Virus record (IMG/VR): IMGVR_UViG_3300042905_005059
Span: 1-64,000 of that record
Strand: one strand, 5' to 3'
DNA: 64,000 bases
DNA from: a virus
Taxonomy: Duplodnaviria; Caudoviricetes
Shown: positions 1-64,000 of the stretch, piece after piece
Position numbering within the stretch: position 1 is the first letter of the stretch
Layout of the letters: each line of letters begins with the position of its first letter
The notes under the pieces: model-generated
Told to the model about the DNA's origin: nothing
Seen by the model: the letters and a program-made list of their open reading frames with translations, nothing else
Databases searched by the model: none
Position numbers and translations under genes: made by a program

Positions 1-1
1 A

Positions 2-3000
2 GAAACAATTATTCCAAATTTTGCAGGAGGAAGAGACACTGCAATTATTCCTAATTATGCTAAAGGAAATGTTCCGAATTTCGCTGGGAAGCAATTTAAT
101 ATAAGTTCTTCACAGGGATTTAGAACGCTGCTTGAAAAAAATGCTCAAAAAATCACAAACATTAAGTATATAACCGAAAATGGAGTAGTAGAAAATTTAG
201 ATCCTCGAAAATACAAAGTTCAATATGGGCCTGCTGTAAAAAGAGAGGAATACAAAGGGCAGCCTCCCCCAAAAGGATATAAGTCATGGGAAGAATTTAG
301 AGAAGCTACAAATACTATTTCTGTCAGAACTACTAGCGGACAAAGAAAAACTTTTAGAGCAGATAGAATTCTTCAGGTAAACGCTCTGGGCAATTCATTT
401 GTGCCATCAAGCACTCTTCAGCAAGCTAATAACCTAACTTCTCCATTTAACGCTAAAGCTTTGAGAGGAATGGGAATAGAAAACGTAACAAAAGTTAATA
501 CAGCTTTAGCAAACCCATCTATTTTTGCGACTGCTAGTTTTGAACAGCTAAAGAAATTGACTGCTAAATCTCCAACGCCTCGTGGTTTAGCTTCAGGATA
601 TATTCCAAATTTTGCTGCTGGAAGATTCATGACTCCAGCTTCTAGGCCTAGCTCTAGAGTAGGAAGCTCTGGCGGAAGTCCTAATGCTACAGAAACCGGT
701 CTAAATCAAAAATCAGCTTTTGAGAGCGCTATTGGTTCAGCGGTGACTTCTGCTATTTATTTTGCTTTGCCAAGCATAGTAACAGGATTTGCTAATGAAA
801 ATAATCAAGAAGCGATATCTGCTAGTTTAAAGGCTGGAGCAGCGGTTAATGTTTTAGCGGCTGCAATTAGTGGATTTTCTAAAGCAGGAGCTAGAGGAGC
901 AGTAACTGGAGCATTAGGAGCCTCTGTTACTTCCGGAGTTTTATTATCTCAAGCGTCTCAAGTGAAGACAGGGGTAAGAGAGCAAGTCTTTGAAAAGGCT
1001 AGAGACAAAGCAGTCAATGGATTTAATAAGCTAACTGAAAATATTTCAGATTTAACTCAAACTATTTCTGATCTAGAGTCTCAATACGCAGATCCAAACG
1101 CAAGACCTGAAGCCTTAATTAAATTAGCTAAAAAAGAACAAGATTTATTAAAGAAGATTTCTTTAAATAATCCAGAAGCTGCTGCTCTATATAAATCCGC
1201 TGGATCTCCAGAAGAAAAACAAAGAGCATTAGCGACAGCTAAAGACGCTGCTCAAAAAGAAGCTTCTGTCTCGAAAACCGTTTTAGATTTTGCTGAATTA
1301 GACACTGCTAAAAGAGACGCTAAGGCTATCACTTCATTTTTCTCTGAGTTAGCTGGACAACTAGATACTGAAAAAGTAGATATAAAGTCTTTAAGTGCTG
1401 CCAATTTTAATGATTTCCTTAAACGAGGAGGAATTGAGAAAACTAGCTCTGTTTTTTCTGGAGGCAAAGGCGGAGAAGACTTAACTAGATATTTTATTGA
1501 TTTCTTAAAAGCTCAAGAAAAGAGAGTCACTTTAAATAAAGAAGCTGAGTCTTTAATATCAGAAATAAAAAAACCTTTAATAGAACTACAAAGCTCTATC
1601 GAAAGTTCTCAAGCTGTAAGAAGCGCTTCAAGGGAAGCTAGAGGAGGATATTTAGAGAATATGTCTAGATTCTCTGGAAACTTTGGGGAAAGAGCCGCTA
1701 TAGAATCTAAAGCAGCAATTGATAGATATAATTTAAATAGAAACGAAAAACAAACCTTTTTTAGCAGAGTTTCAAGTGAATCAAAAGATCTTGCTAGCCC
1801 AGCTTTAAGATCATTAGTCCAATCTATAACCTCAAAAGGGCCCAGCAAAGACGCCTCTGATTCAATAAAATCTCTAATTGCAGATTTAAAAAAATCTAAT
1901 CCCCAATCAAAAGATATAGATAAGCTTCAAAGAATATCAACTCAGATTTTAACTGGAATCAAGAAGGCTGGCACTTTTGATAAAATTATAGAAGCTCAAA
2001 GTAAATTTGCCTTAAAAGCCTTGACTCCTCAAGAAAGACTATCTTTTGGTGGAGGAATAAAGACTTCTATTGATGCTTCTTCTAAAATAGACGCTTTCAA
2101 AAACACTCAAAGAGGAGCCTTGCAGTATCAACTTGGTTCTATGTTTGGGTCAAAAGAAACTCAAATTGGAGGACTAACTAATTTTGCTACTAATCTTAAA
2201 GAAAAATACGCTGGGCTTTTTGAAGGACAATCTGGCAAAAATGCTTTTGGAGGAATAGCTGATCAATTAACTCAGCTCAGAGCTTTTGATATTAGGCAGT
2301 CTTTGTCTAAAGACGCAATGACTGCTAGAAATATTGGTCAATTTGGTTTAGCGGGCGAACTTGAAAACAAGTTAAACCCAATGAATCAAGGAGAGATTTA
2401 TAAGACAGCGAGACTTCAAGCTGAGCAGCAGCTAGGACTAACTCCTAAAGGTTTGATAGATGAATCTTTAAGCGAAGCTGACAGAGCCGACGCGTTAGAT
2501 AGGCAAGCAAAAGCTTCAGAAGATCAGCAAATAAGAAGCGTAGAAAAAGCACTAGCGCCATCAATAGATGCAATAACTTACTCTTTCGTTAATCAAATAA
2601 ATCAATTACAAGAGCCATTAAATACTGCTATCCAAAATGCATTTGGCAAAGGAATGGAAATTTCTAATGCTACTTTAATAGCAAAAAATTTAGATCTTGG
2701 CAGTATCATTGGAGGCAAAAATGCTCCTGAGACAAATGAGTATAGAAACGCTCCAATCACAGCAGAAGAAAGGGCTGCTAGAAAAGCTGAATTAGGTTTA
2801 GCTGGCGGATTTATTCCTAATTTTTCTCAATCAGCAATTTCTGACGCTGTAAATAGAGAAAAAACAGCATTAACACAAAGAGGCATCCCGGCTTCAGTAA
2901 TTGGAGGCAGCGTTCCTAATTTTGCTAAAATAAATATAGAGCAAAGCAATAAATTAATGAACAGATCTAATCCAATGGGATTTGCTGTTACTAATAGCGT

Positions 3001-6000
3001 TGATGAGCCAAATGGTTTGGCGAGTATTGGTTTAGCTTCTGGAGGATTTATTCCTAATTTTGCTGATGATCCAAAAGCGATAGAAGCGTTTAAAAATGCC
3101 TTAATTCAAACCTTGACAGATGTATCTCAAGTAGAGGAGATAAAGAAATTTGATAAACAACAAGTCCTTGCTGCTATAAGCGAAGTGTCTGAGAGTGGTG
3201 GCAATAAATTTAGATATATTTCTAAAGATTCTTTATCTCAAATAGTAAAACAAATTCAACCACTAGCTGCTTCGGCTGGTCTATCTATCGAAAATCCTTA
3301 TTTATTAGCTTCACAAGCGCAAAGCTCAAAAGCAATTACCAAAGAAGAGTTTATCCCCAAGAATTTTGATAGTGAGAATAGATATTTTCCAGATCCCAAA
3401 ACCAAAGGAACTCCCAGAGTTGCAATATATTTAACAACTGGGTTAGAATATGAAACGGCTACCAAAGCTCAAGAAACTCTCAAAGTTCAAGAAACTCCCA
3501 AAGTTCAAGAAGCGAAAAAAGAGCAAGCTAAGTCAGAATTGATTAAACCTTCTATCGCTCAAGCAGTTCCCGAAGCTGGAAAAACAATAAAAGAAGTAAT
3601 TGCTGAAGTAGTTAAAAAATCAACTCCCAAAGCAAAGCTTAGTAAACCTAAAAGCAAAGCTGCTAACTTAATTTCTTCAAGCCTTGCTCAAAGCAGCGCT
3701 GATCCTAGTTCTAGCATATATGAACCCGGAGCCACTAATTTTGAGAGATTAGGTGCCGTAAAAGCAAAAGATTCTGCTAAAAGACTTGCAGAAGAACGAA
3801 ATGCAGAATTAATTAAGGAAGAATCTAATGCGCTAAGAAGGAGCAAAAGACTAGAAAAAAAACGAAATGCAGAATTAATTAAGCAAAGATCTGATGCGCT
3901 AATAAGAAGCCGCGCTAAAAGATTTGTAAATCCAGAAATAGGATTAGAGTCTGGTCAATCTTTGTTGCCATTAGAAATGCTTGGCAGAACAAAAGAAGGT
4001 CGATTTCAAAAATCGGTAGAAACATTTGTAAACGAATCTTTAATTAAACAAAAGCAAGCTGCTGACGTTCAAAAAGAAGTAGAGGCTTTAAAGAAAGGGC
4101 CGCAGGCAAAATCTTTAACTGAAGCCATAAAATTAAAAAAACTTAATCCAGAAAAACAAATCCCATTAGTTTACGATAGTGCTACACAATCTTTCAAGCC
4201 AAGCGAAAGCAAACCGGGCACGGGTCAGCTTCCTTTATTTGAGCAAGAAAGATCCGGGGGGTCTGTTTTCGGAAAGGGTCTTGGAAGATACGCGCCAGCT
4301 AAAGGATTAAAATATTTATCATTAGCCGAGCAACAAGAAGCTCAACGTATTAAAAATGAAAATCTAAATATTAAAAATGAATTAATATTAGAGCAGATGG
4401 AAAAGGGTCCATTTGAAAAGCAATATAGGACTCTGCTAAGGGAAGAGGCTAGAGCAAATGTTTCTAGGTCTAATCTTCCTAAGTCATCAATTTTTGCAGA
4501 TTCACCTGAAGAGTCTTTATCAAGGAAAAAAGCAGAAGCATCACAGTTTTTAAAAAACCAATCTTCGTTAGAAAATCTAATACTACAAAGAGAGGGTCTT
4601 TTAGATCCTAGATTGGCCCCTCTTTCCTTAGAGCAGGTGTTTTTGGAGGCAGGTCTTTTAGATCCTAGATTAGCTAATAAAGAGTCTATGGGAAGTAAGC
4701 CTCAAGGTATGCTTTTGACCGCTGAAGAAGCGACATTCCAAAAACTTGAAACGAGTCGAAAAGAAAAAGAAGCTAGAAGAAGAAGCAGGATTTCTCCTAC
4801 AGTTCCTAAATTTCTTCCTCCTGCAGATCCTAAATTTATTAAACCAACTGTATTAGATCTAGAAGGTACTAGCCCATTATTTAAAAAAGCTGGTCCCGGG
4901 CTTTTATTCACAGGGTCTTTTGGAGCCCCCACTCAAACCACTAGGGATTTATCAATAAATACCACTGCAGGTTTTAATACTACAAAAGCCTTATTAGAAT
5001 CTAATCCACAATTGGCCAAAAGCATTCTTGGCGATAATTTTGCTGATATTTTAAGATCTAGATCAGCTTTTAAGAAATGGAACAAATCTCAAGGCGAAAC
5101 TATAGTTGGAGTAAAAAACGACGGCTCTTCCTTGATCGCTAAATTAACTGAAACAGAGCAAAGGAAAGCGAGCCAAGCAATAAACGCAGGTTTAGCAACG
5201 GCTGCTAGAGCTGCTAGAGCTGCTGGTGGCGGGGCTGGAGCTGGTGGCGGGCTTGGTGGCGGTGCTGGCGGGGCTGGAGGTGGGTTTGGCGGTGGAGCTG
5301 GAGGTGGAGCTGGTGGCGGGTTTGGTGGCGGTGCTGGCGGGGCTGGAGGTGGGTTTGGCGGTGGAGCTGGAGGTGGAGCTGGTGGCGGGTTTGGTGGCGG
5401 TGCTGGTGGATGGCGTGGAGCAGCTCGCGCAGGCAGTGGCCCCGGTCCCAGTGGTAATTATTTTAAAATGCGAAATCAATCTGGCGGTTTTGGAGCTTCT
5501 TTAGCTGGAGCTGCTAATTCTGCCGCCGCTGCCGCCGCTGCTAAAGCTAGCTCCTTCGCCACAGCGCTGGGAGGATCTGCTGCTGGAAAGATGGCTAAAA
5601 AATATTTAAACGTTACGTCGAATTTAGCTGGAAAATATTCAAAAGTTGGGTCGAATTTGTTGGATACCGGTTTTAAATCATTAGGGTATTTTTCTCAAAA
5701 AGATATTAATCTTGAAGCTGAGAAGCTTTTAAAATTTGATCAAGAATTATTAAAGAATAAAACAATATCTCCAGAAACAAGAACTTCAGCGGCTGAAGCT
5801 TACTTAGAAAAACTAGGCCCTTTCGCATCAAAAGTAAGAGACGTAAGCAATCAGATGCTAGAGAAGCAAAATTTCGAAAAGACAAGAGCTGATATAAAAG
5901 GAAAATTTGAAAAAATATTTGATCCTAATACAGGAAAAGTTAATCTTAATAATAGAATTATTGATCCTACAGGATCAGACGTATTTGATTCAGTAACAAA

Positions 6001-7972
6001 AGAAATTAATAAAGCAATTTCAGAAGGTAGACTAACTCCTGAGCAAGGTGCAAAATTACAAAGCAAAATATACTCAGAGACTTTCGGTGTTAGCCCTAAT
6101 GAATACGCAAGCCTGCTGAAAAGAAAAGGCACTAATTTTGGTTCTCTTCCTGATTATTTAGCTAATACAGATCCCGCGCCAAATTTAAATGATCAGCTAA
6201 AAGCAAAAGGAACGGCTGCAGATTTAAAGCGATTAAATCAAACAATGAATAGATCAGTAGGGTATGAATTTAATCCTGCTACTGGAAAAGCAACGCCCTC
6301 AAGCCAGCGGAGCCCAAATTGGATAAGTTTTTCTGACTTCGTATTGCAAAGAACAAAAGAGATAAATGAAAATCCTAGCCTTACTAAAGAAGAGAAAAAA
6401 ACAACTATAGAAGAACTTAGAATGAAGAGAGCCAAAGACGAGGCCGCAGCTAAGAGAAATTTTGCGAAGAACAGAGGCTTCGAATACAACTCTCTAACTG
6501 GAGAAGCAATGCCGGAAGGATCGATTGTCGAAGCTTCTAAAGCTAGAAGAGCTGATAGAGAATTGGCTACCGCTACTCAAGAAAACAGATTCGGCAAAAT
6601 CGGCAACGTTGGGTTAGGCCTTGCTGGTGTGGCGTTCGGAGCTTTAGGAGCGTACCAGCAGCTTAAGGAGGGAAACTACACAGAAGGAGTTTTCTCTAGC
6701 ATTGGAGCTTTAGCATCTTTACCAGAAGCAGTTATCGCAAAGAATGCAAGACTGCAATCGTTAGTAGACAAAATTGGCGGCCGAGAAACGCTAGGGAAAA
6801 TAGCTGGTGGAGCTTTTGGTATAGCTGGGGCAATTGGTTCAGCGAGCCAAGCTGGCAAAGAATTCGCTGAAGGAAAAACAGGGCAAGGTGCTTATTCTAC
6901 ACTGCAAGGAGCAGTTAGCGGCGGAGCTGGGCTAGCGTCAATTGCTGGTCAAGCTGTAATGGGTCAGCGGTTATTTGGTGTCGGAGCTGGATTAGGATTT
7001 GCGAGAGAGTTGTACAACGCTAAAGATAATAATTTCCAATTAACTTCTGGAGATACAACAAAAGGAAGATTCCTGTCTGCTTTTACTGGTCAAAATTTTG
7101 AAGGGGAAGCTGGAAAAGATCAATATTTGGCAGCCGCTGGAGATTTAGCTGGAACTGCTTTTACATATGGTATGGGCGGGATTGGCGCAGGAGTTGCAGT
7201 TGCCAAATTAGGATATAGATTTGGAAATTTTCTAGAGCAAGAGGTAGATGATTTCTTAGGAATGTCAGACACAGCATCTAAATATGGCACTAAAAATATA
7301 GCCTCTCGAAAAGATTTCGAGACTGTAGAAGATTATAAAAAATATCTTGAAGAAGAGAAAAAGAAATACTCTTACAGCGCTGGATCTTCAATATTTAATC
7401 CAGATTCTTATCTATTTGATGCGAATAGACTTAGTGGTAAATCAGTTTCGTTTTTCTCGAAAGGTTTTATCCCTAATTTTTCAGCGCTCAAAGAGATGTC
7501 GGCTATTAGAAATAGCCCAGACTACGCTGGATATAGGAATGCCAGCCCAATGATGTCTTCTGTATATGATGATAAAGTAATAAATACAGCAGAAATAGAA
7601 ACTCCAGTTCAAGATGTTTACGCTAGAATGTTTGGCCCAATTGGATACTCAATGAAGCCAAAGAATCCAAATGAGACTCATGCAATATTGAATCCTGCTC
7701 AGCAAAATGCTTTGGGTTATGCTGCGGGAGGCTTTGTTCCGAACTTCTCTATGGATGAGTTCACATCTAAGATAACAGAAGCTATGCAAAATGGAATGGG
7801 TTCTTATGCTGGAGGCTCTGTCCCTCAAACAAGCAATAATGTTTATTTGAACGACAATAGATCTTACTCAGAAGCTTCTAATGATGTAATGGAAGGAGTT
7901 CTAGACTTACTGTTTAAGAAATATCCTCAAGAGATGGCAGCTCTAGGACCAAAAATCACTAAATTCAAATAA
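2..7972 (+). CDS. Tape-measure-like giant tail protein, 5'-truncated (>2656 aa)
   Basis: Frame is open from nt 2 (ETIIPNFAGG...) into the track ORF at 401, so the GTG start is not the real start. Gly/Ala-rich hydrophobic helices at about 700-960 and 6600-7230, long helical charged segments, repeated A-x-GG-F-I-P-N-F motifs, and position directly upstream of a long structural block. Confidence 0.75.
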   Translation, partial: ETIIPNFAGGRDTAIIPNYAKGNVPNFAGKQFNISSSQGFRTLLEKNAQKITNIKYITENGVVENLDPRKYKVQYGPAVKREEYKGQPPPKGYKSWEEFREATNTISVRTTSGQRKTFRADRILQVNALGNSFVPSSTLQQANNLTSPFNAKALRGMGIENVTKVNTALANPSIFATASFEQLKKLTAKSPTPRGLASGYIPNFAAGRFMTPASRPSSRVGSSGGSPNATETGLNQKSAFESAIGSAVTSAIYFALPSIVTGFANENNQEAISASLKAGAAVNVLAAAISGFSKAGARGAVTGALGASVTSGVLLSQASQVKTGVREQVFEKARDKAVNGFNKLTENISDLTQTISDLESQYADPNARPEALIKLAKKEQDLLKKISLNNPEAAALYKSAGSPEEKQRALATAKDAAQKEASVSKTVLDFAELDTAKRDAKAITSFFSELAGQLDTEKVDIKSLSAANFNDFLKRGGIEKTSSVFSGGKGGEDLTRYFIDFLKAQEKRVTLNKEAESLISEIKKPLIELQSSIESSQAVRSASREARGGYLENMSRFSGNFGERAAIESKAAIDRYNLNRNEKQTFFSRVSSESKDLASPALRSLVQSITSKGPSKDASDSIKSLIADLKKSNPQSKDIDKLQRISTQILTGIKKAGTFDKIIEAQSKFALKALTPQERLSFGGGIKTSIDASSKIDAFKNTQRGALQYQLGSMFGSKETQIGGLTNFATNLKEKYAGLFEGQSGKNAFGGIADQLTQLRAFDIRQSLSKDAMTARNIGQFGLAGELENKLNPMNQGEIYKTARLQAEQQLGLTPKGLIDESLSEADRADALDRQAKASEDQQIRSVEKALAPSIDAITYSFVNQINQLQEPLNTAIQNAFGKGMEISNATLIAKNLDLGSIIGGKNAPETNEYRNAPITAEERAARKAELGLAGGFIPNFSQSAISDAVNREKTALTQRGIPASVIGGSVPNFAKINIEQSNKLMNRSNPMGFAVTNSVDEPNGLASIGLASGGFIPNFADDPKAIEAFKNALIQTLTDVSQVEEIKKFDKQQVLAAISEVSESGGNKFRYISKDSLSQIVKQIQPLAASAGLSIENPYLLASQAQSSKAITKEEFIPKNFDSENRYFPDPKTKGTPRVAIYLTTGLEYETATKAQETLKVQETPKVQEAKKEQAKSELIKPSIAQAVPEAGKTIKEVIAEVVKKSTPKAKLSKPKSKAANLISSSLAQSSADPSSSIYEPGATNFERLGAVKAKDSAKRLAEERNAELIKEESNALRRSKRLEKKRNAELIKQRSDALIRSRAKRFVNPEIGLESGQSLLPLEMLGRTKEGRFQKSVETFVNESLIKQKQAADVQKEVEALKKGPQAKSLTEAIKLKKLNPEKQIPLVYDSATQSFKPSESKPGTGQLPLFEQERSGGSVFGKGLGRYAPAKGLKYLSLAEQQEAQRIKNENLNIKNELILEQMEKGPFEKQYRTLLREEARANVSRSNLPKSSIFADSPEESLSRKKAEASQFLKNQSSLENLILQREGLLDPRLAPLSLEQVFLEAGLLDPRLANKESMGSKPQGMLLTAEEATFQKLETSRKEKEARRRSRISPTVPKFLPPADPKFIKPTVLDLEGTSPLFKKAGPGLLFTGSFGAPTQTTRDLSINTTAGFNTTKALLESNPQLAKSILGDNFADILRSRSAFKKWNKSQGETIVGVKNDGSSLIAKLTETEQRKASQAINAGLATAARAARAAGGGAGAGGGLGGGAGGAGGGFGGGAGGGAGGGFGGGAGGAGGGFGGGAGGGAGGGFGGGAGGWRGAARAGSGPGPSGNYFKMRNQSGGFGASLAGAANSAAAAAAAKASSFATALGGSAAGKMAKKYLNVTSNLAGKYSKVGSNLLDTGFKSLGYFSQKDINLEAEKLLKFDQELLKNKTISPETRTSAAEAYLEKLGPFASKVRDVSNQMLEKQNFEKTRADIKGKFEKIFDPNTGKVNLNNRIIDPTGSDVFDSVTKEINKAISEGRLTPEQGAKLQSKIYSETFGVSPNEYASLLKRKGTNFGSLPDYLANTDPAPNLNDQLKAKGTAADLKRLNQTMNRSVGYEFNPATGKATPSSQRSPNWISFSDFVLQRTKEINENPSLTKEEKKTTIEELRMKRAKDEAAAKRNFAKNRGFEYNSLTGEAMPEGSIVEASKARRADRELATATQENRFGKIGNVGLGLAGVAFGALGAYQQLKEGNYTEGVFSSIGALASLPEAVIAKNARLQSLVDKIGGRETLGKIAGGAFGIAGAIGSASQAGKEFAEGKTGQGAYSTLQGAVSGGAGLASIAGQAVMGQRLFGVGAGLGFARELYNAKDNNFQLTSGDTTKGRFLSAFTGQNFEGEAGKDQYLAAAGDLAGTAFTYGMGGIGAGVAVAKLGYRFGNFLEQEVDDFLGMSDTASKYGTKNIASRKDFETVEDYKKYLEEEKKKYSYSAGSSIFNPDSYLFDANRLSGKSVSFFSKGFIPNFSALKEMSAIRNSPDYAGYRNASPMMSSVYDDKVINTAEIETPVQDVYARMFGPIGYSMKPKNPNETHAILNPAQQNALGYAAGGFVPNFSMDEFTSKITEAMQNGMGSYAGGSVPQTSNNVYLNDNRSYSEASNDVMEGVLDLLFKKYPQEMAALGPKITKFK
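3463..3511 (+). repeat. 18-nt in-frame tandem repeat, about 2.7 copies (K-A/V-Q-E-T-L/P)
   Basis: caaagctcaagaaactct / caaagttcaagaaactcc / caaagttcaagaa. Confidence 0.85.
3795..3905 (+). repeat. Imperfect in-frame duplication, 66-nt period (RNAELIK..S.AL.R)
   Basis: aacgaaatgcagaattaattaag is identical at 3795-3817 and 3861-3883, with similarity continuing downstream. Confidence 0.85.
4595..4671 (+). repeat. Direct repeat, 20 nt at 57-nt spacing (GLLDPRL x2)
   Basis: ggtcttttagatcctagatt at 4595-4614 and 4652-4671. Confidence 0.85.
5237..5406 (+). repeat. 69-nt GC-rich tandem repeat, about 2.5 copies, encoding GAGGGFGGGAGGAGGGFGGGAGG
   Basis: Units start at 5237, 5306 and 5375; only one mismatch between units 1 and 2 (ctt vs ttt). 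Confidence 0.95.
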
Positions 7973-7990
7973 ATAATACTATAATAACAT

Positions 7991-9919
7991 ATGGCTTTTA
8001 CATCTGAGACTATTCTAAAATTTGGCAGCACTACTATAAATTTTGCTGTTATAACTTTATTAGATTACTCTCTGGAGAACGAGAAGGCTGGAGCTTTTGC
8101 TTATAGAAGAAAAGAGACTGTATCTTTGCAGGGCTTATTTTCTAATAGAGAATCAAATGTTCCTATCAAAGAACACTTTAGGCAAATCCAGTTGTTGTTA
8201 GAAAATGCCACAGACTTCGTAGATCTACAATTAAATGATAAGTCTTATGGAAAGGCAAGATTCTTAAGTTTTGCTTTTCCAGCTTCTGTAGCTTTTGATG
8301 AAAATTCAGTCAGATTTTCTAAGATAAATATTCAATTAGAAATACTAAAAGACGACTCCTCTGGGACTTTTGCTAATAACAATCTTCCAAGTTCAGTTTC
8401 TTCTTTGTCTTCTAATTGGTATAAGTTAAAGAATTTTAACGAAAATTTATCCTTCGCTCTAACTGAAGATGGCAATTTTTCAGCAACTCATACCATATCA
8501 TTCGGATATGACAACATAGATAAGTCATCAGATTCTGTAGTAGTAACTGAAGCTAGAGACATAGCTAATAAATTTTTCGCTCAAAGCTTAGATGCTCTTT
8601 CTTCTATTAGGTCATTCTATAGCTCTACTGATTTTCAAATATCTGCTTCTGATTATGGATCTTCATTAGTCGACCAAACTATAGATCTAATAAACTACAC
8701 ATTTTCATACTCTAAGAACTATATTGTTTTTTCGAATAACTCTTCAACTACTACAGAAACAATAGTAACAGAAATAAATTATGCCGAAAATGGTGTAATA
8801 GAAGTAATAGAGAAAGCAAGAATAAAGGGAAAAGGAAATAACTATTCATCCGCTAGAGCTAATGCTATCTCTAAATTAGAATCTAATCTATCCTCTTCGT
8901 ATTCCAGATGCAATGATGCGTTCAACAGGTATTTTACTACGAACTATTCTAAGTTCGCTCAACTTTTGCCTAAGTTTAATTCAAGTGACTCTCTGCAGAG
9001 TAATCCTGTTTCTATATCCAAGGATTTAAGCGAGTTTGGCCCAGAGATAGGGTATGAAATTAGATTTACTACTAGTCCAGTATACGCTTTATCCACCCGC
9101 ATACATTCTTATTCAGTTTCTTTGAATAGAACCCCAGAAGGCATTTATGACGCCCAAGTTTCTGGATCAATAAAATACTATACCAATAAGAATAAATCTT
9201 TTCCCTTAAGTACTTCAGGTTTTATTGCAGATATTAAATCGATTATAGATAATGATACTACTTTAGGAAAAGACTTAATTACTCCTTACTATGCAAAACT
9301 TGCTGGATCAGGAACTTACACTGGGATAAAAATCAACTCTTCTTTAAGTCATGCTAAATTTGGCGTAGAAACAACTTATACAAAAAACTACTCAAATTCA
9401 GGAATTTATTTGGCTTCTGGAGGATTAGTAAGGCAAGTAAGCATAACAGAAAATATAGCTTTGCCGACTAATAGATTCTCTACTGTAAATATTCCCGGAT
9501 CTTATAATCTTAGATCTAATACTTCGGCTCCATTAAAAACTCTTGGCAAAGAAGTTATTTATCAAACTAGACAGCTAGGAGAAGGCGCTAAGAGTATTTC
9601 TTTAGACATCAAGGTAGATAGAAATATTTTGTACGCAGGATCAAGCCCCGGAGTAAATACAAATGTAGATAGCGTTTTTGCAAAAATATATTATTTGCTT
9701 ACTTCTGCTATGATAAATAAAAATACAAGCGGATATCTGGTTTCTGGAGCTAATCCTTTGCTGCTCTCTACCTTCACAAAAATATTCAATGAAGGGTTCT
9801 CTTTTAAGATCGGAGATCTTACTTACTTCTTAGATAATTTAACATTGTCCGCGAATAATAACTACAATATTAAAGTAAATTTCTCTTACAAGTTTTTTGC
9901 TAAAAAGGAGGTTTTGTAA
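7991..9919 (+). CDS. Putative tail-tip structural protein (642 aa), modular beta-rich; paralog of next gene
   Basis: Long ORF immediately after the tape-measure-like gene; Ser/Thr/Tyr-rich alternating beta-strand patterns; motif-by-motif similarity to 9921-11789. Function inferred from position only. Confidence 0.55.
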   Translation: MAFTSETILKFGSTTINFAVITLLDYSLENEKAGAFAYRRKETVSLQGLFSNRESNVPIKEHFRQIQLLLENATDFVDLQLNDKSYGKARFLSFAFPASVAFDENSVRFSKINIQLEILKDDSSGTFANNNLPSSVSSLSSNWYKLKNFNENLSFALTEDGNFSATHTISFGYDNIDKSSDSVVVTEARDIANKFFAQSLDALSSIRSFYSSTDFQISASDYGSSLVDQTIDLINYTFSYSKNYIVFSNNSSTTTETIVTEINYAENGVIEVIEKARIKGKGNNYSSARANAISKLESNLSSSYSRCNDAFNRYFTTNYSKFAQLLPKFNSSDSLQSNPVSISKDLSEFGPEIGYEIRFTTSPVYALSTRIHSYSVSLNRTPEGIYDAQVSGSIKYYTNKNKSFPLSTSGFIADIKSIIDNDTTLGKDLITPYYAKLAGSGTYTGIKINSSLSHAKFGVETTYTKNYSNSGIYLASGGLVRQVSITENIALPTNRFSTVNIPGSYNLRSNTSAPLKTLGKEVIYQTRQLGEGAKSISLDIKVDRNILYAGSSPGVNTNVDSVFAKIYYLLTSAMINKNTSGYLVSGANPLLLSTFTKIFNEGFSFKIGDLTYFLDNLTLSANNNYNIKVNFSYKFFAKKEVL

Positions 9920-9920
9920 A

Positions 9921-11789
9921 ATGTCAGATGTAGAAATAAAATACAATAACAAAAGAGTCCCAGTTTCTGGATTTGGCCCTACTCCTTATTTGTCTTTATC
10001 AGATGAAGTTATTAGCTATGGAAATAGATGGGGCTTAGTCCATAGGATAATCCTTAATGGAGTAATAACAGGAATAGACTATTCTGCGCTTTATACAGCT
10101 CAAACTGGGCTCATAGATATCTTTGCTAGTTCTTATAAGACCCTAACAGTTTATGAAGGCCCAGATGGCACTACTGGTTATTATGATGGCTCAAATGGGT
10201 CTGCGGGATCTGCTGGCTCTTCAGCTTTGTATTCTGGAGCTTATAGTTTTTCTGGATGCTCTGTTGAAAGAGTGGTCTTCGATGATGCTCCATATAATAA
10301 AGTAGTTCCTTATACTGTAGAGCTTGTATCTTATCCATCTGGTTTAACTGGATATTTTTCTGGCACATATGGAGTTTTAAATCCAAGAGATGAGATAAGA
10401 ATCTCAGAAGGCCAAGATGGATTTGGCACTATAAACCACTCAGTTGCAGCTTCAGCTTTTGTTACTACAACCATAGATAATGCTATAAATAATGCAAAAA
10501 ACTATGTCTATTCTAGGACTGGTGTATCAAATATAGTAAATTTGCCTCAAGCTTCTGGCATTGACACTTCTGGAGTCTTCACTCCTGTATTAGTTAGCAT
10601 ATCAGAAAATCTAGACAGACTTGCCTTAAATTATTCAGTAGAAGAGGTTTATAGTTTCAAATTATTCACTGGAGATACCGAAGCGAATAATGGCTATAAT
10701 TTTAACAACTATTATTTAACTTCTTATTCTACTAGCCTAAGCTCTGGCGCTGGAGATGATTTTGTTACGGCAAATATACAAGGAGAAATAAAGGCTGGCA
10801 TCACTGGAGCCACTGGAGAGGCTTTGATTTCTGATTTGGTATCTCAATTATCTGGCCTGAATCCTTACGCAGTAATATCAGGAAAGTATGGAGAGCCAAA
10901 TGGTTTTAAATTTTGCAAAGATCCAATCCAAATCTCTCTATCGGAAGACCTAAAAAGTAGAAAGATATCATTCAACGCTTCCTATGACAATCTAGAGTTT
11001 TATACTTCAGTTAATGATAAATTTGTATATGGAGGATGCTATTTAGACGCTCAGATAGAGCATTCCATAGACAATTTAAGCAGCATATCTACTATTCAAG
11101 TAAGAGGAGAAATCAAGGCTAGAGGATCAAGCACTAGAAGATACAATGACACATTAAACTATTTAGAAAAGCTAGTAACAGCAGGAAGCAACGGATCTGA
11201 GCCAAGAATTTATGATTTTGTGAATGATTATTATGTTGATTATTTTGGAGCAAGTGCTTTGTTCTCTTTAAATGCTACTCCAGTTTCGATGGAGATAAAT
11301 GCAAATCCACAATTAGGAACAATATCTATAAATGCTGCATTTGATAATAAAGACAGATTCTTAGGCTTGGCTGTTTCTGATTATAGCATAGATTATAGTC
11401 CTTACAATACTCTTTACAGTTATGAGTCTTCTTGCAATGACTCTTTAAAACATCTAGTTGTAGACATGAATGTCAAGAGAAGAGAAAAGCTTTCTTTAAA
11501 TACTACAGTAGCTAGTTATGGCGCTCAATCTTCTGAAATCTTATTGCTAGGAAACAAAGACACAATATTTACTAGTTTAGTGAATAACTTTGTCAAAAAT
11601 CTAATCGCCTCTCCATCAGACTTAGATACGGTTCAAGAAGAAAGCTCTAATGTTACAGTATCTAATAGTTCTAGCGCCAACGTACTAAGAACAGATCTAA
11701 AATATGGATCTCAAATAAGCGCTAGTAAAACATTCTCATTTGAACTAAAAGACAGCGAAATCCCAAATAGAATAATCTTAAAAAACTAA
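9921..11789 (+). CDS. Putative tail-tip structural protein (622 aa); paralog of previous gene
   Basis: Start moved from TTG 9897 to ATG 9921 (TAA-A-ATG junction, AAGGAGG just upstream). Beta-rich modules resembling 7991-9919. Confidence 0.55.
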   Translation: MSDVEIKYNNKRVPVSGFGPTPYLSLSDEVISYGNRWGLVHRIILNGVITGIDYSALYTAQTGLIDIFASSYKTLTVYEGPDGTTGYYDGSNGSAGSAGSSALYSGAYSFSGCSVERVVFDDAPYNKVVPYTVELVSYPSGLTGYFSGTYGVLNPRDEIRISEGQDGFGTINHSVAASAFVTTTIDNAINNAKNYVYSRTGVSNIVNLPQASGIDTSGVFTPVLVSISENLDRLALNYSVEEVYSFKLFTGDTEANNGYNFNNYYLTSYSTSLSSGAGDDFVTANIQGEIKAGITGATGEALISDLVSQLSGLNPYAVISGKYGEPNGFKFCKDPIQISLSEDLKSRKISFNASYDNLEFYTSVNDKFVYGGCYLDAQIEHSIDNLSSISTIQVRGEIKARGSSTRRYNDTLNYLEKLVTAGSNGSEPRIYDFVNDYYVDYFGASALFSLNATPVSMEINANPQLGTISINAAFDNKDRFLGLAVSDYSIDYSPYNTLYSYESSCNDSLKHLVVDMNVKRREKLSLNTTVASYGAQSSEILLLGNKDTIFTSLVNNFVKNLIASPSDLDTVQEESSNVTVSNSSSANVLRTDLKYGSQISASKTFSFELKDSEIPNRIILKN

Positions 11790-11790
11790 C

Positions 11791-13572
11791 ATGAACGAAA
11801 TAATAAAATCTGGATTTTTAGACACGATTTTCAGCAAGAGAGCTGACGTTCAAATTGATTACGATTTTAGATCTCCATCTTACACTGGGATAAGCGACTC
11901 TAGTAGCAATACTGGATATGTTTTTTTTAATAATCAAACTGGCATAGCTAACCAATATTCTGGAGGAAAAATATACGATACTAATAATCCAGCGTTAGCT
12001 TACTGCGATAATTCTACTATTCCATTATCTATTGTTAGTGGTGTTTTTAATTCAAACGCTAAATATAAAGTACTAGGAACCGTTGCAGATGGAGATTGGA
12101 CAGCTTTTGTAGTGTTTCAAAATTTAGATACTGGAGATAATGTAAATAGCAAAGTTTTATTCTCTTCTAAGACTGGAGACGCTTCAGTTTCTGGTTTCGC
12201 CGTAGGAATAAATGGAGGAAATAGAGTTTTCTGTGAACACAATACTCCTCTTAGCGGGAAAAGAATATATACTTTAAATCAAGAACTAGATAACAAAAAT
12301 TTAGTTTCAGTTTCTAAGATTGACTCTAATTTATTTATAGGATTGCATCAGTTCGACGACTCTCTTAATAAAATATCTGCTGATAATAAATTTTCTTTAA
12401 TAGACTATTCTTATTCGGATAAATTTTATTTAGGTGGACTTGGATTTTCTGGCCAAGCGTACAAAAATTTTAGTGGCAAAATGGATAGCTTTATGATGTT
12501 CAATGTGGGGCTAGGTTTTGCAGAAAGGAATACTTTTGCGAAATCTTTCTATTGCTCATCTTATCAAACTGGAGAATTTGTTACTTCATTAGAGACTTTC
12601 CAAGCTGTAACAGGAGTAGAGTTGCAAACAGTAGTTGTAGGAACAGGAGTAACAGGATATGTGGAGTACTTGGCTGGTACAGAAGAAGTGGATGGAGGAA
12701 CAATTAATAAATACGCGTACTCTGGAGTCACTGGATATATTTATGACACAGTTGCGGTAGAAATAACAGGAACAACAACCGGACAATCTGAAATATTAAC
12801 TTACAATAGGCCAAGCGGAATTTATGACTATGGATACATATCGACTTTCGCCAACTCTAAGATTGTATTATTAAATAATTTTGACTCTTCAGCTAAAGAA
12901 GTTTATTCTTTTTCTGGCCGAAATAATGATGACTTAAATCTTATTCCCAACTATTCAATAAGTACGCTAAAGTATTCTATATTAACTACCGGAAGCGGAG
13001 AAACTATAAATTTTTACGCCAATGGATTGGCTCAACCATATGTTAGTCAACTATCTCCTTCTATGAGTGGAGATTTTACTGTTTCTGGTAATGCTATAGA
13101 TACTGATGGATTTTTTGATATGTCAGATTTTCCAATTTACGACATCATCTACGGGACCACATCTATAACTGGAATAACTACTGGAGATGTTTCTTCAGGA
13201 ACTAAAACACTTTCTTCTTCTTACGTTAGCAATAGAGACTTATATTTAAATGGAAATAAATTGATTTCAGGAGTAAACTACTCTGCGTCAGGAGCTTCTG
13301 TAATAATAACAACTTCAGATCTTATTGATGGCGATCTAATGTTGATGCCTAAACATAATCAAAATCTCGTAAGATATACTGGATATAATGATAATAATTT
13401 TGACTCCAACATAAAATTGATAGACGAGCAGATTTGGGTCAATGGGTTAAGGCAAATTAAGCTATTAGATTACGAAAAGGTGGCTGATTTTAGCCTTAAG
13501 TATTCTACATTTTCTTTGGAGCCGCTATCTGATATCATTTATAATAATGACACGGGTTTTTTTAACGTGTAA
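11791..13572 (+). CDS. Structural protein with N-terminal LamG/concanavalin-A-like domain (593 aa)
   Basis: WTAFVVF...VLFS...GFAVGI...FYLGG...FSGKMDSFMMFNVGL fits the LamG-like pattern (IG...F.G.ID.V.I.N.AL); C-terminal FYANGLAQ / LYLNGNKL / IWVNGLRQ...DY repeats typical of phage tail proteins. Confidence 0.6.
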   Translation: MNEIIKSGFLDTIFSKRADVQIDYDFRSPSYTGISDSSSNTGYVFFNNQTGIANQYSGGKIYDTNNPALAYCDNSTIPLSIVSGVFNSNAKYKVLGTVADGDWTAFVVFQNLDTGDNVNSKVLFSSKTGDASVSGFAVGINGGNRVFCEHNTPLSGKRIYTLNQELDNKNLVSVSKIDSNLFIGLHQFDDSLNKISADNKFSLIDYSYSDKFYLGGLGFSGQAYKNFSGKMDSFMMFNVGLGFAERNTFAKSFYCSSYQTGEFVTSLETFQAVTGVELQTVVVGTGVTGYVEYLAGTEEVDGGTINKYAYSGVTGYIYDTVAVEITGTTTGQSEILTYNRPSGIYDYGYISTFANSKIVLLNNFDSSAKEVYSFSGRNNDDLNLIPNYSISTLKYSILTTGSGETINFYANGLAQPYVSQLSPSMSGDFTVSGNAIDTDGFFDMSDFPIYDIIYGTTSITGITTGDVSSGTKTLSSSYVSNRDLYLNGNKLISGVNYSASGASVIITTSDLIDGDLMLMPKHNQNLVRYTGYNDNNFDSNIKLIDEQIWVNGLRQIKLLDYEKVADFSLKYSTFSLEPLSDIIYNNDTGFFNV

Positions 13573-13587
13573 TGTATCATAAGGGAT

Positions 13588-16500
13588 ATGGCTCAAAGAC
13601 AAGTACAAAATAATAGCAGCGTTAATATTTCTAGAACGCAGTATACGTCTTCTGGTGGCGTAGCTCAAGTGCAAAATTTAGGAAATAAGCTTTTCAATGG
13701 ATATGTATATAACATGTCTCTTGACATAGGCTTTAATGGCCAACCAACTGGCCTAATCCTAAATTTAGCATTGAATAGAACGCTAAAAAATGTTAAAACA
13801 AATGACACTATAAATTCGAAAAGAAAAAGCGATATAGCTATTCTAAATTCTAATATAGCGTCAAAAAATCTATCTAAAGCTTCTGAATTGGCATCAAAAG
13901 GAAACGTAGGAACGCCAAGCATTATATCCCAAATAGTAGATAAAGATTTCCAGCTAGACGAGCAGTATATGGGAATCAATACCAGTTATAACATTTCTAT
14001 ATTAGATGGAGATGGAAAATCTTGTTATGATTTAAAGAATTTTAGAATAGCTTCTTATTCGCTAAGCAAGAAAAATAACGAAAAAATACTAACTGTCTCT
14101 TTTAAAGACGCTTCTTTTGTATTAAGTAAAATTTACGTAGGTATTCTGGGAGAAGAGGTGGCTGTTGATGAGAGATCAGAAAGACCAGCAATAATAGACA
14201 AATTGCAATTAAGCTGCCCAGCAGTAAATGGAGACTCCGGCGGCACAAGGACTATAAGAAATTTCAGCCAGCTATTACATTTCTCAGAAGAACAATTGGC
14301 CAATAAGCTTAATGTAGACAGAAATCTTGTAGACGTAATCGTAGACTCAAACAAAACAAAAGATAAGATTAATTACATAATTTTAAAATCAAAAGATCAA
14401 AATAAAAGCGTAGTAAATGGATATGGCGCTGTAATCATATTAGGAGAAGAAGATTTTAAAGATAGCCCATGCGAATCTGCTGATGTTATTTATTCTTTTA
14501 AGTCTTTACTGGCTGCATTAAAAAATCCAGCGTTGGGAATAAGTATTTATTCTGAGCCATTGCCTCCCGGCGGAGTACCCAAAGAAGGCGTAGACTACTA
14601 CTCGCTACAAGATAAATCTAGAGGAAGAATAAAAAAGAAATATCATGGAACACTAAAAGACGTACTAAACCAATGGTGCGACGATTACTCTTTTGCTTAT
14701 ACTGTAGATTATACCGTAGGGAACTCGATATTAATAAAAGGAATAGACTTATCTAGCCCAGCGGCTAAAGAATCTGTTCTGAAAACTAAACTTAGTTTTG
14801 AGGATTTAGAAGCTCAAGACCAAAAAGATTTCGTTATTAAATCTCAAAATTTTGATTTTGACTTAAGCGAAAAAGTTTTAAAGCTATACTCTTCTTACTA
14901 TTTCAAAGACGCCAAGACACAAGACCTTTCTTTTGAGCAGTCTTTAGGAGATAGAAATTTTTACGCCATAAATCTAAATGAAATATTTCCTCAATTTTTT
15001 TCGAATTGGAGTTCTAATGGATTGGATTTTTGCGGAACAAAAAGAACATATAATCAAGTAATTACTTCTGCTGTTCTTGGAAAATACTCTCCTAGATTAA
15101 GGCAAATATACAACTATGGATTGGGAGCTTATCAGGCTTTAGGATTCGTTCCTTTGAAGAGTGATAATCCAAATAATCCATACTCTCAATTGCCTATAGC
15201 TGACAATACAAGCTTAATATTTCAAGAAGCTGTATCTAAAGTGCTAGAAGTACAAGCTGATTTGCTTTACGATAGTTTAACTGGTCAGCCTCTTTTAAAT
15301 TTTAATCTAGGCTTTTTTAATGCGGAATTAGCCACTCAAGTAGAAAAAATAGAAAGCTTTATAGCTGAATTTATAGGCAAGCATTATTGGACAGATGAAT
15401 TTTCATTCCAAGAAGGATCTATTGCAAACGAAAATTATTACGCAAAATACGAGATCACCACTGTCCCTCAAGTCCAAAAAGTATATTCAGATCAATTATA
15501 TAAAATAGAAGCATTCCAGCAGGCTCAATATCTATTGAGTCAAATAAATAGCTTATTCTCAGGGACAGAAAGATACTACGATGCTTACTCTGAGTTTAAT
15601 AAATTGAGAACAGATGTGCGAAGAGCCTGCTCAGAAGCTTCTGTGTCTTATCAAAAATATATCAGTAATCTATCGGCTTCCAAAAATTTTAGATTCTACA
15701 CCGCTAGACCAAACGCTTCTTATGGAGTTTTAGCTGAGCTTGTTAAAGAGATCCAATCTATAGAATACAGGATAGAACCAAGCTCTGAGCTTTTCCAAAT
15801 AGATTTGGCAGACATCTATACTCCAGTTTTTAAACAAATGTCTCCAGTTTCATTTGGAGCGTTGCAAACTGCATTACCAATCAATGTAACAAGCGTTCCA
15901 TTATCTGATTATAAATTTGGGTTGATAGCTGGATTTAAATCTAATATTTTCACATTCCAAGAGATAGCGTTTCCAATTTATACTAACCCAATAGAATTTC
16001 AAAATTCAGTAAGAGAGAGATGCCAAGCCATAAGTGGGCAACTTGCTAAAGGAAATGAAAGAGTAATTAATTTAACAAAGAACGTATGCAATAAAACTGT
16101 TCTTTACACAACTTGTATTTTGCCGACCGAAGAAAAGTTAATCAAACAAAATAACTCTGCTGAATTGCAAGCAGCAAGCGGACCTGACCCATTCTCCTGC
16201 CAAAGACTTTTTATTAGAAGAGCAGTTCCAAGCCAAGCAATAATGCAATCTAATGTAACTAAATCTTTAATGTCTTCTAATGGGTTTATTACTTTAACTC
16301 CAACTAATCTTGGAAATATATTAATACAAAGCGTCAAGAATCCAAATCCAATTCGCTACACTTCGATGACGCCTATTACGGAAACGATTACTCTGCCATC
16401 TCAAAGGACTTACAACATAAGACTTTTAAGCAAAACATCTTCTCAAATATATTTGCCTTTCCAAAATTACATAAGAGGAGGCTTGGAAGACGCTGGAGAC

Positions 16501-17007
16501 ATACAAAAAATAATAGAAAATGAAACTTTCTCATTAGATTTATTTGTTAACAATGTGACCTCAAACGTGAGAGAACTTTTTGCTGATCAGTCTCAGCCTG
16601 TATATACTTCATCTACATTCATAGATACCCAAATAAAAAACAAAACTCCATTCATTATGGATTATCAAGGCTACAATGACACAGCAGATAGCCCCAAATA
16701 CGAGTTTAAAACATTTGAGCAGTTCCATAATATTTTAAAATCTTACTATGACGATAGGAGCAACTCTTTGAGAGAGCCTGCCGTGTCTTATTCTAATGAT
16801 ATTTTTTGCGCTAAAATATCCACAGCGCTTAAAGAGTTATTGAATGTTAAGAATGGGCTTACGAAATTAAACATCACTATTGGCGAAAGCGGATTGAATA
16901 TTCAATGCGAATTCCAAAGCAGGCCCCCTAGATTAGACAAGTTAGAAACTTTAATATATAAAAATAGACCGAATATCAAACTCCAAAATACAAACCTATT
17001 TAAATAA
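13588..17007 (+). CDS. Putative tail/baseplate hub-like protein (1139 aa)
   Basis: Long ORF in the structural block; GYVYNMSLDIGFNGQPTGLILNL and GTLKDVLNQWCDDYSFAYTVD loosely resemble hub/gpD-type segments. Weak assignment. Confidence 0.4.
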   Translation: MAQRQVQNNSSVNISRTQYTSSGGVAQVQNLGNKLFNGYVYNMSLDIGFNGQPTGLILNLALNRTLKNVKTNDTINSKRKSDIAILNSNIASKNLSKASELASKGNVGTPSIISQIVDKDFQLDEQYMGINTSYNISILDGDGKSCYDLKNFRIASYSLSKKNNEKILTVSFKDASFVLSKIYVGILGEEVAVDERSERPAIIDKLQLSCPAVNGDSGGTRTIRNFSQLLHFSEEQLANKLNVDRNLVDVIVDSNKTKDKINYIILKSKDQNKSVVNGYGAVIILGEEDFKDSPCESADVIYSFKSLLAALKNPALGISIYSEPLPPGGVPKEGVDYYSLQDKSRGRIKKKYHGTLKDVLNQWCDDYSFAYTVDYTVGNSILIKGIDLSSPAAKESVLKTKLSFEDLEAQDQKDFVIKSQNFDFDLSEKVLKLYSSYYFKDAKTQDLSFEQSLGDRNFYAINLNEIFPQFFSNWSSNGLDFCGTKRTYNQVITSAVLGKYSPRLRQIYNYGLGAYQALGFVPLKSDNPNNPYSQLPIADNTSLIFQEAVSKVLEVQADLLYDSLTGQPLLNFNLGFFNAELATQVEKIESFIAEFIGKHYWTDEFSFQEGSIANENYYAKYEITTVPQVQKVYSDQLYKIEAFQQAQYLLSQINSLFSGTERYYDAYSEFNKLRTDVRRACSEASVSYQKYISNLSASKNFRFYTARPNASYGVLAELVKEIQSIEYRIEPSSELFQIDLADIYTPVFKQMSPVSFGALQTALPINVTSVPLSDYKFGLIAGFKSNIFTFQEIAFPIYTNPIEFQNSVRERCQAISGQLAKGNERVINLTKNVCNKTVLYTTCILPTEEKLIKQNNSAELQAASGPDPFSCQRLFIRRAVPSQAIMQSNVTKSLMSSNGFITLTPTNLGNILIQSVKNPNPIRYTSMTPITETITLPSQRTYNIRLLSKTSSQIYLPFQNYIRGGLEDAGDIQKIIENETFSLDLFVNNVTSNVRELFADQSQPVYTSSTFIDTQIKNKTPFIMDYQGYNDTADSPKYEFKTFEQFHNILKSYYDDRSNSLREPAVSYSNDIFCAKISTALKELLNVKNGLTKLNITIGESGLNIQCEFQSRPPRLDKLETLIYKNRPNIKLQNTNLFK

Positions 17008-18386
17008 TGATTATTTCTGGAAATACTTTTAGAAAGGTTCTTAGAGACAACAAGTTTTCTTTTAACTTTGACGCTTCTTTTGATTCTTGCACTGGGGTAT
17101 CAGAAATGGGATTTAGCGGCCAAGGCCAAACTTATAAATTTTCTTTTATCAGCGGAAAAATTTACGACAATGATGGAAGGTACTTCTTTTCTTACATTCC
17201 AAATGCTCAAGTAAATATAGAAAGTAATTTTTCTGGATCTTTTTATGATTATATAGTTAATAATGATAGAATTATTTTTTCTGGTTCTAAGAGTAATTTT
17301 TACGCAGAAAGATTCTATATAAATACAACAGGAGCTACAATTGACTCCACTTTGACTATTAGAGCGAATAAGCCTAGCTTAACTCTATCAACAAATCAAA
17401 CTTTTATAACAGGTCTAGATATAACTGGATACTTATCAACAAGTTCTCCAAGTGGATTGCAAGTTTTATCAGGAGAGTTCGAAGATGGCTCTACTTTTTA
17501 TTTTAAATCTTTCCCAACTGGATTCATAACGTCGACCTCTAGCGGGCAAGTATTAATTGGGCAAAATGTTACTGGCGTAGGAGCCTTTTTGTCGGATTAT
17601 GCAATTCACACTTCTGCTGGAAGTTATGATAACTCTATTCAAATCTCAGGAGTAGAAGTACCTTATCTTAATTATACTTTTAACCTTGCAGATGGATTAG
17701 ATACTTTAAATAGCGTATCAAATATTTTATTAGAAAGCGGAATAACTAAATATGGAGAAATTGAGCTTGATTATGGTTACAATACTAATGATCTTACTCT
17801 TGTTCCAGCGTCTTTACCTTTAAATATTTCTTTGAGCTATAGCTCTGGAGTTACAGGGTATCTTGGGCAAATTACGGATGTAAATATTATAGATGGCGGC
17901 AGCGGATATTTAAGCCCTCCCACTGTAATTTTTAGTGGTGGAGGTGGATCTTTAGCTTCTGGCACAGCAATTCTTGGCGTAACCAGCGTAGATTACGATA
18001 AGGTGATAGACATCCAAATGACATCTTATGGTTCTGGATATACATCTGCTCCAGCGGTAATTTTCTCAGGAGGAACTGGAATTATCAATAATCAACCATC
18101 AGCTAATGCTTCTGGGTTGGCTTTGACTTCTTTTTACACCAAGAGCTTTACAGGCTTTTTCGATTTATTTACTGGTTTAAATTATAATTATTCCAGTTAT
18201 TCAGATAATAATTATATAAGCGGGTTAAACTATGTAAGAAATAATGTTTCCTTGTCTACTAATAGCAGCGTAAATATTAAAGTTTCTTATGATACGTCTT
18301 TTGATGAGTATCCATTAGTAGCAAAATTGTCAATCAGCGGCGCAAACAATAATATAATAGAAAGATATATAACAGGATTAAAATAA
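17007..18386 (+). CDS. Structural protein with two G-S-G-Y-x-x-x-P-x-V-I-F-S-G-G repeats (459 aa)
   Basis: IIDGGSGYLSPPTVIFSGGGG and MTSYGSGYTSAPAVIFSGG, a repeat type common in virion proteins of large phages; TAATG overlap with previous gene. Confidence 0.6.
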   Translation: MIISGNTFRKVLRDNKFSFNFDASFDSCTGVSEMGFSGQGQTYKFSFISGKIYDNDGRYFFSYIPNAQVNIESNFSGSFYDYIVNNDRIIFSGSKSNFYAERFYINTTGATIDSTLTIRANKPSLTLSTNQTFITGLDITGYLSTSSPSGLQVLSGEFEDGSTFYFKSFPTGFITSTSSGQVLIGQNVTGVGAFLSDYAIHTSAGSYDNSIQISGVEVPYLNYTFNLADGLDTLNSVSNILLESGITKYGEIELDYGYNTNDLTLVPASLPLNISLSYSSGVTGYLGQITDVNIIDGGSGYLSPPTVIFSGGGGSLASGTAILGVTSVDYDKVIDIQMTSYGSGYTSAPAVIFSGGTGIINNQPSANASGLALTSFYTKSFTGFFDLFTGLNYNYSSYSDNNYISGLNYVRNNVSLSTNSSVNIKVSYDTSFDEYPLVAKLSISGANNNIIERYITGLK

Positions 18387-18387
18387 T

Positions 18388-18963
18388 ATGCCAATCCCTA
18401 CCTCTCAATTAAAAGGCGAAAATCCATTTCTTTATATTGCTTCTTATAATAAAAGCAAAACACAGACCGGTTTATCAACCATAAAAAATCCAATACTTGA
18501 CACTGCGGTTTTGAATCAAATAGGTCTTCAAGCTTACGCTGAATTTAAAGACGATTTTATAAATTATAAAAGCGGGCTAATACTTTGCGTTAATACTCAT
18601 TTTGATTTAAACAAATTTTTTGCGACTTCCTCCTTGCCTAATTCTGGAAATTTAGGAATTGGAGCTTATAGCTCTTTGCCGAATAACGTTGTATTTACAG
18701 TGGTGACAATGCCTCAGCAGTTTATCAATAAAAAAGGCAGCTTAACAAAAGATTATGATTATGGAGAAAAATTAAGAGTATTAAGCTCTCAAGAAACCAC
18801 AGGAAGCACAATATATCAAATACCAAATGCTTCAGCCTCTAGACAGGCTGTAACTAATAAATCTTTGGTCTCTTACATAACTAGAAGAGATGCAAATATG
18901 ATAGGCAGAAGTGTAAAAAGTCAATCTACAGGAGGCGGCGGAGGAGTAGGAGTATGGAGTTAA
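18388..18963 (+). CDS. Hypothetical protein, probably virion-associated (191 aa)
   Basis: Fills the gap between coupled genes (TAA-T-ATG upstream, TAA-TAT-ATG downstream). Confidence 0.7.
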   Translation: MPIPTSQLKGENPFLYIASYNKSKTQTGLSTIKNPILDTAVLNQIGLQAYAEFKDDFINYKSGLILCVNTHFDLNKFFATSSLPNSGNLGIGAYSSLPNNVVFTVVTMPQQFINKKGSLTKDYDYGEKLRVLSSQETTGSTIYQIPNASASRQAVTNKSLVSYITRRDANMIGRSVKSQSTGGGGGVGVWS

Positions 18964-18966
18964 TAT

Positions 18967-21900
18967 ATGGAATTTACTAAAGCTAAAAAAGTAGCAGTTA
19001 ACAAATCAACAAGCCATTACGATCATAATAGACTAGCGCAAGCTATAAATGAGAAAATAATGTTAGGAATCGGAGATTGCGCTTGGAGAATTTTTTATTA
19101 TGCTTATTCTACTTTTAGAGGAGTAAGAAATCCACAAGACTCTGCTTTCCCGGCTCAGGATGAATGGTTTAAATTTTATGCCAATTTAGAGCCCAAAATG
19201 ACTTGGGGCAAATTTGGATGGCCTGAAGTGCAGGCTGGAGAAGCTCAAGGAGCAAACATAGCAAACCCATTCATGGCTTGGATATTCGGCAATAAATCAA
19301 GAACAGTAAAAGCCGATGGCACAAAAGACGATACTAAAGATGGAATTCATGGATATTGGTCAGAGCCAATAAGACTAGGAGGATTAGAGATAGCTATTCC
19401 AAGGGATATGCCTAGAAATATAAGCGGAGATGCGAATCTAAACAGAGTTTGGTACGACTCTCAATTACAAAGAGGATGCGCTGCTTTTATACCTAATTAT
19501 AAATATTTGCAAAGGAATGCTCTAAGCCCGTCAACAAAAGAGCTGTCGCTTGTTTCTCTTGGAATATCAGCGGCTGCAAGAAGACATTTGAGATACGTTA
19601 CAGAAGCTCTTTCTATGGGAAGGTATGCTCCAAGCTATGTCCCAAAACCAGACGGGAAAGGTGGGGTTTTTAGAAAGAAGAACGCTGCCAAAGATCAGAT
19701 AGAGCAGGCTATATTCTATTATCTTAGTTATTTTAGAGGAACAGAAGACCAGAGAGCTAAACATAATCTTAGCGGCAAAGATGTTACTGTTGATGGTTTC
19801 GATTTCGAAACTTTCTTTTCTAGACAATTTTTATTAGCTCCAAACTATTCCCAGCCAAAGTATGAGTTGCAAGCAGATGGCAAAACCCCGAAAAGAGACA
19901 ACTTCGGTAACTATAAAATAAAATATGATTCTTTTGGTTATCCAGAACTTTTCCCAGAAGGTCCAGCCAGCTTTTATTGGTCTTACCCATTAGCATTTGA
20001 GAATAAAGAAAATATAATACAGACTCAAAACAACAATAATTTCTATTTTAGCGGTCAAACTAAAGACCAAACAGTTTTTTATACTAATCCAAATCCTTCT
20101 GTAGATAAGAATAGATTTTGTTTGTCGGCTATCTTTATTCAAACTTCAGATATAGCTGTAAGATTTACTGGTCAAGAAGGTCGGTTATTAGCAGGGATGT
20201 TTATAGATGTTTATGTAAATAATGTTATTTATGAAAGCATTCCAATGCTACAGGAAGATATATACAAAATATCAAATAGAACTGGAGTAGTAAACAATGC
20301 TAACGTATCTGAAGAAGCCCAGTATAGAATATTTCAATTCAATAAAATTCACTACTTTAAATACCCAGTTAAAGGAGAGGTAAGCTTCAAAGTAAGAGGA
20401 TCGCAAAATGTAAGCGTTCCAACCTCAAGCTCTTTTGGAACTGTATCATTAGGGTATAAGATAAAAACTCCAGAAACATCTCAGGAAAATTTCTCAATAT
20501 TTATAAAATTTGCTCATGTATTGGAAATGAAACCCAATGCAGCAGATGCTTATGTAATGATGAGAGTCGCTACTACAGAAGGGATGGGAGCTGATGCTGG
20601 GCAAATGGATCCAGTTGGCCACTTTAGATGCGATTCTGCCAAGACGGTTTTTACTAATTATATTAGATATGGAGTAGCGTATAACTTCACAAAAAACACG
20701 TTGTATCAGAATGACGCCTATGTTAGCGCAAATCCAGTATATGAATCAGCTAGAAAATTTATATCTAGCAATGTAAGAATGGCAGATAGAGTCTCTTTGG
20801 TGGATTACGAATTGAAGATTGGAGCTTCTGGGGATCAATCAATATTATATTTTAATAGATACGCAATGGGAATGAAGAATACTGGCGTTGACATATTTAG
20901 AAATATGGGGCCATCTATTAATGAAGTTGGAAATAGAAGCATGATTGGAACCAAGATAGAAACTTTTATACCAATAATAAAGGGCAAGCCATACATAGTA
21001 TTAGATCTAAATAAAAATACATCTAATTATATAATTTACATAAAAGGAAAAGTTAAAATAAAACTAAAGCACGGCTCTTCTTTTGTTGGAGGAGACTATT
21101 ATTATGTTTCTGAATATTCTGATCCATCAATTGGAGTTTACGAGCTAGATGGAATAACAAACCCATCCTTAATTCAAGATACTAAAAAAGCGAACATCTT
21201 AGTAGATAAAATAAATCAAACTTCTAATGGAAACGTGTCCAATCAGTGGGCTATGTTTATGAGTTATAATTTGTATCACCCGTCTTCTAGCTCTGCTTGG
21301 AAGCCTGATTCGTATGGAGATATATTAGGAGCTTTGAATGCGAGATGCTTAACTGCAAGCACAGCGCTAAATCCAAACGCTAGATCATCAAAAAATGTAA
21401 AAAAACATTTGGCAAGTGTCTCTTGGAAGCCAAATGATTTGCCTTTAGTTGTAGAAGGCCCATCTGGTTATAATTATATAGAGTCAGCAAATTCATATGT
21501 AGGATTCTCAGATTGGAATGGAAATGTAAAATACCCACAGAATTTTGCAGCTAGTTGTCCAATTTATCAGAGTCCTTATTTAATAAACTCTATAGAAAGA
21601 GCGAACCCTTACGATCCAAAAAGCGATATAGTTAAAGTAACTTTAAATACAAGACTCAGAAGCGCGGATAGTTTTAGATTTAGAGGCAAACTTAGCGAAG
21701 ATATAAATTCTTGGAATTATGCATATAGCGACTACGAAAGAAGACCTTATCGTACAGATGAGAACGCTTTAGTGGATTATTTAGTGCATCTTTTGGCTGG
21801 TAAGTCGTGTCCTAGAAATGTTGTTGGAGACATATCTATGAGCAATAAATCATTTTGGACTAGCCACAGGCCATTTGGATGCTGTTATCCAAGATTTTAT

Positions 21901-22194
21901 TTTGTTAAACTAGTTCCTTTTGTATCGGCTGGAACAGTCATGTATTCAGATCATTATAGACAAATTGAATATTATTTAAGAGCCATGTGCAATGGCTTTG
22001 TGAATAAAGGATCAGAAATGAGTGCAGAAGAAGTAATTTCAGCAATACAAAACGGAGAAACTGGTTTGAATTATGAAGGAGGATTAGACTCTGCTGTAGG
22101 GGATTATTTATTTGAAGATCTAATGAGAAACAGTTATGATAATTCAAGCCAAAATAGCGTTGGCGTTACTCCAAATGTAGTAGGAAGACAATAA
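18967..22194 (+). CDS. Large hypothetical virion protein (1075 aa)
   Basis: Long ORF rich in Tyr/Phe/Trp/Pro; no motif recognised. Confidence 0.7.
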   Translation: MEFTKAKKVAVNKSTSHYDHNRLAQAINEKIMLGIGDCAWRIFYYAYSTFRGVRNPQDSAFPAQDEWFKFYANLEPKMTWGKFGWPEVQAGEAQGANIANPFMAWIFGNKSRTVKADGTKDDTKDGIHGYWSEPIRLGGLEIAIPRDMPRNISGDANLNRVWYDSQLQRGCAAFIPNYKYLQRNALSPSTKELSLVSLGISAAARRHLRYVTEALSMGRYAPSYVPKPDGKGGVFRKKNAAKDQIEQAIFYYLSYFRGTEDQRAKHNLSGKDVTVDGFDFETFFSRQFLLAPNYSQPKYELQADGKTPKRDNFGNYKIKYDSFGYPELFPEGPASFYWSYPLAFENKENIIQTQNNNNFYFSGQTKDQTVFYTNPNPSVDKNRFCLSAIFIQTSDIAVRFTGQEGRLLAGMFIDVYVNNVIYESIPMLQEDIYKISNRTGVVNNANVSEEAQYRIFQFNKIHYFKYPVKGEVSFKVRGSQNVSVPTSSSFGTVSLGYKIKTPETSQENFSIFIKFAHVLEMKPNAADAYVMMRVATTEGMGADAGQMDPVGHFRCDSAKTVFTNYIRYGVAYNFTKNTLYQNDAYVSANPVYESARKFISSNVRMADRVSLVDYELKIGASGDQSILYFNRYAMGMKNTGVDIFRNMGPSINEVGNRSMIGTKIETFIPIIKGKPYIVLDLNKNTSNYIIYIKGKVKIKLKHGSSFVGGDYYYVSEYSDPSIGVYELDGITNPSLIQDTKKANILVDKINQTSNGNVSNQWAMFMSYNLYHPSSSSAWKPDSYGDILGALNARCLTASTALNPNARSSKNVKKHLASVSWKPNDLPLVVEGPSGYNYIESANSYVGFSDWNGNVKYPQNFAASCPIYQSPYLINSIERANPYDPKSDIVKVTLNTRLRSADSFRFRGKLSEDINSWNYAYSDYERRPYRTDENALVDYLVHLLAGKSCPRNVVGDISMSNKSFWTSHRPFGCCYPRFYFVKLVPFVSAGTVMYSDHYRQIEYYLRAMCNGFVNKGSEMSAEEVISAIQNGETGLNYEGGLDSAVGDYLFEDLMRNSYDNSSQNSVGVTPNVVGRQ

Positions 22195-22195
22195 T

Positions 22196-25100
22196 ATGAG
22201 CGTGATAGCAGATAACAAATCTTTCGTTTCAAATGCGGCTGGAGTGGGCTCTCCAGATTTCGATAAAGCTACTTTTGGAATTTGGGTGTCTTTCTTTCAG
22301 CATGTCAACTACAGCAAAAATGGATACACTGATCCACAGCCGCTTGTAGAAGATATCGTGGCTTCGCAGTTTACTGTAACCGGAAAGAGGTTCTCTATAG
22401 TATCGCCTGATGGCAAAGCCCCAAAGGCAAGATTTTTCTTAACTTCTGGCATAAAGGGAATAAATGGATACGATTCTCTAGATGCAATTTCAGAAATAAC
22501 AAACACTTATATATCTGGATATAAACCAGAAATACTCCTGCCAGATCTTGATTTTACTGGCAAGATCTTCAGAAGAACAGAAATAGAGTCTACTTCTAAA
22601 TCTCCTGTTTCAAATAATAATGTATCGGGTATCGCAGCAGAAGACTGGCAGCAAACAAATATCTCATTAAATGTAACAAATACAGAAGAAAATTTTGCAT
22701 ACATAGACTCAGGATATATTCCTTATTCAAATGAAGTAAATACTAGATATAAATTTTTATACGATGACAGTAGTAAGTCTATAGAGTCTAATTTTTCTAG
22801 TTTTGAATTACCGATTCAATTAGAGCAGGGCGCTGTATTTAAGTATAGAATTAGCAGAAAAAGCGAGCCTCTCGGGCAGTCTTATTTCGTAGATCTTACT
22901 GCTGATGGTAAAGGTGTCATAGATTATTCTAAATATAAAGATGAAGTTTCTGGATTTTTAGATGGCTCTTTGTCTTATGACTTTGAGAATATAGCTACGA
23001 TTAGTGTAGGAAAAGGTGAGTTTCTAGATGATTCAAATAAAACTAATATAATTAAAGAAATACAAAATGATCACTATTCAGGGTATTTAAAGATATCTAA
23101 GTCTACTGCCGCAGATGGCGCAGAGATGTATAATTTCGATTTGGTTTCTGATAGTGAAGAATTCAATGATATATATAGAGTCGGAATAAGCTTAGATATA
23201 TTCAAATTAAACTCTAAGGAAGGCATAACTGGATATGTAATGTCTTCTTATAATATGGGTGATGGCTCTTCGACAAAGACAATAGCACTGGCTCAAGGAG
23301 ATTCTGTTTATCCAAGAGTCTCTGAAGATGGAAAAGTTTATAGAAGTAATAGCGTAAAAGACTTAGTAAATATAGAGCAAATATTAGAATCAGAAACATT
23401 CGCTCAGAATGTTGAGCTTCAACAAACCGCCGGAGAAGAGTCGGAAAGCGTAGTAGGTAAAAAAATGGAAAACTATTTTGAAGCCTTAACTGACGCATTG
23501 AATGATAAGTTTGGAGAAGAGGCTGTAGCAGAAGATGAGTCTGATGTAATAAATATTAAAAATGCTATTGAAATTAAAGACGCTCAAAATTTACTGGATG
23601 AAAATTCTAGCATAATTAGAAATGAAACCGCGCTGCCTGCATTCCAGTTGCCTAAAAAATTAATAACTAGCGACTTTTATTCTAACTATTTGAACTCTGG
23701 AGAGAAGTATGTTGCTGTGCCTCTGTCTAAATATAGTCTTTTTTCTAGTTTAGCTTATGGAGACTCTTATGGAATATTAGGAGTTGATATTTCGGAAAAA
23801 ATTAGAACGGTTTATAATTCTACTTGCGAAGGAATTTATATTGATGAAGTTTCTTTCTGCAGGGGAGATACTGCTACTCAAAAATTTAAATCTCCAGTTT
23901 CTAATGAAATATCTTACTCCAAAGGATCTGTCACGGAAATTCCTTACTCTAATGGAATAATTAGAAAAGAAAATTACGAAAATCAACTTAGCTGGCAAAA
24001 CGCTATAAATTATTACTATACTAAAAACTATGTAGCGTCTTTTGATGTATACCCATCACTCTCAGAGCTAGAACTTAAGAATTTATTCGATCAAGCCGTA
24101 GAAAATGTAAAAAATGCCATTCAAGGATCAAATACAAATATCTCTTCAGCCAACTCTTTCTTAGCTAAAGGAGGAGTGGAGCCAAGAATATTCGTAGAGA
24201 GAGAAATATATACGGAAGATTACAGTCCAAATCAAGATCAAGAATTATCTAAGATATTATCTGCAGGAATAAATGTTCCAGATCCTACAGATATATCTAC
24301 TGAAAAAGAAGAAAAATTATACTGCGTACAAAATTATGATGTTTCTGATTTCGTAAGGAATAAGCAGACTTTCTTTTATCCAGTGCAGAATTACAATGAA
24401 ACAATAATATTTGATTCATTTGTCCCAAATTCTGAAATTCATAGCTATACTATAGCAGATCAGTCTACTTTTGGGGTCGTTCTTTTTGCAGATAAAAACC
24501 CAAGCCCTAAAAAAATATTCAGAGTAGAAAGCGTGATTGGCGGCGGATCAACATTTAGCTATTCTAATTTTTCTTCTTCTCAAGCTTGGAATGGCCTAGA
24601 TGGAGGAACCATAACCATCACCAATCAAGACACTCAAAAATATGGTTATCATCTTTACACTTATACTAATAGTACAGATGCACTAGTTTTAGCTAAGAGC
24701 AATGTGCGTAATGGAGAAATAGCAGACACTAGTTTGGCAAATGCGGTGGTAATAAAATTTAATAAAGAAAATTTTGTATCTAATCCAAGCTCTACTAAAG
24801 AAATAGACTCAGAAGGAAAAGAAATTGAATACTTCTCTTTATTTTTGTCAGCAGTAGATTCTAATGGGAACGTATACGACGCTACAAAAGTTAAAATTAA
24901 CGTACAAATATATAACTACAGCCTTTCTCCTCCAAAAGAAGTTAATCAATGGTATATCTTTAATAAGAATCCCATTAACGATAACTCATATGGCATAAAA
25001 GAAAACGATCAAGAAATCAAGCCGAGATTTTTTGAAGACTCGTCTGAGGAAACCAAGGCGATGGCGCAGCAGCTTTTCTTTTTTCCAAATGGGCCATGCA

Positions 25101-28100
25101 CTTCTAAAAATTACGAAGGCTCGCCAATTAGCGCCGGAGCTAAGAATGGTTTAGCAAATGGACTTTTCGAAAACAATATATTAATAACAGAAGAAAGAGG
25201 GTTCACTTCTACTTACGAATCGAATAGTTGTTTAGACGTACTAGAAAATGGAATAATAAATAAACAAAAATCTCCAGCGGCAGGAACTAGCTCTGTACTT
25301 TTTTCAAGCGTCAAAAGATTAAAAATTACAAAAGTAAAATATAATTTTTACGCTAAAGATCTAATTTTAATTGGAGACGCAGGCTTTCCAAATTCTAAAG
25401 ATTTTAACTATGGTTGGCAATTCAAATTGCAATATAGAGACAAAGGTTCTTCAGCAGATTGGGGCACATTAGAAGAGAAAGGTCCATTTAATACTTCTGA
25501 GATAACGACTCAGTTCTATCAAATTTCCCCATACTATGGGCTGCTGGGGGCTTTAAATTCTCCATATTATTTGGAAATGATCGCGTTCAAAACAAATATT
25601 CCTTTGTTTTTGGATGACAGTAATTATGAATTTAGGATTGCTAAATATGAAAAACTTGCAGTATTCTCTTCTGATCTAGATGTAATTAAGAAAGTAAATT
25701 TTATACCAATAAAAGTGCAATGGACAGCAGATCCAGATTGCCAATATTATAATATATATCAAAAAGATAGCGGCAATAATTTGACATTCTTAGCCACAGA
25801 GAACACGAGAAATAATTTGTCTTATGCTGTTCCTGATGTGAAGCAGTCTTATATAGACTTAGGCCCAGCAAATTTTGGTTCTCCGAATTTTTCTGGTTAT
25901 TATGACATAAGAGTTTCCGGAATAGTTCCTAGCGTTAAAGAAACTTCGAACTCTATTTCTTCACAATATGGTTTTGATGTTGGAGATTCTAATGCTCAAT
26001 TCTTAATCAATAAAATTAGCAATGAGGCCAATTCTGCATTTGCCAAACAAATTAATAATCCTACATACACTCCATTAATTAATTTTAATAATCCAGAGTC
26101 TAAGAATTCTGCATTTACAATCAATCAAAATTATAATAAGTACTATTTCGTATCTAATAGTGCAAGCGCTTCTTTGGAAGGGCTGTCGAATATAGGTTTT
26201 GAAGGATACGTTGCTAACACTGGAGCTTCTAGTTGTTCAGTAGGAGCCCAATCTGTATCTTCTAATAACGTAGCATCTATATCTAATAATGGCGTGGTTA
26301 CAACAAGTTCTTTGCAGTCTTTGCCTTCTGCGGCTTTAGATTTAAAAGACACTGAAGATGATCAATGTTTATATCTTATTTCTGGCGTTACTATTTCTAA
26401 CTCTACATCTATAAATAGAGTATTAAATATTGTTAATGATAGCTCGTCGTCTATAGCGATCACTTATAATGGAACAATAACAATACAGGCTAACACAACA
26501 GCGCAGATATCGTTCTTATCTTCTAGCGCGTCTGTTACTTTTACTAGAAACAACATAACTGCTCAAGATGATGTAATAAGCTATCCATCAGTTGGGCTTG
26601 TAAATATAAATCACTCAAGGGTGAATTTGGATCCATCTAATCCATCTAGCAATTTTCCTATTTATAATGTTTCTAATAGTAAGCTTTCTGTAAATGGAGC
26701 TTTAGATTTAAATGCGAAATCTTTCAATGTAGTAAATTGGAATGGCTCAACAGCCTCAAATTCGCAAAAGAACATATTTGACTCAATCAAGATTTTTATA
26801 TTAGGAACTGAGCTAGAATCAGAAAGAATAACTCTTCTAAAAGATGACACAGATATAATTATATCTAACTTCCAAGGCGCAGAAGGCGTTTCAGAAGAAT
26901 ACTTCTTCATAAAAGATGAAACTATTACAAGATATTTTAATATTAATATCATCAATGGATCGTCTACATACGAGCTGCCAATAAAAAATCAAGATTTTAA
27001 GCTTACGGTTTATAAACGTAATTCTGTAATAACATATTCAATCTTGTACCCATCAGACTCTCCATTCTTTAATATTTCTAATAATACGGAGCAATTGATA
27101 TTATTGACGAGAAATAATGTTCAAAACATAGATCTAAACTATCTTGAGGCTTCTATTCCAAAGCAATCTTTTATTTATATTGTAAACAAAAGCCAATCGG
27201 AAATAAGCTTTTATAAAGGCGACATAACTCAATCAGTTTATACTGTTTCTCCAAACCAAATAGCTAGAGCTTCTATCTCTACAATTGGAGACGCCAATGG
27301 GATAAAGATAGATATAATAGATTCCGCCTATAGTCATTTTGTATTTAATATTGATGCAGCTACTCATCTAAGTGATTCTATTAATATTCTAGATCTTAAT
27401 TTCTGTGGAACTTCGATTACTACTCCTTCCGCTTCTTCTTTCGCTTCAAAGAATACTTTCTTGCTGTGTAGAAATAGGTCTATTCCAAATAAAATAGACA
27501 ATCAATTTATTTCTGCCGAAGCTGGGCTAATAAATGATCAAGATGACCCATCTACAAATGAGTTAAATGAGATAGGCCAGCTATCTGCAAATTCTATATC
27601 TTTATCTTTGTATAGAAAAAATGTCTCTGATACTTTACCTACTTTAGAAAGAACAAGCTTCATAAATCAAGGCCTCCTAGGCTCAGAAAGCAGCGTAGAA
27701 GATTCAGTATCTGCTTTCTTCTATATTAAAGATGATAATTTAAAGCATTTTTCAATAAGAGATTTTTATAATAGAAAGAGTTCTTACTCAGGAAAAGTGT
27801 TTCTACCTTCGCCTAGAGAAATCAGGATCAATTCTTTTGACGACAATCATTTTTTAAGAATAAAATCTCAATCAATATCTTTTGATTATTCTCCTGATAC
27901 ATATGTTAATGGAAGACTTTATTCTCAAGATGCTAAAGACTCTGCTATAATAAGCAGAGACACAGAGAAAGCGTCTACGACAAAAACTTTCCCTAACGCT
28001 TTAAATAGCGATCAAATTTTAATTAATTTTTCTTATGATACAGTCAACGTAACTGTCTCTAGCGTTTCTAAAACTATAAAAAAGAATAGATTAATCAAAA

Positions 28101-31100
28101 ATGATACTGGTGATTTAGTTTATCCAGTTTATAATAATAAAGAGTTTTTCATAGCTGACTCAAATTCTGATAGAAAAAATACTGTTACCGCAGGTGGCAC
28201 AACTTTATTTTACCAAATAATAGGAAAAGAGATAGACGTAGAATCTATAGTATTGCCAGATATATCTGCTGTAATAACATATGTAATAAAGAACTCTTCT
28301 TCAAGAACGTATCCAGTATACACATTGAGAGGAATTCTAGTACATAATTTAGCGCCAAATACTCAAAAAGAATTTGTATATAATGGATCATCTTATGACG
28401 CTAATAATAATTCAGTGCCATATGGGGATAATCTTTCTTTCACTTCCATAAAAACTGAAAATCAAATTTTAGAGGTTGACTTATCTCATCCTTTGTCTTC
28501 CCTTTGGCCTTCAGGGTTTTCTGTAAATGCAATAAGAGAAAGCTTTATAGTAGAAGATTCTATAGAACTTATTATAGATGGGTCTTCTTATCAATACGCT
28601 ATATTTGATGTTTTAGATACTGTTCCAGCGGATTCTAGCAGGGTGGTTTACTGTTACGGAAGAAAGCCGGGAATTTTAGATATAGGAGATAATAAATATC
28701 TAGTAAATGCATTTTATTTATACTTAATCTTTAATGGAACTATAGTTAAAGAAAACGAATTTTACACTACTGGTGATGGCATTAATACTGCGGCGGTCTA
28801 TCCATTATCAGTAATAGAATATAAGCATACAGATCTGTTAAAATTTTTACCAACTTATCAATCTGTTATAAGTTTGCCAAATGTAATATTAATTCCTTTG
28901 GCATCTCAATTGGTTCATTATTATTTGCCAAATCTAAGTGTTGTTTACAGCGATGGGTCTCAAAATTATACTTTAGGATCTTTGTTATCTGGCAAAAAGA
29001 TAGTCTTTGTCAATACTGTAAAAACAAATTCTGGAGCTGAAAATAAAGTAACAAACTATAATGGCGCAGCTACTGAATCTTTGGAAGATGTAAACTCTGT
29101 CGTAATGTACGAGATATCTGGGGGTCAATGGGTGAAGTCTACGTCTGGAGTTCCAGTTGTAAAGCCTGTCTATCCAACTCTAGACAGAGTTAAAGGCTTG
29201 TCTTTGACTCAGACTAGCGAAATTGCAGATGGAAGAGAGTTTGTTTATTTGCCAAATTTTAGCAGATTCAATGTAACAGTTGATAGTTTTACAGACAAAG
29301 AATTAAAAAACTTCTACGTTTTAAATAGCGCTTCCAATAGGGTATTTATAAATTCTAACCAGTCTATGTTGAGTTCTAGTAGATTTATGAAGATTTACAG
29401 GAACTTAACTGCGGACTCTTTCGACTCTCAAGATTTAGAGATAGGAGGAACTGCTTCTTTCGTTTCTGTAGAAATCGAGTTGTCTCAAAATAAGGTAGTA
29501 GATGATGTTGTCGCCGAAAAATATCCAAATTTAAAGTTTGGCACATCTTTAAAAGCGACTGCAATATACGGAACAGGAAGCGGCAGAACAAAGTATACCC
29601 ATTTTTATAGGTATGGCACATCTGGAGCCCCAGCAAAACCAATAATAAAAAATGAATCTTTTGCAGATTTAGATTTATTTAACTTAAAGAGCTACTCGCC
29701 AAATGATAAGCTCTTTGTTTATGGTTCGAGTAATGTGAATGCGGAGGGCGTTTCTTTTGATTCTTATGATTTAAGAGTTTTGAAGTCAGACTCTTTGAGT
29801 GGAGAAAAGTTCTACATTTATAACAACTCTAGTGTATTCTTGAGAGTATTTTTCAAGGAAAGCGATTCAGGCTTATCTTCAGATTCCATTGCGATACCTT
29901 CTAAGAGAATGGTAGAAATCTCTGATAACGCAGTGTTTTTAGAATATCATGAGAAAGGAAAGTTCTACATTAGTTCTAAGAAATTAAATAAAACATATAT
30001 AAATAAAATAGATTTGCCAATCTTTGTTGACGCTTTCCCAGATTATAAGTCTTTGACGGGCGTGATAGAAGCTATTCAAGTTACAAATTCAATAAGTTCT
30101 ATAGTGTTATCTTTAAGTAAGTATAAAGAAAAAGCAATTTTCTACTATACTGATGGAGTAAATAAGTTTCAGATAGATTTCGATAACAATTCCTCGCTTA
30201 ATTTACCAACATTTGAAAGCTTTTATTTGAAGTCTGTATCCATAATAAATATTAAAAAACCAATCTATTCAATTTCTAGCTCGGGCCATTATATTTTAAA
30301 TAATTCAAATGTTCAAATCGAGGTGGACTGCGGATCTTTATCTCAATCTTTATTTTTAGTAAATAATTGCGCTGAGAATATATTAGTCACGACAGTGGTT
30401 TCTTCAGTAAGAAAAAATATTCTATTGTATAGAAATACAGTGTTAATTTTAAATTCTAGTGGAGCTTCTAGATATATTAAAAAAGCTAAAAGAAGAGACG
30501 ACTTCTATTGTGTTTTTAATCCCAAAACAGCCATATCGACTCAAAATGAAATCTCTTTCGTAAATGCTATAGAAAGAAATCTAGATGTGCAGCCAATTTT
30601 AAATGATAATGGCGTCGAGCAGCAATCTTATATAAAATTATTATCCAGATATGGCTCTTCTACTACAATTTACTTGTCTTTAACGGACTATTACAATGGA
30701 CTAGATGTTCCAACAGACTCTCAAGAAGGAATAGTTGCCTATGAAGTCGGCATAGGTCATGAAACTATAAGTAAGTTTTTATTTTTTGACCCTTCTAAGT
30801 CTACATATACTTTGCCCGGAATAGTTGATGGAGAAACATATAGAGTAGATATAGACTACGCTTTGTTTGATAACATTTCAAATTTAAATGGGCAGGATAC
30901 TCTAAAAGAAGACCAAAATCCTTATGTGATTTATAATGGTGAAAAGTATTACAACAATGAAATAATAAAAGGTTCTTATATGTCTTTTTATGAAGTGAAG
31001 TACCCAAACTACGTAAGGGTATTTAAGGTAACAGAAGATCAGCCTTTAGTAGAAGATTCAGTGGCTAAAGAATCTGACTTAGATGAGTCTATTCAGGAAG

Positions 31101-31723
31101 AGATAGTGGAACCATTAGATAAAACAGCTATTTTTTATCAAACTATAAATGAATCAATAACAGAAGCCTTGGGAAGTTCTTTGAGCTGGATTCCAAGAGC
31201 AGAGGAGGCTTTTTGGATGACATCTGATGTCGGTAAAGATGTTTGGGAAATTGAATCGGTACAATCTGGATATACAAAGCAGTTCATTTATGACGATAGA
31301 CAGGTGACTTTTACAAGATGCACCTTGAAAAAAACAAACTTAAGGTCAAAGATCTTCTCTAATTCTTTCGTGACGTATTCGGCCTTGCAAGAAAGGTCTA
31401 AGACTAATTTACAAGGTTTGGGAGTACCGGCTGACGATATGATTGTGCTTGGCTCGCAATTGAATCCAGAGCAACAGAAAATAATAACTAATAATTTAAG
31501 AGCTGAGAATAACATTGAAGACTATATAATTCCAAGCAAGCAAATATTTTTAGGAGATATAAAAAAGAGTTCTTTGTTTCCAAGTCAAAAAGAAAAAACT
31601 CAAATAGTAAATACAGAGTTCGAAATAAACGTATCGGTGGATAAGATAAAGAATTTCCCGGCAGTTTCTTTTGAAGACTTTTCAAAATCTCAAATAATAA
31701 AAATTCTAAACGATAAAGCATGA
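22196..31723 (+). CDS. Giant virion protein (3175 aa), fibre/adhesin-like, with FN3-like and repeated beta-sandwich modules
   Basis: VQWTADPDCQYYNIYQKD...LTFLAT...YDIRVSG (about 25710-25925) fits an FN3-like pattern; about nine (LP)...[FY]-x-I/V-x-N-x-S modules between 26410 and 30460. Confidence 0.55.
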   Translation: MSVIADNKSFVSNAAGVGSPDFDKATFGIWVSFFQHVNYSKNGYTDPQPLVEDIVASQFTVTGKRFSIVSPDGKAPKARFFLTSGIKGINGYDSLDAISEITNTYISGYKPEILLPDLDFTGKIFRRTEIESTSKSPVSNNNVSGIAAEDWQQTNISLNVTNTEENFAYIDSGYIPYSNEVNTRYKFLYDDSSKSIESNFSSFELPIQLEQGAVFKYRISRKSEPLGQSYFVDLTADGKGVIDYSKYKDEVSGFLDGSLSYDFENIATISVGKGEFLDDSNKTNIIKEIQNDHYSGYLKISKSTAADGAEMYNFDLVSDSEEFNDIYRVGISLDIFKLNSKEGITGYVMSSYNMGDGSSTKTIALAQGDSVYPRVSEDGKVYRSNSVKDLVNIEQILESETFAQNVELQQTAGEESESVVGKKMENYFEALTDALNDKFGEEAVAEDESDVINIKNAIEIKDAQNLLDENSSIIRNETALPAFQLPKKLITSDFYSNYLNSGEKYVAVPLSKYSLFSSLAYGDSYGILGVDISEKIRTVYNSTCEGIYIDEVSFCRGDTATQKFKSPVSNEISYSKGSVTEIPYSNGIIRKENYENQLSWQNAINYYYTKNYVASFDVYPSLSELELKNLFDQAVENVKNAIQGSNTNISSANSFLAKGGVEPRIFVEREIYTEDYSPNQDQELSKILSAGINVPDPTDISTEKEEKLYCVQNYDVSDFVRNKQTFFYPVQNYNETIIFDSFVPNSEIHSYTIADQSTFGVVLFADKNPSPKKIFRVESVIGGGSTFSYSNFSSSQAWNGLDGGTITITNQDTQKYGYHLYTYTNSTDALVLAKSNVRNGEIADTSLANAVVIKFNKENFVSNPSSTKEIDSEGKEIEYFSLFLSAVDSNGNVYDATKVKINVQIYNYSLSPPKEVNQWYIFNKNPINDNSYGIKENDQEIKPRFFEDSSEETKAMAQQLFFFPNGPCTSKNYEGSPISAGAKNGLANGLFENNILITEERGFTSTYESNSCLDVLENGIINKQKSPAAGTSSVLFSSVKRLKITKVKYNFYAKDLILIGDAGFPNSKDFNYGWQFKLQYRDKGSSADWGTLEEKGPFNTSEITTQFYQISPYYGLLGALNSPYYLEMIAFKTNIPLFLDDSNYEFRIAKYEKLAVFSSDLDVIKKVNFIPIKVQWTADPDCQYYNIYQKDSGNNLTFLATENTRNNLSYAVPDVKQSYIDLGPANFGSPNFSGYYDIRVSGIVPSVKETSNSISSQYGFDVGDSNAQFLINKISNEANSAFAKQINNPTYTPLINFNNPESKNSAFTINQNYNKYYFVSNSASASLEGLSNIGFEGYVANTGASSCSVGAQSVSSNNVASISNNGVVTTSSLQSLPSAALDLKDTEDDQCLYLISGVTISNSTSINRVLNIVNDSSSSIAITYNGTITIQANTTAQISFLSSSASVTFTRNNITAQDDVISYPSVGLVNINHSRVNLDPSNPSSNFPIYNVSNSKLSVNGALDLNAKSFNVVNWNGSTASNSQKNIFDSIKIFILGTELESERITLLKDDTDIIISNFQGAEGVSEEYFFIKDETITRYFNINIINGSSTYELPIKNQDFKLTVYKRNSVITYSILYPSDSPFFNISNNTEQLILLTRNNVQNIDLNYLEASIPKQSFIYIVNKSQSEISFYKGDITQSVYTVSPNQIARASISTIGDANGIKIDIIDSAYSHFVFNIDAATHLSDSINILDLNFCGTSITTPSASSFASKNTFLLCRNRSIPNKIDNQFISAEAGLINDQDDPSTNELNEIGQLSANSISLSLYRKNVSDTLPTLERTSFINQGLLGSESSVEDSVSAFFYIKDDNLKHFSIRDFYNRKSSYSGKVFLPSPREIRINSFDDNHFLRIKSQSISFDYSPDTYVNGRLYSQDAKDSAIISRDTEKASTTKTFPNALNSDQILINFSYDTVNVTVSSVSKTIKKNRLIKNDTGDLVYPVYNNKEFFIADSNSDRKNTVTAGGTTLFYQIIGKEIDVESIVLPDISAVITYVIKNSSSRTYPVYTLRGILVHNLAPNTQKEFVYNGSSYDANNNSVPYGDNLSFTSIKTENQILEVDLSHPLSSLWPSGFSVNAIRESFIVEDSIELIIDGSSYQYAIFDVLDTVPADSSRVVYCYGRKPGILDIGDNKYLVNAFYLYLIFNGTIVKENEFYTTGDGINTAAVYPLSVIEYKHTDLLKFLPTYQSVISLPNVILIPLASQLVHYYLPNLSVVYSDGSQNYTLGSLLSGKKIVFVNTVKTNSGAENKVTNYNGAATESLEDVNSVVMYEISGGQWVKSTSGVPVVKPVYPTLDRVKGLSLTQTSEIADGREFVYLPNFSRFNVTVDSFTDKELKNFYVLNSASNRVFINSNQSMLSSSRFMKIYRNLTADSFDSQDLEIGGTASFVSVEIELSQNKVVDDVVAEKYPNLKFGTSLKATAIYGTGSGRTKYTHFYRYGTSGAPAKPIIKNESFADLDLFNLKSYSPNDKLFVYGSSNVNAEGVSFDSYDLRVLKSDSLSGEKFYIYNNSSVFLRVFFKESDSGLSSDSIAIPSKRMVEISDNAVFLEYHEKGKFYISSKKLNKTYINKIDLPIFVDAFPDYKSLTGVIEAIQVTNSISSIVLSLSKYKEKAIFYYTDGVNKFQIDFDNNSSLNLPTFESFYLKSVSIINIKKPIYSISSSGHYILNNSNVQIEVDCGSLSQSLFLVNNCAENILVTTVVSSVRKNILLYRNTVLILNSSGASRYIKKAKRRDDFYCVFNPKTAISTQNEISFVNAIERNLDVQPILNDNGVEQQSYIKLLSRYGSSTTIYLSLTDYYNGLDVPTDSQEGIVAYEVGIGHETISKFLFFDPSKSTYTLPGIVDGETYRVDIDYALFDNISNLNGQDTLKEDQNPYVIYNGEKYYNNEIIKGSYMSFYEVKYPNYVRVFKVTEDQPLVEDSVAKESDLDESIQEEIVEPLDKTAIFYQTINESITEALGSSLSWIPRAEEAFWMTSDVGKDVWEIESVQSGYTKQFIYDDRQVTFTRCTLKKTNLRSKIFSNSFVTYSALQERSKTNLQGLGVPADDMIVLGSQLNPEQQKIITNNLRAENNIEDYIIPSKQIFLGDIKKSSLFPSQKEKTQIVNTEFEINVSVDKIKNFPAVSFEDFSKSQIIKILNDKA

Positions 31724-34503
31724 GATTTCTGCAATCAACTTACTATAACGAAGACTATATTAGCAATGCTTATAAAATAGTAAGCATAGAAGATATAAGC
31801 TCAACCGCTTCGATAATGGGAATAGCTCTTGCCTATTTGGATGATATTATTAGCAATTCAAATTCAATAGATACTTCTGCCTCGCGTTCTTTAAAAATAG
31901 ATGGAGCATTTTTAGATACAACTTATTTTTATGTTCCATTCAGTTATGCGCCCGGAATCAATTGTTTAAATATAGATTCTTCTTATACAGTTAGTAATAT
32001 TAACCTTAATAGATCTCTATTAAAAACAGGTTTTACTTTAAGCTCTCCATACTCATCTAATGGAGACTTAACTGCTGGCCAAGGGGGGACAAATGGGAGC
32101 GGAGGCACCGTAAGAATAACTTATAATTATTCTATTTACGTTAGCGATGGCGTACTTATAAATAAATCTTATGTAAAGATAGCAAATCGACTATCAGATT
32201 ATTATAACATAACAAATGAAGAATTCGATAACACACAATTCATAAAAGATAATTCTTGCTATATAAGCTACAAAAAATGCAAAGTATTAACATACACATT
32301 AAATCCTGCGGCAGGAGATTATCCAGAAAGAAAAGAATGTTTAATTTTAGCATCTTTGCAAGATTTCGAATATTTAGAAGACTTTTCTAATGATGTCTAC
32401 TACTCTTCTGTTGCTCAAGATTACTATGCGGACGCGGCATTTACTCAACAATTAAATTTAAGAGCAAAGTTTGATTATTTTCCATATTTGATATTGAATG
32501 AATCAACTATTTTTCATGGTCCTGTTTCTCAAAAATTAGACTTAAATACAGACACTACTCTAGAAGACACTACTGAATACATAAATGAGAATTCTTATGT
32601 TTCCATTTGTAATTTTACTGCGGAGCAAACTAATCCTCCAGCAGCAGGAACAGGAACTATATTTTGTAGTGCCACTGACCCAAACAGGGCTGTTGTAAAT
32701 TATGGAGGGAACGCTTATTATTTTTTAGATAGTCAAATTTGTGGAGCTTCAGCTAAAACAGTTCTTGCGGTTTTCGCATTAAAAAATTACAAAACTTTAC
32801 AGTTATACAAAGACTTTACAATTCTAGCTTCTGTTCTTTTTGATGTTTTTGCTTATAATTTTATATACATAAAATATAGACAGGGAGACTCATACTACAA
32901 CTTTCAAGACAATGGAAGCGTGGCTACTACTACAGTAAAATACTCTAGTCAAGTATTAGATTTTACAAAATACTTTTCTTTAAAAGAGCAAAATAATGGC
33001 TTAGATAATATAACGATAAACGCCATATCTTTTAATTTTTTAATTTATAAAATAGCAACATCTGATGCAGACGCAACGTCTTATATATTAGATGTTCCTA
33101 TACAGGTTTTATCTCCTAGATACATTGGAGCAGAAGAGAAAAGCGATACTAAGTTAGTTATAAAAACAGACTACGCAACAAGAATTTCTTATTATTTTGG
33201 AGACGATCCAAGCAGCGCAGTTAGCGTTTCAATTACTACAGACTCGTCAGATGGAACTAATCAAGAAACTGAGATAGACATAACTTTAAGAACAGGAGAT
33301 GTCCATATAGATGTATTTAATTATTTTTATGATGTAGAGGGAGGTAACAGAGAGCTTTATTCAAATATAGGAAACGCATATCAAATACAAAGAGATTTAA
33401 TTGTTCCAGTATTTACATTTTCAATAAAGCAAGGCGGCACAACAGCTAGTTTCTATGAAGAGTCAAACTTGGCCACTTCTATAAATCAAATAAGTTTAAC
33501 TGACGCTACTCAATCTAGTTTCAATAACTACGTTTTGTATTCAAGTTATTCAAATGTGGGAGATTTTGAATTTATATTGACTTTCTCTCTACCGACTACA
33601 TCATCTTTTGTATCTTTATACTTAGGGCCTTCTGCATTCCCGCTTAATCCAAAGGTGCAAAGTGGGGTTGGTTCTGCCATATCTAAAGTAGATTTATTTA
33701 AATTAGCAAAAATAGATGGATCTATAAATATTAACTTCTCTTTAGATGGAAGAATAAACTACTCTATACCTTTCAAATTCAAAAACTATTCCGCCAATTC
33801 TCCTGCTTGTGATCCTGTTTCTGCGCCAGATATACTACTAAAAAATACAGAAGCTTCTGCCGAGTTTTCTTTTGATTATAGATATGCTGATTCTATTACT
33901 TATTCTTTAATAGACAACAATAGTAACATCCTATATGGCCCTTCTGTTATTTTAGAGCCTTACTCTGCCGCTTTAGCAAATTATTTTATCAATGGAACAA
34001 CTATATCAAGATCATTGAAAGTAAGCAATTTTCCTGTATTTGATAATTCTACATCTATAAAAGTTAGAGTAACAGTAAAAAACATAAACGCATCAAGAGA
34101 AGACGTTGAGGTGACAGTAGATTCATCGTCTTTTTCCGCTATACCTCAAAAATTAAATAGACAAACTCCAGCAGAAATACTTTTCTTCTCGGATCAAGCA
34201 ATGACTACTGCTGTTTCGACAATAAACAAAGACATCTTGTATTATGCGTTTTTGCAACTGTATGATGTAGGAGGCAACGCCATAAACTCTGCAAACTATG
34301 GCAACTATATATCTACAAATCCACCACCTACTTTTGTAATGATAGAGTCTAATGGGGATAATGTAGACTTAGAAGGTGTAATCCTCAATAAGATAAATGA
34401 TTATTTATATTCATTTAAAATACCAACCAATAGCTCATTTAACGATGAAGCATTCGTTATAGACGCGCTATATCTTCCTATAATAGACTTGAGTCAGAAA
34501 TAA
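31720..34503 (+). CDS. Large hypothetical virion protein (927 aa)
   Basis: Long Ser/Thr/Tyr/Asn-rich ORF, ATGA overlap with previous gene. Confidence 0.7.
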   Translation: MRFLQSTYYNEDYISNAYKIVSIEDISSTASIMGIALAYLDDIISNSNSIDTSASRSLKIDGAFLDTTYFYVPFSYAPGINCLNIDSSYTVSNINLNRSLLKTGFTLSSPYSSNGDLTAGQGGTNGSGGTVRITYNYSIYVSDGVLINKSYVKIANRLSDYYNITNEEFDNTQFIKDNSCYISYKKCKVLTYTLNPAAGDYPERKECLILASLQDFEYLEDFSNDVYYSSVAQDYYADAAFTQQLNLRAKFDYFPYLILNESTIFHGPVSQKLDLNTDTTLEDTTEYINENSYVSICNFTAEQTNPPAAGTGTIFCSATDPNRAVVNYGGNAYYFLDSQICGASAKTVLAVFALKNYKTLQLYKDFTILASVLFDVFAYNFIYIKYRQGDSYYNFQDNGSVATTTVKYSSQVLDFTKYFSLKEQNNGLDNITINAISFNFLIYKIATSDADATSYILDVPIQVLSPRYIGAEEKSDTKLVIKTDYATRISYYFGDDPSSAVSVSITTDSSDGTNQETEIDITLRTGDVHIDVFNYFYDVEGGNRELYSNIGNAYQIQRDLIVPVFTFSIKQGGTTASFYEESNLATSINQISLTDATQSSFNNYVLYSSYSNVGDFEFILTFSLPTTSSFVSLYLGPSAFPLNPKVQSGVGSAISKVDLFKLAKIDGSININFSLDGRINYSIPFKFKNYSANSPACDPVSAPDILLKNTEASAEFSFDYRYADSITYSLIDNNSNILYGPSVILEPYSAALANYFINGTTISRSLKVSNFPVFDNSTSIKVRVTVKNINASREDVEVTVDSSSFSAIPQKLNRQTPAEILFFSDQAMTTAVSTINKDILYYAFLQLYDVGGNAINSANYGNYISTNPPPTFVMIESNGDNVDLEGVILNKINDYLYSFKIPTNSSFNDEAFVIDALYLPIIDLSQK

Positions 34504-34504
34504 T

Positions 34505-37500
34505 ATGAGCTTAAAAACAGCAAGAGGACAAATACTAATAGCTAATGGATTCGAAGATCCTTCCTCTTTAGCGTTGCCAAATATCATCAGCTTCTCGTCT
34601 TCAATCGACCCAGAGAATAATAAGTTTGCTGTTTATTTTTCGGTAGAGAGGAATTACGCTTCTCTTCAACTGGTATGCAGATTTTTAGATGAAGATAATA
34701 AAGAGATCCCAAGCTTAAAAACTATAATCAACGTTTTTGGCCTTGAGTCTTTTTCTTTCTACAAGGACAAGGTTTATAGAACATCTTTAGAGCTTATTGC
34801 TACTAATAAAAATGGCCAAGATTCTAGAAAGCTTGAGCCAATAGATAAAGCCAATAATAATCTAAATGTATTCGAAGAAGAGCTTATATCAGGCTTTAAG
34901 ATAGCAAACACAGTAAATACTTATGATCAAGTTGATTTGTCTTTTTATCTTAATAATATCGTTGGCTTTAATATAGATGATTTAGAAAATATATCATTAT
35001 ACTACAAAAGAAAAGACTATTTCGATTGGAAAGTTCTGCCTTTAAAAAACAATTATTCGCTCAAAAAGAATGCCGCGAATGAGGTAGAGTCTTATTTTTA
35101 TGAGCAAAAAAATATTAAGATAGAAAGGTCAGCAGATGGAGGAAATTTTAGCTTTCAAATAGAAGCAAAAGTAAAAAACTTTAAGCCTTCTCAATCAGAT
35201 ATTCTTTCTCTGTATTTTGATATAATTAGTCCATCTCAACAAAATACTAGCAGCTCTACATTTCAAAAAGCAGAGTTATTAGATCCTGAGAATCCGGCTT
35301 CTTTAAGATATGAGATATCAACAAGATTCTCTCAGATATATATTTCTACGGTAGGGAAAAATGAAAATGTTTTACCTTTTTACTCTTATTTTTTAAATGA
35401 TAAGGACTACTATAAGTCTTCCATTGATTTTTTGAATTTACAGTTTGTAAAGAGCGGCGAAAAATTTTTCTATTATGACTATCAATATTCTATAAAGTCA
35501 TCAGACACAAAGGGGTTCTTTTATCCAGCTTCTGTTTCTGAAATATTGCCATGCATTTTAATTAATCAATTAGCTGGCCAAAATCAATCTGTAGTTTTGT
35601 TTTGGAAAATTAATGATGATTTTTTTGACTACAAGTTCTTGAATAAGAATATGTCAATATTCACTAGCTATGTAAAAATTAAAGTTCAGTATAAGGTAAG
35701 CTCCTCGTATCAAGACTTAACTAAAGAAATTATCTTGACAAAAGACGCTCACTTTAAAGAGTCTGAGCAAAAATTTGTTTTATTCTTAAGAAGAGATGTC
35801 GATATTTTAGAAAACCAAAGAACAGTGTTCGATAGAATACAAGACAACGACAACAAGACAGACAATTTAAGAATTCTAATCACAGAGCATAAAGTAGATT
35901 GCTCTCTATTCCAAAATGGTACGAAGACTTTCACTTTTGATAAGCTGATGATTCCAGATAAATGGAATTATATAGCTTATGATAAGTATATTCCATTAGA
36001 TGCTTCTATAAGAAATCCTCAGACAGAAAAGATAAACTTAAATTTGAATAGTTTATATTTGAGAGGAATAAGATTGCCAGAAAAAGGATTTAAGAGATTT
36101 GATCTGCTAAACGAAATAACTACTGACTCCAATGGATTCATCTTGTCTTATGGCGCAAGAATAATATACAAGCTTGCTTCAGATTTTAAAGCTTTTTATC
36201 AAGACCCAATAATAGAAGGAACTATTAATACTGTAGAAATACCATCTTTCCCAAACGATGTTTTTATAACTCCTCCAGATTTAGTGTTACCACCTCCAAA
36301 TTATGTAAAAATAGAAAATGGGGGAACTCAAGCAGAAGGTCTAGTTATGTTAAATGAGTATGGAAAAATAAATGGTATACAAATAATAAATCCCGGAAAA
36401 GGCTATTCTTTTTATACTACAGCTCTAAGCAAAAGGCAGCAAACTTTTACCGACTTAACGCCCTATGTAAAAACAAGTTATTTAATAGTAGGAACCAATC
36501 AAAACAATAATCCAAGCGCATTAGTAATACAAAATAATTCTTTTGATAAGCAAGCATTGCTAGCATCTATGCGCGGCGGTGTCAGATTGGCAAGCGCAAA
36601 TAACGATAAGGCTTTGCTTAATAATTCAACTAGTTCTTTATCAGAACTTCAAAATAAAAAAATAGACCAGTATTTCCAAAGAGAAATCTCTGACAATTCT
36701 TTTATTCAAGATAACTCATCTGAGCCTTATCAAATAGTAACACCAAAAATAGAACAAATTAGTATTGGATCTCTAGATGAAGAGTGGAGTATTATATCTC
36801 AACTATATACAAATAAAAACATAAATCCATACGAGCAAAGCGTAATATATAGCGAAGATGTTGATGCTGGAGTATCAGTTGTAGAAGATTCAGCTATAAA
36901 ATCTGATCCAGTAGTTTCTAATGAAATAACACCAATTACAATAAATCCAGAAGCTTCTCAGGCAAGTTCTTCTGGAGGCTCATGGAAGATGTTTGAGCTA
37001 AGTGGCCTGAAAGTTATTCCTGATGGTAGCGCCGCAGTATCTTTGACAAGCTCATCGGCTGCTCCTCCGTCAATGACATTGTTGCCAACTTCAGTAAGGT
37101 CGGATAATATGTATGGTTTTGGTCCATTGCCAAATATGCTACCTAGAGCAGAAATGTTTAATAGATTTGTAATGGCTGTCAATAATTTAAATTCTGTGAG
37201 AGTATTGGCTCCATTTGTGTGGTCTTTAGAGCATGATAGAACTTTTACTTCATGGTATAAGCAGATAACAAATGAAAATGAATACGATATAGTAGAATTT
37301 AAAACTCAAGGAACAAGATTTGATCAAACTGCTCCCATAGGGCCAGAAATGCAGCCAATAAATACAACATTAGCTGTAGCTGCTAGAAGATCTGTGACTA
37401 AAGTATTTTTAAAGCCAGAGAAGGCTCTATCTTTGGGGTTAGAGTTCGCTGGCCAATATATCGAATCCACAGAAGAGAGTGAAAGCTACACATTCTCAGC

Positions 37501-37897
37501 TTTTATTCATCCAAGCATGAGTAATGCAATACCTTCTTATATATCTAGTAATGTAAAAAGAAAATACTTAGGAGTAGTAACAGACGCAACGTCCACTTGC
37601 GGACAAGTTCAATTGCCTTTGGATTCAGCAGGAGTTCCGTATGCAGCTTGTAGCAATGGATCGACTAGGCCTTTTTATTCTATAAAAGAATTACCAGCAG
37701 ATAAAACAATAGTAAGCACAACTTATAAATTCTTCAATAATTCTAATTCTGTATCTTTGCAAGCTAGAGGAACAGCTAAGGCACTACAAGTATTCATATC
37801 GCAAGATAGAGTTTGCGGAAGTGAATGCGGAGATTCCTCTTCTCAGACTATAGATTTTTCTTATACTAATATGTTTCCTGCTATAATAGAATTATGA
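34505..37897 (+). CDS. Large hypothetical virion protein (1130 aa)
   Basis: Long ORF; contains GKINGIQIINPGKGYS, a variant of the repeat seen in 17007-18386. Confidence 0.7.
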   Translation: MSLKTARGQILIANGFEDPSSLALPNIISFSSSIDPENNKFAVYFSVERNYASLQLVCRFLDEDNKEIPSLKTIINVFGLESFSFYKDKVYRTSLELIATNKNGQDSRKLEPIDKANNNLNVFEEELISGFKIANTVNTYDQVDLSFYLNNIVGFNIDDLENISLYYKRKDYFDWKVLPLKNNYSLKKNAANEVESYFYEQKNIKIERSADGGNFSFQIEAKVKNFKPSQSDILSLYFDIISPSQQNTSSSTFQKAELLDPENPASLRYEISTRFSQIYISTVGKNENVLPFYSYFLNDKDYYKSSIDFLNLQFVKSGEKFFYYDYQYSIKSSDTKGFFYPASVSEILPCILINQLAGQNQSVVLFWKINDDFFDYKFLNKNMSIFTSYVKIKVQYKVSSSYQDLTKEIILTKDAHFKESEQKFVLFLRRDVDILENQRTVFDRIQDNDNKTDNLRILITEHKVDCSLFQNGTKTFTFDKLMIPDKWNYIAYDKYIPLDASIRNPQTEKINLNLNSLYLRGIRLPEKGFKRFDLLNEITTDSNGFILSYGARIIYKLASDFKAFYQDPIIEGTINTVEIPSFPNDVFITPPDLVLPPPNYVKIENGGTQAEGLVMLNEYGKINGIQIINPGKGYSFYTTALSKRQQTFTDLTPYVKTSYLIVGTNQNNNPSALVIQNNSFDKQALLASMRGGVRLASANNDKALLNNSTSSLSELQNKKIDQYFQREISDNSFIQDNSSEPYQIVTPKIEQISIGSLDEEWSIISQLYTNKNINPYEQSVIYSEDVDAGVSVVEDSAIKSDPVVSNEITPITINPEASQASSSGGSWKMFELSGLKVIPDGSAAVSLTSSSAAPPSMTLLPTSVRSDNMYGFGPLPNMLPRAEMFNRFVMAVNNLNSVRVLAPFVWSLEHDRTFTSWYKQITNENEYDIVEFKTQGTRFDQTAPIGPEMQPINTTLAVAARRSVTKVFLKPEKALSLGLEFAGQYIESTEESESYTFSAFIHPSMSNAIPSYISSNVKRKYLGVVTDATSTCGQVQLPLDSAGVPYAACSNGSTRPFYSIKELPADKTIVSTTYKFFNNSNSVSLQARGTAKALQVFISQDRVCGSECGDSSSQTIDFSYTNMFPAIIEL

Positions 37898-38157
37898 TTG
37901 ATGAAAAATTTAAAAAGCTGTTTAAAGAAGCAGCTAAAGTATCTAAAAGCTTATCTCAATCCGCTGCAAAAGGCGTGGCAGCAATATCAGAGAATAAAAA
38001 GTTAATATCTACAAAATCTGAGGCTCAGTCTAGATTAGACATTTGCAATAAATGCAAAGACCTAGACAAAAGTCTAGGTCGATGCACTGTTTGTGGGTGT
38101 TTCGTTTATCTGAAAACTAAAGCAGATTACGAAAGTTGTCCAGAAGGAAAATGGTAA
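37894..38157 (+). CDS. Small Cys-rich protein (87 aa), probable metal-binding; DUF6171-like
   Basis: RLDICNKC...GRCTVCGCFV.LK.....ESCPEGKW; ATGA overlap. Confidence 0.65.
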   Translation: MIDEKFKKLFKEAAKVSKSLSQSAAKGVAAISENKKLISTKSEAQSRLDICNKCKDLDKSLGRCTVCGCFVYLKTKADYESCPEGKW

Positions 38158-38853
38158 TTACTTTGCTTTCCTAAGTCTTTCAATAAGCTCAAAAACTTTA
38201 GGCTTTGGAATATCATTTATAGAATTAAAATCTTCAGCCTTATCAAAGTTCTCTAATATAAGCTTCTTTTTGATAGAATCAAAAGATACGTTCCTTTCCT
38301 TCATAATGTTAGAAAGGACTGCTGCTGGAGAGACTGGATTATCAGCGCCGATCTCTTCGACTTGCTTAGCTCCAATTTCTTCTTGACCAACGATGTTAAT
38401 TTTCAAAAAATTTCTTACACACCTGACGAAAGCGCGATTTTCAGAGATAGCAGCGAGATAATTTCGCGCAAAACTTTGAGTGTTGTCTGGGGAGGCATCT
38501 GCCAAGGCTTGAAAAGACACATCCACGTTACAGGTCTCATAATTACCAATCCAGTTGATGTAACAACTAGCAATTACATAATTTGGTCCAGCTTCTGGCA
38601 CATCATAAGACACGCATGTAAAACCTCTGATTTGGGCAAGCTCTTTAATTCCGCCAAGAAGAATTAGTAAATCTTTATCTTCTAGCTTTGAGACATCAGT
38701 TTCTTGAGTCCTTTGCTTATTAGGAACAAGGAACTCGGGGCGAATCATTTTGCGCCAATTAACATATCCATCTTCATTAAAAACATATGGAATAGGAGGC
38801 TCTTCTAAGAGCCCGAATTCATTTCGTTTAAGTAGTTTCGGGGGAGTACTCAT
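38158..38853 (-). CDS. Putative Rad52/Sak-like single-strand annealing protein (231 aa)
   Basis: LLILLGGIKELAQIRG...ALADASPDN...LAAISENRAFVRCVRNFLKINIVGQEEI resembles the MAETRA.ARALR...I..EE helix of Rad52-superfamily phage annealases; short helical C-terminal domain. Confidence 0.45.
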   Translation of the reverse strand: MSTPPKLLKRNEFGLLEEPPIPYVFNEDGYVNWRKMIRPEFLVPNKQRTQETDVSKLEDKDLLILLGGIKELAQIRGFTCVSYDVPEAGPNYVIASCYINWIGNYETCNVDVSFQALADASPDNTQSFARNYLAAISENRAFVRCVRNFLKINIVGQEEIGAKQVEEIGADNPVSPAAVLSNIMKERNVSFDSIKKKLILENFDKAEDFNSINDIPKPKVFELIERLRKAK

Positions 38854-38859
38854 CGCTAT

Positions 38860-38887
38860 ATTATGCGCCTAATTGCTCTTTTGTCAA
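38860..38887 (-). promoter_or_regulatory. sigma70-type promoter, leaderless configuration
   Basis: Minus strand TTGACA-16 nt-CATAAT-6 nt-ATG (38853). Confidence 0.7.
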
Positions 38888-40021
38888 GAAGTAGAAGTAA
38901 TCAGCCTCTTCCTTAAATGCTTCGTCCACCTTATCTGGAACACCGAAAGAATCATTCCTAACGTTTTCGCTATTTAAATTATTTTTACAATGCCATCTGC
39001 TGGCAAAAGTTTTTCCTCCTTTAATTATTATTTTATTAGTCTTAAAGTATACTTTGCTTAAATCAAGACCGTCTAAAAACTTCATGTCCAAAAAGTTAAG
39101 TTTGTTTACTTTTTTAAAATTTAGGTATTTAATTTTTTCTTTATTTATATCTTCTAGAGGCAAGGATGAGATTATTTCGTAGCTAAATTTATTGTCCTCT
39201 AAGAACTGAACAAAATCTGGAGAAGAGTTTTTTTCAATTTTGTAGTATATCTTTTTTATGTTATTTCTATGCTTAAAAAGCAAGTTGGAGTCTATAGCTT
39301 TAGAAGTAACAATGCTAAGAGAATTTAAAGTTAATTGAGCGTTCAAGTTGTGCTCTGAAAATAGGTAGTCCATCCTGACTATCATTTCATTTTTATTGCC
39401 AGCTTTAATTTCAAAACAAGAGTCTGGAATGATTTCTAAACTTTGAGTGGCGTATACTTTGCCGACTGATATGGTACTATCGAAATCATGATCTTCATTG
39501 AGAAGATTCTTAAGTATTTTTTTAGCTATCTCTTCTGGCCTAATGTTATTTATTTTCGCGCTTGTCGGATTATGAAAATTCTTACGCTCTTCTTTTGAAT
39601 GAATAATAGACTCTTCTGAAACTAGAGTATTATCTAAAGAATAGTCAACCTTTAAAAAACATTGCGAGATACTAAACTCTGAGGCTATGAGAGAGTACAA
39701 CTTAGAAGAGCCGCAAAACATTTCAGAGTTTCTAATTATATAGGCTTTTTGATTAATAGAAGCAGAGTTATCAATGTATGTATGATTAAAATAATACTTC
39801 TTGTCTTCTATAAAATGTACTATATTTATCTTATGGTTTTTTAAAATTGGCTCTATAAGCTCTATAACTCTGAACCAAAATACATAATGGTAATTGGGAT
39901 CAGAAGATTGAGTATCAAGAACAATATATTTATTGAAATCTAAAGGATAGAACTTCTCATATATATAAGCGGATTTTGGCTCTAGACCAGTAGTGACAGA
40001 AAAAGATTTTAATAAGTTCAT
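38861..40021 (-). CDS. GT9-like C-terminal half with C-terminal extension (386 aa), probably degenerate
   Basis: N-terminus aligns with 58640-59206: MNLLKSFSVTTGL/MHIIEAYSLYSGL, DFNKYI/DFGKFI, YVFWFRVIELIEPILKNHKINIVH/YKKWQEVISLISPELKSKNINIIQ. Confidence 0.6.
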   Translation of the reverse strand: MNLLKSFSVTTGLEPKSAYIYEKFYPLDFNKYIVLDTQSSDPNYHYVFWFRVIELIEPILKNHKINIVHFIEDKKYYFNHTYIDNSASINQKAYIIRNSEMFCGSSKLYSLIASEFSISQCFLKVDYSLDNTLVSEESIIHSKEERKNFHNPTSAKINNIRPEEIAKKILKNLLNEDHDFDSTISVGKVYATQSLEIIPDSCFEIKAGNKNEMIVRMDYLFSEHNLNAQLTLNSLSIVTSKAIDSNLLFKHRNNIKKIYYKIEKNSSPDFVQFLEDNKFSYEIISSLPLEDINKEKIKYLNFKKVNKLNFLDMKFLDGLDLSKVYFKTNKIIIKGGKTFASRWHCKNNLNSENVRNDSFGVPDKVDEAFKEEADYFYFLTKEQLGA

Positions 40022-41868
40022 TGTACAAGAATAGAGTGGTGATTTTTAATAGAAAAATTATCCAAACAATAGCTTTGAAAGAAATTCTTATTTAAGAAAT
40101 CTGGATCTTCGAATTCTTTGGTTTGAATAATAGCGCTTTCTATCATTGTGTTTCCGGAAAAAACGCTTTGGCAAGTTTCGTTTGAAGATACAAATATCTT
40201 TTTATTTGGATATTTTTCTTTGATGGCAGATATTATTTTTGTAGATAAGAATATATTATCTAACGAAGAATTGATAGAAACAAAGATTCTGTCTTCTGGA
40301 GAGCTTCCTGAAAATAACTCTTCTATTCTGAAAGATTTGTGCTTTTCATTATCTTTCATAGCTACATCTCGGAAATAAGATTCTATAGATTGACGCGGAG
40401 TTCCCTCTTCTATCTTCTTTAACCAATGGTCTAACCCTTCGTCGTCCTCTTTAATTTCGTGATGCAGAATTAATGCATACAAAGATTTAATCCAAATTTT
40501 AGGATCTTCTATGTAAGGCGTGTGCGCGTATGGATTTTTTTCTGGATAAGATATTTTTGATGGCTCGTAATTAGAGTGAGAGCAAGAGTCTAAAAATTTC
40601 TCTATTTTAGATCCAACACTTTCAGTAGAAAAATTATCAATAACCCATTTCCTAGCAACTCTGCCCATTTTTATTTTTTCATTCTCTGACATATCTAACA
40701 CCAGCTTTAAGTTATTCGCTATAGACTTGGGGCAAGTAGAAGCTTTAATAAACTCTGTTCCAAATTCTCTGTACTCGCTCCAATCTAAAGCAATAGATGC
40801 CGCTTCTGGCTCGCACATTTCTTGTCCACAACTATAATTAGTAACAAGAGTAATTAATCCTGCTAATTTAGCTTCTTGGATTGGTATTTCTTGGCCGCCG
40901 CTTGTGAATGGATGGCAGTAAACATCCATAAGATTATATATTTCATTAAGTTGATTTTCAGAAACACCAATGCTAGTGCCGGTAGTTATGCAAGAGTCCC
41001 TTGTCCGACATCTCTCACAATCTGTGCTAGTTTTAGAGAAGTTTTTAATCTCATAATCTTTACAGGATTTGCAAACATATGTAGTTAAAATATCTTTGGT
41101 ATCTACGCCATTTTCTTTACATAGTTTATGAATATTCCATCCTTCATGCCATCCAGTATGCAGAAGCAGCTTGGGCTTTGACTGAGGATTAGCGTCTTTA
41201 AAGATTTTAAATCCTTGGAGTAGGTTTGGAACAGATTTTCTTAATTGATTTCTGAATACGAATCCGATTATATAATTGTCTAATTCTATTTTATTTTTCT
41301 TTCTGATTGAAGCTTTCGCTTCTGGAGGAAGCGGCCTAAAATCAGAGATCTCAATTGTCCCGTGAACAGTTTTAACATGAGTATGTCCAAGTTTATGCAT
41401 TTCTTTTTCTGCGAAATTAGACCATACCCAAAAATTTTTAATCTTAGGAGCTTCTGCTACAGCATTAGAAAGCAATGGCAAGGAATCTAAGGTAGTCCAA
41501 ATAACAGAATTAATTTTATCGAACCAAGGTTTGCCTATGGTATAATCGACTCCCCAAAAGTCTTGAACCCCGATATATATATCAGGCTTTTCTTCATTTA
41601 CTACTCTATCTATTTCAAATGCCCCATAAGAATCGAGCCTTTGCTTCTCTGATGTTAATGCTTCGTTGGCGGTTCCGGCAGCGCCATAACTCTTCCAAGG
41701 AGTTCTTTCTAGCTCTGGATGGTGCTTCGTTATGCCTCCGCATAAAGACACTATTTCGTACTTGTCTGTCTTATATAAATAAGAAAGAAGGGCTTTGGCA
41801 TTTCTACCAAAACCCGTCTTAGACAAAGCAAAATCGGAGTGAAATAAAATCTTCTTCTTTTTTACCAT
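40018..41868 (-). CDS. GT4 (GT-B) glycosyltransferase fused to DUF4214-like and GT9 N-terminal-like domains (616 aa)
   Basis: KTGFGRNAK, FRNQLRKSVPNLLQGF, DVYCHPFTSGGQEIPIQEAKLAG (GT4); SLYALILHHEIKEDDEGLDHWLKKIEEG.PR (DUF4214-like); IFVSINSSLDNIFLSTKIISAIKEKYPNKKIFV (GT9 N-domain-like). Confidence 0.8.
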   Translation of the reverse strand: MVKKKKILFHSDFALSKTGFGRNAKALLSYLYKTDKYEIVSLCGGITKHHPELERTPWKSYGAAGTANEALTSEKQRLDSYGAFEIDRVVNEEKPDIYIGVQDFWGVDYTIGKPWFDKINSVIWTTLDSLPLLSNAVAEAPKIKNFWVWSNFAEKEMHKLGHTHVKTVHGTIEISDFRPLPPEAKASIRKKNKIELDNYIIGFVFRNQLRKSVPNLLQGFKIFKDANPQSKPKLLLHTGWHEGWNIHKLCKENGVDTKDILTTYVCKSCKDYEIKNFSKTSTDCERCRTRDSCITTGTSIGVSENQLNEIYNLMDVYCHPFTSGGQEIPIQEAKLAGLITLVTNYSCGQEMCEPEAASIALDWSEYREFGTEFIKASTCPKSIANNLKLVLDMSENEKIKMGRVARKWVIDNFSTESVGSKIEKFLDSCSHSNYEPSKISYPEKNPYAHTPYIEDPKIWIKSLYALILHHEIKEDDEGLDHWLKKIEEGTPRQSIESYFRDVAMKDNEKHKSFRIEELFSGSSPEDRIFVSINSSLDNIFLSTKIISAIKEKYPNKKIFVSSNETCQSVFSGNTMIESAIIQTKEFEDPDFLNKNFFQSYCLDNFSIKNHHSILVQ

Positions 41869-42443
41869 AGATCTTCATCCGACGACTCAGGCTTGGGAGC
41901 CTCTTCCTTCTTAGGGGCAGGAGGCGCAGCTTGAGTAGTAGCGGCTGATCTATTATCTTGATCTTGAATGGCCTTTTCAAAGATTTTTGCAAGAGAAAGA
42001 GCGAAGTAAGACTCTAGCTTAATGGCTTCTCCAAAAGTAAAGCCCATTAGAAACGAAGTCTTATCTTGAGCGTTTTCCTTGCTCTCCTTGGAGACAGAAA
42101 AAGAATAACCTACTTGAGCCATCTCTGATGGGTTGTCCTTAGTGCCCCTCATGTAAGGCGAGAACTTAATTCGAGTGACTTGCTTTTGGGAGTCGTGGAA
42201 TCCCGTGAATTCGGCATTACGACGCATTGCCGAAATGATATCGCCCACTTCAGTAGAGCTAAGCTTAACAGATGCAGACATCTTTGGATTTTGAGCATTG
42301 CCAGCGAATGAACCGCGCTTCTTGCTCTCGTCCCAACTGGATTGTTTAATTAGATTAACGAAAACACAGTCATCTTTTGCAGAGATCTTAAATGAGCAGC
42401 CGCAACCAGTGTTTTTTGGATTTGGTTTGTAAAATTGAATCAT
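41862..42443 (-). CDS. Putative Whirly/PC4-fold single-stranded DNA-binding protein with acidic tail (193 aa)
   Basis: LSSTEVGDIIS, EFTGFHD, GYSFSVS, FTFGEA.KL..YF.LSL match Whirly motifs in order; ends ...PESSDEDLW. Start moved to ATG 42443 because the track's TTG at 42479 is the -35 box. Confidence 0.6.
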   Translation of the reverse strand: MIQFYKPNPKNTGCGCSFKISAKDDCVFVNLIKQSSWDESKKRGSFAGNAQNPKMSASVKLSSTEVGDIISAMRRNAEFTGFHDSQKQVTRIKFSPYMRGTKDNPSEMAQVGYSFSVSKESKENAQDKTSFLMGFTFGEAIKLESYFALSLAKIFEKAIQDQDNRSAATTQAAPPAPKKEEAPKPESSDEDLW

Positions 42444-42450
42444 GCTATAT

Positions 42451-42479
42451 ATTATGGTGTTTTTGGGCCGAAAAGTCAA
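42451..42479 (-). promoter_or_regulatory. sigma70-type promoter, leaderless configuration
   Basis: Minus strand TTGACT-17 nt-CATAAT-7 nt-ATG (42443). Confidence 0.75.
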
Positions 42480-45040
42480 GTATTTTTGGAGTCAACTTCT
42501 TTCACTTCGGAAAGTTTTGTATATATTTTCAGTGTCTGAATACTAATAGTATCTCCAAATAAACAGTCTTGTTTTTTCACGCCTTTAACGATGACAACGT
42601 CTTCTTCTTTCGGAAGAGTATCAGAGTTCAAAGATTTATTTAAATCTATCTTATCGTTGAAGGTGAGAACTGGAATAGATCCAAATTCATCAGAAAGGAT
42701 CATCTTGAATGTTCTTGTTTTCTTTTCGTTTTTAGATATCCATTCGGAGCTTTCTAAAACTCTGCCAACCACATAAAGCATCTGATTGTTCGGAGCTTCA
42801 GATATTTGCGCTGTAGTTATCAAATTTGGCATTTTACTTTTGAAGATCTCATTCAGAGATTTGTCGTAACTATAGCCAAGCAATTTGTTCTCATAGAACC
42901 AATTAGCAAAGCTTTCTGATTTATTATTCTGCTGATAGATCTTAAGATATGGGTCGTATTTCTTCTTAATAGTTTCTAGGCGACTTTCTTTAATTAAGAG
43001 TTTGCCATTTTCATTCTTGCTTTCAGATAGCTTCTTAACTGTTTTTAACAAATCGTAATCTTGCTCTGGGCCATACTGCATGCTAAGAACCTTTTCCTTA
43101 TCGGTCAAGACGTTCCAAAGCTGAGCTTCTAGCACGACTCTACTCCTTGAGCTAGAGAAGCCATCTAGCGCACCGGCTTGGATAAGGGCCGATAAAACTC
43201 CAATAGAAATGCCAACTTCTTTTGCAGCTTCAAAAACTTCGAATTTATTAGACTGATCAGATTTAAAGTTCTTAAGCTTATCCATCGTCTTTTCAGAGAT
43301 GCCTTTTATAGAAGATAGTCCAAATCGGATATCATTAGTCTGAATAGAAAAATCAGTTTCAGACTTAAGAATGTGAGGTCCAAGCAGCTTGATTCCAAAA
43401 TGCCTCAATTCCTTTTGGATCTTTGAGATCTCTTGCAGAGGGGCTGGCTCATGCTTGGTCATCTCAAGCAAGGCCAAAAAAAACTCTTTTGGATACTTAA
43501 ATTTAAGATAAACAGTGCATGCCGCCAGCGCAGCATAACTCATTGAATGAGACTTGTTAAAAGAATAGTTAGCTGAATTTTCAAGAATACGCCAAAGGAT
43601 GTCACCAATTTCTGGTGCTAGATTATTTTCTTTAATCTTGTCTTTGATCTTTTCCTGCCACTTCTTTACCTCTTCGACTTTCTTTTTACCAACGATTCGG
43701 CGCAAAACTTCTGCTTCATCAAGCGTAAAGCCAATCTTATTGGACATTTTCATTAGCTGCTCTTGGTATAGAGCTACACCTCCGCTGCCTCCCAGCACAG
43801 AATCGAAAAATTCATGAATACCTTCATATTGATTATTGTTCGTAAAATTAGAATATTGATCTACGAACTCAAGCGCACCCGGGCGGGCGAGGGCGAGAAC
43901 ACCGCTTAGCTCTTCAAGATTGCGTGGTTTGACTTTCTTGCATACCTTGAAATTCGTATCAGCTTCAATCTGGAAGCATCCATGAGGAGTTTTAAGATCT
44001 TGAAGTTGCTGATAAATGAAAGAGTCATTAAAATTGATATCATCTACCTTGATACCAACTAGCCTGCAAACTCTATCTATGATAGAAACACTTCTAAGGC
44101 CAAGCAAGTCTAGCTTAACATTAAAGATAGAAGCCCAATTCATATCATAACTAGAAACGTGTTCTTTGTCACTAGTAAGTTCAGTAGGACAGCTTTGATC
44201 TATCGGATAGTATGAAAGCATCATTCCAGATGCATGGACGCTCTTATTCTTAATAAGTCCCCTAAGCTTAAGTGCTGTTTTATATGATCTTGGATTGTTG
44301 TCGCACCAGTTCTTAAAGTCAGGGACATCTACATAAGCTTCTTTAAGATCCATGACTTGGCCGAAGGTCTTTGGAATAAGAGAGCTTATGTCATTCATTT
44401 CTGACTCTGGCTTCTCATCAATAATTTTGCCGCACTCTTTGATAAGAAGTTTTCCACTTAGGGTAGTAAGAGTTAATATCTTGGCTGTTCTGCCAGAAAA
44501 AAGCTGCTCCAAAAATTTAATAACTTTTGAGCGGTTGTAGTAGCAAATATCAATATCTACGTCGCACATCAGCGATCCATCAAGATATGTGATTCCGTCT
44601 ACTACTTGTTTCTTAGCGCGAATCTTGGAGATAAAGCGCTCAAAGAATAGTTCATATTTGATTGGATCTACTTTAGTAACTCCAAGCAAATAAAGAATAA
44701 GACTACCAGCAGCAGAACCGCGCCCAAGGCCGACAGGTATGGAATTTTCGTTACAGTAGTTAATAACAGTCCAAACCAGAAGAATATAGTCAAGAAATCC
44801 AAGTTCTTTAATGGTCTCAAGTTCATATTTTACTCTGTCAGAATATTTAGGGAAATCTTCTTTAGCGATATTTAGTTTCTTGAAATTAGCCCTGCAAATT
44901 TGCATCAAGAAATCATAGTTAGAAGACTCTTCTTTGAGGCCATATTGCTTTTTCAAGCGGCTCTCGATATTGAATTCGGGCAATCTTACGCCATAAAGCG
45001 GAAGCTTAATACTAGAAAATAGAGAATTAAAGTCTTTCAT
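42476..45040 (-). CDS. dnaE: DNA polymerase III alpha (family C) catalytic core lacking the PHP domain (854 aa)
   Basis: GRGSAAGSLILYLLGVTKVDP, FERF, DVDID, HASG, KLDLLGL, LYQEQLM, YSFNKSH, IRFGLSSIKG, C-terminal OB fold. Confidence 0.95.
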   Translation of the reverse strand: MKDFNSLFSSIKLPLYGVRLPEFNIESRLKKQYGLKEESSNYDFLMQICRANFKKLNIAKEDFPKYSDRVKYELETIKELGFLDYILLVWTVINYCNENSIPVGLGRGSAAGSLILYLLGVTKVDPIKYELFFERFISKIRAKKQVVDGITYLDGSLMCDVDIDICYYNRSKVIKFLEQLFSGRTAKILTLTTLSGKLLIKECGKIIDEKPESEMNDISSLIPKTFGQVMDLKEAYVDVPDFKNWCDNNPRSYKTALKLRGLIKNKSVHASGMMLSYYPIDQSCPTELTSDKEHVSSYDMNWASIFNVKLDLLGLRSVSIIDRVCRLVGIKVDDINFNDSFIYQQLQDLKTPHGCFQIEADTNFKVCKKVKPRNLEELSGVLALARPGALEFVDQYSNFTNNNQYEGIHEFFDSVLGGSGGVALYQEQLMKMSNKIGFTLDEAEVLRRIVGKKKVEEVKKWQEKIKDKIKENNLAPEIGDILWRILENSANYSFNKSHSMSYAALAACTVYLKFKYPKEFFLALLEMTKHEPAPLQEISKIQKELRHFGIKLLGPHILKSETDFSIQTNDIRFGLSSIKGISEKTMDKLKNFKSDQSNKFEVFEAAKEVGISIGVLSALIQAGALDGFSSSRSRVVLEAQLWNVLTDKEKVLSMQYGPEQDYDLLKTVKKLSESKNENGKLLIKESRLETIKKKYDPYLKIYQQNNKSESFANWFYENKLLGYSYDKSLNEIFKSKMPNLITTAQISEAPNNQMLYVVGRVLESSEWISKNEKKTRTFKMILSDEFGSIPVLTFNDKIDLNKSLNSDTLPKEEDVVIVKGVKKQDCLFGDTISIQTLKIYTKLSEVKEVDSKNT

Positions 45041-45675
45041 ATTTCAACTTGAAATTTAATTTTATTCCAAACTTTGAGATTTAGTTCCAAATCAATAATT
45101 GCGTTATGAAGATTGTCATAATCGTGCTCTATGCTGTAATCTTTGCCCAAAGCTGTAAGATTAGTTTTGATTCCTTTTTTGTAAGTATGCAGAAGCTTAT
45201 ATTGATATTCGATCAAAGACTCTTTTGGCATCTTAGGAATTCCATATTTGATTCCTTTAGCCAAGCAATTAGTGTCTAGTATTTTATTAACTAGATGACT
45301 TGCTCGCAAACCTTTGAGTAAATACATCTCTTTTATAAGGTAGAGATCGAAGCCAAGAATATTATGACCAACAATGTAGTCAGCAGAGTCAAGCCAATCC
45401 CTAACAGTATCAAAGATATCGTCAAATTTCTTGCCAGTTGTTTGGATAAGCTGTTCAGGATATCTTGTGATTCTTCTGGCATCGTCTGATATTCTAAGAT
45501 TAGTTTCCCACTTGACCAAGAAATCTCGCTCATCAATCTTTTTGCCTCCGACAGTATCAAGCATTGCAATCTGCCAAGGAAGATTTTGGCAAAAGTTAAG
45601 GCAAAGATTTAAAGTCTCGCAATCGATAAAGACAATCTTTTTAGACTTATCAAATCTTAGTAGTTCATTTTCCAT
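45037..45675 (-). CDS. DEDDh 3'-5' exonuclease, DnaQ/epsilon-like proofreading subunit (212 aa)
   Basis: ExoI FIDCET, ExoII VGHNILGFD, ExoIII HNAIIDLE. Confidence 0.9.
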   Translation of the reverse strand: MENELLRFDKSKKIVFIDCETLNLCLNFCQNLPWQIAMLDTVGGKKIDERDFLVKWETNLRISDDARRITRYPEQLIQTTGKKFDDIFDTVRDWLDSADYIVGHNILGFDLYLIKEMYLLKGLRASHLVNKILDTNCLAKGIKYGIPKMPKESLIEYQYKLLHTYKKGIKTNLTALGKDYSIEHDYDNLHNAIIDLELNLKVWNKIKFQVEI

Positions 45676-46432
45676 ATTTTTCTTTGAATGATTCGGCGCA
45701 GAATTCGTTTGAAGAGCAGTGATCTAGATTTGGTTTATTTAAAGTCGTTCTTTCAGAGATGCATCGGAAGGTAAGATAAGCCAAGAAGTCTTCCTTATTT
45801 TCATAGTACACAGACTGTGTTTTGATTGCCACTTGTTTGTTTGCGACAATTTCTTCGACTTTTGATTTAAGAATTTGATCAAATGGTAAATTATTGTCCT
45901 CTACAAAATAAACAGGATTGCAAAAACTAAAATCAGGAACGCAAATACTGTAAGTTAAATTATTCTTAAATACATAAGAATCATAGAACGGGACAGCTAG
46001 GATAAGATTGTCATCATTCCATAATTCTTTTAAAGTCTTGCAATCTATTCTTGGATAGTAATAAAATCCAGTGGTGCTTGCTGTAGTAGATATCTTAATT
46101 AGATTTTTGTATCCTTCAGCGTTTCTTATAAAGATTATTATTTTATGCTCTTTGCCTTTAGAGTCAGCAGTTTTATTGTTGATATCATCGCATACAGTTA
46201 AACGTAAGCCAAACCTCAATTCTATTTTAGCGTCTTCACAAGACTTGTAAGCTTCTAGAAATCCAGAAATGGAATCATCAACAAGGCAAATGCTGCTAAG
46301 ATTTAGCTTTTTAGCTAAATCTATAATTGAACTTGGCTCATCCGACTCGCTTGAGCCAGATTTTGCCAGCGTTAAAATAGATTTCCCAAGGCTATAATGG
46401 GATTTAAAAAGCGGAATCGCTGAATACTCCAT
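45665..46432 (-). CDS. Stand-alone PHP domain of DNA polymerase III alpha, metal ligands degenerate (255 aa)
   Basis: PLFKSHYSLGKS, LVDDSISGFLEAY, FGLRL, HKIIIFIRNAEGYKNLIKIST, YYYPRID follow the DnaE N-terminal PHP pattern. Confidence 0.85.
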   Translation of the reverse strand: MEYSAIPLFKSHYSLGKSILTLAKSGSSESDEPSSIIDLAKKLNLSSICLVDDSISGFLEAYKSCEDAKIELRFGLRLTVCDDINNKTADSKGKEHKIIIFIRNAEGYKNLIKISTTASTTGFYYYPRIDCKTLKELWNDDNLILAVPFYDSYVFKNNLTYSICVPDFSFCNPVYFVEDNNLPFDQILKSKVEEIVANKQVAIKTQSVYYENKEDFLAYLTFRCISERTTLNKPNLDHCSSNEFCAESFKEKYGK

Positions 46433-46437
46433 ACTCT

Positions 46438-46465
46438 AGTATGGGTCAACGACTCAAGAAGTCAA
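46438..46465 (-). promoter_or_regulatory. sigma70-type promoter, leaderless configuration
   Basis: Minus strand TTGACT-16 nt-CATACT-5 nt-ATG (46432). Confidence 0.6.
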
Positions 46466-47427
46466 TTGAAAAATGGATCATTCTTCCGCCAGTATGGACA
46501 ACCATTGTACTCTTTTTTATTTATAAGTTTAATTTTTGAGTCGTTTATTAATTCTGCTTTAATGAAAGATGATTTAATAAATTTATCATTTTCATCGGTT
46601 CCAATGTAAAAAATCGCTGGAAGTCTTGATGGACAAATCCATTTTCCTTGCACATCGCTACCACACATCCACTTTTTCTTTGGAGAACTAGCAGCAAGAT
46701 TTTGTAAGGCTTTCTTCTCGTCAAAAGAGTTAATATATCCAGCTACATAACTTAAATAAGATTTGAATCCCTCTAATTGCTCCTCAGTAGGCTTAGGAGC
46801 TTGTTGAATTGGTTGCTTTTTAAATTTTAAAAATATAAAAGAAACATCAGGAATATATCCTTTGGTTTTAAATACGGCCAAAGAATACATCAAATTTTGC
46901 AAATTAAAATCTATTTCTTCTTTAGAGAACTTAGCTTTGCTTGACTTGTAGTCGTAAATTTTATATTCAGTGTCGTTAAATTTAGCTAATTTGTCTATGA
47001 AGCCGTTGATGATATAATCATTTTCTTCTAGCTTGAATTCTGATTCTGCTTCTAATAGAACTGAACCATTGCAAAAGAAATCGCTTTGTAGGCCAGTTTG
47101 AATCATCATATAAATAAGATCCAAGTTTTCTTCGTCGTCTACTTTAAGTTTTTTAGCATTTTTTAAAATTAATCTATGTATAGCAGGATTTTTAATTACC
47201 CCTGCTTTCCCAGAGCATAGGTCGTCAAAATACTTTTTATGCCTGTCGGTCAAGAGAAGCTCAAAAATTAAATGACAAATAGTTCCTCTTGAAGCTCCAG
47301 AGTTAGAAATATCTGGAAGCTTAAGAATATACTTAGTATAGTAAAGCCAACTACAACCTTCGATAGTCTTAATCTTGCTGGCGCTAAGTTTTACCTTTTC
47401 GGTTTTTATTTGATTGAGTTGTTCCAT
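46462..47427 (-). CDS. PD-(D/E)XK RecB/AddB-like exonuclease (321 aa)
   Basis: LSASKIKTIEGCSWLYY, RGTICHLIFE, GFIDKL, IYDYKS, Q...Y motif; one N-terminal and three C-terminal Cys, a possible Fe-S staple. Confidence 0.85.
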   Translation of the reverse strand: MEQLNQIKTEKVKLSASKIKTIEGCSWLYYTKYILKLPDISNSGASRGTICHLIFELLLTDRHKKYFDDLCSGKAGVIKNPAIHRLILKNAKKLKVDDEENLDLIYMMIQTGLQSDFFCNGSVLLEAESEFKLEENDYIINGFIDKLAKFNDTEYKIYDYKSSKAKFSKEEIDFNLQNLMYSLAVFKTKGYIPDVSFIFLKFKKQPIQQAPKPTEEQLEGFKSYLSYVAGYINSFDEKKALQNLAASSPKKKWMCGSDVQGKWICPSRLPAIFYIGTDENDKFIKSSFIKAELINDSKIKLINKKEYNGCPYWRKNDPFFN

Positions 47428-48341
47428 TCTATGATTTTATTTTTATCTTTAAGATGTAGATCTCCAAAATCTTTGCCTCCAGTAGGAAGGGCAATTCTAA
47501 CTTGAGAACTATCAAAGTAATTTATTAAAGTTTGTCTTGCTGTCTCTGCGGCTCTATTTCCTGCGCCAGTAAAAAGCCCATCGTTATTAAAAGCTACAAT
47601 TATTTTCTTAGGATTTAAAGATATCAGAGAATATATTATGGCGCTACTTATATTTAGTCCAAAAGAAACCAATACATTCTTAATACCATTTTCTCTCAAC
47701 GCAAGCATGTCTCCTATACTTTCGACTAATATGATGCCATTGCTAGACTTGAGTTCTTTAAGGTTGACTTTGGCTGGATAGACCCATTCTTTTTTGTCCC
47801 CAAGGAGCTTCCATTTCGGCCTGCCCTCCATCAAAGTTTTAGAAATGTCTCTGCCAGCAAAGCCTATTACTTCATCTTTATTGTTAAAGATTGGGAAAAC
47901 GTACCTATTGAACATTTTTCCGCCAGTAGCCACTCCTCCTTGAAAGGGCTCCAAAATAGAATCAGATATACCTCTGTTAGTCCAATAAGAAGAGTCTCTT
48001 AACAATTTAATCAATAAAGACTTATCAAATGTAGAAGTTTGTTTTATTGTTGGCTTTGCCCTGTCTTCTTCTCGATAAGAAGTGTCTATTCCTTTTGCCG
48101 AAATCCAATTCTTGGCTTCATCAATTGATTTTAACTTTAAAGTAAGCCTAACTAGATCTTCTAAAGACCCGCTAATGTTTTCTTTAAAATCTACCCACTG
48201 GCCAGAATTTTTCCAAATTCTTAAAACATGATCATTATCAGAATCTCTATAAAGAGGTCTTGTTCTATACTCTTTGCCATGATCGAATAGAACATATCCT
48301 ATGTCTTGAAGAATTACTCTGACAGATTCGCAGTCATTCAT
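47406..48341 (-). CDS. dnaG: DnaG-like TOPRIM primase with Cys-less N-terminal zinc-binding-like domain (311 aa)
   Basis: YVFPIFN...IGFAGR, ILVESIGDMLAL, VAFNND, KDFGD; adjacent to DnaB. Confidence 0.85.
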   Translation of the reverse strand: MNDCESVRVILQDIGYVLFDHGKEYRTRPLYRDSDNDHVLRIWKNSGQWVDFKENISGSLEDLVRLTLKLKSIDEAKNWISAKGIDTSYREEDRAKPTIKQTSTFDKSLLIKLLRDSSYWTNRGISDSILEPFQGGVATGGKMFNRYVFPIFNNKDEVIGFAGRDISKTLMEGRPKWKLLGDKKEWVYPAKVNLKELKSSNGIILVESIGDMLALRENGIKNVLVSFGLNISSAIIYSLISLNPKKIIVAFNNDGLFTGAGNRAAETARQTLINYFDSSQVRIALPTGGKDFGDLHLKDKNKIIEWNNSIK

Positions 48342-48349
48342 AAGAAATG

Positions 48350-49816
48350 TTAAAGCACTTCTCCATCCGAACCTGAGTCATCTAGCTCTGGGCGCAAAGC
48401 TCTTGCATCTACAATATCAGACAAGGTTCCACGCTCTTCTACGTTAAAGTTAGCTATATTAAAACTAATGAAATTAGGCTGATATTTAACTGATCGGCCT
48501 TGTTGAATTCTTACGAGATCGTGATGGCCTTGAGAGTCTCTGCCTTGAAACCGAGTGGCAAGTGGTATCATCTTGTGAGATCCAAAATCCTGCCCATCTT
48601 CAGCGATCTCTTCCACAGTCTTGCGCCTGAAGATAGCGACGTATGAAGCGTACCATTGCAAGCGATCAGATTGAGAGATCGCGCTGCTATCATCCACGCC
48701 ATTCTCTGCGCTTCGATTCAATTGACAAGCAGTAAGAATTGGAACATTTAATTCAAGAGAAAGCTCTTTCAAAGAGTTGACTTTTTCGCCAATCAACTGG
48801 TACTCTTGCTTATTCTTATCTGATTCTCCGGTTAATTTGATGTAGTCATAAATAATAACGCATTGGTTTCCACGGCCAACCTTTGAAAAATACCAGCGCT
48901 TTACAATAGACACAATCTCTCCTATTGGTTTCCCAGCTACCTGAAGATGATCTACTTGATTGCTAACGCTTTTTATTGTGGCTTTACTATCTTGAAATTT
49001 AGCGTAAAGCTGAGCATTCTTTTTCCAATTGCCAGTTTCAAGATGCCATACTGGAATTCCTGTAAGAGATGAAGCTATTCTGAACTTCATATCTATTGTT
49101 GCCATTTCAGTATCAAGGACAAGAGCTTTGCAGCCTTTGTTTATACTTGTTACTTTTATAGCAAGATCATTAAGAATAGTAGACTTACCATGCTTTGGTC
49201 GACTTACCCAAGCATAAAGATTGCCGGGGCGAATGCCGCCATATAAGCGATTGAAGTTTTCGTATGGGGTCTGTAGACCATTTTCAGAAATAGGATTATT
49301 TCCGCGCTCTTCAATGATTTCAATAATATTAGAAGTTACGTCTTCTGGCTTATTGCTTTCATTTGTGTAGACGCAGATTTTACTATTGTAAATTTTATCT
49401 GCTTCTGTTATGATTTCTTCTATAGGCTTGTCGGCGCAATTATGAGCAAAAGCTTTAATTTCTTGCCCAGTTGTTTCGATTTCTCTGCGGATTCTATATT
49501 TCACTAATTCCTTAGCAGCTTCGACTAGGCCCTGCTTAGTGGTTGGGATAAGGCATACACTATTAACATAATTAAAGATGTCAATAGATTGATCTTTGAA
49601 AGTAATGCCAAGATTTTGAGCTTTTTGAGCGATTAAAATCTTATCTATCTGCTCGCCTTTGCTGAACGTTTCTCTAAAGACGCAAAAAATAGTATAATGG
49701 ACTTCGTTGATAAAGTCTTTCTCGTTAATGAAAGATTCTATGTCTGAAAAAGACTCTGGATGTTTGATCAGTCCAGATATGGCGTATTTTTCGATTTGAA
49801 GCGAGTAAATTGACAT
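48350..49816 (-). CDS. dnaB: Replicative DNA helicase, DnaB family (488 aa)
   Basis: Walker A SRPKHGKS, DTEM, IIYDYIKL, VPILTACQLNR; DnaB N-terminal domain pattern. Confidence 0.93.
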   Translation of the reverse strand: MSIYSLQIEKYAISGLIKHPESFSDIESFINEKDFINEVHYTIFCVFRETFSKGEQIDKILIAQKAQNLGITFKDQSIDIFNYVNSVCLIPTTKQGLVEAAKELVKYRIRREIETTGQEIKAFAHNCADKPIEEIITEADKIYNSKICVYTNESNKPEDVTSNIIEIIEERGNNPISENGLQTPYENFNRLYGGIRPGNLYAWVSRPKHGKSTILNDLAIKVTSINKGCKALVLDTEMATIDMKFRIASSLTGIPVWHLETGNWKKNAQLYAKFQDSKATIKSVSNQVDHLQVAGKPIGEIVSIVKRWYFSKVGRGNQCVIIYDYIKLTGESDKNKQEYQLIGEKVNSLKELSLELNVPILTACQLNRSAENGVDDSSAISQSDRLQWYASYVAIFRRKTVEEIAEDGQDFGSHKMIPLATRFQGRDSQGHHDLVRIQQGRSVKYQPNFISFNIANFNVEERGTLSDIVDARALRPELDDSGSDGEVL

Positions 49817-50232
49817 TAAAGATTTATATTGAATTTGTCTTTGAAAAACTGCTCCGTCAGGTCTTTGACTTCATTCTCGTAAATTTCCACTAACTGAAAT
49901 TTATTCAAAGAAAGCCAATTTTCTTTTGCTACATCTCTCTTGATAGACTTTAAATAGTTAAGTCTAGAGTCTGCATGGAAAAACTTATTAAAAGCTGAAT
50001 GCTGCCTGCCGTGAACCTCTACGGCTATTTTAAGCGTTGCATTAATTATGTCTACTTTTAATCTAGACCCAAAGACAGGAAACTCTTCGTAAACTATATG
50101 ATTCTTCCAGTATTTTTTAAGAAACTGCTTGGTATTAAATTGTACTTTAGAGCGAGAAGAAGCATCCCAATCAATTAAATATTGGGACACATTTTTACTT
50201 ACCGCTTTTCCGTACACATTTAAAAGTTTCAT
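49816..50232 (-). CDS. PD-(D/E)XK endonuclease, Vsr/DUF559-like (138 aa)
   Basis: YEEFPV...LKVDIIN...IAVEVHGRQH...RDVAKENWL. Confidence 0.75.
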   Translation of the reverse strand: MKLLNVYGKAVSKNVSQYLIDWDASSRSKVQFNTKQFLKKYWKNHIVYEEFPVFGSRLKVDIINATLKIAVEVHGRQHSAFNKFFHADSRLNYLKSIKRDVAKENWLSLNKFQLVEIYENEVKDLTEQFFKDKFNINL

Positions 50233-51341
50233 TTCTTAAGAGCGCTAATGAATTTATTAAAAAGATACTTAGTTATATCTTCATGTTCTTCGAGGAAGTT
50301 CTTTAGATTTGCTTCGCCTTGATGTTGCTTTGGCATTTCTAAAGAATTATCGGCAAGCTCTTTAATAAGCTCATCAGTAATTGTAATCCAAGCTCCCTTC
50401 GCATGGGCGAACTCCCAAGCCAAAAGCTGGTCTACGATCTCGTATTCCACCCAAACGCTTGACCCATTAGAGCGACCATACTTAATGGGGTATCGAACTT
50501 CTCTGCCAGACTTTTCGTTTGGAGTTTTCTTGAAAACGATCTTGCACCAATGACCAACTGGATTGCCTTCGCCCTTAGCGTTGGCATAAATGAAATCTTT
50601 ATTCCAGCGCTGCTGGAACTCTAGAATCCAATCAGAATAGTGCAAAGCAGCATTTCCGCCGCTTGCGTTGGTAACCTTCGGGTCTCCCTTCTCATATGGG
50701 TTTATCTTGATGGAAGATCTAACCTGAGAGATCAAGAAACAGATATGTCCTCTAGAAGAGAAAGCTGTAGCCATTTTGCGCAAAAGATCAGAAGTAAGTA
50801 GAGCGGCACCAGCAGTTTTGTTGGCTTCTGTAGCAGACTTTGCCAAGTCGTTTCTGGGAACGAGAGCATCAAGACTGTCTATGATAAAGAAATAAATATT
50901 GCCTTCGTCATTATCTTTGATTAGCTCACGCATTGTATCCGTTACAAATTCATAATCATTGGTAGGGATAACTCGCCACTTTGCTGGATCAATATTAACT
51001 CCTGATCTAGACACCATGTTTTCGCTGAGTCGGCCTTCTGATTTGATGTAAATAATGCAGCCTTTTTCAGGATGCATCAATTGAAAATTACGAGCAAATG
51101 CCAGTGCATTGCTGGTTTTGCCGCCTTCAGTAATTCCGGATGATCGGATAATGCCCGGATGAATTCCACCGCCCATCTCAATATCCAAGGTCAGACTTCC
51201 GCTGCTAATGACATAATCAATATTATTGTCAAATGCATAATGGTGATCCTTGTTTCTGTTGAGAATATTATCTAGGACTTTGAGCTTTCCTGATGCTGTT
51301 TGCTCTGCTTGTTCTTGAGCTTCTTTTTTTTGCCTTGCCAT
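50229..51341 (-). CDS. recA: RecA/UvsX-like recombinase (370 aa)
   Basis: ISSGSLTLDIEMGGGI, Walker A GITEGGKTS, IIDSLDAL, FLISQVR, GGNAALHYSD. Confidence 0.92.
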   Translation of the reverse strand: MARQKKEAQEQAEQTASGKLKVLDNILNRNKDHHYAFDNNIDYVISSGSLTLDIEMGGGIHPGIIRSSGITEGGKTSNALAFARNFQLMHPEKGCIIYIKSEGRLSENMVSRSGVNIDPAKWRVIPTNDYEFVTDTMRELIKDNDEGNIYFFIIDSLDALVPRNDLAKSATEANKTAGAALLTSDLLRKMATAFSSRGHICFLISQVRSSIKINPYEKGDPKVTNASGGNAALHYSDWILEFQQRWNKDFIYANAKGEGNPVGHWCKIVFKKTPNEKSGREVRYPIKYGRSNGSSVWVEYEIVDQLLAWEFAHAKGAWITITDELIKELADNSLEMPKQHQGEANLKNFLEEHEDITKYLFNKFISALKK

Positions 51342-51345
51342 ATTA

Positions 51346-51702
51346 TTATTTGTTGAAAATATTTAAGAATTCTTTGAGCGATGTCGGCTTCTTGTTTACC
51401 TCTACAGTTGGGGCTATAGAGGTTTCTTCTAATTTAATTTCTTGCTTATCTGGGAATAGATTCTGATAAGCTTTCGCTTCTACAAGGAATCTTTTGCCTT
51501 TGTCAGTCAAGAACCAGCACATAGAAGGGATCTTGACTCTTCCTTTTAAAGAAAATAAAAAATCAAACCCATGTTCTTTAATTATGGTATTTGATATTTT
51601 AACTTCTTTAGCCCATAGACATGTTTTGGGCTCGAAAAGAAAGGCGTGAACTAGTTGCTGGCCTTCAGACAACTTTCTTTCGCCATTCTTTTTCGCAGTC
51701 AT
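51346..51702 (-). CDS. Hypothetical protein (118 aa)
   Basis: Fills the gap; has its own promoter 6 nt upstream of the ATG. Confidence 0.75.
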   Translation of the reverse strand: MTAKKNGERKLSEGQQLVHAFLFEPKTCLWAKEVKISNTIIKEHGFDFLFSLKGRVKIPSMCWFLTDKGKRFLVEAKAYQNLFPDKQEIKLEETSIAPTVEVNKKPTSLKEFLNIFNK

Positions 51703-51708
51703 GGGCTC

Positions 51709-51737
51709 ATTATGAGGCTCTTCTCAACGCTTGTCAA
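51709..51737 (-). promoter_or_regulatory. sigma70-type promoter, leaderless configuration
   Basis: Minus strand TTGACA-17 nt-CATAAT-6 nt-ATG (51702). Confidence 0.75.
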
Positions 51738-52788
51738 GAAGGTAAATGTCATGCTTTACCATTTTATCTACCAGATTTAAGAAGTTGATCTTTGGATTCC
51801 AGCCCAGCTCTTTTCTTGCTGGCGTAGAATCTCCAACAAGAATATCTACTTCTGCTGGTCTATAGAATTTAGAGTTAATAGAAATAAGCGTGGAAGACAG
51901 AGGTTCTCTCTTTAATGCGTATTCAGTGGTAATAGAATACTCTTCGTTCAAATTCGAGCCGTGCCAATTACCATCAATGTTAGCAATCTTAAATGCAACT
52001 TCAATAAATTCTCTTATAGAATGAGTTTCGTTGCTTGATAAAACATAATCTTTCGGCTTATCTTGGTTTAACATTCTCCAGACTCCATCGACAAAATCTT
52101 CAGAATCTGACCAGTCTCTTTTGGCGTCTAGATTGCCAAGCTCAATTGGAGCAAATGGCTGATTATCTAAAATAGCTTTATAAATTCTTGCTACTCCTTT
52201 TGTGATTTTTCTGGTTACAAACTCTTCTCCGCGCTTAGTACCTTCGTGATTAAAAAGAATACCATGAACAGCATAGAGATTGTAAGATTCTCTATAAACC
52301 TTAACGGCATGCCTTGCTGCTGCCTTAGATGCGCCATATGGACTTCTTGGCCTAATTGGATGATAGATGTCTTGAGGACAGTAAGCTACGTCGCCAAACT
52401 CTTCGCTTGATCCAGCAGAGTAAAATTTACAATCCGGTTTAAATCTACGAATAGCCTCAAGGCATCGAACAACTCCAGTAGCATTGGTGTCAAAAGTTTG
52501 CAATGGAATTTCCCAGCTACATCCAACAAAACTTTGTGCTGCAAAATTAATAAAATAATCAGGTTGGATTTCTTTAACTGCATTATCTACGCTAACGCTG
52601 TCAGACAGGTCTCCATAAATGATCTTGAACCTAGCATCGCCTAAAAAAGCAGAGCAGTTTATAAAGTTAGGATTTGAGCTGCGCCTAATCATTCCAAATA
52701 TTTGGTAATTAGTGTTCTTAAGTAGATATTCTACCATGTTTGCGCCATCTTGCCCTAGAATGCCTGTTACTAGTATTTTCTTATTCAT
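51724..52788 (-). CDS. gmd: GDP-mannose 4,6-dehydratase (354 aa)
   Basis: TGILGQDG, LAAQS-like FAAQSFV, SSEEFG, PRSPYGASK, LFNHEG..RGEEFVTRKIT, LGNLDAKRDW, RPAEVDILVGD. Confidence 0.95.
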   Translation of the reverse strand: MNKKILVTGILGQDGANMVEYLLKNTNYQIFGMIRRSSNPNFINCSAFLGDARFKIIYGDLSDSVSVDNAVKEIQPDYFINFAAQSFVGCSWEIPLQTFDTNATGVVRCLEAIRRFKPDCKFYSAGSSEEFGDVAYCPQDIYHPIRPRSPYGASKAAARHAVKVYRESYNLYAVHGILFNHEGTKRGEEFVTRKITKGVARIYKAILDNQPFAPIELGNLDAKRDWSDSEDFVDGVWRMLNQDKPKDYVLSSNETHSIREFIEVAFKIANIDGNWHGSNLNEEYSITTEYALKREPLSSTLISINSKFYRPAEVDILVGDSTPARKELGWNPKINFLNLVDKMVKHDIYLLDKR

Positions 52789-52789
52789 A

Positions 52790-53149
52790 TTAATATCCTA
52801 TTTTAACTTCTTTTACTTCGTTATTAAAAAATTTATTTTGAAGAGCTACCTTCTTTTGGTATCTGTTATAATTAGAATCATCTACTAATTTTGCCAAACC
52901 ATTATCTTTCTTGACCTGATCTACTAAATCGAATGTATTTTCGTTAGCGTCTCTAAGGTTTTGATATTCTTCGCTTGCTACAATTTGTTCATATAGATCA
53001 AAGCCGATTTGGCTTATGATCTCTTTTGACAAATTTTGATAGTTTGATACAAGCTTTTCTTTGTCTTGTTTGGAAGATTTAATTATTTTAACTTGAGTAA
53101 TACTCAATATGTCGAAAGCAAAACCTTCGTCTAGTGAAATTTTAAGCAT
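52790..53149 (-). CDS. Small helical protein, DUF6165-like (119 aa)
   Basis: ISLDEGFAFDILSITQVK...LRDANENTFD...NYNRYQKK resembles the S.GEL.DK.TIL.IK...N..LW..ED...N..R...K pattern often found beside glycan genes. Confidence 0.45.
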   Translation of the reverse strand: MLKISLDEGFAFDILSITQVKIIKSSKQDKEKLVSNYQNLSKEIISQIGFDLYEQIVASEEYQNLRDANENTFDLVDQVKKDNGLAKLVDDSNYNRYQKKVALQNKFFNNEVKEVKIGY

Positions 53150-54308
53150 ATTTATTTATGGTTGTTATTAAAGAGTCTATTTGATTTTTAGTTACCTTTG
53201 GATGCAGGCCAACATAAAAGCCGTTGTTGTGCAAAAATTCGCTATTTGGAAAGTTTTTATAATCTCCGAATTGCTTATAACAAGTTTGGCGCAGAAGATT
53301 GCCTGATATAATTGGTCTAGTTTCTATTAAATTTCTTTCGCATTCTTTAATAATAGCGGTCAAATCAATTGCATTTTTAAATACAATTGGAATGCAAAAC
53401 GCTACATGGTCTCTATCTGGGAACTCTTCTGGCAACAAAAGCTTTTCATTTGGAAGACATTCCTTAAAGTAATTAAATAATTCAGTTCTTGAGGCTATGT
53501 ATTCACTAGCTCTTTTAAGATCAATTCTTCCAATTAGAGCATGTATATCTGAGTTTCTATAATTATTTCCGAGCAAGAAAAAGTCGAACCTCTCGTTTAC
53601 GTCTTTGTTCAAGAACTTAGACTTTTGATCGTTTGGCAAAGCTCTGACTAAACCGTGGTTTCTCGCTAATAGAAAATAATTATACTCATCATCATCATTG
53701 GTGAAAATAAATCCGCCTTCCACACTTTGGAGTTGATGGCCGAAGTATGTACTTGTGGTAGAGGTAAAGAAAGAGGAGATGTTCTTGCCAGCAAACGAGC
53801 CAAAAGTATTCTCGCAGTTATCCATCAAGACTCTAACTTTATATTTTTTAGATATTTTTTCAAGCCTTTCAACATCTGGAACAAAGCCCAAAAGAGAAGT
53901 TATAAAAATTGCTTCTATAGATTTATCTTTAGATACGACATCTTCTACAACGTCGAGATCCATAGAAAAATCACTTAAATTAATATCCACAAAAACTGGC
54001 TCAAAGCCTTCTCTTACAAAAGGAGAAACTGAAGTAGTCCAAGTTGTTGATGGGAAAATGATCTTTCTGATTTTATTAGTGGAGTTCTTGAGAGAGTCTT
54101 TCAAGTAACAGGCTAAAATAGTATTAGCTGTCGAGCCGCTGGATACAAAAACAGCATGCTTAGCCCCTACAAAATTGGCCATTTCTGATTCAAAATTCTT
54201 TACATGCTTATCCATTGTCCACCTATTGGACGGAAGCAAGAAAAAAAGAGCCAACTTTATTCTATCTAACCAAGTAAACTGAGAGTCATTCAAGTTCCAT
54301 TTTTGCAT
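53142..54308 (-). CDS. colD: ColD-like PLP-dependent GDP-4-keto-6-deoxymannose 3-dehydratase (DegT/DnrJ fold, His in place of Lys; 388 aa)
   Basis: AVFVSSGSTAN, MDNCEN, STYFGHQLQSVEGG (His six residues before EGG where aminotransferases have Lys), RNHG, RPIISGN; next-but-one to gmd. Confidence 0.7.
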   Translation of the reverse strand: MQKWNLNDSQFTWLDRIKLALFFLLPSNRWTMDKHVKNFESEMANFVGAKHAVFVSSGSTANTILACYLKDSLKNSTNKIRKIIFPSTTWTTSVSPFVREGFEPVFVDINLSDFSMDLDVVEDVVSKDKSIEAIFITSLLGFVPDVERLEKISKKYKVRVLMDNCENTFGSFAGKNISSFFTSTTSTYFGHQLQSVEGGFIFTNDDDEYNYFLLARNHGLVRALPNDQKSKFLNKDVNERFDFFLLGNNYRNSDIHALIGRIDLKRASEYIASRTELFNYFKECLPNEKLLLPEEFPDRDHVAFCIPIVFKNAIDLTAIIKECERNLIETRPIISGNLLRQTCYKQFGDYKNFPNSEFLHNNGFYVGLHPKVTKNQIDSLITTINKYA

Positions 54309-55323
54309 ATGTTTCTATTTCTTCCTTTATTTTATTAATTGTATTGTCCCAAGTAAAATTTTTAAGCACGCTTTCTTTGTGTTTTTTTGCTATATCTTTA
54401 TATAGAGAATAATTAATAAAAGAATGATGCAAAGATTCTAAAATATTTTGCCTGATAACTCTTTCGCCATATATCTGACCAGAAAATAAATTGAGAAAAT
54501 GTTCTGGAAAGACATTTATTCCTTTGCTTTGCCACTCTTTGATAGCGTAAGAATCTACGACTTTCATTTCAGTTTTTATTTTTATTGGCTGACTCCATTC
54601 AGGTATGAATTCTTTTAGAGCAGAACCAAGCGTGACTATGGCTGGAGTTCCACACAGAACAGAGTCCATGGGGTTCATGCCAAAAGAAGTAGTATGGTTT
54701 GTGTATAAAAATAAATGGCTTTTATTATAAAGAGTTCTTATAGAGCATTCAGTCAGAGGTTTATTTATATATATGATTTTTTCACATTTTAACGACTCTA
54801 CGTATTTAGCAAAAGCTTCATTTTTGCCATCTTTTATTATTAGTTGGGTATCTATATTTTTACTAAACTCAATAAATGCTGGAATAAGTTCTTCTAGACC
54901 GCTTCTTTCGTTGCTAGAATTAACAGTTAAATATGTAAATTTAGAAAACTTTTCTTCTCCAGTCTCAAACCATATATCTTTATCAGAGCCTAAATGAACG
55001 CTTGAAACTTTTTCATATCCAGAGTTTATTATATTATTTTTGGCAAAATCGCTAATAGCCAAGACTAGCGGATTATATTTTTTGAGTTTTTGAATAACTA
55101 TATTAGGCGTTAAAGAATATTCGCAAGCCAGCAGAGGAATTTGCCTTGCCCACCTTTGTTCAGTGTCGAATACTTCTGGATAAACAACAAAAGTTTTGGG
55201 GTCGTTGATATCGCCTAAAAGGTTATACTTGGAAAAAAATTTGTTTAGCTGTCTGGCGACAATAGTAAATGATCCAAATTCATTTCCATTATAAAGTTTG
55301 TCGTTATAGGCGAATAATTTCAT
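54286..55323 (-). CDS. GT4-like glycosyltransferase (345 aa)
   Basis: VHLGSDKDIW, FTYLTVNSSNERSG, LYNKSHLFLY...SFGMNPMDSVLCGTPAIVT, FTWDN. Confidence 0.75.
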   Translation of the reverse strand: MKLFAYNDKLYNGNEFGSFTIVARQLNKFFSKYNLLGDINDPKTFVVYPEVFDTEQRWARQIPLLACEYSLTPNIVIQKLKKYNPLVLAISDFAKNNIINSGYEKVSSVHLGSDKDIWFETGEEKFSKFTYLTVNSSNERSGLEELIPAFIEFSKNIDTQLIIKDGKNEAFAKYVESLKCEKIIYINKPLTECSIRTLYNKSHLFLYTNHTTSFGMNPMDSVLCGTPAIVTLGSALKEFIPEWSQPIKIKTEMKVVDSYAIKEWQSKGINVFPEHFLNLFSGQIYGERVIRQNILESLHHSFINYSLYKDIAKKHKESVLKNFTWDNTINKIKEEIETYAKMELE

Positions 55324-56164
55324 CTGTTTTGCAAAGTAGTTCTTCTATTTTATGATTGGAGGAGAACGAATCAGAAAGTATATTTTGAGTTAAATTTCCT
55401 TCTGGAGCAAGAGCGGTCTTATTAGAGTGATGATTTGGCAACCAAACACTTAAAAGATTTATTTGCGGAACCATTGAGTAAGCTCCAGTAACCCACATAG
55501 AGCCAGAGTCTGTTCCTATTATTATCTTGCATCCAAGAGATTTAAAAATTTGATCGCAGAAATTTAAATTTGTCATCTTGTGATAGTTTGGGCTGTCAAT
55601 TATTGTTGGCTCATTAGTAAAGCCGAAATGCAAAACCTTGTGATTTTTAGAAAGTACTTTTAGGACTCTAACCCACCAGTCTAAAGAAGGACTTCTTCGT
55701 GAGTTAGAAGATCCATATCCAGCAAATGGCCAAATAGCTATTGCATTTTGATCTTTAATTTTTTCTGTTTGTGGGTATAATTTTGGAATTTTATCATTAG
55801 CGGCTAAAGAAATATATTTATTATAAAGATCTTCTGATGCCATTAGCATAGTTTCCTCACAGCAGCTTCTGTAATTATACCAGTCTTGCTCTCGCGGGTG
55901 ATGGGGAAAACAGTTAAATTTTAAATTAAAATTGTCCAAAGAAAGGTTTTTAGAGTCTTGGTCGTCAAAACTTTCTGTAGCATTTGTTATGTATACATTA
56001 TCTATAAGAGGATGATTTCTGAATAGGTCTGCTGCTTGAGAGCATTTTCTAGCAATAGGAAATGTTATCTTGCAATTTGGGTGCGAGTTCTTTAATATTG
56101 TGAGACCCGGCAAAGACATTACAATATCACCAATTAATGAACCTCTAGAAAACAATATATTCAT
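55304..56164 (-). CDS. GT9 (heptosyltransferase-like) glycosyltransferase (286 aa)
   Basis: LIGDIVMSLP.L..LKNSHPNCKIT, HPLIDNV, IGTDSGSMW. Confidence 0.8.
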   Translation of the reverse strand: MNILFSRGSLIGDIVMSLPGLTILKNSHPNCKITFPIARKCSQAADLFRNHPLIDNVYITNATESFDDQDSKNLSLDNFNLKFNCFPHHPREQDWYNYRSCCEETMLMASEDLYNKYISLAANDKIPKLYPQTEKIKDQNAIAIWPFAGYGSSNSRRSPSLDWWVRVLKVLSKNHKVLHFGFTNEPTIIDSPNYHKMTNLNFCDQIFKSLGCKIIIGTDSGSMWVTGAYSMVPQINLLSVWLPNHHSNKTALAPEGNLTQNILSDSFSSNHKIEELLCKTDEIIRL

Positions 56165-56982
56165 AGAATATAAGACGAGAACAGCTCTTTGTTATCAATC
56201 AAGAATTTGGGAAAAGATTCATCTATTTGGACTTTAGAAAATTCTGTTTGCTTTTTGCTTAGATTTTCGAGATGAATAAAGAATTTCTTATCTGAAGACA
56301 TGAAGTTGTCAAAATGACTTTTAAACTCTTCAATAGTAGGAAGAGCAGATTTGTCAAATGGCTCTATGCAAGACAAGCTTTTTTCGTAAACTTTTTGATA
56401 TCCACCAAGCCAACTGAAATGCCATCCGCAATTGGTAGCCTTATCGAGAAAGTCTTTATTGTTTCTAAGGGTCTGAGGGGAGTAATTTTTTAACACCTTG
56501 TTGGTGCAGCAAACTGTTCCTATCCATTTTCTATCCGTTGCTTTAAGATTTAAGAAATACGCATAGAAATCCATCTCAATAGAAAAAATTGGATTTTGTT
56601 TTTTAGAAAGGATTTCTGGGGCTAAGGAAATTATTTCAGAGCTTGGTATCTCATCAAGATCAGAAATTAAAACGATATCATCATCATTAGCTTGCAGCGA
56701 AGATATTCCATCTCGAATTTTATTTCTTTGGAAGTTTTCCATTTCCCATAGATTTTTTTCATTAGATGGGCACTCTTCAGCTTTGACTTTTACATGGACA
56801 ATCTTATCTAGGAATTTGGAGAACCTTTTTTTGTTAACATCGAAATATAAAGGTTTAGGTTTTAGGCTTTGAGTAAGCTCGGCTTCCACCAAAACAAACT
56901 TATCAACAGCAGAATCAAGTTCATTTAGTCTTATCTCTAATAAGTCTAGTTCATTAAAAAATGGAAAAGCGTCTATAATCAT
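56161..56982 (-). CDS. GT17 family glycosyltransferase (beta-1,4-GlcNAc transferase-like; 273 aa)
   Basis: DAFPFFNELDLLEIRLNEL...DKFVLVEA, ENFQRN, DIVLISDLDEIP, GWHFSW. Confidence 0.85.
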   Translation of the reverse strand: MIIDAFPFFNELDLLEIRLNELDSAVDKFVLVEAELTQSLKPKPLYFDVNKKRFSKFLDKIVHVKVKAEECPSNEKNLWEMENFQRNKIRDGISSLQANDDDIVLISDLDEIPSSEIISLAPEILSKKQNPIFSIEMDFYAYFLNLKATDRKWIGTVCCTNKVLKNYSPQTLRNNKDFLDKATNCGWHFSWLGGYQKVYEKSLSCIEPFDKSALPTIEEFKSHFDNFMSSDKKFFIHLENLSKKQTEFSKVQIDESFPKFLIDNKELFSSYIL

Positions 56983-57707
56983 ATCTTTTTGTAGGAGAAA
57001 GTCGTGCCAATATCATTTTCTGTTTGATTGAAATATTGAATATTAAAATCTAACCATCCAGTATTTTCATTTAATGGAGAAATTGTTGACATGTCGTTTC
57101 TATTTAAAACTATTTTTTTATTTACTCTTGTGTAACAATTAGCAATCCACATTCCAGCGCCGCTATTGACTCCTATCAGAATAGACGAGCTTGATATGAG
57201 TTTTGCAGTGTCCCACATATTTAATCCAAGTTTATTTATAAATGGAGTCTTTTTATCTTTAGGGCCTCCTATTTGAATTATTTCAAAGTTTTTATATGTT
57301 TGCGCTATATGATCTATAGTAGAATCACTTAAAGTTCCTCCCTCACTTTGACCGGTAGTATGAACAGTAATTCTATCTGGCTTTATTTCTGAGTCTTCAA
57401 ACTTGTATATTCTTGGATGCCTTAAATTGATTTTAAAATTATGGAAACCAAGCCGTTCAAAAGATTTGTGCTTAAAAAACCTTTCTGATGTAGATAGAAA
57501 TCTTTCAGCAGGGAATTGAACAGGCCATAAGTCTATTTTTTCTGAGTACTTGTGATTGCCTCTGACGACATATGGGTTATTATCATAAACCCAGCAATTG
57601 CAAAGATCTAATACCTTTTCTCCAGTATTATCAAAAATTATCTCTGGTAAAGCGGCAAACTGAAGCTTATCTCCAATTCCGGGGCCATTGTTTTCTAATG
57701 CTATCAT
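56979..57707 (-). CDS. GT9-like glycosyltransferase (242 aa)
   Basis: GIGDKLQF, IIQIGG, TAKLISSSSILIGVNSG. Confidence 0.65.
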   Translation of the reverse strand: MIALENNGPGIGDKLQFAALPEIIFDNTGEKVLDLCNCWVYDNNPYVVRGNHKYSEKIDLWPVQFPAERFLSTSERFFKHKSFERLGFHNFKINLRHPRIYKFEDSEIKPDRITVHTTGQSEGGTLSDSTIDHIAQTYKNFEIIQIGGPKDKKTPFINKLGLNMWDTAKLISSSSILIGVNSGAGMWIANCYTRVNKKIVLNRNDMSTISPLNENTGWLDFNIQYFNQTENDIGTTFSYKKI

Positions 57708-57711
57708 TTGT

Positions 57712-58656
57712 TTAACTATTTAGTATGCTTTTATGAGTGTTTACGCTATAGATTCTTCTTATAGCTTGATTATCAAAATCTGTTATTTGAGGAACTAGGA
57801 TATTAGCTTTATTTTTTAGTATTCTTTTCATTAAGTCACATACATATAGATGATCATAATTGAGAGGCAAACATGTCTCTGGGAAAGGCATCCATCTTAT
57901 CTGGTGGCTTAAATAAGGAAAATGAGGATATGCAACTTGCCTGCTCATGCAAAGAGTGGGAACGTCATAGGCGTACCCAGCATATTTTAAACCGCTGTCG
58001 ATAGAGAACATCAATTTTGCTCCAGAGATAACAAGGAAAGCGTTCTTCAAGTCAACGTCTAGAATTTCCACTCTATCGTTATTTTCAAAATCTTTATAAA
58101 AAAATCTTACATCAGCGGTGCATATTAACTTCACTTTGATAAAAGAGCTTGTTTCTTTTATTAGATTGTTTATATATTCTTGCTCTAAGCCGTGGTCGTT
58201 TTTAGAATTAGATACTAAATGAAAAGCAATATAATCTTCTGATGGAGTTATTCTATTAAGATCTGGCTTAGGAAAAAATCTATAATATCTCATCCAGTCG
58301 AAATCAAAATTGCACCATTTCAAAGAATCTATATGCAAATCATAAAACTTATCATAAGACTCCATCTCTGCCCTGATTTCATCTGGTACGTTTTCTAATG
58401 CTCCAATATAAGATTTGTCTAGCCCAAATTGACAATTAATAAAAAAATCTTTATATTTTTTTCTTGGTATTATCTTGATCTCTTTATAGTAAGATGGGTA
58501 AAGCGCTTCTAAGCCTTGCTTTTGAAAAGTCTTACCTTCGCTGTCTATATAAGCGGTTATTTCTGAGTCTGGATACTTCTCTTTTATAGCGTAAACAAAA
58601 CGATTCCCCAAAAGACAATCTCCAAGCCCGCCTTCTAATCTAACTGATATGTTCAT
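57712..58656 (-). CDS. GT9-like glycosyltransferase (314 aa)
   Basis: GGLGDCLL...AIKEKYPDSEI, VISGAKLMFSIDSGLKYAGYAYDVPT. Confidence 0.7.
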   Translation of the reverse strand: MNISVRLEGGLGDCLLGNRFVYAIKEKYPDSEITAYIDSEGKTFQKQGLEALYPSYYKEIKIIPRKKYKDFFINCQFGLDKSYIGALENVPDEIRAEMESYDKFYDLHIDSLKWCNFDFDWMRYYRFFPKPDLNRITPSEDYIAFHLVSNSKNDHGLEQEYINNLIKETSSFIKVKLICTADVRFFYKDFENNDRVEILDVDLKNAFLVISGAKLMFSIDSGLKYAGYAYDVPTLCMSRQVAYPHFPYLSHQIRWMPFPETCLPLNYDHLYVCDLMKRILKNKANILVPQITDFDNQAIRRIYSVNTHKSILNS

Positions 58657-59206
58657 GTTTTTTTAATATTTTAATAAAAGTTTCAGCGACTTCTTCTGGA
58701 GAAAATTGATCCATATATTCTCCTCCTTTTTCATATGAATATGTTGGTCTATTACCTTTTAAATCAGCCAAGAAAAAATGCTGAATGTTTGGATCTCCAA
58801 AATAAGGCTTGCAACAATTAAAACACTGATGAGCGCCAAATAGAATCAACATTGGCTTATTAAATGAGGAAGCCAAATGCATGCAAAAACTATCAATTCC
58901 AAGCAAGAATATAGATTTCTCCATTAGCCAAGCTGTTTGGTTAAATGTTATATTGTCTATTTTTTTACAGCCTTCGTATTCTTTATCTAAGGAATCTACT
59001 TGAATTATATTTATATTTTTAGATTTTAATTCTGGAGAAATTAAAGAAATAACTTCTTGCCATTTTTTATAAAACTTAGCTTCTCCTTTAGAGTGGGGAT
59101 TAAAAAATATAAACTTTCCAAAATCTCCATCGACAAGTTCACTTTGCATGAATGGCTTGTCTATTTTAAGCCCAGAGTATAAAGAATATGCTTCTATGAT
59201 ATGCAT
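58640..59206 (-). CDS. GT9 C-terminal half (188 aa)
   Basis: FFNPHS...KFYKKWQEVI, QTAWLMEKSIFLLGIDSFCMHLASSFNKPMLILFG; no N-terminal GD motif. Confidence 0.8.
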   Translation of the reverse strand: MHIIEAYSLYSGLKIDKPFMQSELVDGDFGKFIFFNPHSKGEAKFYKKWQEVISLISPELKSKNINIIQVDSLDKEYEGCKKIDNITFNQTAWLMEKSIFLLGIDSFCMHLASSFNKPMLILFGAHQCFNCCKPYFGDPNIQHFFLADLKGNRPTYSYEKGGEYMDQFSPEEVAETFIKILKKHEHIS

Positions 59207-59207
59207 T

Positions 59208-59537
59208 TTAATATTTGATATTGAATGCTATTTTGTCTTCTCCATTATGCATGTAAGTCAAGAATCTTTGAGTGGCGGCATGTGGCAAGAAGCAAATATC
59301 AAAATAACCAATATGCTCTCCTATTCCTTCCATGAGTACGAGATTGTCCATGCGCTGATCGTAGTCAATTATTTCGTCTATATAGGGGTTGCCTTTCAAG
59401 ATATCTCGAAACTGAGGGCTGGTGGCAAAATATAATTTATAGTTTTTATAAGTTTCCCTGAGACTTCTTAGCAATGATGTGCATAGTAAAACGTCTCCAG
59501 CGGCGAGTGGCATTACAAAAAGAATTTTTTTATCCAT
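59208..59537 (-). CDS. GT9 N-terminal half (109 aa)
   Basis: KILFVMPLAAGDVLLCTSLLRSLRETY...LYFAT...ILKGNPYIDEII. Confidence 0.8.
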   Translation of the reverse strand: MDKKILFVMPLAAGDVLLCTSLLRSLRETYKNYKLYFATSPQFRDILKGNPYIDEIIDYDQRMDNLVLMEGIGEHIGYFDICFLPHAATQRFLTYMHNGEDKIAFNIKY

Positions 59538-60303
59538 ATTTTTCTATAAGTTCTTTGTCCAATTCGACTTTTACTTTTATGTCTGGATATAGTTTTATCT
59601 TTCCATATTTGCGAATTTCTTCACAAAATAAAATATGCTCGCAGTCGCCATTTGTTCTCCAGTTACAAAAATTTAAAGGATGGCTTTTTATAAATACAAA
59701 GCCGCCGAATGAAGATTTTACTTCTATCGGCTGATCATTGAATAAAGACTGTCTATCAAATATGTTTGCAAATGGATTGCATGACCATATTAATGCGCGA
59801 ACATTATATTGATCGTATAAAGCCGCAACATCATAATAAGAATCTTTACCGCAAATGCATACCTTACATTTTATATTTTGAGAAATATAAGGCGTGTACA
59901 TTACGGTTTCTTCATCTATTTTAGACAGATATTTACTTACTATATCTTTTTCAAAAATAACATCGCTATCAAAAATTATAGAATAATCTGTTTTTATAAG
60001 TCTCCCCAATTCAATCATTCTATTTCTATAGTATGTCATCTTTATCATTCTTGAATCATTTATGACATTGCCTTCTTTTGAGAAAGATATTTTTTCAGAA
60101 AGCAGCTTTCCATCTCTTGAGCTAAGCCAGCTTTTTAATATTTGAACTGTGTTATCTACAGAGTCGTTCTCATAGAAATAATATGAAAAAGATATTTCTG
60201 GATTATTTTTTTCTATATCCTCAAGTTGATTTAATGTTCTATGAATGTAAGACTCCGAATCTCTCCACATAGAAAACACACTAATTTTATTGGCTGCTTG
60301 CAT
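59530..60303 (-). CDS. GT-A fold glycosyltransferase (CAP59/GT2-like; 257 aa)
   Basis: FYENDSVDNT, YRNR, IIFDSDV (DxD), YYDVAAL, VKSSFGGF, CEHILF. Confidence 0.7.
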   Translation of the reverse strand: MQAANKISVFSMWRDSESYIHRTLNQLEDIEKNNPEISFSYYFYENDSVDNTVQILKSWLSSRDGKLLSEKISFSKEGNVINDSRMIKMTYYRNRMIELGRLIKTDYSIIFDSDVIFEKDIVSKYLSKIDEETVMYTPYISQNIKCKVCICGKDSYYDVAALYDQYNVRALIWSCNPFANIFDRQSLFNDQPIEVKSSFGGFVFIKSHPLNFCNWRTNGDCEHILFCEEIRKYGKIKLYPDIKVKVELDKELIEKYG

Positions 60304-60319
60304 TTCTTGAGATATAGTT

Positions 60320-60349
60320 ATTTTACGATTAAGCCTATTGAAAAGTCAA
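60320..60349 (-). promoter_or_regulatory. Possible sigma70-type promoter for the main glycan operon
   Basis: Minus strand TTGACT-18 nt-TAAAAT, 16 nt upstream of ATG 60303, in a 65-nt intergenic gap. Confidence 0.55.
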
Positions 60350-60368
60350 GATTCTTTTAGTTAACATT

Positions 60369-61157
60369 TTATACAATGTTTTCATTCATAAATTGAATTA
60401 CTTTATCTTTTTCTTTTTCAAAAGTGGTTAGTCTATAAACTTTCATGACGCCATCTTTTTCGTATTGATTAATAAACATGGCATCCGTTGCTTCATCTTT
60501 CGGGCGTCCAACTATGCAAATTGTATTAATTCTTTGCATCGAAGACATTGATTTAAAACAACTATCTGAGCCTATTAAAGTTTTGCAATACTTTACTGCG
60601 GACAAACTATGTAGAATGTTTTTAAAGCTAACAAACTTTACATTTTCAGATTCTTTCAAACCATAATTAGAAAAATCTTTTGCAGATCCAAAAATTAAAT
60701 AATTTCTATCATTATCATTGATGATTTTTTGAACTACATCAGCAGGGATTTCTTTAGCTGGCAAATTAAAATGATCATATACAGAACAAGAAAACTGACT
60801 TATAAACGGATGGATTCCTATAATGTCTTTTTTAACAGGAAATGAGTTTACAAAATTTTCTGCGACTGAGTTGGCTTCATCCCCAAAATCTAGCTCAGAA
60901 TAAAAAGCTCTAGGAGTTTCTGATATGTTTTTCTGGTCTTCGTCTGCATGGTTAGCCTTTATAAGATCTACTTGATCATTATGACTATCTATATCATTAA
61001 AATTATAAAAATGACAATTTGAAACGCCTAGGTGGTCGAATATATCTTTTGCGTTTTCAAAATGTGTATGAACCAAATATTCACTGTTTGGATTATTTTT
61101 AATAAACCAAAAATTTTGAAGCAAATCCCCCACACCGCCTCTGACGTAAAATTTCAT
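60369..61157 (-). CDS. GT9-like glycosyltransferase (262 aa)
   Basis: GGVGDLLQ, IIGIHPF, YLIFGS, AVKYCKTLIGSDSCF. Confidence 0.65.
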   Translation of the reverse strand: MKFYVRGGVGDLLQNFWFIKNNPNSEYLVHTHFENAKDIFDHLGVSNCHFYNFNDIDSHNDQVDLIKANHADEDQKNISETPRAFYSELDFGDEANSVAENFVNSFPVKKDIIGIHPFISQFSCSVYDHFNLPAKEIPADVVQKIINDNDRNYLIFGSAKDFSNYGLKESENVKFVSFKNILHSLSAVKYCKTLIGSDSCFKSMSSMQRINTICIVGRPKDEATDAMFINQYEKDGVMKVYRLTTFEKEKDKVIQFMNENIV

Positions 61158-61172
61158 ATAGTTAGAATGTAT

Positions 61173-61212
61173 TAGGGCCTAACTATGGAAATTTCCATAA
61201 AATTAGGCCCTA
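61173..61212. repeat. 40-nt near-perfect inverted repeat downstream of nrdJ
   Basis: TAGGGCCTAA-C-TATGGAAATTTCCATA-AAA-TTAGGCCCTA: 10-nt outer arms plus a perfect 16-nt inner palindrome. Terminator role uncertain (no U-tract on the transcribed strand). Confidence 0.85.
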
Positions 61213-61233
61213 GTTTTGTAAATTTCTATGTAA

Positions 61234-63204
61234 TTAGCGAACTGGGCAAGCGCCGCTGGAGCATTCTGCCATATCTAACATTTCAGAGCTGCTGATCGCC
61301 AAGGAGTCGACGGATTTAATTTTAGCCATAGCTAAACGATAAGTCTCTTCATCAATTTCTTGGTATGGAGCTTGTTTGAATCCGTGATTCTTAAACAACA
61401 AGAAACTTACGCTTTTAATGTTATGCTCGTAATTGTCTTTCAGCCAAAGCTTAAGGGACTCAAGTTCTTCGGGTTTGTAATAAGCGGTAACAGAAACTGC
61501 GTTGTCTGACCAATCGGTTTGAAGCTTCTTGACCATGTCCAGTTGCTTTAGGACATCCATGTCCTTGGCTAGAATAGATCCTTCTGGGGTTTTGCATGGG
61601 AAGTAAACAACCACTGTGTCTCGGTTCTCGGTTCCGTCAAAGTTAATAAGGAACTCAACATGATAACCAATATCTTTGCAGTTCTGGACTAGAGCGTCAG
61701 AGCTAGACATGCGCACAGTACGCATATAATACTCGCTAAACGCTGGGTGAACGCCGGGAGTAGCGCCGCCAAGAAGGCTTAGCGTTCCAGAAGGCTTGAT
61801 AGTCGTGAGTTTAATGCTTTCAGGCCAGCCGCGAAGCTTGCTCCAAGAGCAATCAAAAGAACGCAAAGCAACATAACAACTATCAAGCCAATCAAGCTTG
61901 TGTAAAGACTGGCAAACGCCAGTAATGCCAAGACCGAGCCGCATGTTCTTGTGAACAATTTTATTAGTTTCTTCATGTATGAACGGCAAAGAGGCGATGG
62001 CTTTTTGTGTTTTGTAAAGAAGAATAGAGCAATCAATTAGCTCTTCTTTTGATGTAATGTTATTTAGATAAAGCTCACTGAGATTACAGCATTCGTAGTT
62101 AGAAAGACTAATCTCGGCGCAAGGATTTGTCATTTCGCAATTGTCAGTGTCTGTTGGATACATCAAGTTGTCTGACATGGGGCCGTCCTTGATGCGGCCA
62201 AATTTCTGAGACAATGGCAAATTAAAGAAACCGTAAGGTTCTCCATTAGCGTAACCACTGTCTTTATTTATTTCATATCCATTCTTCCAAATTTCTTCAA
62301 GCACATGATCGTAACTATCTGCGTAGATAGTATTGTTGCTCATTGCTCTCCAGTTAGGCACATTGCCAGTTCCCCAATTCTTAGCCCGGAGATAAAGAAT
62401 GTCGTCTGGATCGCCTAGAGCAATCTCAGCGCTTCTGCGGACGTTGCCTGCAACGACAACGCTTCCAATAATGTTGCAAATATCAAGAACATCAATAGAT
62501 CTTAATTTTTTTCCTTCTCTTGATTGGAATATTTTTGAGATCTTAACGATTCCATCAATAAGGACTTGTGGACCGCTAGCTTTCCCGCCAAAACCCTTGA
62601 TTGGCTCTCCGTATCCTCTGATGAGGATGGTTGAGTAAGAAAAAGACTTACCTGTAACATAAAAAGCTTCCAAAGTTTTTGAAAGCAAATTAACCCAACC
62701 TTCGCGTTTGTCTGGAACAATGTAATCAGCGTCTTTAGATCCTTCATGAATAACCTTTACACCTTTCTTAATTTTTGGAAGCTCATGCACATCTTCTCTG
62801 CGTATGCTGTACCCAACCCCGCCTCCGAGCATCAAGTTCTCAAATAAAAACAAAAATGCATTCGGCTCTCTCATAGCTACTGCCCAGCAATTAAGCAAAC
62901 TATTCGCACCGAATCTATCTACAGTGGAAGTCCCAAGCTGCCAAAGCATTCGGCCCGCAAAATTACATTTAAGATTAAAAACATAATCATAAATTCTCTC
63001 TGCTTCAGATTCTGTATAACCAGCGCCGATCTTTTGGGCTCCGTTGATGCATCTCTCTACGGTTTCGTACCACTCTTCAGAGACGCCGTCTTCTTTGATT
63101 CTTGCGTAGGTTCTTTTATATACTATATATCCTAACCCATTAAATCCCCAGTTAGGTTGTTTGTTTTTATATTTATTTACAAATTCTTTAGATAATACAT
63201 TCAT
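61234..63204 (-). CDS. nrdJ: Class II (adenosylcobalamin-dependent) ribonucleotide reductase (656 aa)
   Basis: LLNCW, GGGVG, GNVRRSA, TNPCAEI, ECCNL, TTIKPSGTLSLL, C-terminal ECSSGACPVR. Start taken as ATG 63204 rather than TTG 63258. Confidence 0.93.
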   Translation of the reverse strand: MNVLSKEFVNKYKNKQPNWGFNGLGYIVYKRTYARIKEDGVSEEWYETVERCINGAQKIGAGYTESEAERIYDYVFNLKCNFAGRMLWQLGTSTVDRFGANSLLNCWAVAMREPNAFLFLFENLMLGGGVGYSIRREDVHELPKIKKGVKVIHEGSKDADYIVPDKREGWVNLLSKTLEAFYVTGKSFSYSTILIRGYGEPIKGFGGKASGPQVLIDGIVKISKIFQSREGKKLRSIDVLDICNIIGSVVVAGNVRRSAEIALGDPDDILYLRAKNWGTGNVPNWRAMSNNTIYADSYDHVLEEIWKNGYEINKDSGYANGEPYGFFNLPLSQKFGRIKDGPMSDNLMYPTDTDNCEMTNPCAEISLSNYECCNLSELYLNNITSKEELIDCSILLYKTQKAIASLPFIHEETNKIVHKNMRLGLGITGVCQSLHKLDWLDSCYVALRSFDCSWSKLRGWPESIKLTTIKPSGTLSLLGGATPGVHPAFSEYYMRTVRMSSSDALVQNCKDIGYHVEFLINFDGTENRDTVVVYFPCKTPEGSILAKDMDVLKQLDMVKKLQTDWSDNAVSVTAYYKPEELESLKLWLKDNYEHNIKSVSFLLFKNHGFKQAPYQEIDEETYRLAMAKIKSVDSLAISSSEMLDMAECSSGACPVR

Positions 63205-63226
63205 AGATCGAAAGGTAGGATCAGTT

Positions 63227-63242
63227 ACACAACTTGTAGCGA
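63227..63242 (-). promoter_or_regulatory. Candidate NrdR box upstream of nrdJ
   Basis: Minus strand tcgCTACAAGTTGTGT versus consensus acaCwAtATaTwGtgt; single copy, 22 nt upstream of the ATG. Confidence 0.35.
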
Positions 63243-63250
63243 AATTGGAA

Positions 63251-63625
63251 TTAGTCAAGGTTAATGTTTGGGAGTTCTGATGGATTGACTTTGCTTTTAT
63301 ATTTCATGCCTTTTCTTTTCTTGGAGTATTTTTCCTCAGCTTTTTTGCGGAGAGGGTCTGTGCCTCCATATTTAGAAGCTCTTTTTTTGCTTAATTCTTC
63401 TGAGTAATCCCATATCTCGCCAAGAGTGCCTTTCATTCTGCCTGTTTTTTCTACAAATTTTGACGATGAGTCTACGTCAAATTCCGTATCTATTTGAGCA
63501 TTAGGTACAGTAAATACTCTTTCATACTTAATTCCATCTTCAGAGTAATTATGCTCGTCATTCATTCCTTGAAAAACTGAAATGACTTTTCCTGTTTTTG
63601 GATTTTTAAAAAGATAAAGTGGCAT
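63251..63625 (-). CDS. FmdB-like zinc-ribbon-derived protein without Cys (124 aa)
   Basis: MPLYLFKNPKTG resembles the MP.Y.Y.C..CG start of FmdB-like proteins; basic C-terminus. Confidence 0.5.
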   Translation of the reverse strand: MPLYLFKNPKTGKVISVFQGMNDEHNYSEDGIKYERVFTVPNAQIDTEFDVDSSSKFVEKTGRMKGTLGEIWDYSEELSKKRASKYGGTDPLRKKAEEKYSKKRKGMKYKSKVNPSELPNINLD

Positions 63626-63626
63626 A

Positions 63627-63998
63627 TTAAATTAAAGATAGAAGTTTCTTTGCAGTATCAGAGTAAGTAAATTTATCTTGAAGTTTAAGCCCTTCATGAT
63701 TAAGCCTGTCTTTCTCTACTCTTTGGATAGCTTGTTCGCACCCAGCAATAAATTCATCTTCACTAAAATCAAAAATGTTACCTTGATTAAATGGAGTGCC
63801 TTTGGAGAAAAACTTACCATCATAAACTTCAGTCTTTCCCATTGGCTCTACAAGTACAGAGTTATCTTTGTTAGCCCATTCCTTGTAGGCAGTAGCATTC
63901 AAAATTACAGCATGCTTGCCCAAAGCAACAGACTGAAACTCTGGCAATCCCCATCCTTCTGCGCCAGACATTCCAATAATAATATCTGCTGAATTTAA
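63627..63998 (-). CDS. GT4-like glycosyltransferase, C-terminal part (5'-truncated by window edge)
   Basis: Frame is open to the window end (LNSADIIIGMSGAEGWGLPEFQSVALGK); ADI...EG.GLP motif, FTYS.TAKKL ending. Confidence 0.8.
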   Translation of the reverse strand, partial: LNSADIIIGMSGAEGWGLPEFQSVALGKHAVILNATAYKEWANKDNSVLVEPMGKTEVYDGKFFSKGTPFNQGNIFDFSEDEFIAGCEQAIQRVEKDRLNHEGLKLQDKFTYSDTAKKLLSLI

Positions 63999-64000
63999 AT

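Follow-up and report, generated by a model that had tools for sequence, protein, structure and literature searches.

Which protein serves as the single-stranded DNA-binding protein (SSB) of an uncultured freshwater phage that carries its own Pol III-type replication genes? In the 64,000-nucleotide stretch of phage DNA analyzed here (the window), a small gene lies directly behind dnaE, and a sequence-only reading had taken its product for a Whirly-like protein acting as the phage SSB, possibly pointing to a phage-related origin of the plant Whirly proteins. We asked how this product, P0001, relates to Whirly proteins and what role it may have in the phage.

A Whirly-like gene behind the polymerase core

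The gene occupies positions 41862-42443 on the minus strand (193 codons plus the stop at 41862-41864), an extent set by its translation and its homologues. The ORF list instead gives 41862-42479 on the same strand, a 205-aa frame that opens at a TTG. Because all homologues share the beginning M-I-Q-F-Y-K, the ATG at 42443 was taken as the real start, yielding a 193-aa protein with the C-terminus PESSDEDLW. The sequence-only reading was therefore correct that a 193-aa protein is encoded downstream of dnaE, while the extent that it assigned, 41862-42479, is that of the TTG frame.

Upstream of the gene is a sigma-70-like promoter (TTGACT-17-CATAAT; 42451-42479, minus strand), with 7 nt between the end of its -10 element and the ATG, a leaderless-type layout that abuts the start codon. 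The suggestion that the gene has its own promoter is borne out by its relatives, as the same promoter type is conserved in relative L001 and in 41 of 51 distinct upstream regions. Within the window, this layout precedes just two other genes, namely the gene for a protein termed p231 and the ORF preceding a RecA-like gene. Two metatranscriptome libraries contain small contigs of this region; every one lies within the Whirly-like gene, and none falls on dnaE or the downstream gene; since the uncovered parts carry no evidence, these contigs are not used to claim higher expression than that of the neighbors.

The Whirly-like gene belongs to a replication operon encoded on the minus strand. Its ATG is separated by 32 nt from the stop codon of a DnaE-type polymerase core (42476-45040; 854 aa, lacking a PHP domain; PF07733, PF17657, PF14579, phrog_405). 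The polymerase is split, with separate genes for a DEDDh exonuclease (45037-45675; PF00929) and a PHP domain (45665-46432; PF02811), both syntenic in relatives. Pfam and PHROGs further identified a PD-(D/E)XK exonuclease (46462-47427), a DnaG-type primase (47406-48341), and a DnaB-type helicase (48350-49816), and a RecA/UvsX-like recombinase lies at 50229-51341 (PF00154, E 8e-16). On the other side, the ATG of a 616-aa glycosyltransferase-like gene (40018-41868, minus strand; weak PF00534 match, phrog_2170) shares 7 nt with the final codons of the Whirly-like gene. The p231 gene (38158-38853, minus strand), which is syntenic in most loci, encodes a candidate Rad52/Red-beta-type annealase (AlphaFold2 pLDDT 81) with structural matches to RAD52 (Z 7.1), Sak (Z 6.0), and the N- and C-terminal domains of Red-beta (Z 5.8 and 6.6, respectively); as all of these Z-scores are below 8, its annealase identity is treated as a lead only.

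Placement directly behind dnaE, which had been read from this locus, extends to the relatives: in all 70 loci compared (70 of 70) the dnaE core is directly followed by the Whirly-like gene, and the order PD-(D/E)XK exonuclease, PHP, exonuclease, DnaE core, Whirly-like protein is retained down to 34% identity. All 70 loci come from one phage lineage, so this synteny does not count as independent evidence. At the cluster level, P0001 has 58 close and 673 distant homologues, and its family of 673 clusters (at 50% identity) is carried by uncultured viral contigs of ~160-180 kb. Against 50,697 phage records, neither megablast of 12 kb nor tblastn of P0001 (E 1e-3) returned any match. Isolate relatives of the DnaE core were absent above 33% identity, so the searches identified no cultured relative or host.

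Predicted fold and homology to plant Whirly proteins

Among known proteins, those closest to P0001 are the organellar Whirly proteins of plants (StWhy1 = PBF-2 p24, StWhy2, AtWHY1/2/3; Pfam PF08536; PDB 1l3a, 3n1h, 4kop, and 4koo). AlphaFold2 predicted a b4-a-b4-a structure for P0001 (pLDDT 88, pTM 0.77). The Whirly-type domain (residues 1-170; 41934-42443, minus strand), with pLDDT >90 over most of its length, is composed of strands b1-b4, a helix at residues 63-74, strands b5-b8, and a long exposed helix at residues 137-170, and so has the tandem b-b-b-b-a repeat within one chain that characterizes Whirly proteins. In a VIA comparison to the PDB, the model had strong matches to PBF-2 (Z 16.1, rmsd 3.1, 139 aa), to StWhy2 (Z 15.8), and to MRP1/2 of trypanosomes (Z 15.1); after these, the score drops to Z 7.2. 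The top ten Foldseek matches were all plant Whirly proteins (E 3e-6 to 2e-5), and an ESM Atlas model also resembles a Whirly cluster (TM 0.65/0.81). For the single-chain model, the structural comparisons thus agree with the Whirly-type fold that the sequence-only reading had proposed.

Two other assignments were rejected. The type II arrangement of PC4, YdbC, and T5 SSB is a single dimerizing b4-a unit, while the P0001 model has two units per chain, and the PC4 homologue BPSL1147 covers one half of the model only (Z 4.6, VIA). Assignment to the OB-fold bacterial-type SSBs is opposed by the predicted Whirly-type fold and by the lack of a PF00436 match. A PC4-superfamily fold in place of an OB fold is nonetheless shared with another phage, as the SSB of T5 is described as having a PC4 fold (Steigemann et al., 2013, as cited in PMC7145681). 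Going by that description, T5 SSB forms dimers of its single unit, in contrast to the tandem type I arrangement of P0001; P0001 further differs in finding no sequence match among the phage records.

At the sequence level, the relationship to Whirly proteins was detected with the family profile. P0001 itself had no matches in Pfam or PHROGs, with none to PF08536 at E up to 1, placing it below the Pfam gathering cut-off of 23 bits. Its relatives P0062 (52% identical to P0001; 25.1 bits) and P0146 (23.6 bits) exceed this cut-off, P0201 is just under it (22.7 bits), and 23 of 123 family members match PF08536 at E up to 1. PF08536 also had no matches in three related genomes, though all three encode the family, which indicates low sensitivity of the Pfam model for this branch and not that the family is absent. 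Neither phmmer with P0001 nor a 26-sequence profile reached Whirly proteins among PDB sequences; this required the 123-sequence family profile, for which the top six matches were all Whirly, including PBF-2 (E 4.6e-4), WHY2 (E 0.007), and StWhy2 (E 0.01). Aligning the phage family to 20 plant WHY2 proteins using hhalign gave a probability of 85.7% (E 5.4e-6), and the phage family HMM matched 120 of 120 plant WHY2 proteins (24-35 bits), an angiosperm set whose search query was the 78-residue AtWHY2 stretch from the HMMER alignment. The profile-level homology to bona fide Whirly proteins that the sequence-only reading expected is therefore found for the family, through its profile, hhalign, P0062, and P0146, but not for P0001 alone against PF08536. 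The motif matches given in the sequence-only reading reappear when the family profile is aligned to PBF-2, AtWHY2, and StWhy2 with HMMER, as LSxTEiGsiIs, eFFHD, GyfisLSV, and vTxAEFAVmxtaFsFAL.

P0001 begins with MIQFYKPNPKNTG, and the KGKAAL motif of Whirly strand 1 is missing. Judged from alignment end-points only (VIA; model residue 1 = StWhy2 residue 60), at most the [FY]-K of this motif is kept, in which case Y5-K6 would correspond to F64-K65 and N8 would stand in place of K67. The second Lys of KGKAAL (K67 in StWhy2) is required for 24-mers to assemble and for binding to be cooperative. Green-algal Whirly-like proteins also lack KGKAAL (PMC9070903). Over the N-terminal half, the extended hhalign alignment has almost no confidence, and its unreliable register disagrees with that given by the structural end-points; neither is used for residue-level claims.

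In summary, P0001 shares with plant Whirly proteins the tandem b4-a-b4-a fold (Z 16), a basic core (which binds ssDNA in plants), the second-repeat motifs (LSxTE.G..I, an F[FY]HD-like His, G[YF]..S[LV]S, and.T.[AG]E...L), and a long C-terminal helix followed by a variable linker and an acidic-Trp motif (DLW in P0001, LEW in plants). It differs in having only 16-19% identity to them, in falling under the Pfam cut-off, in lacking KGKAAL and a transit peptide, and in being encoded in a phage Pol III-type replication operon. These findings show that P0001 is a distant but real relative of plant Whirly proteins.

The MRP1/2 match, with a Z-score of 15.1 that is nearly as high as those of plant Whirly proteins, raises the question of whether P0001 instead binds RNA, as an mRNA chaperone or matchmaker. 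MRP1/2 have the same tandem fold and act as RNA matchmakers in kinetoplastid mitochondria. A phage example is ChmC of nucleus-forming jumbo phages, an RNA-preferring Whirly-fold homotetramer with a disordered, partly acidic C-terminus (PMC11077065). We consider this role improbable for P0001, as the sequence matches favor the ssDNA-binding Whirly proteins of plants over MRP1 (E 1.2 only with the family profile), and the gene belongs to a replication operon. ChmC is a phage-nucleus-associated protein without detectable similarity to Whirly proteins at the sequence level, whereas the P0001 family is detectably homologous to them and is placed behind dnaE. The tblastn search likewise found nothing in the 50,697 phage records, which presumably include ChmC-bearing phages, and in place of the N/G-rich condensate region of ChmC, P0001 has a Pro/Ala/Lys/Glu-rich tail with an SSB-type aromatic tip.

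An SSB-like tail and the search for a canonical SSB

The charge pattern of P0001 is that of an SSB-like protein with a basic core and an acidic tail. Residues 1-160 carry a net charge of +7, and across the family (n = 123) the core has a mean charge of +5.4 (positive in 120 members) and the tail a mean charge of -4.8 (acidic in 111). In P0001, the tail consists of a linker (residues 171-188) and the acidic tip DEDLW (residues 189-193), together encoded at 41865-41933 on the minus strand; this region is Pro/Ala/Lys/Glu-rich and predicted to be disordered (pLDDT <50). While tail length varies from 11 to 89 aa, the C-terminal residue is W or F in 87 of the 123 members (48 W, 39 F), with some ending in ...DIPW or ...NIPF, and 99 have at least three D/E within the last ten residues. 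The acidic, aromatic-ended tail singled out in P0001 by the sequence-only reading is thus a conserved property of the family.

A disordered linker leading to an acidic, aromatic-ended tip is the arrangement seen in bacterial SSBs. With E. coli SSB (...DDDIPF), T7 gp2.5, and T4 gp32, P0001 has in common a basic core, a flexible low-complexity linker, such a tip, and a gene within a replication module, and the family members ending in DIPW or NIPF add to this likeness. As the fold of P0001 is Whirly/PC4-like and not OB, the protein resembles these SSBs in function and architecture but does not belong to their family. The tip also resembles plant Whirly proteins, in which an acidic residue and a Trp are found near the C-terminus: plant WHY2 proteins have an invariant L-E-W-D-K after a similar variable linker, a likeness to DEDLW that may reflect homology or convergence. 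The E271/W272 pair of StWhy1 makes contact with the domain and weakens binding to ssDNA, and is considered autoregulatory (PMC9070903). Unlike in plants, no residue follows the Trp of P0001, an arrangement shared with bacterial SSB tips.

The sequence-only reading had seen no evident OB-fold SSB in the window, and Pfam and PHROGs likewise found no OB-fold SSB family in 38 window ORFs, a set that spans the replication side and most of the structural genes. PF00436, PF08804, PF10991, phrog_44, and TIGR00621 were also absent from three related genomes (CheckV 96-100% complete) in a search whose loose first filter very divergent or novel SSBs would escape. In a 174.5-kb relative, the Whirly-like ORF alone has a linker plus an acidic tip ending in Trp/Phe; two more ORFs of this genome (180 aa and 88 aa) are acidic and aromatic-ended, with no SSB-family match. 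Phages can use the SSB of their host, and the missing phage OB-fold SSB is therefore not proof that P0001 fills the role.

Taking the fold prediction, homology, conservation of tail and promoter, synteny, and lack of a recognizable canonical SSB together, we favor, with moderate confidence, the reading that P0001 belongs, as a divergent member, to the Whirly lineage (PC4-like superfamily, tandem b4-a-b4-a type I) and is most likely the SSB of a Pol III-type phage replisome with recombination genes. P0001 probably replaces the usual SSB and is, by analogy to the known tails, most likely also a partner-binding hub.

A different division of labor, which we regard as unlikely, is that P0001 is a recombination/repair accessory that passes resected ssDNA to the RecA-like recombinase or p231, comparable to the protection of organelle genomes by Whirly proteins in plants, with replication left to the host SSB. 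Plant Whirly proteins act in double-strand-break repair and not as the main replicative SSB (PMC3245945), and the window contains a PD-(D/E)XK exonuclease, a RecA-like gene, and the annealase-like p231, with one promoter type shared by the Whirly-like gene, p231, and the ORF preceding the RecA-like gene. Additionally, the Red-beta C-terminal domain, which the p231 C-domain resembles, has been solved with an SSB tail peptide (8tfu). In every locus, however, the gene directly follows the polymerase core and is adjacent to neither the recombinase nor p231, and another phage SSB was not found in the three near-complete genomes. In T4 and T7, a single SSB serves both processes, and so the replicative and recombination roles are not mutually exclusive.

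PBF-2/StWhy1 was originally described as a transcription factor, and in some phages PC4-fold and other ssDNA binders are RNA polymerase cofactors (PMC7145618). P0001 could by this precedent be an ssDNA-binding transcription cofactor, like PC4/Sub1, PBF-2, or N4 Drc, that activates middle or late phage promoters. This seems highly improbable given that RNA polymerase or sigma genes are not linked in the locus, while the linkage to dnaE is constant and the SSB-type tail is conserved.

Proposed mechanism and meaning for the Whirly family

For P0001 as a replicative SSB, we infer ssDNA binding, tetramer formation, and recruitment through the tail from the related systems. In the StWhy2-ssDNA complex, the phosphates are hydrogen-bonded and the bases are stacked between the sheets of neighboring subunits; the basic beta-sheet surfaces of P0001 would likewise bind ssDNA without sequence preference. 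The long C-terminal helix would probably build the tetramer, as in Whirly and MRP1/2. The flexible linker would bear the acidic, Trp-ended tip, which in the DNA-free state may fold back onto the DNA-binding face and in the DNA-bound state may recruit the polymerase, exonuclease, primase, helicase, RecA-like protein, or the p231 candidate, whose modeled Red-beta-CTD-like C-domain makes it a possible binder of the tip. This view of the tip draws on analogy to the tails of E. coli SSB, T7 gp2.5, and T4 gp32 and to E271/W272 of plant Whirly. The dedicated promoter abutting the ATG would provide the high copy number needed by an SSB.

The sequence-only reading noted that Whirly proteins are generally described as plant-specific, which is how the plant literature presents them (PMC9070903); databases, however, already apply the Whirly label automatically to some proteins of phages and bacteria. 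PF08536 is clearer in bacterial (Verrucomicrobiota) clusters than in the P0001 family, so a phage origin of Whirly proteins is not favored by this analysis, in which the plant sequences collected were angiosperm WHY2. A literature search did not find a paper describing a phage Whirly-type SSB.

A bolder version of the proposal, which we regard as unlikely, is that across a large clade of freshwater phages (~160-180 kb, with a Pol III-type polymerase encoded by three genes) the OB-fold SSB has given way completely to a Whirly-type protein. The acidic-Leu-Trp tip of this protein would be homologous to the invariant plant LEW and would dock the partners in replication and recombination, including a Rad52/Red-beta-type annealase with a Red-beta-CTD-like domain. 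If true, the plant Whirly C-terminus would be an SSB-style interaction hub, and the pairing of plant Whirly and Rad52-like proteins would descend from a prokaryotic or phage SSB-annealase module.

Among the few non-OB replicative SSB candidates, P0001 would be the second PC4-superfamily entry after T5. The finding bears on where Whirly proteins come from and on what their conserved C-terminal Glu-Trp does. The P0001 family offers a large set of easily expressed phage homologues within a defined replication operon and with an SSB-type tail, supplying sequences for a rooted plant/algal/bacterial/phage Whirly phylogeny and a simple system for Whirly-fold ssDNA handling at forks and for tail function.

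Structural and profile-level homology with plant Whirly proteins

The structure of the 193-aa Whirly-like protein (P0001), predicted from a 26-sequence alignment (pLDDT 88, pTM 0.77), runs through four strands, a helix, four further strands and a long helix before ending in a disordered tail. A Whirly identity had been proposed for this protein from sequence motifs, and the AlphaFold2 model bore it out: the ten best Foldseek matches in the PDB were all plant Whirly structures (WHY1, WHY2, WHY3, StWhy2 and PBF-2; E 3e-6 to 2e-5), with MRP1/2 and Pur-alpha ranking after them. Exhaustive alignment of the model with 48,161 representative chains gave PBF-2 (Z 16.1, rmsd 3.1 A over 139 residues), StWhy2 (Z 15.8) and MRP1/2 (Z 15.1), with the next chain at Z 7.2. 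An independent ESM Atlas model of the same sequence also matched a Whirly-annotated cluster.

As a single query, P0001 found no match in Pfam, PHROGs or PDB sequences (phmmer), and a 26-sequence profile of its close relatives retrieved no Whirly chain from PDB sequences. When 1.84 billion cluster representatives were searched with an HMM, 673 clusters fell in the family at E <=1e-3 and 542 at E <=1e-10, and a wide profile was built from 123 diverse members. The six best matches of this profile among PDB sequences were all plant Whirly (PBF-2, E 4.6e-4; WHY2, 0.007; StWhy2, 0.01), and the alignments reproduced the motif pairs listed in the sequence-only reading. Profile-profile comparison of the family with 20 angiosperm WHY2 proteins gave a probability of 85.7% (E 5.4e-6) over the second repeat, and the phage HMM retrieved all of 120 plant WHY2 proteins at 24-35 bits. 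The Pfam Whirly model (PF08536) matched 23 of the 123 members at E <=1, two of which scored above its 23-bit gathering threshold: P0062, 52% identical to P0001, at 25.1 bits and P0146 at 23.6 bits. Given both the structure matches and the profile-level sequence matches, homology with Whirly is established at the family level, and P0001 is a divergent member that escapes the Pfam Whirly model. P0001 lacks the KGKAAL hallmark of Whirly proteins; in an approximate register deduced from where the alignments begin and end, its nearly invariant Y5-K6 is the probable counterpart of the [FY]-K that leads into and starts KGKAAL, and the second lysine of the motif is probably replaced by Asn.

The replication locus and its conservation

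The sequence features listed earlier for the minus-strand open reading frame at 41862-42479 are all present. The start codon in biological use is the ATG at 42443, which yields the 193-aa protein ending in PESSDEDLW; all homologues begin at the same MIQFYKPN. This gene starts 32 nt after the stop of the 854-aa DnaE-type polymerase core (42476-45040, minus strand), upstream of which a DEDDh exonuclease (45037-45675, minus strand) and a PHP domain (45665-46432, minus strand) have genes of their own, as do a PD-(D/E)XK nuclease, a DnaG-type primase and a DnaB-type helicase and, beyond the helicase, a RecA-like recombinase. Downstream, the gene for a 616-aa glycosyltransferase-like protein overlaps the last codons of the Whirly-like gene by 7 nt. 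The Pol III alpha-type polymerase (42476-46432, minus strand) is split into three genes, which encode a PHP domain, a DEDDh exonuclease and a core without PHP, and this split is kept in all related loci. Between the DnaB and RecA-like genes, a 138-aa open reading frame (49816-50232, minus strand) has weak PHROG matches to HNH/homing endonucleases. Sugar-nucleotide and glycosyltransferase genes densely flank the replication module (51724-61157 and 38861-41868, minus strand), among them GDP-mannose dehydratase, DegT-type aminotransferase, GT1, GT9, GT17 and GT2-like genes.

Relatives are encoded at 70 loci, 68 of them viral loci in IMG/VR and two on contigs assigned to MAGs, and in every one the Whirly-like gene follows closely behind the DnaE core. 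Where the fetched DNA extends that far, the PD-(D/E)XK, PHP and exonuclease genes precede the core; the glycosyltransferase-like gene, p386 and the gene for the 231-aa protein p231 follow in most loci, and the order holds for Whirly-like proteins as little as 34% identical. As all loci represent one phage lineage, this synteny shows stable linkage, not independent association. One distant member is located elsewhere, after PhoH. In eleven loci (L032, L042, L046-L048, L053, L055, L060, L066, L068 and L071) about 930 nt are inserted between the core and the Whirly-like gene, and another relative carries opposite-strand genes, one of them GP38-like, between exonuclease and core. The two MAG contigs of ~20 kb, L074 ('Pseudomonadales') and L075 ('Promethearchaeota'), show the order DnaE core, Whirly-like, glycosyltransferase-like, p231; they are probably binned phage contigs and provide no evidence of a host or of cellular homologues.

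Genomes of the lineage span ~160-180 kb (one reassembled relative, 174.5 kb, 36% G+C), and nucleotide and protein searches of 50,697 phage records returned no cultured relative. At least 17 metagenome studies of lake water, dated 2020-2025, contain sequence nearly identical to positions 40800-44000, which makes this a widespread freshwater phage. In two metatranscriptome libraries, short contigs map to the Whirly-like gene, which documents presence in RNA libraries and nothing more; the change G>A at 42324, seen in both RNA-library contigs, is probably due to strain variation.

Tail, promoter and predicted function

A basic folded core (charge +5.4 on average, positive in 120 of the 123 members) leads into an acidic (mean -4.8), low-complexity C-terminal extension whose length varies widely, at 11-89 residues. 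The last residue is Trp (48) or Phe (39) in 87 members, usually preceded by Asp or Glu; the SSB-like tail noted in P0001 recurs in the family. Some tips read ...DIPW or ...NIPF, close to the DDDIPF of E. coli SSB. Plant WHY2 shares the linker-plus-tip layout, with a variable linker of ~25 residues after the domain and then an invariant Glu-Trp in ...LEWDK. In StWhy1, this pair (Glu271/Trp272) contacts Lys188 of the domain, and mutation of the Trp increases ssDNA binding (PMC9070903). The tip in the phage protein could be inherited as part of the Whirly design, could have arisen convergently as an SSB-type tip, or could combine the two.

The best-supported reading, which we favor with some reserve, is that P0001 is the predicted SSB of the phage. 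A Whirly-type protein, probably tetrameric, would coat ssDNA on its basic sheets; in the free protein, the acidic aromatic tip would sit on the DNA-binding face, and with DNA bound it would recruit partners. RNA binding is a less likely role, even with the precedent of ChmC, a Whirly-fold RNA-binding protein of jumbo phages (PMC11077065), and so is that of a transcription cofactor, because the sequence affinity to ssDNA-binding Whirly proteins, the type of tail and the operon speak against both.

In agreement with the earlier remark that no OB-fold SSB is evident, the 38 open reading frames scanned in the window had no match to SSB families in Pfam or PHROGs. PF00436 (SSB), PF08804 (gp32), PF10991 (gp2.5-like), phrog_44 and TIGR00621 were likewise absent from three related genomes (CheckV completeness 96-100%) in these family-based searches, which a novel or very divergent SSB would escape. 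We take phrog_44 to be an SSB family, consistent with bacterial control genomes, in which it matched the same ten as TIGR00621, all among the eleven matched by PF00436. The 174.5-kb genome of a relative, pieced together from ten stretches, combines a low-complexity linker and an acidic Trp/Phe tip only in the Whirly-like open reading frame; two other acidic-aromatic-ended frames considered as SSB had no SSB-family match. The phage could use a host SSB instead. As the main alternative reading, the Whirly-like protein might act in recombination or repair only while the host SSB serves replication. We consider this alternative rather unlikely, and the two roles are not mutually exclusive, since T4 gp32 and T7 gp2.5 each combine both.

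The promoter that had been assigned to the Whirly-like gene is present as a sigma-70-like site, TTGACT-17-CATAAT (42451-42479, minus strand), ending 7 nt before the ATG, and in 41 of the 51 distinct upstream regions from relatives an equivalent site ends 4-8 nt ahead of the start, with diverged spacer sequences. From sequence, this layout implies a putative leaderless or nearly leaderless transcript independent of dnaE, which fits a protein required in far larger amounts than the polymerase. Only two other genes in the window have the same layout (TTGAC[AT]-16/17-CATAAT ending 6-7 nt before the ATG): p231 (site at 38860-38887, minus strand) and a 118-aa open reading frame preceding the RecA-like gene (51709-51737, minus strand). 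Judging by these near-identical sites, the three genes may form a co-regulated ssDNA-handling set.

A candidate annealase and the wider Whirly family

The conserved protein p231 (38158-38853, minus strand), syntenic in most loci and sharing its promoter type with the Whirly-like gene, matches neither a Pfam nor a PHROG family. The N-domain of its predicted structure is similar to RAD52 (Z 7.1), Mgm101 (Z 6.3), phage 80-alpha Sak (Z 6.0) and the Red-beta NTD (Z 5.8), and the C-domain to the C-terminal domain of Red-beta (Z 6.6, rmsd 1.9 A over 55 residues), all at Z below 8, a range where chance arrangements occur. As both domains agree, p231 is a reasonable lead, and only a lead, as probably a single-strand annealing protein of the Rad52/Red-beta type. 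The Red-beta C-terminal domain has been solved with the SSB C-terminal peptide (8tfu) and with lambda exonuclease (6m9k) (PMC9512822), and p231, as modeled, could dock on the acidic aromatic tip of the Whirly-like protein.

Neither a Whirly fold in a phage (ChmC) nor a PC4-superfamily SSB is new, the latter being described for T5 (cited in PMC7145681). In UniProt, at least one protein from an uncultured phage is already annotated as 'Whirly transcription factor', and the ESM Atlas holds Whirly-labelled clusters, some mostly viral and some mostly bacterial, the latter chiefly from Verrucomicrobiota with PF08536 in 73% of members. Because the PF08536 signal is clearer in bacteria, a phage donor of plant Whirly, as the sequence-only reading had suggested, is not to be assumed. 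Relative to the published papers found, the novelty lies in a large family, homologous to Whirly, that takes the place of the SSB in a Pol III-type phage replisome and ends in an SSB-style tip.
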